A stretch of 64,000 nt of DNA from contig OZ024745.1 of assembly GCA_964016885.1 (NCBI GenBank), positions 45,322,001 to 45,386,000 on the forward strand, given 5' to 3'. The notes beneath the pieces are model-generated. The model was not told the DNA's origin. It saw only the letters and a program-made list of their open reading frames with translations, and searched no databases. Shown here one piece after another: positions 1-64,000 of this stretch (position 1 is the first letter of the stretch; each line of letters begins with the position of its first letter). Position numbers and translations under genes: made by a program. Origin of the DNA: Eledone cirrhosa. Lineage: Eukaryota.

Positions 1-3000
1 TACTCTCACACATACACACACATATACTCTCACACATACATACACATATACTCTCACACATACACACACATATACTCTCACATACACACACACATATACT
101 CTCACACATACACACACATATACTCTCACACATACACACACATATACTCTCACACATACACACACATATACTCTCAGACATACACACACATATACTCTCA
201 CACATACAAACACATATACTCTCAAACATACACACACATATACTCTCACAGATACACACACATATACTCTCACATATACACACACATATATACTCTCACA
301 CATACACACACATATACTCTCACACATACACACACATATACTCTCACACATACACACACATATACTCTCACATATACACACACATATACTCTCACACATA
401 CACACACATATACTCTCACACATACACACACATGTACTCTCACACAAACACACACATATACTCTCACACATACACACACATACATATACTCTCACACATA
501 CACACACATATACTCTCACACATACACACACATATACTCTCACACATACACACACATATACTCTCACACATACACACACATATACTCTCACACATACACA
601 CACATATACTCTCACACATACACACATATATACTCTCACACATACACACACATATACTCTCACACATACACACACATATACCCTCACACATACACACACA
701 TATACTCTCACACATACACACACATATACTCTCACAGATACACACACATATACTCTCACACATACACACACATATACTCTCACACATACACACACATGTA
801 CTCTCACACATACACACACATATACTCTCACACATACACACACATACTCTCACACATACACACACATACATATACTCTCACACATACACACACATACTCT
901 CACACATACACACACACATACACATACTCTCACACATACACACACATACTCTCACACATACACACACATATACTCTCACACATACACACACATATATTCT
1001 CACACATACACACACATATATACTCTCACACATACACACACATATACTCTCACACATACACACACATATACTCTCACAGATACACACACATATACTCTCA
1101 CACATACACACACATATACTCTCACACATACACACACATATACTCTCACACATACACACACATATACTCTCACACATACACACACATATACTCTCACACA
1201 TACACGCACATATACTCTCACACATACACACACATATACTCTCACACATACACACACATATACTCTCACACATACACGCACACACATATACTCTCACACA
1301 TACACACACATATACTCTCACACATACACACACATATACTCTCACACATACACACACATATACTCTCACACATACACACACATATACTCTCAGACATACA
1401 CACACATATACTCTCACATATACAAACACATATACTCTCACACATACACACACATATACTCTCACACATACACACACATATACTCTCACACATACACACA
1501 CATATACTCTCACACATACACACACATATACTCTCACACATACACACATATACTCTCACACATACACACACATATACTCTATCACATACACACACATATA
1601 CTCTCACACATACACACACATATACTCTCACCCATACACACACATATACTCTCACACATACACACACATATACTCTCACACATACACGCACATATACTCT
1701 CACACATACACATACATATACTCTCACACATACACACACATACTCTCACACATAGCACACACATATACTCTCACACATACACACACATATACTCTCACAC
1801 ATACACACACATATACTCTCACACATACACACACATATACTCTCACACATACACACACATATACTCTCACACATACACGCACATATACTCTCACACATAC
1901 ACACATATACTCTCACACATACACACACATATACTCTCACACATACACACACATACTCTCACACATACGCACACATACTCTCACACATACACACACATAT
2001 ACTCTCACACATACACACACATATACTCTCACACATACACACACATATACTCTCACACATACACACACATATACTCTCACACATACACACACATATACTC
2101 TCACACATACGCATACATATACTCTCACACATACGCACACATATACTCTCACACATACACACACATATACTCTCACACATACACACACATATACTCTCAC
2201 ACATACACACACATATACTCTCACACATACACACACATATACTCTCACACATACACACACACATATACTCTCACACATACACACACACATATACTCTCAC
2301 ACATACACACACACATACTCTCACACATACACACACACATACTGTCACATACACACACACATACTCTCACACATACACACACATATACTCTCACACATAC
2401 ACACACACATACTCTCACACATACACACACATATACTCTCACACATACACACACATATACTCTCACACATACACACACATATACTCTCACACATACACAC
2501 ACATATACTCTCACACATACACACACATATACTCTCACACATACACACACATATATACTCTCACACATACACACACATATATTCTCACACATACACACAC
2601 ATATACTCTCACACATACACACACATATACTCTCACACATACACACACATATACTCTCACACATACACACACATATACTCTCACACATACACACACACAT
2701 ACACATACTCTCACACATACACACACACACTCTCACACATACACACACATATACTCTCACACATACACACACATATACTCTCACACATACACACATATAT
2801 ATACTCTCACACATACACACACATATACTCTCACACATACACACACATATACTCTCACACATACGCACACATATACTCTCACAGATACACACACATATAC
2901 TCTAACACATACACACACATATACTCTCACACATACACACACATGTACTCTCACACAAACACACACATATACTCTCACACATACACACACATACTCTCAC

Positions 3001-6000
3001 ACATACACACACATACATATACTCTCACACATACACACATATATACTCTCACACATACACACACATATACTCTCACACATACACACACACATACTCTCAC
3101 ACATACACACACATATACTCTCACACATACACACACATATGCTCTCACACATACACACATATATACTCTCACACATACACACACATATACTCTCACACAT
3201 ACACACACATATACTCTCACACATACACACACATATACTCTCACATACACACACACATATACTCTCACACATACACACACATATACTCTCACACATACAC
3301 ACACATATACTCTCACACATACACACACATATAATCTCAGACATACACACACATATACTCTCACACATACACACACATATACTCTCACACATACACACAC
3401 ATATATTCTCACACATACACACACATATACTCTCACACATACACACACATATACTCTCACACATACACACACATATACTCTCACACATACACATACATAT
3501 ACTCTCACACATACACACACATATACTCTCACACATACACACACATATACTCTCACACATACACACACATATACTCTCACACATACACACACATATACTC
3601 TCACACATACACACACACATATACTCTCACACATACACACACACATATACTCTCACACATACACACACACATACTCTCACACATACATACACACATATAC
3701 TCTCACACATACACACACACATATACTCTCACACATACACACACACATACTCTCACACATACCCACACATATACTCTCACACATACACACACATATACTC
3801 TCACACATACACACACATATACTCTCACACATACACACACATATACTCTCACACATACACACACATATACTCTCACACATACACACACATATATACTCTC
3901 ACACATACACACACATGTACTCTCACACATACACACACATATACTCTCACACATTCACACACATATACTCTCACACATACACACACATATACTCTCACAC
4001 ATACACACACACATACACATACTCTCACACATACACACACACACTCTCACACATACACACACATATACTCTCACACATACACACACATATACTCTCACAC
4101 ATACACACACATATATACTCTCACACATACACACACATATACTCTCACACATACACACACATATACTCTCACACATACGCACACATATACTCTCACAGAT
4201 ACACACACATATACTCTCACACATACACACACATATACTCTCACACATACACACACATACTCTCACACATACACACACATACATATACTCTCACACATAC
4301 ACACACATATACTCTCACACATACACACACATATACTCTCACACATACACACACACATACTCTCACACATACACACACATATACTCTCACACATACACAC
4401 ACATATACTCTCACACATACACACATATATACTCTCACACATACACACACATATACTCTCACACATACACACACATATACTCTCACACATACACACACAT
4501 ATACTCTCACACATACACACACATATACTCTCACATACACACACACATATACTCTCACACATACACACACATATACTCTCACACATACACACACATATAC
4601 TCTCACACATACACACACATATAATCTCAGACATACACACACATATACTCTCACACATACAAACACATATACTCTCACACATACACACACATATACTCTC
4701 ACACATACACACACATATACTCTCACACATACACACATATATACTCTCACACATACACACACACATACTCTCACACATACACACACACATACTCTCACAC
4801 ATACACACACACATACTCTCACACATACACACACATACTTTCACACATACACACCCATATACTCTCACACATACACACACACATATACTCTCACACATAC
4901 ACACACATATACGCTCACACATACACACACATATACTCTCACACATACACACACATATACTCTCACACATACACACAGAAATACTCTCACACATACACAC
5001 ACACATACTCTCACACATACACACACACATACTCTCACACATACACACACATATACTCTCACACATACACACACATATACTCTCACACATACACACACAT
5101 ATACTGTCACACATACACACACACATACTCTCACACATACACACACACATACTCTCACACATACACACACACATACTCTCACACATACACACACACATAC
5201 TCTCACACATACACACACATATACTCTCACACATACACACACATATACTCTCACACATACACACACATATAGTCTCACACATACACACACATATACTCTC
5301 ACACATACACACACACATACTCTCACACATACACACACACACATACTCTCACAGATACAAACACACATACTCTCACACATACACACACACATACTCTCAC
5401 ACATACACACACACATACTCTCACACAAACACACACATATACTCTCACACATACACACACATATACTCTCACACATACACACACACATACTCTCACACAT
5501 ACACACACATATACTCTCACACATACACACACATATACTCTCACACATACACACACATATACTCTCACACATACACACACATATACTCTCACACATACAC
5601 ACACACATACTCTCACACATACACACACACACATACTCTCACACATACACACACACATACTCTCACACATACACACACACATACTCTCACACATACACAC
5701 ACACATATACTCTCACACATACACAGACACATGTACTCTCACACATACACACACATATACTCTCACACATACACACACATATACTCTCACACATACACAC
5801 ACACATATACTCTCACACATACACACACACATACTCTCACACATACACACACATATACTCTCACACATACACACATATATACTCTCACACATACACACAT
5901 ATATACTCTCACACATACACACACACATACACATACTCTCACACATACACACACATATACTCTCACACATACACACACATATACTCTCACACATACACAC

Positions 6001-9000
6001 ACATATACTCTCTCACATACAGAGTCACACATACATACTCTCACACATACACACACATATACTCTCACACATACACACATATATACTCTCACAGATACAC
6101 ACACATATACTCTCACACATACACACACATGTACTCTCACACATACACACACATATACTCTCACACATACACACACATACTCTCACACATACACACACAC
6201 ACATATACTCTCACACATACACACACATATACTCTCACACATACACACACATATACTCTCAGACATACACACACATATACTCTCACACATACAAACACAT
6301 ATACTCTCACACATACACACACATATACTCTCACACATACACACACATATACTCTCACACATACACACACATATACTCTCACACATACACACACATATAC
6401 TCTCACACATACACACACATATACTCTCACACATACACACACATATACTCTCACACATACACGCACATATACTCTCACACATACACGCACATATACTCTC
6501 ACACATACACACACATACTCTCACACATACACACACATACTCTCACACATACACACACATATACTCTCACACATACACACACATATACTCTCACACATAC
6601 ACACACATATACTCTCACACATACACACACATATACTCTCACACATACACACACATATACTCTCACACATACACGCACATATACTCTCACACATACACAC
6701 ACATATACTCTCACACATACACACACATATACTCTCACACATACACACACATACTCTCACACATACACACACATACTCTCACACATACACACACATATAC
6801 TCTCACACATACACACACATATACTCTCACACATACACACACATATACTCTCACACATACACAGACATATACTCTCACACATACACACACATATACTCTC
6901 ACACATACACATACATATACTCTCACACATACACACACATATACTCTCACACATACACACACATATACTCTCACACATACACACACATATACTCTCACAC
7001 ATACACACACATATACTCTCACACATACACACACACATATACTCTCACACATACACACACACACATATACTCTCACACATACACACACACATACTCTCAC
7101 AAATACACACACATACTCTCACATACACACACACATACTCTCACACATACACACACATATACTCTCACACATACACACACATATACTCTCACACATACAC
7201 ACACATATATACTCTCACACATACACACACATGTACTCTCACACATACACACACATATACTCTCACACATTCACACACATATACTCTCACACATACACAC
7301 ACATATACTCTCACACATACACACACACATACACATACTCTCACACATACACACACACACTCTCACACATACACACACATATACTCTCACACATACACAC
7401 ACATATACTCTCACACATACACACACATATATACTCTCACACATACACACACATATACTCTCACACATACACACACATATACTCTCACACATACGCACAC
7501 ATATACTCTCACAGATACACACACATATACTCTCACACATACACACACATATACTCTCACACATACACACACATACTCTCACACATACACACACATACAT
7601 ATACTCTCACACATACACACACATATACTCTCACACATACACACACATATACTCTCACACATACACACACACATACTCTCACACATACACACACATATAC
7701 TCTCACACATACACACACATATACTCTCACACATACACACATATATACTCTCACACATACACACACATATACTCTCACACATACACACACATATACTCTC
7801 ACACATACACACACATATACTCTCACACATACACACACATATACTCTCACATACACACACACATATACTCTCACACATACACACACATATACTCTCACAC
7901 ATACACACACATATACTCTCACACATACACACACATATAATCTCAGACATACACACACATATACTCTCACACATACAAACACATATACTCTCACACATAC
8001 ACACACATATACTCTCACACATACACACACATATACTCTCACACATACACACATATATACTCTCACACATACACACACACACATACTCTCACACATACAC
8101 ACACACATACTCTCACACATACACACACACATACTCTCACACATACACACACACATACTCTCACACATACACACACATATACTTTCACACATACACACCC
8201 ATATACTCTCACACATACACACACACATATACTCTCACACATACACACACATATACGCTCACACATACACACACATATACTCTCACACATACACACACAT
8301 ATACTCTCACACATACACACAGAAATACTCTCACACATACACACACACATACTCTCACACATACACACACACATACTCTCACACATACACACACATATAC
8401 TCTCACACATACACACACATATACTCTCACACATACACACACATATACTGTCACACATACACACACACATACTCTCACACATACACACACACATACTCTC
8501 ACACATACACACACACATACTCTCACACATACATACACATATACTCTCACACATACACACACACATACTCTCACACATACACACACATATACTCTCACAC
8601 ATACACACACATATACTCTCACACATACACACACATATAGTCTCACACATACACACACATATACTCTCACACATACACACACACATACTCTCACACATAC
8701 ACACACACACATACTCTCACAGATACAAACACACATACTCTCACACATACACACACACATACTCTCACACATACACACACACATACTCTCACACAAACAC
8801 ACACATATACTCTCACACATACACACACATATACTCTCACACATACACACACACATACTCTCACACATACACACACATATACTCTCACACATACACACAC
8901 ATATACTCTCACACATACACACACATATACTCTCACACATACACACACATATACTCTCACACATACACACACACATACTCTCACACATACACACACACAC

Positions 9001-12000
9001 ATACTCTCACACATACACACACACATACTCTCACACATACACACACACATACTCTCACACATACACACACACATATACTCTCACACATACACAGACACAT
9101 GTACTCTCACACATACACACACATATACTCTCACACATACACACACATATACTCTCACACATACACACACACATATACTCTCACACATACACACACACAT
9201 ACTCTCACACATACACACACATATACTCTCACACATACAGACTCACACATACACACACACATATACTCTCACACATACACACACATATACTCTCTCACAT
9301 ACAGAGTCACACATACATACTCTCACACATACACACACATATACTCTCACACATACACACATATATACTCTCACACATACACACATATATACTCTCACAC
9401 ATACACACACACATACACATACTCTCACACATACACACACATATACTCTCACACATACACACACATATACTCTCACACATACACACACATATACTCTCTC
9501 ACATACAGAGTCACACATACATACTCTCACACATACACACACATATACTCTCACACATACACACATATATACTCTCACAGATACACACACATATACTCTC
9601 ACACATACACACATATACTCTCACACATACACACACATGTACTCTCACACATACACACACATATACTCTCACACATACACACACATACTCTCACACATAC
9701 ACACACACACATATACTCTCACACATACACACACATATACTCTCACACATACACACACATATACTCTCAGACATACACACACATATACTCTCACACATAC
9801 AAACACATATACTCTCACACATACACACACATATACTCTCACACATACACACACATATACTCTCACACATACACACACATATACTCTCACACATACACAC
9901 ACATATACTCTCACACATACACACACATATACTCTCACACATACACACACATATACTCTCACACATACACGCACATATACTCTCACACATACACACACAT
10001 ATACTCTCACACATACACACACATATACTCTCACACATACACACACATACTCTCACACATACACACACATATACTCTCACACATACACACACATATACTC
10101 TCACACATACACACACATATACACTCACACATACACACACATATACTCTCACACATACACACACATATACTCTCACACATACACGCACATATACTCTCAC
10201 ACATACACACACATATACTCTCACACATACACACACATATACTCTCACACATACACACACATACTCTCACACATACACACACATACTCTCACACATACAC
10301 ACACATATACTCTCACACATACACACACATATACTCTCACACATACACACACATATACTCTCACACATACACAGACATATACTCTCACACATACACACAC
10401 ATATACTCTCACACATACACATACATATACTCTCACACATACACACACATATACTCTCACACATACACACACATATACTCTCACACATACACACACATAT
10501 ACTCTCACACATACACACACATATACTCTCACACATACACACACACATATACTCTCACACATACACACACACACATATACTCTCACACATACACACACAC
10601 ATACTCTCACAAATACACACACATACTCTCACATACACACACACATACTCTCACACATACACACACATATACTCTCACACATACACACACACATACTCTC
10701 ACACATACACACACATATACTCTCACACATACACACACATATACTCTCACACATACACACACATATACTCTCACACATACACACACATATACTCTCACAC
10801 ATACACACACATATACTCACACACATACACACATATATACTCTCACACATACACACACACATACTCTCACACATACACACACATACTCTCACACATACAC
10901 ACACACATACTCTCACACATACACACACATATACATCACACATACACACACATATACTCTCACACATACACACACATATACTCTCACACATACACACACA
11001 CATACTCTCACACATACACACACATATACTCTCACACATACACACACATATACTCCACACATACACACACATATACTCTCACACATACACACACATATAC
11101 TCTCACACATACACACACACATACTCTCACACATACACACACACATACTCTCACACATACACACACATATACTCTCACACATACACACACACATACTCTC
11201 ACACATACACACACACATACTCTCACACATACACACACACATACTCTCACACATACACACACACATACTCTCACACATACACACACATATACTCTCACAC
11301 ATACACACACATATACTCTCACACATACACACACATATACTCTCACACATACACACACACATACTCTCACACATACACACACACACATACTCTCACACAT
11401 ACACACACACATAGTCTCACACATACACACACACATACTCTCACACATACACACACACATACTCTCACACATACACACACATATACTCTCACACATACAC
11501 ATACATATACTCTCACACATACACACACATATACTCTCACACATACACACACACATACTCTCACACATACACATACATATACTCTCACACATACACACAC
11601 ATATACTCTCACACATACACACACATATACTCTCACACATACACACACATATACTCTCACACATACACATACATATACTCTCACACATACACACATATAT
11701 ACTCTCACACATACACACACACATACTCTCACACATACACACACACATACTCTCACACATACACACACATATACTCTCACACATACAGACTCACACATAC
11801 ACACACACATATACTCTCACACATACACACACATATACTCTCACACATACACACACACATACACATACTCTCACACATACACACACATATACTCTCACAC
11901 ATACACACACATATACTCTCACACATACAGACTCACACATACACACACACATATACTCTCACACATACACACACATATACTCTCACACATACACACACAC

Positions 12001-15000
12001 ATATACTCTCACACATACACACACACATACTCTCACACATACACACACATATACTCTCACACATACAGACTCACACATACACACACACATATACTCTCAC
12101 ACATACACACACATATACTCTCTCACATACAGAGTCACACATACATACTCTCACACATACACACACATATACTCTCACACATACACACATATATACTCTC
12201 ACACATACACACATATATACTCTCACACATACACACACACATACACATACTCTCACACATACACACACATATACTCTCACACATACACACACATATACTC
12301 TCACACATACACACACATATATACTCTCACACATACACACACATATACTCTCACACATACACACACATATACTCTCACACATACACACACATATACTCTC
12401 ACAGATACACACACATATACTCTCACACATACACACATATACTCTCACACATACACACACATGTACTCTCACACATACACACACATATACTCTCACACAT
12501 ACACACACATACTCTCACACATACACACACATACATATACTCTCACACATACACACACATATACTCTCACACATACACACACATATACTCTCACACATAC
12601 ACACACATATACTCTCACACATACACACATATATAGTCTCACACATACACACATATATACTCTCACACATACACACACATATACTCTCACACATACACAC
12701 ACATATACTCTCACACATACACACACGTATACTCTCACACATACACACACACACATATACTCTCACACATACACACACATATACTCTCACACATACACAC
12801 ACATATACTCTCACACATACACACACATATACTCTCACACATACACACACATATACTCTCAGACATACACACACATATACTCTCACACATACAAACACAT
12901 ATACTCTCACACATACACACACATATACTCTCACACATACACACACATATACTCTCACACATACACACACATATACTCTCACACATACACACACATATAC
13001 TCTCACACATACACACACATATACTCTCACACATACACACACATATACTCTCACACATACACACACATATACTCTCACACATACACGCACATATACTCTC
13101 ACACATACACACACATATACTCTCACACATACACACACATACTCTCACACATACACACACATATACTCTCACACATACACACACATATACTCTCACACAT
13201 ACACACACATATACTCTCACACATACACACACACATATACTCTCACACATACACACACACACATATACTCTCACACATACACACACACATACTCTCACAA
13301 ATACACACACATATACTCTCACACATACACACACATATACTCTCACACATACACACACATATACTCTCACACATACACACACATATACTCTCACACATAC
13401 ACACACATATACTCTCACACATACACACATATATACTCTCACACATACACACACACATACTCTCACACATACACACACATACTCTCACACATACACACAC
13501 ACATACTCTCACACATACACACACATATACATCACACATACACACACATATACTCTCACACATACACACACATATACTCTCACACATACACACACACATA
13601 CTCTCACACATACACACACATATACTCTCACACATACACACACATATACTCCACACATACACACACATATACTCTGACACATACACACACATATACTCTC
13701 ACACATACACACACACATACTCTCACACATACACACACACATACTCTCACACATACACACACACATACTCTCACACATACACACACATATACTCTCACAC
13801 ATACACACACACATACTCTCACACATACACACACACATACTCTCACACATACACACACACATACTCTCACACATACACACACACATACTCTCACACATAC
13901 ACACACACATACTCTCACACATACACACACATATACTCTCACACATACACACACATATACTCTCACACATACACACACACATACTCTCACACATACACAC
14001 ACACACATACTCTCACACATACACACACACATACTCTCACACATACACACACACATACTCTCACACATACACACACACATACTCTCACACATACACACAC
14101 ACATACTCTCACACATACACACACATATACTCTCACACATACACATACATATACTCTCACACATACACACACATATACTCTCACACATACACACACACAT
14201 ACTCTCACACATACACATACATATACTCTCACACATACACACACATATACTCTCACACATACACACACATATACTCTCACACATACACACACATATACTC
14301 TCACACATACACATACATATACTCTCACACATACACACATATATACTCTCACACATACACACACACATACTCTCACACATACACACACACATACTCTCAC
14401 ACATACACACACATATACTCTCACACATACAGACTCACACATACACACACACATATACTCTCACACATACACACACATATACTCTCACACATACACACAC
14501 ACATACACATACTCTCACACATACACACACATATACTCTCACACATACACACACATATACTCTCACACATACAGACTCACACATACACACACACATATAC
14601 TCTCACACATACACACACATATACTCTCACACATACACACACACATATACTCTCACACATACACACACACATACTCTCACACATACACACACATATACTC
14701 TCACACATACAGACTCACACATACACACACACATATACTCTCACACATACACACACATATACTCTCTCACATACAGAGTCACACATACATACTCTCACAC
14801 ATACACACACATATACTCTCACACATACACACATATATACTCTCACACATACACACATATATACTCTCACACATACACACACACATACACATACTCTCAC
14901 ACATACACACACATATACTCTCACACATACACACACATATACTCTCACACATACACACACATATATACTCTCACACATACACACACATATACTCTCACAC

Positions 15001-18000
15001 ATACACACACATATACTCTCACACATACACACACATATACTCTCACAGATACACACACATATACTCTCACACATACACACATATACTCTCACACATACAC
15101 ACACATGTACTCTCACACATACACACACATATACTCTCACACATACACACACATACTCTCACACATACACACACATACATATACTCTCACACATACACAC
15201 ACATATACTCTCACACATACACACACATATACTCTCACACATACACACACATATACTCTCACACATACACACATATATAGTCTCACACATACATACATAT
15301 ATACTCTCACACATACACACACATATACTCTCACACATACACACACATATACTCTCACACATACACACACGTATACTCTCACACATACACACACACACAT
15401 ATACTCTCACACATACATACACATATACTCTCACACATACACACACATATACTCTCACACATACACACACATATACTCTCACACATACACACACATATAC
15501 TCTCAGACATACACACACATATACTCTCACACATACAAACACATATACTCTCACACATACACACACATATACTCTCACACATACACACACATATACTCTC
15601 ACACATACACACACATATACTCTCACACATACACACACATATACTCTCACACATACACACACATATACTCTCACACATACACACACATATACTCTCACAC
15701 ATACACACACATATACTCTCACACATACACGCACATATACTCTCACACATACACACACATATACTCTCACACATACACACACATACTCTCACACATACAC
15801 ACACATATACTCTCACACATACACACACATATACTCTCACACATACACACACATATACTCTCACACATACACACACACATATACTCTCACACATACACAC
15901 ACACACATATACTCTCACACATACACACACACATACTCTCACAAATACACACACATACTCTCACATACACACACACATACTCTCACACATACACACACAT
16001 ATACTCTCACACATACACACACACATACTCTCACACATACACACACACATACTCTCACACATACACACACATATACTCTCACACATACACACACATATAC
16101 TCTCACACATACACACACATATACTCACACACATACACACATATATACTCTCACACATACACACACACATACTCTCACACATACACACACATACTCTCAC
16201 ACATACACACACACATACTCTCACACATACACACACATATACATCACACATACACACACATATACTCTCACACATACACACACATATACTCTCACACATA
16301 CACACACACATACTCTCACACATACACACACATATACTCTCACACATACACACACATATACTCCACACATACACACACATATACTCTCACACATACACAC
16401 ACATATACTCTCACACATACACACACACATACTCTCACACATACACACACACATACTCTCACACATACACACACACATACTCTCACACATACACACACAC
16501 ATACTCTCACACATACACACACACATACTCTCACACATACACACACACATACTCTCACACATACACACACACATACTCTCACACATACACACACATATAC
16601 TCTCACACATACACACACATATACTCTCACACATACACACACACATACTCTCACACATACACACACACACATACTCTCACACATACACACACACATACTC
16701 TCACACATACACACACACATACTCTCACACATACACACACACATACTCTCACACATACACACACATATACTCTCACACATACACATACATATACTCTCAC
16801 ACATACACACACATATACTCTCACACATACACACACACATACTCTCACACATACACATACATATACTCTCACACATACACACACATATACTCTCACACAT
16901 ACACACACATATACTCTCACACATACAGACTCACACATACACACACACATATACTCTCACACATACACACACATATACTCTCTCACATACAGAGTCACAC
17001 ATACATACTCTCACACATACACACACATATACTCTCACACATACACACATATATACTCTCACACATACACACATATATACTCTCACACATACACACACAC
17101 ATACACATACTCTCACACATACACACACATATACTCTCACACATACACACACATATATACTCTCACACATACACACACATATACTCTCACACATACACAC
17201 ACATATACTCTCACACATACACACACATATACTCTCACAGATACACACACATATACTCTCACTCATACACACATATACTCTCACACATACACACACATGT
17301 ACTCTCACACATACACACACATATACTCTCACACATACACACACATACTCTCACACATACACACACATACATATACTCTCACACATACACACACATATAC
17401 TCTCACACATACACACACATATACTCTCACACATACACACACATATACTCTCACACATACACACATATATAGTCTCACACATACACACATATATACTCTC
17501 ACACATACACACACATATACTCTCACACATACACACACATATACTCTCACACATACACACACGTATACTCTCACACATACACACACACACATATACTCTC
17601 ACACATACACACACATATACTCTCACACATACACACACATATACTCTCACACATACACACACATATACTCTCACACATACACACACATATACTCTCAGAC
17701 ATACACACACATATACTCTCACACATACAAACACATATACTCTCACACATACACACACATATACTCTCACACATACACACACATATACTCTCACACATAC
17801 ACACACATATACTCTCACACATACACACACATATACTCTCACACATACACGCACATATACTCTCACACATACACACACATATACTCTCACACATACACAC
17901 ACATATACTCTCACACATACACACACATACTCTCACACATACACACACATACTCTCACACATACACACACATATACTCTCACACATACACACACATATAC

Positions 18001-20150
18001 TCTCACACATACACACACATATACTCTCACACATACACAGACATATACTCTCACACATACACACACATATACTCTCACACATACACATACATATACTCTC
18101 ACACATACACACACATATACTCTCACACATACACACACATATACTCTCACACATACACACACATATACTCTCACACATACACACACATATACTCTCACAC
18201 ATACACACACATATACTCTCACACATACACACACACATATACTCTCACACATACACACACACACATATACTCTCACACATACACACACACACATATACTC
18301 TCACACATACACACACACATACTCTCACAAATACACACACATACTCTCACATACACACACACATACTCTCACACATACACACACATATACTCTCACACAT
18401 ACACACACACATACTCTCACACATACACACACATATACTCTCACACATACACACACATATACTCTCACACATACACACACATATACTCTCACACATACAC
18501 ACACATATACTCTCACACATACACACACATATACTCTCACACATACACACACATATACTCACACACATACACACATATATACACTCACACATACACACAC
18601 ACATACTCTCACACATACACACACATACTCTCACACATACACACACACATACTCTCACACATACACACACATATACATCACACATACACACACATATACT
18701 CTCACACATACACACACATATACTCTCACACATACACACACACATACTCTCACACATACACACACATATACTCTCACACATACACACACATATACTCCAC
18801 ACATACACACACATATACTCTCACACATACACACACATATACTCTCACACATACACACACACATACTCTCACACATACACACACACATACTCTCACACAT
18901 ACACACATATACTCTCACACATACACACACACATACTCTCACACATACACACACACATACTCTCACACATACACACACACATACTCTCACACATACACAC
19001 ACACATACTCTCACACATACACACACATATACTCTCACACATACACACACATATACTCTCACACATACACACACATATACTCTCACACATACACACACAC
19101 ATACTCTCACACATACACACACACACATACTCTCACACATACACACACACATACTCTCACACATACTCTCACACATACACACACACATACTCTCACACAT
19201 ACACACACACATACTCTCACACATACACACACATATACTCTCACACATACAGACTCACACATACACACACACATATACTCTCACACATACACACACATAT
19301 ACTCTCACACATACAGACTCACACATACATACTCTCACACATACACACACATATACTCTCACACATACACACACATATACTCTCACACATACACACACAT
19401 TTACTCTCACACATACACACACATATACTCTCACACATACACACACACATACTCTCACACATACACACACATATACTCTCACACATACACACACATATAC
19501 TCTCACACATACACACACACATACTCACACACATACACACACATATACTCTCACACATACACACACATATACTCTCACACATACACACACATATACTCTC
19601 ACACATACACACACATATACTCTCACACATACACACACATACTCTCACACATACACATACTCTCACACATACACACACACATACTCTCACACATACACAC
19701 ACACATACTCTCACACATACACACACACATATACTCTCACACATACACACACACATGTACTCTCACACATACACACACATATACTCTCACACATACACAC
19801 ACATATACTCTCACACATACACACACATATACTCTCACACATACACACACACATACTCTCACACATACACACACACATACTCTCACACATACACACACAT
19901 ATACTTCACACATACAGACTCACACATACACACACACATATACTCTCACACATACACACACATATACTCTTACACATACAGACTCAAACATACATACTCT
20001 CACACATACACACACATATACTCTCACACACATACACACACATATACTCTCACACATACACACACACATACTCTCACACATACACACACACATACTCTCA
20101 CACATACACACACATATACTGTCACACACATACACACATATACAAACATA
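1..20150. repeat. 24-bp tandem satellite, consensus TACTCTCACACATACACACACATA (22/26-bp variants by CA slippage)
   Basis: Unit visible continuously from base 1 to ~20150; + strand almost lacks G; the array runs off the left edge of the window. Confidence 0.98.
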
Positions 20151-20395
20151 CTCACAAACATATATGCGTGTGTGTTGAGTTTATAGTTTATCTAAGCCCC
20201 CAAAGCCAAGGCTATACTGGAGATCCCTATATGAATAGGTGTGTGTGTGTTGGTATGTTGTGTGTGTGTCTGTGCGTGCCGAGGTACGTACGTATATCCC
20301 CTTATTTCTTGATAACGTGACAAATTACATCAATAGCTCAAATTCCGTAAAAAGAAGCACGTATAGAACTCATAGATAACAACAGCCAGAACGAT

Positions 20396-20445
<50 letters not shown>
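20396..20445. repeat. (TAC)n microsatellite
   Basis: Direct reading. Confidence 0.95.
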
Positions 20446-20449
20446 TTGT

Positions 20450-20777
20450 GTTGTATGTGTGTGTGTGTGTATGTATGTATACATATATGTAGATATATAT
20501 GTGTATATATATATACATGTATATATATATATATATGTACATATATGTATTTATATATATATACATATATGTATATATATGTACATGTATAGATATACAT
20601 ATATGTATATATATATGTACATGTATATGTATATATTTGTACATAATATATATATGTACATGTATAGATATACATATATGTATATATATGTACATATATA
20701 TGTATATATTTGTACATATATGTATATATACATATATGTATATACATGTATATATATATATATATGTATATATATGC

Positions 20778-20830
<53 letters not shown>

Positions 20831-20857
20831 CACACACACACATATATATATATATGC

Positions 20858-20898
<41 letters not shown>

Positions 20899-20899
20899 T

Positions 20900-20986
<87 letters not shown>
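20450..20986. repeat. Compound (TA)n/(CA)n microsatellite
   Basis: Direct reading. Confidence 0.95.
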
Positions 20987-21017
20987 GAAGTAGTAACACA
21001 ACAGTTAGTTTGCCATA

Positions 21018-21053
21018 CCGAGAACAATTGTTTCACCTTATGCGCATCTTCAG

Positions 21054-21055
<2 letters not shown>
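21018..21055 (-). ncRNA. Minimal type I hammerhead ribozyme motif, stem I truncated by (TA)n
   Basis: Minus strand: ag-CTGAAGA-tgcgcataaggt-GAAA-CAATTG-TT-ctcgg; palindromic stem III; weak stem II. Confidence 0.55.
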
Positions 21056-21099
<44 letters not shown>

Positions 21100-21103
21100 A
21101 TAT

Positions 21104-21218
21104 AATTGTTTCTACTTTTGGCACAAGGCCAGCAATTATCCCAGTGCATTACTGGTACTTTATTTTATCGACCCCGTAGGGATGAAAGGTAAATTTAACC
21201 TCGGCGGGATTTGAACTC
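21104..21218 (-). mobile_element. tRNA-derived SINE, 5'-truncated
   Basis: Reverse complement of the B-box (GAGTTCAAATCCC) to 3' end (GTAGAAACAATT) part of the family seen full length at 29981, 33159, 49300 and 60748. Confidence 0.9.
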
Positions 21219-21367
21219 ATTATATATATATATACACATATATATATATATATAATGATTTAAGCACGGACCATTTATTTGCGTAATAATTGTCAAATGT
21301 ATGAATCATAACATATTAGCTCTTTTTCATTATATTGAAGGCGCCTTTTCTATTTTTTTCCCACGGA

Positions 21368-21438
<71 letters not shown>

Positions 21439-21585
21439 GTTATATATATATATGTAGAAGTTCTATTTAAATTGTTTGGATACAACAAGCAAATATTTTT
21501 ATAACTGATATAAAGCACTCAACAAATTATTGGAGTAAAAATACGATATATTAACAAATGGAAACTATATTTATAAAACCATATT

Positions 21586-21650
21586 TATTTCATTATACAT
21601 ATTTCAAGGACACCAAGTTAAATTATGGTGTGCTTTCATCAGATAAAATA
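21586..21650 (-). ncRNA. Type I hammerhead ribozyme motif in a Penelope-like pLTR fragment (family D, element ~21553-21690)
   Basis: Minus: tattttat-CTGATGA-aagcacacca..tggtgtcctt-GAAA-tatgta-TA-atgaaata; homologous to 28725-28785 and 39992-40051. Confidence 0.7.
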
Positions 21651-21819
21651 TAATATAGATCAGTTTTATAAATAAATATTGACATACCCTTAAAGAATGC
21701 GACCATTTCTGTTGGAAGCTCCCGGATAGTGGGGTTATTAAATTTATTTAGTCTATTATGCAAATTAGTGTCGGATATGTTTAAATCACAGTAGATTTAA
21801 AATAAGCCGTTGGGGTATG

Positions 21820-21997
21820 GAAAAAGGGAAAGAAAAGAAAAAGAAAAAAGAGAAAAAAGAGAAAAAAGAGAAAAAAGAGAAAAAAGAGCAAACTCTAAGA
21901 GGAAAATAAGAAAACAAGAAAAAGAGAAAGAGAAAGAGAAAGAGAAAGAGAAGAAAAAAGAAAAGAGAAAAGGAGAAAGAGAATGAGAAAGAGAAAG
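21820..21997. repeat. Polypurine (GAAAAAAGA/GAGAAA)n low-complexity tract
   Basis: Direct reading. Confidence 0.9.
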
Positions 21998-22927
21998 CCC
22001 TAAGTTGTTGTATTAGCGTAACTTTTAAGATGAAGTGAAAAAAAAAAATTTATTGGATGAGTTAGGAAGAGTAAATAAGCGTGAATAGAAAATAAATAAA
22101 TAATAATAACTGGAGAATTTTAACCAGTGTTTAAATATGATTAAATGTTTAGTTTATCAATTAAATTATCAATTAAATTATTTAGATCTATACATTAAAA
22201 TTGAGATCTATATATTATTAAAATCTATATATTATTAAAACTATATATTATTAAAAAATCTATATATTATTAAAAGAATATATTCATATATATAGATACG
22301 CACACATATATATATACATATACACATATATATACATACACATACATATATATACATACAATAAAGGACTTTTTATGTTTAAGATATAGGAATTTTTCTA
22401 AACTTATAGATTTTTCGGAGAAATCGGACAAAAAATCGGAGAAAAATCATTTATATGTAATAGCAAAACAGCGTAAAGGAAATTAAGTTATTTACTTATA
22501 TTAAATGTTATAAATGTTAAGATAATAAAGGAAATTTAAGATTATACAAACCTTATATTATTTAATAGTAATATATCGTATATATATATATTGTTATACT
22601 TGGGGAGGGTCATATTGTAATAATATTGCCAGAAATAATAACAGAAAACACTCAGTGATGTTACCCGACATCCTAAAGCCAAGTAGACGCACAGCCAACA
22701 ACTTCCAACCATCTATCAACGACATACCACCCTTCTATGGGCTCCGCAAAGATAAAAAGCTTTGATAATTTGCCTGGTATAAACAATATTTAAAACTGAA
22801 TTTCACAATAACATTGTAGATAGTGATTTTAAGACGCAATCAATTACATGCTAGACAATGAAACATGTGTAAATGCTTAGAATAAAACCCTACAGTATCG
22901 CTTATCCGTGTTTATCTCCATTCATAC

Positions 22928-22977
<50 letters not shown>

Positions 22978-23599
22978 TGCGTATTTATATAAAAGAGTTT
23001 GTGGAATTGTGAGCACACAGACGTATCAATAAAGAGAACTGTGAGATTTGACAGTTATACGTTCATATTTACTTCCAGCGAAGTCAAAGATATTTTGTTT
23101 GTTTGTTTGAATGCGGAGAAAACAATGTCTATATTGACAAACACACTCCAAGAATGTAATATCACAGCAAACTTATCTTGAGAAAATCAAGTTCTCCTAC
23201 AATCAATGAAACGACTGTCAACACTGTTCCAAACATATATATGTGAGGACGTGCCCCCATGTTGCAAATATAGTTGTATATGTCTGTATGTTTGTCTGTC
23301 TGTCTGTCTGTATGTATATATGTATGTATGCATGTACGTATGCATGTATGTATGGTCGTCTACTTCTTTTTATTTTATAAATTTTCCCCCATAGAGAGAG
23401 AGAGAGCCAGTTTCTAACATAGAGACAAGATTCTTTCATTGGATATTTAGACATTAATTAGGTAAATACATACTTATGTGTTTGTGTGCTTACGTGTGTG
23501 CAGGTATGGTTGTTATTGCATGTGTGGAACTGTATATTTTGAATTATATGTGTACACAGCATATGTTTCTGTATCTATACATGTGCATATGATTTTGTT

Positions 23600-23830
23600 A
23601 CAAGCTGAATTTTTGAAATGTTTAACATAATTCTACAGTTCCATTAATGGATTGTACATGCAATTTCTTGACCAGCCTTTCTCTTTCTGGTTCTGTGAAG
23701 TCCAGTTTCTCAAGATGTGTACCGAGGCAGTTTGTAAATATCCAAGAGCCCCAATCATCACAGGTAGAAATCTAAAACTATAGTCAGGGTGGAGTATGTG
23801 GAGATTCCTCATTAGTTCAGCATAACTGTA
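23600..23830 (-). mobile_element. 3' remnant of a non-LTR retrotransposon with restriction-like endonuclease (R4/Dong-like)
   Basis: Minus translation YAELMRNLHILHPDYSFRFLPVMIGALG, then after a frameshift THLEKLDFTEPERERLVKKLHVQSINGTV; resembles the KY..L...P.vIGALG end of RLE domains (recognised from memory). Confidence 0.65.
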
Positions 23831-23995
23831 TCTATGTATGTGTATATGAAAGTATTTATGGATGTATGTATTTATGAATATACATATGCATACATACACA
23901 TTAATATATAAGTATATATATATGCATATCTATATACAAAAATATTTATATACATGCATACACACATATTTATACATACATACATACATATATAT

Positions 23996-24157
23996 ATAGG
24001 AAAAGCTTTGACCCCGACGGCAGAGCTCAAGCCGTTTCGATGGCTATTTCAGCTCTGGCCGTCGGGGTCATACCTTTTCCTATTACCCACTCTACTACCC
24101 TAAGTATTGAGTACTCTGGTGCGTTATGGTCCATCTGGTTCCTTACCACAATTACTT

Positions 24158-24160
<3 letters not shown>
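23996..24160 (+). mobile_element. Hairpin-headed element (family C) with internally deleted right arm, flanked by (TA)n
   Basis: GACCCCGACGGC..GCCGTCGGGGTC inverted repeat plus tail TACCCACTCTACTACCCTAAGTATTGAGTAC..GGTTCCTTACCACA shared with 29053-29246. Confidence 0.85.
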
Positions 24161-24227
<67 letters not shown>

Positions 24228-24240
24228 TTAATATAGATGA

Positions 24241-24289
24241 GATTCTACAGGACTAGAACTGTTTCATTCATTAGAAATCATCAGGAATC
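24241..24289 (-). ncRNA. Type I hammerhead ribozyme motif with closed stem III
   Basis: Minus: gattc-CTGATGA-tttctaatgaat-GAAA-cag ttctagtc ctg-TA-gaatc; stem I 5 bp, GUA cleavage triplet, U.U mismatch at the base of stem II. Confidence 0.75.
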
Positions 24290-24479
24290 ATATATATATA
24301 TATGTGTGTGTGTGTGTTTCTCCACAGACTTGACATGGTATCTATGGAAACTATTTTCTTCATTTACTTTTATTATGAACATACATACTTTCTTATCCAC
24401 CAGACTGGTGTAGACCTTTCTCTGTCATTATGTTACTCTTTTCTCTCTCTATTTCAGTCTCTCTCATCCTGTCTTTTAA

Positions 24480-24517
<38 letters not shown>

Positions 24518-24582
24518 GTATGTTCATAATAAAAGTAGATAACAAACAGTATCTCTCTCCCTCTCTGTACACACAAACACAT

Positions 24583-24635
<53 letters not shown>

Positions 24636-24636
24636 A

Positions 24637-24815
24637 CGAAGAAAATGTGGTAAGGAACCAGGTGGACCATAACGCACCAAAGTACTCAATACTTAGGGTA
24701 ATAGGAACAAGTAAGACCCCGACGGCTGAGCTCAAGTCGTTTCGACGGCAAATTCTGTCCAGAATTAGCCGTCGAAACGGTTTGAGCTCAGCCGTCGGGG
24801 TCTTACTTGTTCCTA

Positions 24816-24816
<1 letters not shown>
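24637..24816 (-). mobile_element. Hairpin-headed element (family C), reverse orientation
   Basis: Tail 24637-24700, then 57-bp arms 24701-24757 / 24760-24816 with 3 mismatches; (TA)n on both sides. Confidence 0.9.
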
Positions 24817-24850
<34 letters not shown>

Positions 24851-24931
24851 GTGTGTATAATGGTATCTATGGTGCTTCCATAGGCGGTATGCCAAAATTA
24901 GCACTCAATATTCATACAGAGCAGAGTGTGA

Positions 24932-25253
24932 ATAGTATAAAAAACAAAAAAAATCAGTGATGCATCTGGACTCAGTTTATTGCGTGTTACAATTGTTTCG
25001 CCGGCAGGTAGCTCGAGACATGATCACTGTATGGATCTGGCTGATTCTACGGCTGTAGGTTCCTTCAGCCACAGGCAATTCGTTCAGAGCGAAAATTTGC
25101 TCCGAATGAATTGCCTGTGTCTGAAGGAACCTACAGCCGTAGAATCAGCCAGATCCATACAGTGATCATGTCTCGAGCTACCTGCCGGCGAAACAATGGT
25201 AACACGCAATAAACTGAGTCCAGATGCATCACTGATTTTTCGTTTTTTTATAC

Positions 25254-25256
<3 letters not shown>
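24932..25256. repeat. ~325-bp near-perfect palindrome (arms ~160 bp) with hammerhead-like 3' motif; Penelope-like fold-back
   Basis: Arms are reverse complements with about 6-8 differences, centre ~25094; each arm has CTGAAGG...GGC-GAAA-CAATTG(or CAATGG)-TA-ACACGC-AATAAA. Confidence 0.9.
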
Positions 25257-25284
<28 letters not shown>

Positions 25285-25387
25285 TCAGGTTTGAGGTTCA
25301 CCACTGGATAGAGCTGGTCAATTCCGTATGATCATAGTATAATAAACCTTTCAAGGATTTAGACAAACCCAGCCTCCTGTCATTTCA

Positions 25388-25972
<585 letters not shown>

Positions 25973-26126
25973 GGAGGTGAGTTTTATTGTAGTACAATAA
26001 AGCAATGCAGATATCGGATAAGAACCACTCTACAGTTTGTAGGACATATATGTTGATTTAAACATATATGTTGATTTAAAACTGCACTATTCACAAGTGT
26101 ATTTTAACCTTCATATCATGTCTTCC

Positions 26127-26197
26127 TATTTTATCTGATGAAAACACAAATGTTATCGCATGATGATATTTGTTTTTGAAATGCGCATAATAAAATA
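26127..26197 (+). ncRNA. Minimal type I hammerhead ribozyme, intact core
   Basis: tattttat-CTGATGA(26135-41)-~16-bp stem II-GAAA(26178-81)-TGCGCA-TA-ataaaata; perfect 8-bp stem I; predicted cleavage after 26189. Confidence 0.85.
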
Positions 26198-26213
26198 CAT
26201 GGAACTCTTTTAA

Positions 26214-26263
<50 letters not shown>

Positions 26264-26364
26264 TATATATGTGTGACAATGAACGCATACGCATAAACTC
26301 AATGTCAGGCGATGGTTAACTTATTCTATCGATAATTTCACAGTTATTTTTTCTTATATATTTT

Positions 26365-26720
26365 TTCCAGTGGTCGCAACATAGTCGAATACTTAAAGAG
26401 ATCGCTATGCAATCAATAGGACGTTAGGTTGTAGCCCTTTGCGTGGAATGTTTGGCAAATATTAGTCACTATATATTCAGTTCGACCTGTATATCGTGGG
26501 TGGCGGAAATTGAAAGGAATCATATCGAATGGAATGAACGTGCAATTCAAGGGGCCAGCATTGTCACAAACTGTCATAGTTGAATCTCTCTGAATGTTAC
26601 GCTAAGGTTACACAAGTAGTGTAACTGTAGTACTATGCCATTTACAAATTAATTTCACGAGAAGGTGGTTTTATTAATCGTTCATCTAGAACACTCATCG
26701 TTGAAACCGATGAAGGTCCA
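26365..26720 (+). mobile_element. Old degenerate SINE (second family, CORE-like head)
   Basis: Tail ATTCAAGGGGCCAGCATTGTCAC..TACGCTAAGGTTACAC..TTAATTTCACGAG is related to copies at ~53640-53925(-), ~53950-54090(+) and ~55135-55360(-). Confidence 0.55.
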
Positions 26721-26960
26721 TTACCTTGCTTTTCTGCACTTCTACAAATACACATACCACACCATATACATCATAGTGAGATATTTAAATCTTACCTCTC
26801 CCATTGATGCACTCACACATGTATGTTTGAGCAAAACCCTTTTAACATTGATTTCCTATCGATTTTTATTTGAAAAACGTTTTGGTACATACTTATCAAT
26901 ATGTGGTATTTCCGTGATAGAAAAGACAAAAAAAGTTGCACGGGAAAATAACTCCTTGTT

Positions 26961-27040
<80 letters not shown>

Positions 27041-27136
27041 CGTGTGTGTGTGTGCAAATATATAAATATTTGTATACAAATATATAAATATATGTATAAA
27101 TGTATATGTATATATATATATGCATAAGTATATGTA

Positions 27137-27195
<59 letters not shown>

Positions 27196-27243
27196 ATATA
27201 TTTATATGATAATAATGGAGCTGCGGCGCTGCAAATGGGTTAC

Positions 27244-27361
27244 ATATGAAGAAGTTTGTCCTCATCAGTGGCCTTCCAACCGTCGTAGGCATTTGGCCTT
27301 TAATGCGACGAAATGCCTACGACGGTTGGAAGGCCACTGATGAGGATAAACTTTTTCATAT
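27244..27361. repeat. Palindrome with 51-bp arms and 16-nt spacer carrying CTGATGA, abutting (TA)n
   Basis: 27244-27294 vs 27311-27361, 2 mismatches; single-arm relative at ~28985-29027. Confidence 0.9.
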
Positions 27362-27374
27362 ATATTTATATATA

Positions 27375-27425
<51 letters not shown>

Positions 27426-27450
27426 TTATATATATACATATATATATAAA

Positions 27451-27539
27451 ACGAAGGAGGTGTGGTAAGGAACCAAATGGTCCAGAAATAGCCGTCGAAA
27501 CGGCTTGAGCTCTGCCGTCGGTGTTAAGCATTTTCCTAT
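27451..27539 (-). mobile_element. Family C element with one hairpin arm deleted
   Basis: Tail end CGAAGGAGGTGTGGTAAGGAACCAAATGG joined directly to TCCAGAAATAGCCGTCGAAACGGCTTGAGCTCTGCCGTC. Confidence 0.8.
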
Positions 27540-27815
27540 ATATATATATATATGGAAAAAAAAAGGAACGAAATTTCATTTCTTACTCTTAGTACGGCTG
27601 TTACTTAAATATAAGTATGTATACGTACATACATATATGTATACAGACGTACAGTAATATGTATATATATACATACATGCACACACATATATGTACGTAT
27701 GTATTTACCGAACATTTATTATAATGCTCGGTTTGTTTGTAAACAAACATCCCGAATTAAGCTGTACAGTGTTTAGAAACCATCGTTGCCCTTTTGTTCA
27801 ACACTGACAAAGGAA

Positions 27816-27856
27816 CGATGTACTAGTTTCAAGCTTATTAGCTATCGTCAGCACTG
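27816..27856 (-). ncRNA. Minimal type I hammerhead ribozyme motif
   Basis: Minus: cagtg-CTGACGA-t agct aata agct t-GAAA-CTAG-TA-catcg; palindromic stem III; stem I compatible with CpG decay of cggtg/caccg. Confidence 0.7.
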
Positions 27857-27961
27857 TATACCTTCCTGCCAGATGATTGAACCTCTGAAAGTATATACTT
27901 TCCTTATGCATATTAACGGCTGAGCAGCCTAATTTGCATATCGAGTGAGTCATACTTTTTC

Positions 27962-27972
27962 ATATATATCTA

Positions 27973-28052
<80 letters not shown>

Positions 28053-28065
28053 TATATATATATAT

Positions 28066-28104
<39 letters not shown>

Positions 28105-28117
28105 TATATATATATAT

Positions 28118-28174
<57 letters not shown>

Positions 28175-28221
28175 CATACATTATATATATATATATATAC
28201 ATACATTATATATATATATAT

Positions 28222-28320
<99 letters not shown>

Positions 28321-28331
28321 CATATATATAC

Positions 28332-28426
<95 letters not shown>

Positions 28427-28431
28427 CATAC

Positions 28432-28462
<31 letters not shown>

Positions 28463-28512
28463 CATTTATATATATATACATATATATATTTTCTATATAT
28501 ATATACATATAT
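27962..28512. repeat. (TATC)n plus interrupted (TA)n tract
   Basis: Direct reading. Confidence 0.95.
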
Positions 28513-28608
28513 GGGAAAACGTATGACCCCGACGGCAGAGCTCATACCGTTTCGACGGCTATTTCTGAACTGTCCAGAAATAACCGTCGAAACGGCTTGA
28601 GCTCTGCC
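28511..28608. mobile_element. Family C hairpin, right arm truncated
   Basis: GACCCCGACGGCAGAGCTC..TTTCGACGGCTATTTCTG / CAGAAATAACCGTCGAAACGGCTTGAGCTCTGCC. Confidence 0.8.
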
Positions 28609-28648
28609 AGTATGCATGCATATATATGTTAATACATGTATCTACCTG

Positions 28649-28683
<35 letters not shown>

Positions 28684-28724
28684 ATGATATTAATAAATGG
28701 AAACTATATTTATAAAACCATATT

Positions 28725-28785
28725 TATTGTATTATATATATTTCAAGGGTACCAAATCTTTGGTACGCACTCATCAGATAAAATA
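28725..28785 (-). ncRNA. Type I hammerhead ribozyme motif (family D, element ~28690-28853)
   Basis: Minus: tattttat-CTGATGA-gtgc gtaccaaa ga tttggtac cctt-GAAA-TATATA-TA-atacaata. Confidence 0.7.
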
Positions 28786-28850
28786 CAAAGTTTGTTTTAT
28801 AAACAGTGACATACCCAGGAATCAGACCTTAACGGTTCAAGTTCCCTTTA

Positions 28851-28884
<34 letters not shown>

Positions 28885-29023
28885 CATATATATATATATA
28901 TATTCGTGTCCCCTTTATTTACGTGTCCCAACGACTTTTTTTAGCCGTTGCTCGCACCAACCGGAGGTATATTGTCTTTAAAGCAATGATGGTTGGAAGA
29001 TCACTGATGAAGGACTAACTTTA

Positions 29024-29052
<29 letters not shown>

Positions 29053-29057
<5 letters not shown>

Positions 29058-29246
29058 AACGAGTAGGACCCCGACGGCTGAGCTCAAGCCGTTTCGACGG
29101 CTAATTCTGGACTCAGAATTAGCCGTCGAAACGGCTTGAGCTCAGCCGTCGGGGTCCTACTCGTTCCTATTACCCACTCTACTACCCTAAGTATTGAGTA
29201 CTTTGGTGCGTTATGGTCCACCTGGTTCCTTACCACATTTCCTTCG
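29053..29246 (+). mobile_element. Hairpin-headed element (family C), best copy: perfect 57-bp inverted repeat plus 76-bp tail between (TA)n tracts
   Basis: 29053-29109 is the exact reverse complement of 29114-29170 (loop GACT); the arm contains GAAACGGC-ttgagctca-GCCGTC-ggggtc, i.e. hammerhead GAAA, stem III and GUC. Confidence 0.92.
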
Positions 29247-29980
29247 ATATATATATATATATAATAAGCGTGGCTGTTGGAATAAGTTGGGGAGTTCGAA
29301 TAAGCAGTGAGGTGTGGGTCGGTAATTTTCCTAAGTTGTTTCCGTTGAGTATTTTAAAAAACGAAAATTATTCGTTTAGTTTACATATTGAGACCTCAAC
29401 CCATTCTATTTATTTTATAACGTAAGAGATTTCTAGAAAAGTTTTTTTTTTGTCATGTATAATGTTTTTAATGTCTAAAGAAAATTAAATGCGGCAGGAA
29501 TGCTACCACTTAAAATAATATTTCGCCGGAGATAGATTAGCACAATTTAATAATTGCTGGAATAAGAGTAACGGGGTTGAACAAATCTGAAAAATTAATA
29601 AGAGGTGGGGAGGGACGATTATTCGAGATCCGAGAGTATATATAAACATATATAATATGTATACACATATATATATATCCATGTATATATATTCACACGC
29701 ACGCACACACACACATACACACACACACACACATATATATGTGATGTGATTTTGACGGACGGGAGAATTGGTTCTCAATACCGAAATAGAATTTAAATAT
29801 TCATTATTATAGCTAAGTAATGAGTATTTGTTACTCAGGAGAGTAGCAAACACACATCATACCAGACTTATCTGCAGCAATAAGATTTCTTTGAAGTTCT
29901 AAACCTGTTTTGACTCTGGCTAAAACAATTGCTATGCTATCGAGAGCAAAAGCCAGCCATTACTTTTAGTGATCTTCCAA

Positions 29981-30167
29981 GGGCGGTGGATTGGCAGTAT
30001 AGGTAGAGGGTCGGATGCCATGCTTTGACGCATAGAGTTACAGCCCTTGCCATTCTGAGTTCAAATCCCGCCGAGGTTAACTTTGCCTTTCATCCTTACT
30101 GGGTCGATAAAATAAAGTACCAGTAATACACTGGGTAATTGCTGGTCTTGTGCCTAACGTAGAAACA
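29981..30167 (+). mobile_element. Full-length tRNA-derived SINE with TSD
   Basis: A-box-like TGGCAGTATAGG, B-box GAGTTCAAATCC; direct repeat ATTACTTTTAGTGA at 29959 and 30168. Confidence 0.93.
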
Positions 30168-30189
30168 ATTACTTTTAGTGAGTCTCCTA

Positions 30190-31330
30190 GGTATTAGAGG
30201 GAGTTAATTTCCTCAGTACCCTTACTGTTGACTACTTCTCTTCACCTATCGCATATAAAGTCTTCCTTCTTTGCCAGCCTATCTATGATCCCATTATATC
30301 TCTTGTGTTAACCGTACACACGAGGTACACCATATGGGATTGCTACCTTCTCAGCAAATTTAACAATCTGATGGTAGCAGAGTCCTATCCTCTTTCCTAC
30401 CTACTAAAACTTTAATCTTTGCTAGGCTTACTCTGAAGTCCTTTGAATCTAGATTGTGTTTCCATGGAACGTCTACTCCAATTTTGCACTAGATCAATGA
30501 GCACTAGATCATCAGCATACATGAGTTTCCAGAGACACCCAGTCTTGAATTCTTTTGTAAAGGGGCTTATTCTTAGCTAAGCACTTCTTGAGTTATCTCA
30601 GTACGAAGATGGCATCAGTGGTGTTTCTCCCCAACATAAAGCCAAACTGCATCTCATTAAGTTTAATGTTATTCTTAATCAACCTTGCTGTCACTTTTTC
30701 TGTATCCTTCATAAGCCGATTTAACAATTTGATGCTTGTGCAATTGTTTCTTTCTAGTGTGTCTTGTTTACCATTATAGTTGAAAAGGAGTCTAATATGG
30801 CTGGTTTACTATACGGATTACTAGTCCGTGTCCTCCTACGCCAGATAGTTTAACCAAATCAGCGACAATCCACATACCTTCATTGCTTGAATCACTTTAT
30901 CTACCACACTGCTCTCAACTTTGATAGCTGGTCCCTAAGTTGGGTTTATTTTTGACAGACTCTCATTTAACAGCCTTAGGTAGAAGCAATTCCATACATC
31001 CTTCTTTACTGCTTCAGTATAGGTACGTGAGCCACAGCCATTTTTACATACATTTTTACCGTCACGTCCTGGTTTTCTCTTGTACACTGACTTACGATAC
31101 GAATAACTTCGTGTCTCTGATCCTTGTGTTGCAGAACATTGGCAAACTTCTTACTTTCTGCCTGCCTTCTTGCTTAATAAACCTGGCACCTATCTTTCTT
31201 CAAGCTACGTGGTATTTTTCCTTGCTATTCCTCGCTTTGCAGTCTTTCCAAATCTGTCTCTTGGCTTTCAGGGCCCCATCTACAGTACTGTCCCACCACC
31301 ATGTCACCTTCATTCTGGCTGGTACCTTTT
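30190..31330 (-). mobile_element. Degenerate RTE-clade LINE, RT region
   Basis: Minus: TWWWDSTVDGALKAKRQIWK (~31300), EMQFGFMLGRNTTDAIFVLR (~30650), KEFKTGCLWKLMYADDLVL (YADD 30508-30519); many stops and deletions. Confidence 0.85.
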
Positions 31331-32184
31331 TCAATCTATAGAACCCGCTCCAAATCTCACATGTTTAAAATGAATTAAAAATTTAGGCTTGTTATTCAAA
31401 TATAACATTTTCAATATAATTAGATATGCTATTTTTCTCTTCATAATATTTTTTTAAAAGTATGAGTGGTCACGAGACTGAGTGACGTATAAATACATAT
31501 ACATAAATACACACACATGTACATGCGCATATACATACATACACATACACGCACATACACACATATATATAGTATATATATATAGTATATATATATAGTA
31601 TATATATATAGTATATATATAGTATATATATATATATATACTATATAGATTTTCCAAGAGAGAGTAAAACGCATTTTGGTTTTAAAATCACCAACACCAA
31701 ACACAGCCAACATCAAAACCACCACCAACACCATCAACACGACCAGTAGCAACATCACCACCACCACCACAAATACCATCAACACTACCAACGCAATTTA
31801 CACCTGGTAGTGGTGGAGTTAATAGTAATCATGGTGTTAGTGTTAGTGATGATATTGGTGGTGTTGGTGTTACTGATTTTTAAAGTAAAATCTGTTCTGG
31901 TATCTAATAGACAATTTTCACTTTTCATTGGAAATTTCTAATTTTAACTGAAAAGTGGTATATAAGATTCGTTTGTTATGTTAGAAATACCACTTTAACG
32001 CTGAAACCTTTAGTTAATCCTTTCAAAGTTTTAAGTAAATGAAATACAATGTGTTTTATTATAAATAAGGACATGAAAGGATTAAGCTGAATATTTCAAA
32101 TCTGTTGTTATCTTTACAGTGAACTTCCATATAGCAGCTTTACAATTATGTTTATATTTACCTATATGCTGAAACAACAGCAGT

Positions 32185-32360
<176 letters not shown>

Positions 32361-32449
32361 GAAAAGTGAAGGAGAGAGAGAGAGAGAGAGAGAGACAGGG
32401 AGCGAAGAAGAGAGAAAATATATATAGATATATATAGAGAGCGAGCGAA

Positions 32450-32499
<50 letters not shown>

Positions 32500-32639
32500 G
32501 GGGAGAGAGAGAGTGTGGGAGAGTGTGTGTGTGAAATAGCATAATACTAATGTTGATATAGAAAGTAAATAAGGATGACTACTTGCAGTTGTGTTGGAAT
32601 GGCGAGGATGTAAGTGATTTTGATTACATGCTGTTGCGT

Positions 32640-32810
32640 ATGATGGGGATGATGATGATGATGATGATGATGATGAAAATAAAGATGATGACGATGGTGA
32701 TGGTTTATGAGTATGATGATAATGATGACGATGAGGTTGATGATGTTGATGATGGTAATGTTGATGATCATGATGATAGAAATGATGCTTACAATGATGC
32801 TAATGGTGAC
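32640..32810. repeat. Degenerate (GAT)n tract
   Basis: Direct reading. Confidence 0.85.
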
Positions 32811-33158
32811 TGTTTACGGAAGGTAATAGGTAGGCGGCAAGTACATCAATAATACTTGGTATGTAGCCTGAAACTAATTGTAGTAGGTGTGTATAAGATC
32901 GTCCAAATGTTAAATAAATTCCCGCTGTGAAATTTTGTTCATTTGCCAAACAATTTAAAGATATTTAAACTCGCCAATGTACATTGAGTCGTTATTTCCT
33001 TTATTCATCTTCATCAAACTATACTCAGCCTTTTGTAAAGAAATGTAGTGAATATTTTCCAACAGAAATATGTTTTGAAGTGTTTATTAATTGTTATAAG
33101 GATGAAAGTTCTGTAAATAAATAACAATGAATTACCTTCATTATATATAAAACAGTAT

Positions 33159-33342
33159 GGCGGTAGATTGGCAGTATCGGTAGAGGGTCGGACGCCATGC
33201 TTTCCAGCATAGTTACGTCCCTTTACGATCTGAGTTCAAATCCCGCCGAGGTTGACTTTACCTTTCATCCTTACGGGGTCGATAAAATAAAGTACCAGTA
33301 ATGCACTGGGTAATTGCTGGCCTTGTGCCTAAAGTAGAAACA
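33159..33342 (+). mobile_element. Full-length tRNA-derived SINE (first of tandem pair)
   Basis: Family consensus; flanked by ATTATATATAAAACAGTAT at 33140 and 33343. Confidence 0.93.
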
Positions 33343-33361
33343 ATTATATATAAAACAGTAT

Positions 33362-33548
33362 GGCGGTGGATTGGCAGTATCGGTAGAGGGTCGGACGCCA
33401 TGCTTTGACGCATAGAGTTACGGCCCTTGCCATTCTGAGTTCAAATCCCGCCGAAGTTAACTTTGCCTTTCATCCTTACAGGGTCGATAACATAAAGTAC
33501 CAGTAATACACTGGGATAATTGCTGGCCTTTTGCCAAAAGTAGAAACA
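33362..33548 (+). mobile_element. Full-length tRNA-derived SINE (second of tandem pair)
   Basis: Family consensus; followed by a third repeat copy ATTATATATAGAACAGTAT at 33549. Confidence 0.93.
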
Positions 33549-33678
33549 ATTATATATAGAACAGTATAGTGAAGCTTTGTGAGAATGAAATTAATGATAA
33601 GATGTACAGAAAGTTGGAAAGTGGGTACAATGTGAAGAAAATATAATGAAGAAATACATTGCGTTAAAAGGCATAATA

Positions 33679-33850
<172 letters not shown>

Positions 33851-33985
33851 AATCGGATGGATTCAGTTTAAAACTGTTTAGATCATTACTCAACAGAGTA
33901 CAGGATAGTTGGGGTAGTAGAGTATGGTTTCGTTATAACTAGCTGCTGAAACGGCAAGGGCTCGGCCGTCGGGTCCCGACTCTTT
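33851..33985 (-). mobile_element. Diverged relative of family C, collapsed hairpin
   Basis: GGGGTAGTAGAGT (reverse complement of the family tail) then GAAACGGC-aagggctcg-GCCGTC-gggtc at 33948-33975. Confidence 0.6.
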
Positions 33986-33999
33986 ATAATATATATATA

Positions 34000-34078
34000 C
34001 AGGGTGTCCCAAAATATGTATACACACTTCAACACCATTCTAATCAAAATGTGTGCACATTTTTTGGGGAGAACCCTG
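34000..34078. mobile_element. 79-bp Tc1/mariner-type MITE
   Basis: TA|CAGGGTGTCCCAAAATATGTATACAC ... GTGTGCACATTTTTTGGGGAGAACCCTG|TA. Confidence 0.75.
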
Positions 34079-35798
34079 TATATATATTAGCGCCCAGGCA
34101 TACAAGAAAGACGTGGCTCGATTCCTTGTGTGTGCCTCTGTCAACTTTTTCTCGTCTATAGGGATACTTTACCTGATTTATGAAGCCATAATAAATTTAA
34201 TGTAGGTATAATTACTGGTTTTTCGATTGAGCATAAGCTTTCGCTGGGAAAAGAATGATTAACTCAAAAGTCTTTCAACAATTCCTCCTTGCATATAAAA
34301 ACAAAAAAATTTACCCCATGCTGCATTTCAGAGAGCTTTGAAAAGACAACTACCCTTATGAAATTGTTCATGGAGAAACACAGGGGAAATTAAAAGTAGT
34401 GTATAAGTAAATAGCTCGCAAGCTATGGAATACGAAGTATGGGATAGGAAGGGTAATCTCTCCTGGATATTCGATAGTTACATCCCAACTCACCTGGCCG
34501 GATGCAGCATCACTATTCAGGAACAAGAGATAGTCACTAAATATTTGATCAATAACAGAGACTCCAAACCCCACATTGTAATATAAAATGTTGATTCATC
34601 CATACCAATATGCCTTTTAACAATCCCATCAAAAGTAGCTGCCCCAAAATACTTGGCAATCATTCCGTAAGTAGACTAGAATTAATATGGATCTACACTT
34701 TTAAAAATAAAGAATAATGGTGGAAAATTCCAGTATAAATAACACAAAAAAACAAAACAAAACAAAACAAATCCAGTACAAACACAACATACCTCTTATA
34801 GTTCCCAGGGATATGGGTCAAAGATCAAAAGTTATGAACTGTTGTAGGTCAGCTGTCCTAGAGAATATGGAATTACTATATAAGACAGCAAAAAAGAAAA
34901 TAACTATGAGGAATACATGTAGACCTTGTATCCTGATATAGACTTTCGTACCTAATATATCAGTTACACTGAGATACATAACAATATATTTGCATAAGGA
35001 AACGCCGGAATTTTCCAGGAAACACCAAACCAAATTGAGTTACATCCTCGAAATCCAATCAATTAGTACTGTGAAGATTTGCAAGACATTCCAATGAATC
35101 TCCATAGGTGTTTTCCAGAATAAATATATGTTGACAACCACAAGGAACTATCTTAATTAAATAACAAAAACAAAGACACCTTGTCATCTTGTTAATAATC
35201 ACCGTGAATTCCACAAATGCGAGTGTTGAGTTTTCAATCGATGCCGATTCACGTCTCCCCCACGTATTTATACTTAGGTACTAGAAAATACCACGCACAC
35301 CAAATAAAATATTTGAATACCACGGATTCCATTCTCTGGCCACCGATATCTTTTAACTATTTTCTCTTGGATTCTGCTCTACAAACTCAATGCATTTCTT
35401 ATTATTTCTCTTCTTTCCCTATATGTGGGCCCTCCAACAGCTCGCTCACTAACATTTTCATAGACTAAATTTATCTCTCTTATCTCTAAAATTATCTCTC
35501 TTATCAATTGTCAAATTATATTCCTTGCTATTCTTTTAACGCTATATCTAAAACAGCCATCCATATATATTTCTTACTCTTTCATCATTGCTTTTGGAAC
35601 TCTTTCACGTTTGAAGGAAAAGAACACATCCATTACAAAATAAAATTAATAGAGGCTGAAGAACTAGAATCTTTCTCGGTGAAAGTCTGACACCATAGCT
35701 ATTGTAATACATATCTATACATTATAATCTCTTTCTATAGATTGAGTTCTCTCTCAAATTTGGATATTACTTACCAAATTACGCTATATATACATACA

Positions 35799-35880
<82 letters not shown>

Positions 35881-35882
<2 letters not shown>

Positions 35883-36020
35883 GCGGCGAATTGGCAGTCG
35901 ATAGAGTGTTTTGCGAAATTCGTTTCGGTTCTTTGCTCTCTACGTACAAATCCCACTGATGTTAACTTTGCCTTCCATCCTTTCGAGTACCAGTCGCGTA
36001 CTGAGGTCGATTCTTCCTCT
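35881..36020 (+). mobile_element. Degenerate SINE
   Basis: GCGGCGAATTGGCAG..CAAATCCC..GTTAACTTTGCCTTCCATCCTTTCG. Confidence 0.7.
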
Positions 36021-36172
36021 ATATCTCTATCTCACTTCCATTTTCTCACTCTTTATCCTTAGATGGGAGAAATCTATTGTATGCAGACCTGGGCTCAGTC
36101 AGGTTTTTAAAAATGCCCTAGAAACACTGTATATCAATGCGGCGCCCCAACGACTCTCTCAGAAGTTACGGG

Positions 36173-36237
<65 letters not shown>

Positions 36238-36308
36238 GCATGCATATGTAAATATATGTATGTATATTTATATGTATCTATACATGTGTTTATATGAGTA
36301 TGTATATG

Positions 36309-36438
36309 CAGCTTTTCTCTATATCTAAGTGTACATATGTTAAGTGGTCTTTTTGGTCACGATTATACCCGCATACATACATTCAAACATACATACATAC
36401 ATATATGCATATCTACACATGTATACTCACATACACAT

Positions 36439-36501
<63 letters not shown>

Positions 36502-36635
36502 TATATATATACATACATGTGTGTATGTAAATATTTATATAAACACATACACACATGTATGTATGTGAGTGCGGGTATAGTTTGTGACCAAAAGGACCAC
36601 TTAACATATGTACACTTAGATATAGAGAAAAGCTG
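36309..36635. mobile_element. MITE-like element, ~65-bp inverted termini enclosing a CA/TA/TG microsatellite
   Basis: CAGCTTTTCTCTATATCTAAGTGTACATATGTTAAGTGGTC.. (36309-36374) is the reverse complement of 36570-36635; no clear TSD. Confidence 0.7.
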
Positions 36636-36944
36636 GGTTTTGCTTTGAATTTTGTTTTGTTGTGTATTCCTTAACTTTATATTTCCTCTTATATTCTTTG
36701 TTGTTATTTCTGATAGAATAAAGATTTGTGTCAAGATATCTTCTACTATTTTAAAGAGCATGTCTCTGCTAGAACTATCAGGTGTCTCTTGTAACATTCC
36801 ATCGAGGTCTTTGGAATCAGATTTTCTACGCTCACGGCTGCTGTGAATCATCGTCTTAATAGAAGCAACAGTTAGGAATACTTGTCTCATTTCTTTAGAA
36901 AATTGCACTCCTCGCCTTGCTTCTTTCTCTTCATCTAAGAAGCG

Positions 36945-36980
<36 letters not shown>

Positions 36981-37291
36981 GTTCCTTTTCTTTCTTTCCT
37001 TCTCGAAATGTCTGTCTATTTATATAAGGTGCCTGAAAAACATCGAAGACTATTTTGATTTTGTATTATTCTGCAAACTATTAAGACATTCTTTATTTAT
37101 GTATTTATCCTTTTATTCTTTGGATGAAAGGATAAATGCCATAAATGTTTGCTGGAGGCGTTTTATCTTTATTAGTGTTACGGCGATATTGAGCTGAGAA
37201 AGGTTTTCAAACTTTAAACTGTGAACCTCGATGTGCAATACCGATGGTCCAATTATAGTGAAGTGTTGCTGTTATTATTGGCACCGCTAGA

Positions 37292-37488
37292 GGACGGTGG
37301 ATTGATATCTGTAGAGGGTCGGACATCATGCTTTGCGGCATTTAGTTACAGTCTTTTAGATTCTGAGTTCAAATCTCGCCGAGGTTACCTTTACTTTTCA
37401 TCCTTACGGGGTCGATAACTCATTAGGATCGATTTAATCGATTTCCTCTCCTCCCCCAAAGTGTTGGCTTTGTGCCTAAATCAGAAAC
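37292..37488 (+). mobile_element. tRNA-derived SINE, longer/older subfamily
   Basis: Family body plus GATCGATTTAATCGA..CTCCCCCAAA segment; TATTATTGGCAC repeated on both flanks. Confidence 0.85.
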
Positions 37489-37550
37489 TATTATTGGCAC
37501 GACGAGTGGTTAGGTTAATGGATTTAGGATCATGATGTCGTAAGTTCAAT

Positions 37551-38452
37551 CCCTCTCTCTATATCTACTACACAGAACTCTCTTCCAAACCCTCTCTCTA
37601 TATCTACTACACAGAACTCTCTTCCAAACCCTCTCTCTATATCTACTACACAGAACTCTCTTCCAAACCCTCTCTCTATATCTACTACACGGAACTCTCT
37701 TCCAAACCCTCTCTCTATATCTACTACACGGAACTCTCTTCCAAATCCTCTCTATATATCTACTACATAGAACTCTTTCCCAAACCTTCTCTCTCTATAT
37801 CTACTACACGGAACCCTCTTCCAAATCCTCTCTACATATCTACTACACAGAACTCTCTTCCAAACCCTCTCTCTATATCTACTACACGGAACTCTCTTCC
37901 AAACCCTCTCTCTATATCTACTACACGGAACTCTCTTCCAAATCCTCTCTATATATCTACTACATAGAACTCTTTCCCAAACCTTCTCTCTCTATATCTA
38001 CTACACGGAACCCTCTTCCAAATCCTCTCTACATATCTACTACACAGAACTCTCTTCCAAACCCTCTCTCTATATCTACTACACAGAACTCTCTTCCAAA
38101 CCCTCTCTCTATATCTACTACACGGAACTCTCTTCCAAACCCTCTCTCTATATCTACTACACGGAACTCTCTTCCAAATCCTCTCTATATATCTACTACA
38201 TAGAACTCTTTCCCAAACCTTCTCTCTCTATATCTACTACACGGAACCCTCTTCCAAATCCTCTCTACATATCTACTACACGGAACTCTCTTCCAAACCC
38301 TCTCTCTATATCTACTACACGGAACTCTCTTCCAAATCCTCTCTCTATATCAATTAACACGAAGCTCTCCCCCCTCTCTATATCGCTCCCAACCCTCCTC
38401 GCTATATTAATTACCACCAAATTCTCCCCCTCTCTATATCTATCAATACCTA
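37551..38452. repeat. 39-bp minisatellite CCCTCTCTCTATATCTACTACACRGAACTCTCTTCCAAA (~20 units, degenerate after ~38345)
   Basis: Units start at 37551, 37590 etc.; a variant block recurs at ~37763, 37961 and 38197. Confidence 0.95.
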
Positions 38453-38625
38453 TCTCCAGTATACTCAGCTAAAAATCGTTACCAGCAGTAGGTGCGGATT
38501 CACCCTGCGATGAACTGGCATCCTGTCCAGTGGGGGAGTTTTGTGCTCGCAGTCGCCTGTTGCCAAGGAAACCAGGATGAATACTGACCTAATGAGCCTC
38601 TCAGCTTCAGACAGACTTTACATTT
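38453..38625 (+). mobile_element. 3' half of a different SINE (CCCTGCGATGAACTGGCATCCTGTCCAG, V-domain-like)
   Basis: Motif recognised from animal SINE bodies; tRNA-like head at 37495-37553 on the other side of the minisatellite. Confidence 0.65.
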
Positions 38626-38725
38626 GTTTTTAACATCGTTGCAAATTCTGAAATATATTGAGAGACCTTTCTTTATCTTGAACTTGTGGTTTCTGCTGCT
38701 GCAGTTATAGTTGCTGTTGACGATG

Positions 38726-38726
<1 letters not shown>

Positions 38727-38756
<30 letters not shown>

Positions 38757-38777
38757 CTTCTTCGTCTTCTTCTTCTT
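38727..38777. repeat. (TTC)n microsatellite
   Basis: Direct reading. Confidence 0.95.
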
Positions 38778-39597
38778 AATATAAATGTTATTGGAAGAGA
38801 AGAGTTCATATCCTACGCTGGTCATGTTGAAATATTTTATAATCCCAATGATCTAAGTACAACGTTGTTCCATGTTTCTCTGCATCTTGCCATGCGTTGA
38901 CATCGACGACTCGGATCTTACTGGTACTATCACGTACATATAGTCAGATACAAAGTTGCCAGTTAGTCCCTTTATACATCATGTTAGTCTACTTCACCAT
39001 GAAGTTGCATTCTAATTGAATGATATCTATTGCTTATGAAATATAGGCGGCAATTTTGCAGAATTGCAAAAATGTTTCATAGGATACTTTACAGTATTCA
39101 CTTCGACATTTTGCTCTCCGAGTTCAAATCGCGCCAATGTCAAATGCGACCAATGTATTTTTATACGTTCAAACAGGGCCAATGTCTTGTCATACTTTCG
39201 ATGTAAATAAATAAAGCACTCGTTCAGTGCCTCTATAGCTCATATTCATTTTATCACTCTATCTCTTTCTCTCTCACACTTCTCTCTCAAACATTCTTAT
39301 ATTTTCATTCCCTCAGAAAATAGAAAGGTGATGACGATAGTATTATTACACTAAATGTTAAGGTAGAAACCAGCGCCTAGATAAACGCAAATGAAAAGTA
39401 GAGAAAGAGAAATTATGATAGAAAACACGTTTTACTTCTTTATTTAAGGAGATATTAAAAAATACAAATATGAAAAGAAATAGTTTGAGAACAATTTTAC
39501 TGAACCAACTTCACCAGGACATTATTGCTGACTCATAATAGATTTCCACGATTTCTATTCCAGCTTTTGCCCCGTCATCTAGCCCCCCCTCTCTCTC

Positions 39598-39712
39598 TAT
39601 ATATATATATAATATATATATGTGTGTGTATATATATATATATATGTATATATATGTGTATATATATGTATATATATATGTGTGTATATGTATATATAAA
39701 TATATATATATG

Positions 39713-39743
<31 letters not shown>

Positions 39744-39797
39744 GTATAAATATATGTATATATATATGATATATATGTATATATATGTATATATATG

Positions 39798-39828
<31 letters not shown>

Positions 39829-39869
39829 GTATATATATGTATATATATATATATATGTATGTATATATA

Positions 39870-39946
<77 letters not shown>

Positions 39947-39961
39947 TATATATATATATAT
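39598..39961. repeat. (TA)n/(TG) compound microsatellite
   Basis: Direct reading. Confidence 0.95.
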
Positions 39962-39991
39962 AAATGGAAACTATATTTATAAAACCATATT

Positions 39992-40051
39992 TATTCTATT
40001 ATATATATTTCAAGGGTACCAAAACTTGGTACGCTATCATCAGATAAAATA
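39992..40051 (-). ncRNA. Type I hammerhead ribozyme motif (family D, element ~39961-40117)
   Basis: Minus: tattttat-CTGATGA-tagc gtaccaa gtt ttggtac cctt-GAAA-TATATA-TA-atagaata. Confidence 0.7.
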
Positions 40052-40137
40052 CGAATTGTGTTTTATAAATTTTGACATAACCAAGGAAAATATACCTTAA
40101 CGGTTCAAGTTTTCCTTATATATATAAATATATACAT

Positions 40138-40169
<32 letters not shown>

Positions 40170-40319
40170 GATTGCGCGCATGTGTGTGTGTATGCACATT
40201 TAAGAGACACATACATATATATATATATATATGTAAAAGGTAAACAGAAATAATAACACAATCGGTACAGTATATGGAAGGTATATTTTAGGTTAACGCT
40301 TGATATAACAGGAAGAGGG

Positions 40320-40355
40320 TCTTAACATTTCGGATGCTAGTCCTTCATCAGAAGA
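40320..40355 (-). ncRNA. Minimal Penelope-type hammerhead motif
   Basis: Minus: tctt-CTGATGA-a gga ctagca tcc-GAAA-tg-TT-aaga; AATGTT is one CpG transition from palindromic AACGTT. Confidence 0.7.
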
Positions 40356-40715
40356 AAGAATGAGAAATACGATAGATTGAGGGAACGGGCAGGGTTGGAA
40401 TTGGAAAAAAATGTCTTTAGATAAAAATAACAGGTCCCTTCATGTTGACATCTCTTGTATGGATAACTATATATATGTGCATGTGTATGTGTGTGTGTAT
40501 ATGTCTGTGCGCGTATGTTCCCACCCACATATACATGAGTATATATTAAACTGCAGCCATGCAGCTTCAATCGACGACATCAAACCCAGAAGTCATTTCA
40601 TTCTGATACTTAATTTATTGATCCCTGCTTGTCAAAATACTAGTTTACATATCCTGACGACATAGAACATAAACACAGACAGATTGACACGCATTCAAAC
40701 ACATATACATACATA

Positions 40716-40836
40716 CAAGGGGCGGTGGAACTGGGCAGGAGGACCATGGCCCCACCAATAATCATATTTTTCTCCCCAAACTACCAAAACACACATCTAT
40801 TTGTATATGCGCTACAATTTATGTACATGTTATGTA
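40716..40836 (+). mobile_element. Truncated copy of the hAT-like MITE at 47309-47533
   Basis: Shares ATATTTTTCTCCCCAAACTA..ATATGCGCTACAATTTATGTACATGTTATGT with ~47345-47413. Confidence 0.65.
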
Positions 40837-40839
40837 GAG

Positions 40840-40964
40840 ACAGATGGGAGGTATAGATATAGAGAGGGGGAGAGTTAGGTAGTAATTGATATAGAGAGGA
40901 AGGTTGGGAGAGTGTGTTGTATATTAGATACAGAGAGGGGAAGAGATTGATGTTTATTGATATA
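40840..40964 (-). repeat. GA-rich minisatellite related (reverse strand) to 37551-38452; left flank of the LINE
   Basis: GATATAGAGAGGGGGAGAG..GTAATTGATATAGAGAGG units. Confidence 0.75.
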
Positions 40965-41205
40965 TATTTCTATTTATTTGCCACCAGGGCATCAAAGATT
41001 GGGACAAATACAAAGGGGGGAGTTTACATACATTTAAAAAGACGTGTAAAAAACATATAACAAATTAAATTTAACAATCGAAGTCCTCAATAGGGAGGGG
41101 CGTTGACATGGGTCGCACACACCCCCGAAAAAATGTGCAACCCTCCTCTTCAGGAGCACAAAGAGCGGGTGCTTCCTTCCTCTTCTCATTCTTCTCCTCT
41201 CTCAC

Positions 41206-44085
41206 CTACAGGCTGATATAGAGAGAAGGCCTATTCACTCGGGCCATTCTCGCTACTTTCGCCCATATTTCATAAAACTTGCTGGGGTAGAGCACCTCTC
41301 TCTCCATTCTGATCCTTCTTCTAAAGTGGTACTTGAAAAAAAAGACCAGTTGTTGGCCGGAGAGAAAGGTGTCTGACCTCAACCTTGTCCACCATACAAC
41401 TTCTTTCGCCATGGCTATCACACAGAGGAAAACCGCCTCTCCTTCGTTTTTGAAAGGGGGAGGCGGTTTGATTGTGACAATGTTCTCGGTGGTCAACCGG
41501 ATTGGTCCCACCCGCGACAGTAGTCGTTCTACATAGCCCCACAGGTCAGCAACGCCCGGGCAATGTACGAATGCGTGCGCGACGGTTTCCTCGTCACGCA
41601 CGCATCTTGGACAGATCTTCTTCGAGGGGTCCCTACCCGGGCGCCCGTGTCTGTAGAGCTTGTCCCGAACGGGTAGAGCTCCTCGGTAACATTGCCAAGC
41701 CAGGGACTTTTGGAAGTTGTCCATCGGTCCCGGGCCAAACGTCCTACCGAACAGACTGGCCAGCTCGTCTTCCTCCATGCCCAGAGCCTCTCCGAGAGCG
41801 TCGTCGCACTTACTGCGCACCAACCCTCTATAGAATGTTGAGGTTGAGTCTCTACTGATTGCCGGATCCGCTTGCCAGAGGGCCGTGAGCGCCTGGGCAC
41901 ATTCAATGTGCCAGTCGCCCACTTTTCTCGGTCTTTGCTTGACCCAGGATTGCAGCTCGGTGAGTGAGACGAGTCTCGGAAAGGCTCGCCTCACAAACAG
42001 GGCCCACACCGGCTGACCGGTGAGGAATACCTGGATGCGTCGTAGCCTTAATGCGTGTCTACGCATCGTCAGCCACGACATCCCCAGCCCTCCGTTCGAA
42101 GGGTGTTGACAGCAGATGGATCTTCTCACCAAAGGAGCCCGCTTCTTCCAAAGAAATCGGAAGAGCGCGCGCTCCATTTTGGCGAGTGTTTTCTCTGGGC
42201 AAGGCACGACGGTCAAGCGGTAGTAGATGACGGACGCTATATAAGCGTTCGCCACCTCCGCTCGACCTTTCAGGGATAGTTTGCACTCGGCCCACTTCTG
42301 GGCGAGTGCAAACACCTTGCCCGTTACCTCGTCCCAGTTTTTCTCCACCTGGAGGTCCGGTCCGAACCAGACCCCGAGCAGCTTCACCGGTCCCTCCGTC
42401 CAGCGTCCGACGATGCCGTCGGAGGGCATCGTTTTGCCCCTCCACGTCCCGAGTTGCAAACCGACGGACTTGTCCCGGTTCAGCTTGGCTCCTGTGAACC
42501 TTTCATATTCCTCCAGTAAGGTGCCGATCTGCCCGATTTCCGAGGCGCGCGACACCATTACTGTCACGTCATCGGCGTAGGCCGACACCGCTTTCCGCAA
42601 TCCCGGTTCCAAGGGGATGCTCTGCAACAGATCCAGCTTCCTCAGTAGTGGCTCGAGAGCCAGCACATACAGGAGGGAGGAGAGAGGGCATCCCTGTCTA
42701 ATGGATCGCGTGATTTGGAACGGCTCCGAGAGGTAGCCGTTCACCTTGACCCTCCAGCAGGTGTTGCTGCTGTGCATTGCAGAAATCCAGCCCCTGAAAA
42801 TGGGTCTGAAGCCTGCCGCCGCGAGCACCGCATCCAGGTACCGATGGTCAACCCTATCGAACTCTTTAGATTGATCCAAGTTGATCAGGGCCCCACCAAA
42901 GCCGGGTTCGTTCCCTACCCTCTCTACGATGTATCGCATGAGGTGGAGGTTGTCGTATATGGACCTGGACGGGATTGCGCATGTCTGCGCTTCTCCCACC
43001 AGGTTCCCGACGACAAGCGCCAACCTCTTCGCTAACACCTTGGCAAAAATCTTTAACTCTGTGTTTAGCAGAGTTATGGGCCTGAAGTCATCTATGTCAT
43101 CCCCCTTGTTCTCGTCCTTCCTCACCAGCGTGACTACGCCCTTGGTCACAGAACTGGGAATTCTCCCGTTCTGTTGCCAGTTGCAGTAGACCGCCTCGAG
43201 GAGACCGGAGAACAAGCCCGGCATCGCTACATAAAGTTCGTATGGTAGACCATCGAGACCCGGAGATTTGCGTTTGCCGCATTGGCTCAGCGCTTCCCCT
43301 ATTTCAGCGGCTGAAATCGGCCTCTCGCAGGACTTCGCCTCCCCGTCCGAGAGCCGCGCCAGACCGTCGAGGTATGGACCGAAATCCATGGCCCCACCCG
43401 GCCCGCCGCCCCTCCCAAACAGTCGTGCAAAGCGCCGTTGAAAGGCCGCGCTCATCCGCTCAGGTTCAAGGATCACGCGTCCATCCTGGTCCTTCAAAGA
43501 CCGAATCGTGGACTTGTTTCCACTTTTTGCCTCTGTCACTCGGGCCCAGCTAACAGCTTTGGCTCCCTCGTTACCCAGAGCACGTATTTTACTCCTGACA
43601 ACGCAGCCCTCGTGCTTCGCATCAAAGAACTGGTCTAGGGCCGTTCTTGACGCCAGCACGCCGGCCACGTTGCCACTCCTAATCGCCTCTTCTACTCTAT
43701 TTGTTAATTCCCTTTCAGTTCTATTCCTATCTGATGCTAATTCCCGACTAAAACCTATCGATTCTATTCTAATTTCTCTCTTGAGAGAGCCCCACCACCT
43801 GTTGTTTACAATTGCCCCCGTCAAACGCTGCTTAACTAGTGTGCTAATCCGCTTACTGTAAGCTTTGTTTGTCGGTAAAGACAAGTTTAGCTTCCAGTAA
43901 CCGGGTCCCTGTCTATGAGTTCTATCAAGATTAACCACTCCGGTCAACAACTTGTGATCCGAATAGTCAACCATGAACATTCGTGGACAGCTTAATATGT
44001 CCCTATCCTTATTTCTAACTAGGAACCTATCTAGGTACGACCTGGATGTTCCGCTGCGATTACTCCACGTCCACCGTGGCACCAC
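41206..44085 (-). CDS. LINE ORF2, open 959-aa portion: end of AP endonuclease, reverse transcriptase, C-terminal zinc-binding motif
   Basis: SYLDRF..SDHKLL, GPGYWKLN, KSPGLDG, FRPITLLN, RQGCPLS, YADD (42568-42579), CPRCVRDEETVAHAFVHC; true start is upstream at 44587. Confidence 0.93.
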   Translation of the reverse strand: MVPRWTWSNRSGTSRSYLDRFLVRNKDRDILSCPRMFMVDYSDHKLLTGVVNLDRTHRQGPGYWKLNLSLPTNKAYSKRISTLVKQRLTGAIVNNRWWGSLKREIRIESIGFSRELASDRNRTERELTNRVEEAIRSGNVAGVLASRTALDQFFDAKHEGCVVRSKIRALGNEGAKAVSWARVTEAKSGNKSTIRSLKDQDGRVILEPERMSAAFQRRFARLFGRGGGPGGAMDFGPYLDGLARLSDGEAKSCERPISAAEIGEALSQCGKRKSPGLDGLPYELYVAMPGLFSGLLEAVYCNWQQNGRIPSSVTKGVVTLVRKDENKGDDIDDFRPITLLNTELKIFAKVLAKRLALVVGNLVGEAQTCAIPSRSIYDNLHLMRYIVERVGNEPGFGGALINLDQSKEFDRVDHRYLDAVLAAAGFRPIFRGWISAMHSSNTCWRVKVNGYLSEPFQITRSIRQGCPLSSLLYVLALEPLLRKLDLLQSIPLEPGLRKAVSAYADDVTVMVSRASEIGQIGTLLEEYERFTGAKLNRDKSVGLQLGTWRGKTMPSDGIVGRWTEGPVKLLGVWFGPDLQVEKNWDEVTGKVFALAQKWAECKLSLKGRAEVANAYIASVIYYRLTVVPCPEKTLAKMERALFRFLWKKRAPLVRRSICCQHPSNGGLGMSWLTMRRHALRLRRIQVFLTGQPVWALFVRRAFPRLVSLTELQSWVKQRPRKVGDWHIECAQALTALWQADPAISRDSTSTFYRGLVRSKCDDALGEALGMEEDELASLFGRTFGPGPMDNFQKSLAWQCYRGALPVRDKLYRHGRPGRDPSKKICPRCVRDEETVAHAFVHCPGVADLWGYVERLLSRVGPIRLTTENIVTIKPPPPFKNEGEAVFLCVIAMAKEVVWWTRLRSDTFLSGQQLVFFFKYHFRRRIRMEREVLYPSKFYEIWAKVARMARVNRPSLYISL

Positions 44086-44587
44086 AGTCGGAAAATCCAG
44101 TCGATATCTATCGGCCAGATCAAATCGGCCGATTAATCGTTTGAGGCTGTTACACCCCCTCTATCGGGACATGACCCTACATAGTCCCAACGTGCATCCA
44201 GGATACCATTCCAGTCCCCCACTAAAAGCAAGGAGCGAGACATTCCCAGGAAATTCTCCAGGCGTCGGAAGAAGTCCGGTCGCGGTGTCCCCGATGGGGC
44301 ATACGCTGCCACCAGCCTGAAAGCTCCACCTTCACCACTGCCGACGTCTAAAACCACCAGTCGACCCTCCGGGTCCAGGTGTACCTTCTGTGTGGCAAAA
44401 CCCAGGTATTTTCGCAGATCCCAAAGTCGTCGAAGATGAGGGCCAGTTGGCGCTCGCTGCTGATCCTGGACTCGCAAATAACCATTACACCCACTCTGTG
44501 CGACCTGAGGTCATTTAAGAGTTTGCCCTGTTTCCAGGACATCCCCAAGCCGCGTGCATTCACACATCCAACTCTTATATTGGCCAT
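44086..44587 (-). pseudogene. ORF2 N-terminal AP endonuclease, split by two frameshifts
   Basis: MANIRVGCVNARGL..VICESR / DPEGRLVVLDV..AAYAP..LLVGDWN; shifts at ~44420 (probable deletion) and at the G5 run 44155-44159. Confidence 0.85.
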
Positions 44588-44629
44588 GTTGGTGCTGAAG
44601 AGGTAAAAAGGAAGAGGAAAGGAAATTAC

Positions 44630-46404
44630 TTACCTCTTCGTCTCCTGGGGACCAGGCTGCACAATTTCCATGGGGGTGTTGGAAGGGTTGTTTGGTGGGG
44701 TGGTGGTTTGTGGTGGGGTGAGGACATCAGTGTGTGGTGGGATTAGGGTGTTTGGTTGGGTGTGGGTGTCTGGTGTGGGGGTGGGGAAACATCTCAATAG
44801 GACGCTGTTATGTGGTTTGGTGCAGTTGGTCCCCACATGCATTGGATGGTTCTTTTTCAAAGTTACATAGGTTTCCGTTGGGACCCTAATCATCATTAGG
44901 TGCGGTTTGTTCGCTGCGTAGGTGAAAGTGATCCCTTCGGTTTCCACCGAAGGGTTATTTTCTATCGCTTTCATCAACGTTTTATTGTTCTTGTTAATGT
45001 ATGTATAGAGTTTTTGTTGTGTTGTGTTTGTTTTTGTTTGTTGTTCTTGCGGGTGTTTGCGTTTTGTAGTACGTGTTATGTTTTGGGGAGGGGTGGGTTT
45101 TTTATTTGTGATGTTTGTTCTGTTTGTGCTGGTGGTTGTGTGTTTGTGGCATTTTTGTTAATGTGGTGCCTTTTTTTTTTCCTTTTCACCTGTTGAAAGG
45201 GTTCTCCCTCGTCGTCACTGGGTGACGTTGATACGGAGTCCTCTTCCGTGTTGTTGGGGAGGGGTATATTTTGGGGTTTTGTTGTGGTTGCTTTTGTATT
45301 TGTTTTAGGTGGGGAGGGGTTGGGTGGAACAGTGTTTTGTGTTGTTATTTTTCCGTGTTGTTGTTGTGGTGGTGGTGGTGGTGGTGGTGGTTGTGTTGTT
45401 GTGTTCGGGGTTGGCAGAAGAGCCTTTTTTTTTACTCGTTAATTGAGGACAGGCAGCCCTCAGGTGACCCCTGCTTAAGCAGTGGTAACATGACGGCCGC
45501 CTTCCCTCCACTGAAATGTTTATATAAGTTAGCCCGTCCAGAGGCACACGTTGTGGGATATTCGCTATTCGTTCTGGGCTCATTTGCACCAGAACTTCTA
45601 CGGTGGTCCCACCAAATACACCTCCGGAGGACTTTCCTATTGAAATTATCTTGTCTTCGTCAAAGTTTATTATTCCACATAGTATCCACCAAATGTTTAC
45701 ATTTGGTGTGATACTCATTATTTTTATTCTTTGTGTCCTTTTTCCCCTGTATGTGGGGTAAAAGGTGAAGCGGGGGGACACAATGGGTGCTATCGAGTAC
45801 TTTTGAGCTGTTGACTGGTTGTTCATCAGCACCGAAATGCTACCAAACAGTTTACCTTTTTGTATGAAGGTTAAGTCCTTCATTGCGTCTTTTAGAACTA
45901 GCTCAATTTCATTTTGTGATAATTGAGCTGGTTTTCTTGTTACGTTCGATATTGTCCTGAAAACCACAGTTTTCAGGACAGCCTCTCTACGTAATTCCTG
46001 TGGAGGATTGATGCTAAAAGCACCGTTTTCGCCAAAAGTCACGAATTGTTTTGCGTCTTGTAATAGTTGTTTAGCATTTGTTATGTCTATTGGCGTGTAT
46101 AGTTCGTTTTTTTTACGGTCTGTGCAAATGTTGTTTTGGTGTTGTTGTCTTTCGTGTTACTGTCACTGTTGGTAATATTGGTGTTGCTATTGTTGCAGTT
46201 GTTGGTTGTGGTGTTGTTGTCATTGTTCTTGTTGTTGGTGCTGGTATCATTTACCGGGTTTGGTTTCGCGGTTTCGATATTTTCCCCGTTTTTCGATGAT
46301 ACGAGGGGGGACGGCTGCAAGCTTTGTACTCCTACCTTCCCTCCACCACTTTTCTTAGTGGGCGTGGCACTCACGACAGTGTGCGAGGTGGAAATGGCAT
46401 CCAT
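44630..46404 (-). pseudogene. LINE ORF1 (gag-like, CCHC zinc knuckle), frameshifted
   Basis: ATG at 46404; CYHCLSRGHLRAAC at 45449-45490; Thr/Pro/Asn-rich linkers; frame breaks near A-runs at 46107-46114, 45425-45433 and probably 45171-45180; stop at 44630. Confidence 0.8.
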
Positions 46405-46578
46405 TGCCAGCAAGTCTACAGTTTTTAGATGAAAATTAAAAATTTCGCCCCAGAGAGGGGCTTAACGTCTGACGGCCAAGGCAAGGGGCTAAACCAAACA
46501 ATGTTATTAAATTGATCAATAAACTCACAGTCTTTTTGACAACAATCCGTAAAAATCCGGAGCAAAGTAAATCACGTC

Positions 46579-46968
46579 TATATCAAGTGGTAATTGATAT
46601 AGAGAGGGTGATTGGAAGAGAATTCCGTGTAGTAGATTTTACGAGGGGAGAGTTTGGTGTTACTTGATATAGAGAGGGTGATTGGAAAATAGTTCCGTAT
46701 AGTAGATATAAAGATTGGGAGAGATTGAATTTAATTTATATAGAGGGGGGGGATTGGGAGAGTATGTTGTATGGTTGATGGAGATAGGGGGAGAATTTGG
46801 TGGTAATGAATAGAGTGTGAGAGAATGAGAGAGTGTGTTGTATGGTAGTTATAGAGAGGGGATAGTTTGGTGATAATTGGTATAGAGGGGGATGTTGGGA
46901 GAGTGTGTTGTATATTAGATATAGAGACGGAGAGGGATTGATATCTATTGATATAGAGAGGGAGGGTA
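46579..46968 (-). repeat. GA-rich minisatellite related to 37551-38452; right flank of the LINE
   Basis: TTGGAAGAGAATTCCGTGTAGTAGAT is the reverse complement of the 39-bp unit core. Confidence 0.8.
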
Positions 46969-47037
46969 TGACAAATTAATAAACGGGGTGTGGGGACCTG
47001 AGAGCAGGTGAATTATTGATGGACCGAAGTAGAGTTT

Positions 47038-47179
47038 AAATATTCATTTATTATGGCTAAGCTTTGCTACTCTGGAGTCTCCCCTACGTACTCATCAGGC
47101 AAGACTTGTGATCCTGAGAGTCCGCAGGTGAAACTTTAGAGTAACAAAGCTCACCAATTGCCATAATAAATCAATATTT
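47038..47179. repeat. Degenerate fold-back palindrome with a hammerhead motif in each arm
   Basis: Left arm minus: ttgc-CTGATGA-gtacgtaggg-GAGA-ctccagag-TA-gcaa; right arm plus: CTGA-GA-gtccgcaggt-GAAA-ctttagag-TA-acaa; related fragment at ~29780-29850. Confidence 0.65.
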
Positions 47180-47308
47180 CTCTCTCTCTCTATATATATA
47201 TAGGAGATGAATAAATTGGATATAATACCAGTTTCTTACCGAAGAAGCTCCATATATTAACCCCTTAGGAAAGGGCACACAGCATCATTTTTAAAAATTA
47301 TATATATG

Positions 47309-47533
47309 CTGTGGTGGTGGAACTTATGCCCCCCTCCAATAAATATATTTTCTCCCCAAACTATAAAACACATATCTATTTGGATATGCGCTACAATTTA
47401 TGTACATGTTATGTTTATCACACATCGAATTTTCTGACCATTTTAGGGTGCAAAGAGCTAAACTAATCACTACAACTAAATTGTTCAAATTTGCCCACCC
47501 CGCTCCGTTCAGAAAAGCCCCCCACCGTTCCTG
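47309..47533 (+). mobile_element. hAT-like MITE
   Basis: Ends CTGTGGTGGTGGAAC ... CCACCGTTCCTG; second partial copy at 40716. Confidence 0.55.
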
Positions 47534-47940
47534 CATACATACATGCATACATACATGCATACATGGATACATGCACCCATACATACATGCATAATGCATA
47601 CATGCATACATACATGCATAAATGCATACATACATGGATACATAATGCATACATACATGCATACATGCATATATAAAAATATACATACCGTTCCTGCATA
47701 CATGCATACATGCATGCATACATGCATACATACATGCATACATACATGCATACATACATACATGCTTACATGCATATATATAAATATACATACCGTTCCT
47801 GCATACATGCATACATGCATGCATGCATACATGCATATAAACATACATACATGCATACATGCATACATGCATATAAGCATACATACATGCATACATGCAT
47901 ACATACATACACACACATACATCCATCCATCCATACATAC
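47534..47940. repeat. (CATA/CATG)n low-complexity array
   Basis: Direct reading. Confidence 0.9.
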
Positions 47941-48466
47941 ATATTATTGTATGTCACCTTGATATATTCCTCTTGGGTTAGCGAACACTTTTCACGTACA
48001 GACTGCTTCAGTTGAAAAATTAACCAGTGTTCGTTAAAGTTTACATTTGTCCAAAGATATGATATAGTAAAAGCTGATTCAGTCAAAACTCATACATTTA
48101 TGTAGGGAAATTTCGGCAAAGCGTGTTTTAAGCAAAGCGACTGATTTTAGTACGCTAAAAACAACCTTTAAAAAAAATTAAAACCCTTCGATAGGAGATT
48201 TTAAACGAATTAGGAAATGGAGATTAACAAGTTATCCGCCCATCACATTCTAAAACAATTTAAATAAATTTAAAACTTTTCAAAATTCAAATAAATTTTT
48301 TCAACCAGGACAAAAGTAAAATTTAATATGAATTAATACTAAGATCTAAAATAGATTCTTATCTGACAGTATTACTTATAGCATAACAAATTAAGTAAAC
48401 ACAATATAAACTATATATATATATTCTTAGTATATGTTGGTTGTTTACCGACACCTCAGTATGCAG

Positions 48467-48530
<64 letters not shown>

Positions 48531-48668
48531 ATATATATATATATATCAATATATATTTATTTATGAGTGTGTCTATATATGTGTATATTTAGATATGAAT
48601 ATATACATATGTATATATGTATAAAATGTGTATATATATATATTGCACTAATGCGTATATTTACATAG

Positions 48669-48701
<33 letters not shown>

Positions 48702-48737
48702 CATAGAAATAAATAAATATATATATAAATAAACAAG

Positions 48738-48807
<70 letters not shown>

Positions 48808-49299
48808 AACACATATGTGCACTCTATGATCCACTGTTCGACTACGTTTCTTTCTATGTATTTATCCATATTTATTTATCTTTCATAAAGTTTCCCACGT
48901 CTAGTATTGTTTGACAGTAGGTGTGATCGAAGCTATTCCCATAATTATAGACCTATTCTTAAAACTGCCACAAAGACATTGTGAATATGTTTTGAATAAG
49001 TTTATATAGCTGTGCTATTAATATTCTAATAATAATAATAATGGTTATTATTATTATTATTATTAATAATATTACTATTTCTTTATTGGCCACAAGGACC
49101 GACATACAAAGTGGAACTACAAAAGGCAGGAGCAGTGTTGGTTTATAAAAAATCGAATAAAAAAAGTATAACAATAAACTGTATAACAATAAATATTCCC
49201 CAATAGAGGGGAGTACCACCCAGGGGTGACTCAGGAAACCAACCTACCCTAAACCACCCTCTTCTCTCTAAACTCTTATTATTATTATTTGCCCACATG

Positions 49300-49485
49300 G
49301 GCGGTGGATTGGCAGTATTGGGAGAGGGTCGGACGCCATGCTTTGGCGTATAGAGTTACGGCCCTTGTCATTCTGAGTTCAAATCCCGCCGAGGTTAACT
49401 TTGCCTTTCATCCTCACGGGGTCGATGAAATAAAGTACCAGTAATGCACTAGGTAATTGTTGGCCTTGTGCCTAACGTAGAAACA
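49300..49485 (+). mobile_element. Full-length tRNA-derived SINE with 19-bp TSD
   Basis: ATTATTATTTGCCCACATG at 49281 and 49486. Confidence 0.95.
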
Positions 49486-49925
49486 ATTATTATTTGCCCA
49501 CATGTTCTTGGGTTGTTCGTGGGGCACAGTCCTCAAATATTCCTTCCAACAGATCCTGTCTGAAACAACAGTCTCCAATTGAGCCGCCAGGATCCCCGTG
49601 CCAGACCTGCCAAGCTAATGGATGTTATCCAACCATCTTGCTCGGGGTCTACCCCTGGGTCTCCTGCCGGTTGGTTTTGCCCCTAAAATCTGTCCAGCAA
49701 TTTTTTCCTGAGACATTCTGTGTTTTCACAATTCGGAAAAAAAAGAGCTCTACCTGGAGCGACTCCCTTATCTCCAAGCTACATACTCTATCGAGGAAAG
49801 TTACTCCAAAGACCCTTCAGAAGGACCCCATTTCGGTGGTTTGTATTCGTGATCGTATACTTTCAGTCATTACCCAAGATGTATGACCATAGGTAATGGT
49901 TGGCATGAATACCGATATTGTATAT
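49486..49925 (-). mobile_element. 3' end of an RTE-clade (Rex3/Expander-like) LINE with (AAT)n tail
   Basis: Minus: SVFMPTITYGHTSWVMTESIRSRIQTTEMGSF..KPTGRRPRGRPRARWLDNI. Confidence 0.85.
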
Positions 49926-50798
49926 ATACGAGTATATATATATATATATATAGAGAGAGAGGGAGAGATACAGATACATACATAAATAAATGCATAGTTA
50001 TATACATACATGTATCCATACATATAGTAGATAAAATTACAAGTACACACATATATTATATATTGAAAATGTATATAAAATGATGCGGATATATGTATGA
50101 TGTGTTTGCGTGTATGTATGTATGATATTGGAATGTTAACACCCCGCTAAGCAAACATGCGCCAGTTGTTGTATCTAACTAACTCTGCTATGTAGCATTA
50201 GTTCCACTGTATTTCACGCCAATTTTTTTTTCATTTATTTATTTATTCATTTATTTATTTATTAATTTATTTATTTATTTAATAGTTAAAACAGTTGTAA
50301 TCTATTTAGCAGTTCACAGTGTGATAATAACGATTGAAACATTTCGAAACATAGTCTGTGGATACCAAAAACTAGACATAGTGTTAGAAATGAGCCTATG
50401 GGATTTCAAGTTTCCGTAAGTGTTTGAACAGAAAGAAATAAGAACAATTAAAGAAGAATCGGCAGGAAAATTCATGAAATATGGATTAGTATTCTTGGAG
50501 AGAAATAAAAACAAGGCATCGTTCCGTACCGTTTCCTGATCATTTAAATAGAGGAACGTATATAGTGATGTTGAAAACGTAGGTATCGATTGTGCAGGGA
50601 GTGAAGTTTCAGATTATGTTTTATAATGTTTTACTTGACGATTTACGATCTGGATGCCAATGCATCTGCAGTTGGCTTTTAATTTTCTCTCCGCCCTAAG
50701 GCGCTGGATAAAGTAAGTGAAGGTAATATACGACTGCCGAACCACTAGACTATACTTCCTGTTAGAAAATCAGCGTAGTATCTAATTGAGATACAGTA

Positions 50799-50870
50799 CT
50801 GGGTATGGAAGAAAAACCTCCCCTATTTTACAATCACTCTGTAAAATATGGGAGATCTTTCTGCTGCACC

Positions 50871-50873
<3 letters not shown>
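50799..50873. mobile_element. 75-bp Tc1/mariner-type hairpin MITE
   Basis: TA|CTGGGTATGGAAGAAAAACCTCCCCTATTTTACA..TGTAAAATATGGGAGATCTTTCTGCTGCACCCTG|TA. Confidence 0.6.
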
Positions 50874-50909
<36 letters not shown>

Positions 50910-51024
50910 GTCAAATCATTTTACCTCCATTCCTTTCTCCATGTGGGCTCCTTTACGTTTCACCTTTTGTTCCAACTGTATATATATATATATATATATA
51001 TATTTTTTAAGTATGATAAATTAT

Positions 51025-51120
51025 ATAGAGTTCAAATGCCGCCAAAGTCAGCTTTGCCTTTCATCCTTTCGAAGTCGATAAACAATTACCAGTTCAGTAA
51101 TGTGGTCGATTCTTCTTCTA
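51025..51120 (+). mobile_element. Partial degenerate SINE
   Basis: GAGTTCAAATGCCGCC..CTTTGCCTTTCATCCTTTCG..GTCGATAAA. Confidence 0.7.
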
Positions 51121-51138
51121 TACCTCTTTCATATTTCT

Positions 51139-51186
<48 letters not shown>

Positions 51187-52324
51187 AAAAAAAAAAATTG
51201 GCTGTGTTCCGAACTGGAGAGGGGATGGACTTCTCTAGGGTTCAAATGCCCAAGACAAACGCATATCAGACAGGCGTCCCTACGAAGAGTTAAGGGTTTG
51301 CATATATACACACAATCCGAAGTCTTGAAGGTTTACATTCTAACATTTTAATCGATACTCTATTCTTAGAATGAGTATCAATTAAATATACAGACTTATA
51401 ATCTGGGTATACATTTTTTCACAATATCGGACTATTTGATAGAATGTTTTATTTATTTTCCATAGCAGTACAGTACATACTATAGCCAAAGACCTGTTGG
51501 TTATGCACTCAATTGATTGTTGATTTAATTGGAGCGCACTGTATATAATAGATGTGTATACATTCTTTGTTGCTTTCTTTATATTACCTTTGTGAGAAAT
51601 CCTAATATTATTTTGATATTGTAATGTGTCAGGTCAATAACATTATACTTTAGATATAAAATATATCTCAGGTTATTTGGATTGTAGTATATAAGGTGTA
51701 ATGAATATTTCCCATTAGAATAATACCATAGGAAGAAAGTATTTGAGAGTGTAGTTTTATACTTGGATTGCATTTGCTTTCTGCAACATAAGCTGCTCAC
51801 CTAATCTATGATAATAATTGCCTTCCCTAATCAGCATAGATTCGGGTATTTTCCTCGTGTGAGGATAAAAGACTTTTGCTAGGAATTTCCTATATTTGAT
51901 ATGCCCAGCAGAACTGGTTTTTAGTACATAGTCATTGACATCGTTTTAAAGAGATGACGTCATCATTCTTTTTTCTCTCACTCTTGACTTGTTTTATAGG
52001 CTTTACTTTACTCACATATAAAGAAACTTAGATTTCCCTCTAGGATAAGTCAACGTATTTGTACATTTATGTATGTGTGTGTGCTTGTGTGTTTGTATGT
52101 GTGTGTTTTTCTGTGTGTACTGGTGCGTACTGACGAGTATTCTCATGCCCTCGAATCAGCTGAGCAGGGCACTTAGTTTACAATAGGCATTTGTAAACTC
52201 GTATAATACGAGCAGAGCGTACAAAAATATAACTAACTTTCTGTATCTATAAATAAAGATTTCTTACATCAACACATAATCACAGGTTGACAGTGAAATC
52301 TCTATATATAAAACTGATGTTGTC

Positions 52325-52327
<3 letters not shown>

Positions 52328-52416
<89 letters not shown>

Positions 52417-52424
52417 TGTGTGTG
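52328..52424. repeat. (GT)n microsatellite
   Basis: Direct reading. Confidence 0.95.
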
Positions 52425-52840
52425 CCCTCATTTTTGCAAAGTCTATACAAATCCACATTTCTACTCCGATTGACTTCAAACTTGCATTTATATATTCCTT
52501 GCGGTCTAAAGATATTAACTGCAGCTTTTATTTTTCAATTTTCTGTTGTTAGGCGCCGGTTATCCATCTCCGTCGCGCTCTTATAATATCTGTCTATATG
52601 CCTGGCAATATGCATTACGACATTCTGACGAACATTGATGATGTATTATGTTCGCTATTTTCCGTTCATTGCCAGGGAACGTCTTCACATACCAAAGTAT
52701 CGTCTTCCTGTTTTCCTTCGGTTGCAACGTTTTTCGAAATATTTACTTCTGCGTTCACAGATTGATGTTTTTAGTTTCAGAAGATCCCGTTAAGGGTGAA
52801 AGCAACTATTCTTTGCTTAAACTTTAATCTGTTATTTTAA

Positions 52841-53512
52841 TCTATAAATGTATATATATAAAACTGAGGAAGGATGTATGTATGTATGTATGTATGTATG
52901 TATGTATGTATGTATGTATGTATGTATGTATGTATGTATGTATGTGTGTATGTGTGTATGCGTGTATGTTTGTATGTGTGTGTGTGTGTGAAACCCGAGA
53001 AGTACCCAACCGATCTTTTTCAAACTTTACATGTGTATTACTTATATTTCAGGGAGTGTTATGCACATTAAAAAACTTCAACTTTTTGATCCCCTAAGGC
53101 CCGCATTAGGTGAACAACTGCGTTTTTCCAGCTTTTTAGGTTTTTTTTTTACCTATTTCCTTGAAATTGTAACTATGTAATAGTCAGTCTCTTCTTCATA
53201 CCGTGAGCAAAGAAAATCCAACTTTTTTATGGCCTAGGGCCCGCATTAGGTGAAAAACTTCATTTTTTTCCATTTTTTGGGGGCTTTTTTGAGGCGTTAC
53301 GTCTAGCCGATTTTCCCGAAATTTCAAGGCATATTATGCACATAAAAAAAAATCATTTTCATCGAGGAAAATCTTAGATTATCCAGCCATCAGAGTATTC
53401 GGTCTATTTTCTTTACATATTGTTCAGGCATGCAGTTTTTCCACGATTAGGTCTGTTGGCGGCCCGCGTTCCAAAATACATTATCCCGTGCAACGCCGGG
53501 TACCACTGCTAG
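52841..53512 (+). mobile_element. Non-autonomous Helitron (~670 bp)
   Basis: A|TCTATA 5' end, internal (TATG)n, subterminal hairpin CCCGTGCAACGCCGGG, 3' CTAG|T, no TSD. Confidence 0.85.
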
Positions 53513-53639
53513 TAGTATATATAGTAGTAGCTATTTTATCGAGTTATAATATATAGTAAATTATCGATGAATAGCAACCCACGTCCTGTGCAGATATACA
53601 CAACTTAAAGAACCTCAAAAAAATATATTGATTTCAACC

Positions 53640-53927
53640 ATGAGTATTTGATCAACCGAATGTGCCTATCCATTGAACTAACAAGCGAGTGGCTGAGTAT
53701 TCCACAGGCAAGTGTATCCTTAAATGCAATTCTTAGACCGAATCAGGATGGAAGAGTGCAAGAAGATTAGCCATGTGAATTACAAGGGCAGTTTATTTGA
53801 TGAACGTCAGCACAGTTTCACTCGCAAAGTTGTGATAAAAGATATCTGCTCTTGATGCTATTTAATGGGATCAGTGCATGAATCCCAATGATTGTCAAGC
53901 GAACTTCTTAACCACTCTGCTATGCCT
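53640..53927 (-). mobile_element. Old degenerate SINE (second family)
   Basis: Ends in CTTAACCACTCTGCTATGCCT (reverse-complemented tRNA-like head); tail related to 26545-26720. Confidence 0.55.
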
Positions 53928-55134
53928 ATGTCTGATGGACTGTATTTGTAATTCAAAGGACAAGATTTGTTACAGATTGTACCAAATTGATTTTGCCTGA
54001 AAATTTCGTTGATGGTACACATATTTATGCAATACTCAGCTAATTACACGTTAATTCAATGAGTAGGAAGTTCAGCTGAGCGAACAGCTGGATTAAAGTT
54101 CATACAATTTAATTAAAGTTCATACAATTTAATTAAAGTTCATACATAAGCACACACACAACCTATATAATCTATACATCTGTTGTAGACACAATATTCG
54201 CATTCATATATATATATTTGCTATTTAAAATGTAATTTGTTATTTAAAAGTTCACGTAAACTGCATAGGAATTAATTTTCATACAGGAAAACTGTAAATG
54301 CAAACAATATGTCATTATACACACAAATAACACACAAAACTGTAAACCCAAATACAAAGACATTGGTAAAAATAAACACACAATGTAGCACATCCATTCA
54401 CAAACAAATCACCGAATTAAGTCTCCAGATCTGCATATGTACAGATTAAATGAATGTCTTCTAATACAAGACTTAACTTTGTATAATAGTCGACTATTAT
54501 TATGGTCATTTGCGTTAAGACTCATACTTCAAATTTCAATGCTTCTTAAGTTAAGCGTTTGTTTACATTTTTAACAACAGTCTTAAAATCTTGTAAAAAG
54601 TTTGCAATATGCAGCCAGCTGAACTTAAGTGTAGCAGTTAACACGTGTAGCAGGCTCAGGCGGGATGCAGGTTTCCTTTCTTTGTATGAGACTATCTTTT
54701 TCTCGTCTCAATGGGTAATTTACCGGATGTTTTAAATTCTAATTTATCGTGATCGGCTGTTATAGACATTTGCGTTGGAACGTACACATTTCAAATTACT
54801 AATTTGTTAAGTCAATCAGTTGTTTACGATCGAAAGTTTTTTTTAGAAATTTGGAAATCCTTAGCTGAAGGCTTTATTTGGCAATAATTAAATTGGAATT
54901 TAATATTATATCTTTTCTGTGAATTCCTTAGCATTTCTATATTTGTAATGTTAGTATTCTTTTACATTTTATTTGAGCATATATTCACAGTATATACACA
55001 CTACATACTATTTGTTGCTGTTTCCTAGTTTCACCCTTCTTCCTCTCTCCAATCAGTCATCCGTCCAACTTGCCTATGGCATCCACTCGTCACACTAATC
55101 CATCATTTCACGCAACCTACATATATATATGGAA

Positions 55135-55360
55135 AGGACCTTTGTTGGTTTCGTGTGAATTTAATGTGAAAGTCACTGAGTAGAGCATTTGACAGACACG
55201 TGTAGCTTTAACGTAACTCTCAGGGACCTTCAACGTGATACAGTGTGGAACAGGGATCGACTCAAGGTTATACTAAATGACACATGCTCCAGAAGCCACG
55301 CTGTGGGTTCAAACTCGGGCCCTAATGATTGGGATAAAACTGAAACATTCGGCCATGCTA
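55135..55360 (-). mobile_element. Old degenerate SINE (second family)
   Basis: ACAGACACGTGTAGCTTTAACGTAACTCTCAGGGA tail motif, then a B-box-like segment and CGGCCATGC head. Confidence 0.55.
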
Positions 55361-56149
55361 CGTTTACACATGTATATATACTTTTCATATGCTTTCTGCA
55401 TCTGTCACACGCAATCACACACACATATAAACACACACACATATAAAAACACACACATATAAACACACACACATATAAACACACACACATATATATATGG
55501 CGAAGGCATAGTCTCTTCTATATTTGCATCTGTAGGATTTCATTTTATTTGCATACGTGTATATAAGTGGATGCAAAATGCCGAAAGAAATATGTGCTCT
55601 TTATTCTTTACGAAAGAGTAATTTATTCCAGACTAGCCAGAGATTAAACTTAACCGCGAGTCATCTATGGTTTCTTTTATCATGTTGCTTCCGGTGCACT
55701 TTCTAACGTTTTCAGAGTTTGAATTTAATCAAATTCTTCAAGCATTTCAAGAACATGTGTTTTGTAGTACGGGATCAGAGTGGATTCAAGAATCAACAAT
55801 ATCAATTGTAAGAACAAAAACTACTAGCAAATGAAATCGTTCAATAGTAGAAGTTACACATACTTCACAACACTTCCCAAGTCAGATAATTTTAGTGTAA
55901 GATACTTGGGATGGGATTATTCATGCCTTTCACAAGGCTTTAGACTGCGTAAAAGAAAAAAGAATAGCAAACATTAAATTGAATCCACCTAATAACTTTA
56001 GCTTGTATGGAGCCTATATCTAATCCGATGTATTTGGATCTATATTAACATCTTCCCTAGCAATGCAACTACAATGATATTTTGACCCAATTTGTAGATT
56101 TAAAGAAGAGAGTATTAAGAATGTGTAATGTCTTCAATCAGGAATTTGA

Positions 56150-56450
56150 ATTGGCTGTACTTCAATGCACATATTGGTACTGGCCACCTGACACGGAATG
56201 AGAGATTGGAAGGAACGGTGAGACCTTATTAGAATTCGGTTCTAGTAATGGGATCTCTATTATAAATATCTTCTTCCAGCACAAAGACATCAATAATTCA
56301 TTTTTTTTATTGTCTTTGATCTCTTCGATTCTGTGTTATGAGAGAGGCTGAACTGTCAACTAATAGCCATTTAGTTATCTGTAACCTGAGACTACCTAAA
56401 AACAAGGCAGCCTACAAATCTGGCAAGTCCAGATCGATATACAGGATAAC
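56150..56450 (+). mobile_element. Decayed RTE-clade AP endonuclease fragment
   Basis: FNAHIG..GRNGETLLEFGSSNGISIINIFFQHKD..REAELSTNSHLVICNLRL across frames. Confidence 0.7.
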
Positions 56451-57377
56451 GAGCAGACTTAGGACGTTGAAACGGAATAGAGATTATTAGACGATTAAGT
56501 CTCTAAAACTGATTTATATTTTGCGAAGGAGCATATTCCCGTGTCTGCGTTGTGCAGCAATCTAATATATACAGATACCCTCAACCTATACGCTAATATC
56601 AGAGAAAGGCTTTAGTCAAAATAACCTGGTTATCCACCAAAAACCAAAGATCAGGCCTTTCAGTCATTTTAAATGTATCTAACACAAGATACTAGATCCA
56701 TTACTAGTTAACGAAAGTATACTCAATATTTAATGAACTGCTTTCTCGTAGTTTATTTCGGTTTGAGATTTGTAAACATTGATCGATGCTTTGTTTCTAT
56801 CTACTTGAAAGTCCGGGTAGACACATATCTTATTCTGAATGTTGTAATCATGAAATTAATATGATCGCAATTGAATCATATAATATTGTACAATTACTGA
56901 AACATAGAAAGATATAATACTATGACAGTTTTGGTATAACACAAACTTAGAAGTGTAGTGATCGTCACCATATTGAATATTCTGTCTCCATCAGAAGTTT
57001 AATAACTTTTGACATTTCTACCTCAATAAACGATCTTCTCAAAGAAAGACATGTAACTGATATAATAGACTTTGGAGGGGAAACTGCGAGGTTAACACCA
57101 ATGTAATTTAAAAGCAAAACAATATGTGATACAAGGCTAGAGATTCTAAAAAGATGTAGCCATATGCCGTGTAGATATAATTGCCGTAATCATAGACTTC
57201 TTTCCTCTTACTTGAAACTCTAGGATTATTTATTAATCTTAACAGATCTTTTGATTAGGAATAGAAAAGAAAAGGGTTGGATCGCCATAATTTTAAACAT
57301 TCCATTTCTCATGTTAAAACCCGCCCAGGAATACTTTTTTTATAATGGGAGAGAGAGAGAGAAAGAATGGGAGAGAA

Positions 57378-57470
<93 letters not shown>

Positions 57471-57714
57471 AAGAGAGATTTTTTTCGTACGTTGAATCCA
57501 TATGTTCATTAAATTATGTTTAACTAAACTCTATGGGACATCTTATCAAATAACACTATTGTCAAAATTTCGGATTAAGCTGTTTCCCACTAGAAAGATT
57601 TAGATAAGACGATAGCATTTTCTAGAGGCGAAGTAAAACCAATGCCTATTAAATCTAAATAGTTGTGGGATCATATGTCACAATTGAAGCAAATTGAAAA
57701 AAGAAGGGAAACAT

Positions 57715-58289
57715 GATTTGAACTCTGATTCCACCAATCCACCGCCCTTTTACCAAAAATAAATAATGGTTTCTGATTTAAGCGCTAGGACAACATTCTG
57801 GAGGGAAAGAGAAAGTCGATTAAATCGACCCTAGTGCATTAATGGTACTTTATTTTATCGACCCGTAAGGATGAAAGGCGAAGCTAAACTGGGCTGGATT
57901 TGAAATCAGAACGTAAAGGGACGTAACTAAACGATACCACTGCATTACTGGTACTTTATTTTATCGACCCTGTAAGGATGAAAAGCAAAGCTAAACTGAG
58001 CAAGATTTGAACTCAGAACGTAAAGGGCCATAACTCTATGCCGACAAACATGGTGTCTGATCGTCTACCGATACTGCCAATCCACCGCCCCTAAATAAAT
58101 AAATAATTGTTTCTACTTTTGGCACAAGGCCAGCAATTATCCCAGTGTATTACTAGTACTTTATTTTATCGACCCCGTAAGGATGAAAGGCAAAGTTAAC
58201 CTCGGCGGGATTTGAACTCAGAATGGCAAGGGCCGTAACTCTATGCGTCAAAGCATGGCGTCAAATCCTCTACCGATACTGCCATCCAC
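57715..58289 (-). mobile_element. Cluster of same-orientation SINEs (head remnant, chimeric/duplicated copy 57765-58090, full copy 58105-58289)
   Basis: Three GGTACTTTATTTTATCGACCC-type cores; ATAAATAAT flanks the last copy. Confidence 0.9.
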
Positions 58290-58760
58290 ATAAATAATGA
58301 AATACAATTATACAGCAGACAGTTAATTATCCATTAAACATTAATTAGATAAAATATATTTTAGATGTGATTTTCAGTAGTTATTTCTTTTCTAAAAGTT
58401 CATATCGTGTGTATACATTATTACTATCTTTACTATTTCTATGGATTAATGAACAGATAAAAAGAGAAAAAAAAGAAAGATGTTCGTATATTACACTTAT
58501 GCCATATGTTTTTACGTTCCTGCGTTTTCCGTCGAGTTTTCTAAATTGGGCTAAGTGGGACAGCAAGCTGCTTTAATGTGATTTGGGAAAAGATATGGGA
58601 GATAAGGGAAAAAAATCATAAGCACGTAACCTAAAACGCATTAATTTAACAACAAACGTATTTATTAAACAAATAACTTAGTATACACGTTGGTATAAAT
58701 GGAGTATCTCAAATTACATAAGTGGGAATCATCCTTCCACCTATACAACTTTGGTATTTG

Positions 58761-58851
<91 letters not shown>

Positions 58852-59839
58852 ATGCAAAGAATAACCTAAAATATGAAAGCTTCACGAATCTGCAGTAAGG
58901 GAAACATTTCTAGTGAAGCTTTCTTGTTTTAGGTTACTTTACTAGGAATCTACCAATTGGTAACCTTGCATAAATTATTCTCTATATATATGGGTCTTTA
59001 ATTTAGATATATTTTAGGGATCTTTTCATTGAGATGTTCTGTATATTTGTGACAAATAACGTTCTGTTTCATATATATATATATATATATACTTAAATTT
59101 GGTTGTTCATTATTGGGTAGAAGTAAACTATAATGTAATATTATGAAAGCACTGGACGTTATACATGTCACCCATCTTTGATGTTGAATGTATATATATA
59201 AATATAACTTTTTCTTTCTCTATCTGCCCCCCCCCCCTCCTCTCTCTCTCTCTATATATATATAAGAATAAACGATCACAAATATTTAGCGCTGTATTAA
59301 AGAAAGATGACATGAGAAAATGATAGAAACAGCTATTTTACAAAATTATATATGAAACCGTTTTAATAATAGGAAAGTTCACTTTAACTTATTACTCCCT
59401 TTATGTATCATTTAAAAGACAAGAGAACCCCAGTTACTAGTTTCTAGTATAAATACGAAGCAAACATGCTTGAGGGAATGGGTAAATCATTGAAATTGAC
59501 TCCAGCATATGACTGGTACTTATTTCATCGACTCTGTTAGGATGAAAACTAATGTCGATGATGTTGACATTGGCAGTCGTTGTTGTTGTTGTTGTATGCT
59601 GCGGCTCTATACACCTGGTTTATATATTATTCATGGTGTTTCTCTCCTATAACTTAATGTGTTCACTTAGGTGGAGGAATTAATTCATTTCTTGCATCAT
59701 TAAGTGCTTAGGGAATACCTCAATTAATTCCACTGGTGATGCCCCATTGCAACAGCTTCGATGCGATATTTGAGATAACACACATACACACACACACACA
59801 TACACATATATATATACATATATACATACATATATATAC

Positions 59840-59942
<103 letters not shown>

Positions 59943-60232
59943 GCACCTGAGCACTGTACACAATAATTTCATTATTATTATTATTATTATTACATACATA
60001 CATACATGGTGGCTGCCAACTCGTTTTCGAGTACGGCCACTACTTTATATCCATGCAGGAGAACTCCTACCGATGAGCTGAACGAGTGTGACTTTTTAGT
60101 CCAGCCAGCGACTTGAAAACTCTGGTACAAACACTACACTTGTGACAATTACTGACACATAGTGCTGGGCCCATGGTAAAACAAAACCTGTCAAAGGGCA
60201 AAGGAGCTCTTAAGAGGCAATGATATACATAC

Positions 60233-60344
<112 letters not shown>

Positions 60345-60747
60345 ATAAAACTAAATATCACAAATCATTTTCTTTGGCGGTTTAGCGATTCTGTTTTTCG
60401 ACCACACCAAAACTAACGTTGAAGCTTCGGGCAGAAACCCGAGCACTGAAACTTGAAACGTAGAGGAAGGGGAGATATTCAATTTCTAGTACTTGACCTA
60501 CCACTGCCTTTTTCTGCTAGTTTCTGTTGAAATCCTTGGTATCCTCGGTTCCCAGTGTCGGCATCCCGCCTATGAAAGGAGTTTCTGAGATGGAATAACT
60601 GATGCAGTGGATATTCCTGGCTGTTCTCTGCGGCAATGTTTTCACGATCTTTTCCGCGAGACACAGATGACAAGAACAACCTAGGCAACGGTGTGGAGTT
60701 GACCTTTCCCTTCCTTTTCTTTGTTTCATTATTTATTTTTTCTCCAA

Positions 60748-60933
60748 GGGCGGTGGATTGGCAGTATCGGTAGAGGGTCGAACACCATGCTTTGACGCAT
60801 AGAGTTACTGCCCTTGCCATTCTGAGTCCAAATCCCGCCGAGGTTAACTTTGCCTTTCATCCTTACGAGGTCGATAAAATAAAGTACCAGTAATGTACTG
60901 GATAATTGCTGGCCTTGTGCCAAAAGTAAAAAA
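60748..60933 (+). mobile_element. Full-length tRNA-derived SINE with 18-bp TSD
   Basis: ATTATTTATTTTTTCTCC at 60728 and 60934. Confidence 0.95.
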
Positions 60934-61219
60934 ATTATTTATTTTTTCTCCCCTTTCCCTTATCTTTTTTTCCGTTACTTCTTTATTATTTTCATACAAT
61001 TTTGAAAAGTTTCCTCTTTGTATACTTTTGTATAACAATTATTATACACCACTATCATAATCTCCGAGTTATTCATGATGATCACTTTTCTAAATAGAAT
61101 TCTGTCATCATGTATTAGTAAGATTTAAATTTGAAATACATCTTATTTGCCAAAGTCAAAATGCGTACTAGGGTCATAAAATTTTAGCTCGTGTCTAATA
61201 AACCATGAGCTCTCTATGA

Positions 61220-61370
61220 TAATTTCTAATTTAAGTACAAGACGGAATATTTGAGGGTAAGGGAACGACGATTATATCGACCCCGGTTCTTGACTGATAC
61301 TTTATTTTATCGACCCCGGAAGGATGGCAGGCAAAGTTGATCTCTGCGAGAATTGATATCAAAACGTGTG
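61220..61370 (-). mobile_element. Degenerate SINE (long subfamily)
   Basis: CGATTATATCGACCCC..TACTTTATTTTATCGACCCCGGAAGGATGGCAGGCAAAGTTGA. Confidence 0.75.
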
Positions 61371-61883
61371 ATAACAATTTAAGACAATATACAATCAATG
61401 GTTTCTAATTCAAACAGGTCAGAGATTTATGGGGGGGGGGGATGTCTGCCCTCTTGCCCTAGGCCCAATGCCCAATCACCCGCCCCTTCACCCCTCCCCT
61501 CTCTTCCGCGACACCAGAACTCTTGCCATACCCTCCCCTCCCCGATCTTTTTCTTCTTTCTTTCTCTCCTTTATTTTCTATATTTCCCTATTCTTTCTTT
61601 CCCTTTGTTTCCTCTTCTTTTATTATTATTATTTCTACCTATAGTTACATTATAACTTTAGCATCTTTGAATAAATTTTAATATATCGTGAGAAAAAAAA
61701 AATCGATACATATATTTTACTGGGACATTATTTTATCAACAACGGAGGGATGGAAACAAATTTGACCTTAATATGCTTTTGAAATCAAAAGGTAAATAAT
61801 TTGAATACATATAGCAGAATATTTTGCCCGTCACACCAACGATTCCGCAAATACACCACTTTTTAAATATATATCTCATAAGG

Positions 61884-62098
61884 GTTTCTGATTTAGGCAC
61901 AAGGCCAACAATTTGGGGGAAAGGGAGGGTCGATTAAATCGACCCCAGTGCTTTACAGGTACTTTATTTTATCGACCCCGTAAGGATGAAAGTCAAAGCA
62001 AAACTTGGTGGGATTTGAAATCACAACATAAAGGGCCGAAACTCTATGCCACAAAGCATGTTGTCCGACTCTCTACCGATACTGCCAATCTATCGCCC
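61884..62098 (-). mobile_element. Full-length SINE (long subfamily), preceded by an older copy ~61700-61860
   Basis: Family consensus; imperfect TSD AATATATATCTCATAA / AATACATATCTAATAA. Confidence 0.9.
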
Positions 62099-62439
62099 TA
62101 ATACATATCTAATAATGCAAGAGACAATGATTATGATCATTTCACACCCGCTGGAAACTTCTCAGCTGATAAAAATGTATTTTTTTTGCTAAGAACAGAT
62201 TTTAATTAACAAAAACCCCTTAAATAAAACCCTAAAAACAAACAAACTGCAATTTTATTGTTACAATCCGGTATATTTACCATTATATGGCCTTTATCCA
62301 TTAACGAAAGGAATAGCGGATGTTGAGGGTATAGAAAGTAGGAGCTAATAAATACATAAAGTGTTAATGTTTCGGGAAGGTGAAGGAAGAAGACGGAGAT
62401 GGCGTGAATAATATGTCGTTGATAATGTTTATATTTCCG

Positions 62440-62610
62440 TCTTTAAGCATGTGGCTAGTAATTTGGCGATAGCTGATTATATTGATCTCAGTTCTTGACT
62501 GGTACTTCATTTGAAGGATTGACCTCGGCTGGGTTTGAACTGGGAACGTAAAGAAGAAGAACTGCTAAGTATTTCTCCGATGCTCTAACAACTCTGCCAA
62601 TCCACCACCC
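62440..62610 (-). mobile_element. Degenerate SINE
   Basis: GACTGGTACTT..TTGACCTCGGCTGGGTTTGAACT..CTGCCAATCCACCACCC. Confidence 0.7.
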
Positions 62611-62769
62611 TCATGATGAATATGATGATGATGATGATGATGATGTTTATAATGAGGTAGTATCATTTGTGAGGATAGGTCTGATGATATTTTACGGAAA
62701 TGTTTCAGTTAATCTGGAATCAATACTAAAAAGGTAGTATTTGAAAACCAAATTATCGAAATCAATCCT

Positions 62770-63010
62770 CTATACATCTCCTTCCCGTACCCCCACATTT
62801 CCGACTCCGGAAACTTATATCTTTGGGATCATGCAGTATATGAATTCCAGCATGTCAATTCTTATGGTCAATAAGCAAATGATGCAGGAAAAATGGAATA
62901 ATTCGAAAAAAGAAAAACTGGTTAAATTCAACTATAGAATATATAAATATGTGAAAACATTATCAATTTAGAAACAAAATGGGGTCAGACCATAGAAGGA
63001 TAATGCTCAA
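62770..63010 (+). mobile_element. Possible decayed Tc1/mariner transposase C-terminus
   Basis: Faint cross-frame motifs (YLWDH, KQMMQEKWNN) reminiscent of the region after SPDLNP; weak. Confidence 0.3.
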
Positions 63011-63097
63011 GTGTATCAGATTACTAATTTTCCAGCTGCAATATTATTGCTGGGAAAGACGCATACACATACACACAAATACACACACACACATATG

Positions 63098-63131
<34 letters not shown>

Positions 63132-63698
63132 TATTGAGAGAGATAGAGTGAGACAGAGAGAGACTGAAAGTAAAGTATTTCATTCCCACATTCTTACAAT
63201 CTTGTTGCAACCGTTCTTTTATGATAGGCTGTAGCTTGAACTCTAATCGGAAAGATTAAAATGTCAAGGTAACTATACGATATTAAGAGAAATTTCCCTT
63301 GAGATTTCAAGGTTACAAACTTTGCTTAAGGCCTTTCTCACTCATATTGCTATATTTCCCTCACCAAGTCTCAACTCATTTTCTTTCATTTTTTCTTCGT
63401 CTCATTTTCACTATAGTTCTCTTTTACTCTGTCTGCTTGTATGTTTGTATGTCTCTCTCTCTATCCCCTCTCTCTCACACACCCCTTCTCCCCACCCCTC
63501 TCTCTCACACTACCCCCTCTCTCTCTACTTCTATGCATAACATATCTATGTATAAATATGTAAGGTTATATAAAAATATAGATAAGCATTATTCACAGAA
63601 GTATGCATAAATACATAAATTCGTACATACATATATATATATATACATGCATGCATAGATATATACATTCATTCATACATATATACAAACATATATAT

Positions 63699-63808
<110 letters not shown>

Positions 63809-64000
63809 GCATACATATATACATACATATATGCATACATACATTCATGCCCACATAGGCACATACATATGTATCTACACACGTACCCACACATACATAT
63901 GTGCGTAAGTGTATTTATACATATATCTGTGACGGAATTTCAGGCTGTTTGTAATGCTTGCGGAATCCTGTGGGCAGAACATTATTTTGTAATACCACAA

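Follow-up and report, generated by a model that had tools for sequence, protein, structure and literature searches.

The window, by which we mean the whole 64,000-nt stretch of DNA analysed here, is AT-rich eukaryotic DNA, probably from an octopus to judge by its SINEs and microsatellites, with short repeats, densely spaced (TA)n and (CA)n tracts and a satellite of 20 kb. On its + strand, positions 26127–26197 are a type I hammerhead motif. The motif lies near the 3′ end of a short non-coding element, which sits between two (TA)n tracts. The features of the locus are:

25400–25969, no strand: upstream (TA)n tract, read from the sequence
25970–26218, + strand: short non-coding repeat element of 249 nt, flanked by (TA)4+ tracts; family contigs cover 25980–26210
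26044–26079, + strand: 18-nt tandem duplication, particular to the window copy; most members have about 50 other nucleotides there
26117–26204, + strand: stem I possibly prolonged outwards across a bulge, by either 26117–26120/26198–26201 (0.29) or 26123–26126/26201–26204 (about 0.55)
26127–26134, + strand: 5′ strand of stem I, 8/8 pairs with 26190–26197; the family variant A26128G gives a G–U pair
26135–26141, + strand: catalytic core C3-U4-G5-A6-N7-G8-A9, read from the sequence (C3 = 26135, A9 = 26141)
26142–26177, + strand: stem II, with three A–U pairs, a C–U mismatch, a 12-pair helix and a 4-nt loop (26158–26161)
26178–26181, + strand: core G12-A13-A14-A15.1 (G12 = 26178, A15.1 = 26181); no variant listed among family contigs
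26181–26188, + strand: palindromic stem III of 8 nt, AUGCGCAU, spanning A15.1 and U16.1 (26188); intermolecular pairing predicted
26189, + strand: H17 = A in hammerhead numbering; predicted cut 3′ of A26189, triplet AUA
26190–26197, + strand: 3′ strand of stem I, pairing with 26127–26134
26219–26270, no strand: downstream (TA)n tract, likely the insertion target

The core is intact at 13 of 13 positions, as the preliminary description had claimed. Its perfect 8-bp stem I was also recovered: all eight pairs between 26127–26134 and 26190–26197 are Watson–Crick, and every one is A–U. The cut that it predicted after A26189 agrees with the hammerhead numbering. Stem II had been given as ~16 bp. It does extend over 16 positions, but the two strands (26142–26157 and 26162–26177) form 15 pairs, two of which are G–U, and a C–U mismatch at 26145/26174. 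The stem opens with an A–U pair (A26142–U26177), and the usual G10.1–C11.1 is absent; an A>G change at 26142 (position 10.1) occurs as a minor variant among the family contigs. Pair probabilities are 0.92–1.0 for the 12 distal pairs and about 0.5 for the three basal pairs. Stem III, described earlier as the palindrome UGCGCA, is palindromic, but the palindrome is 8 nt long (AUGCGCAU) and includes A15.1 and U16.1. The (TA)n tract, expected ~20 nt beyond the motif, starts 21–22 nt past stem I and 29 nt past the predicted cut site. Variation at 26122–26124 favours 26117–26120/26198–26201 as the outer extension of stem I.

A descriptor scan found six hammerhead motifs in the window, of which only the focal motif passed the strictest thresholds. 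The control consisted of local dinucleotide shuffles (n = 300) of a 40-kb microsatellite-masked region. At the loosest thresholds one of 300 shuffles contained a match, compared with the six real motifs, and at the two stricter levels, the focal thresholds included, none of the 300 did. Folding of the 86-nt motif has a z-score of −2.19. The anatomy and the shuffle test together support the hammerhead assignment made before.

Rfam gave no hammerhead match at gathering score over the whole window. At E≤10, positions 26100–26215 produced 11 weak matches with no hammerhead family among them, and for 20000–64000 no hammerhead was present among the 150 listed of 344 matches; those listed were mostly microRNA models on simple repeats. 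By inspection, the Rfam hammerhead families have the same core and topology as the focal motif (the type I model is RF00163), yet none of them matched it at gathering score or at E≤10. Scans of metagenome contigs, viral contigs and prokaryotic genomes with the motif pattern returned no matches, as expected for an animal repeat.

Three of the other hammerheads in the window belong to one related group, family D:

21586–21650, − strand: family D copy 1, related hammerhead (C3 = 21642, H17 = 21594)
28725–28785, − strand: family D copy 2, related hammerhead (C3 = 28777, H17 = 28733)
39992–40051, − strand: family D copy 3, related hammerhead (C3 = 40043, H17 = 40000)

Stems II and III of family D had been called completely different from those of the focal motif. 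They are not. Through the base of stem II, the focal motif and copy 1 are identical at 21 of 22 nucleotides. All four motifs (the focal one and the three copies) have a C–pyrimidine mismatch at stem II position 4. Stem III of family D is the same alternating palindrome with transitions, AUAUAUAU in two copies and AUAUGUAU in one. The natural covariation claimed on the same grounds was not borne out either. Two-sided changes affect none of the eight pairs of stem I and two pairs of stem III, and the latter number is reached by 63 of 500 shuffles. Across stems I and III, 47 of 48 cells pair when compared with the three family D copies. The distal part of stem II in family D has another length and sequence than in the focal motif, yet it pairs in each copy; it cannot be aligned with the focal motif pair by pair.

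Family D copies 2 and 3 (28685–28852 and 39963–40118, minus strand) have nearly the same start and end positions and measure 154–172 nt. Their matching ends hint at a fixed-length non-autonomous element. An outer 10-pair helix prolongs stem I across an internal loop. Pairing between the element ends is reached by 5 of 500 shuffles for copy 2 and by 92 of 500 for copy 3, the latter being within chance.

Contigs that align to the focal element allowed the fold to be compared within its own family. Variants were counted over 26117–26210 if they reached at least 5% in at least one of four runs. The resulting list has 16 variants, of which nine are in stems, one is in the core and two are in loop II; the remaining four lie in unpaired sequence 5′ of stem I. 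It has no row for 26169–26210, and absence there is no proof of invariance. The one core variant at this threshold is T26139C at N7, which is the free position of the hammerhead core; the other 12 of 13 core positions have no listed variant. Pairing is preserved in nine of nine stem variants when they are read as + strand, as against two of nine as − strand. Eight of the nine fall in stem II, all of them compatible with pairing. If the variants were independent, P would be 0.002 (46 stem positions), 0.006 (30 positions up to 26168) or 0.009 (seven variants from one run). Those at 26146, 26149, 26152 and 26154 co-occur on one haplotype (loose end at 26145), so these values overstate the evidence. 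All nine stem variants are one-sided, and editing of a double-stranded RNA could likewise account for the six that are A>G. Variation across the family is compatible with the fold. On these sequences the fold is supported, and more by the family variants than by the covariation argument from family D.

Further loose ends of contigs at 26145, 26167 and 26169–26170 mark haplotypes of subfamilies whose stem II differs in sequence but retains its pairing. In one of them the 3′ base of stem II is rich in C and U16.1 seems to be changed, its same-molecule partners not being visible.

How the motif might act was approached by predicting its folding as a monomer and as a dimer, with all dimer energies being nearest-neighbour predictions. 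In the monomer, stem III would consist of two pairs closing a GCGC loop, at +4.7 kcal/mol and with a pairing probability of 0.0. The self-duplex of the focal palindrome is calculated at −10.5 kcal/mol. The lowest-energy homodimer has −37.9 kcal/mol compared with −25.8 kcal/mol for two monomers, which is a gain of −12.1 kcal/mol, and in it the palindrome pairs 8/8 between the molecules. The double hammerhead, when scored explicitly, has −37.3 kcal/mol. The focal motif is thus predicted to act through paired copies, as a double hammerhead, and not as a single unit. The call for a dimer test in the preliminary description was justified. A dimer model of hammerheads and the freedom of N7 are both described in the literature (PMC6765202, PMC6155905, PMC2837043). 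The motif had earlier been singled out as the best-preserved single hammerhead. Its stem lengths and the strength of its dimer agree with that rank, but "single" does not fit a monomer in which stem III is predicted not to form. With the family D palindromes the focal palindrome pairs weakly (−1.6 to +1.7 kcal/mol), and in all nine other pairings among the focal and family D motifs a shared stem III is absent from the lowest-energy dimer.

The whole 250-nt element folds well (z −3.8). Within it, the probability that stem I forms is 0.02, and that of the three basal pairs of stem II drops from about 0.5 in the motif alone to about 0.1, so the register after A9 may shift. An "anti-ribozyme" switch, in which 26012–26023 would pair with 26129–26140, was considered and rejected as unproven. 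Shuffled 5′ arms mask stem I in 50 of 150 cases and reach the energy in 16 of 150, and the duplex energy is reached by 57 of 1000 shuffles. Since shuffled arms mask stem I a third of the time, we read its being outcompeted in the predicted fold of the whole element as weakness of an all-A–U stem, not as a switch.

The element at 25970–26218 is a multi-copy repeat family. Sequence comparison finds one copy of it within the window, and 2,812, 226, 30 and 21 contigs from four of six listed runs (three studies, three organisms) align to it. The runs are of unrecorded kind, and contig depth gives no copy number. In two runs the depth rises towards the hammerhead, a measure that cannot rank the parts of the element. 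Three or all four of the runs have contigs with loose ends at 26045 and 26066. Given these ends and the roughly 50 other nucleotides that most members carry there, a family unit of about 280 nt is likely, compared with ~250 nt for the window copy. A 15-nt near-direct repeat on both sides of the hammerhead (26102–26116/26209–26223) was set aside: it runs into the TA tract, and a rough estimate by hand puts it at chance level. Five of the six hammerhead motifs in the window sit 21–91 nt ahead of a (TA)n tract, and the sixth sits 140 nt ahead.

Hammerheads are present in the terminal repeats of Penelope-like elements (PLEs), with thousands of single dispersed copies per genome (PMC4209133). Among them, atypical forms with a small, palindromic helix III are described from Drosophila virilis, D. 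willistoni, Aedes, Marsupenaeus and rotifers (Cervera and de la Pena 2014, PMC4209133). The focal motif shares with these the type I topology, an intact core, a palindromic helix III that requires a dimer, a helix II larger than usual, AU-rich flanks and the occurrence mostly as single dispersed copies (PMC4209133). Precedents for A–U as the pair that opens stem II, or for a cut at AUA, come from D. willistoni and Marsupenaeus (PMC4209133, Fig. S3 text); our literature search found no data on AUA as a cleavage triplet. The focal motif differs from these atypical forms in its 8-pair all-A–U stem I and in having no G10.1–C11.1, and its stem II of 16 positions, with the C–pyrimidine mismatch at position 4, compares with about 3–8 pairs in the PLE hammerheads listed in PMC4209133. 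It deviates from the PLE minimal consensus given there in the missing G10.1–C11.1, the lack of a clear unpaired base after A9 and the much longer stem II. With a helix II of 16 positions, it also lies outside the canonical fast type I form, which has helices of about 6 and 4 pairs and a loop 1–loop 2 contact (sizes from PMC4209133).

Hydra-clade PLEs, Hydra-1_oBim of Octopus bimaculoides among them, have (TA)n targets and bear a hammerhead on the sense strand, about 90–210 nt from the 3′ end (Craig et al. 2021, PMC8557442, files S1/S2). The sense-strand type I hammerhead near the 3′ end, the (TA)n target and the likely host group are common to these elements and the focal one. Stem III in the Hydra clade mostly has 3–4 pairs and a 1–3 nt loop, whereas the focal motif has an alternating 8-nt palindrome, and the hammerhead of Hydra-1_oBim differs in sequence from the focal motif (PMC8557442). 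Two focal strings that were sought in the supplement of PMC8557442 gave no matches each. Ribozymes of this kind have been described before, one of them from an octopus; modest new details are the two palindrome versions and a long stem II whose mismatch is fixed.

From these likenesses we infer a PLE origin of the element. Partial tandem pLTRs, 5′ truncation, an inverted 5′ copy and a 30–40 nt tail are among the hallmarks of PLEs; for these the comparison covered the one copy in the window, and contig ends at the (TA)n tracts were skipped. The element shows a sense-strand hammerhead near its 3′ end and insertion in (TA)n with no clear target duplication, which is a PLE trait. Judged by its sequence it is classed as PLE-type and not as a PLE, since a reading frame with a PLE reverse transcriptase and GIY-YIG is absent from it. 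A Pfam scan found neither domain among 148 of 190 stop-free stretches of the window, and no PLE domain in the read-through frames of 26270–26960, 30150–31380, 34080–35790 and 55000–63600; coverage of 21430–22290, 22360–25400, 28500–30150, 38400–41200 and 46500–55000 came from stop-free stretches of at least 50 aa. Octopus vulgaris has abundant PLEs, some of them recent (PMC13282606), and the main texts of two papers that report their abundance in octopuses make no mention of ribozymes (PMC13282606, PMC8967140).

Our main reading, to which we assign a probability of about 0.7, is that the motif is a type I hammerhead close to the 3′ end of a short repeat that has many copies and lies in a TA microsatellite, that this repeat is likely a pLTR or a non-autonomous PLE derivative, and that cleavage after A26189 is predicted to occur only as a dimer. 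An RNA of the family would be copied into (TA)n by the reverse transcriptase/endonuclease of an autonomous PLE, giving a short insert that ends 29 nt past the cut site. Two palindromes, in tandem or on a second transcript, would form an 8-pair shared stem III and so a double hammerhead, whose cleavage, probably slow, would shorten the RNA of the element. The lone copy in the window would be cut only in trans with another RNA of the family, or not at all, because it has no same-strand partner in the window. Published PLE inserts are mostly 5′-truncated and have a single terminal repeat, and dimer elements of Xenopus did not cleave in eight of nine cases tested and cleaved in one of nine (bioRxiv 10.64898/2026.07.22.740005). 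Where the helix III of a PLE hammerhead is small and palindromic, activity is weak even in dimers (PMC4209133). Insertion of an anole PLE in vitro did not need hammerhead cleavage (PMC11167929).

It is possible, though we lean against it, that the fold is real while the window copy and most copies of the family are catalytically silent relics. The bias towards A>G would then reflect A-to-I editing of double-stranded element RNA before reverse transcription, and not selection for cleavage. A-to-I editing is strong in octopuses. The A>G changes in 6/9 stem variants fit this explanation, as do the all-A–U stem I that is outcompeted in the full element and the missing G10.1–C11.1; published PLE hammerheads, moreover, are often weak or silent (PMC4209133, 10.64898/2026.07.22.740005). 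Against silence stand the 12 core positions that are free of variants at 5% or more, the three stem variants other than A>G, which are likewise compatible with pairing, and the core and palindrome that are kept between two subfamilies otherwise differing. Editing would itself require the same + strand fold.

We consider it unlikely that the element is a dispersed monomer of a non-LTR retrozyme, in which case tandem arrays elsewhere would give a ~280-nt circular RNA by successive hammerhead cuts and the window copy would be a reinserted unit. Non-LTR retrozymes are tandem units of 170–400 nt that are expressed as circles (Cervera and de la Pena 2020, PMC7229834). Like them, the focal element is a repeat that is short, AT-rich and non-coding and contains a type I hammerhead, and its 249 nt fall within this range (PMC7229834). 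Its good overall fold is also in favour. A palindromic, dimer-dependent helix III is known from axolotl and newt retrozymes, and solo monomers are common in some retrozyme families (10.64898/2026.07.22.740005). As retrozymes are thought to derive from pLTRs (Li, Clavereau and Pollet 2026, 10.64898/2026.07.22.740005), this explanation differs from the PLE one mainly in the tandem and circle steps. At the locus, however, there is one copy and no head-to-tail tandem array. No joint of a 3′ to a 5′ end was present among the 15 listed of 16 joints, which is a weak argument as the contigs are short and their ends were skipped as repeats. The focal motif also lacks the 6-bp and 4-bp helix sizes of canonical retrozyme hammerheads (PMC4209133).

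A bolder version of the PLE-type reading seems improbable to us. The ~280-nt family would be a discrete ribozyme SINE with fixed ends that PLE proteins move, RNAs of its dispersed copies would pair through stem III and cut in trans, and the palindrome would serve as a family-specific pairing code, at −10.5 kcal/mol with itself but −1.6 to +1.7 kcal/mol with the family D forms. At six motifs in 44 kb, ribozymes in the octopus genome might then number on the order of 100,000 and be capable of cutting the host transcripts in which they lie, with stems under the influence of A-to-I editing.

Very little speaks for an efficient stand-alone ribozyme that cleaves as a monomer and has been co-opted for processing a host transcript: stems I and II are long and an outer extension of stem I is possible, but the monomer has a stem III of two pairs at +4.7 kcal/mol and probability 0.0, the motif is in one of many repeat copies with a private duplication upstream, and no host exon was recognised nearby in the scanned frames. 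Hardly credible at all is a chance match in AT-rich DNA, or the hairpin of a TA-targeting DNA transposon (MITE), since, for all the AT-richness, the many foldback repeats and the TA flanks, none of 300 shuffles reaches the focal thresholds, the G–U compatibility is strand-specific, and the end-to-end complementarity of the element, reached in 105 of 500 shuffles, is not beyond chance.

The PLE-type reading would add one dimer-dependent lineage that Rfam misses, with an 8-pair AU stem I, a long stem II with a fixed C–pyrimidine mismatch and an alternating 8-nt palindrome. The literature on hammerheads, Penelope-like elements and octopus transposable elements yielded no description of this ribozyme family; Repbase, Dfam or Lunse et al. 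2017 may hold it. Specialists would count on finding such motifs in an animal genome rich in PLEs, and membership of the published class of PLE hammerheads makes the finding less surprising. A multi-copy family with GCGC and AUAU palindromes bears on whether PLE hammerheads cut in trans and whether the palindrome sets the choice of partner.

The six hammerhead motifs of the window are of at least three kinds, and all lie within 21400–40400. Over the 44 kb of 20200–64000 this is about one per 7 kb, a density that, coming from one window, is no genome-wide figure. The two motifs outside the focal element and family D are both on the minus strand. The one at 24226–24290 (C3 = 24284, H17 = 24246) is a 65-nt piece bounded by (TA)n tracts. 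It has a 5-pair stem I, a 3-pair stem II behind a U–U mismatch and a 4-pair stem III with an 8-nt loop. It resembles the Hydra-clade hammerheads more closely than the focal motif does (PMC8557442), and it could be foldable as a monomer. The other lies on a 236-nt island bounded by TA tracts (40235–40470; C3 = 40351, H17 = 40324) and is a classic PLE minimal hammerhead, with an extra A after the core, a G–C first pair, a 4-pair stem I and a 4-nt near-palindrome.

The remainder of the window holds repeats of several sorts. The satellite occupies positions 1–20150 (about 20 kb) and is CA-rich with extreme strand skew (GC skew about −0.97). A nearly intact LINE lies at about 41.1–46.5 kb, which we take to be of L1/Tx1 type; its open frame of 984 aa (41206–44160, minus strand) matches RVT_1 (E 1.9e-25) and zf-RVT. 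Decayed frames at 34080–35790 on the minus strand recall a Ty3/Gypsy-type integrase by eye, and Pfam matches none of them. In a foldback repeat at 27241–27364 and 28988–29034, the arms end in a CUGAUGA half-core just 5′ of (TA)n, without the closing GAAA. The repeat could represent the inverted end of a PLE that carries a truncated or a different ribozyme. Long near-perfect inverted repeats lie between TA tracts at 24690–24815, 24960–25240 and 29040–29250, some of which form one family with 24000–24160, 27450–27540 and 28510–28610. Their layout recalls the 5′ inversions of PLEs.
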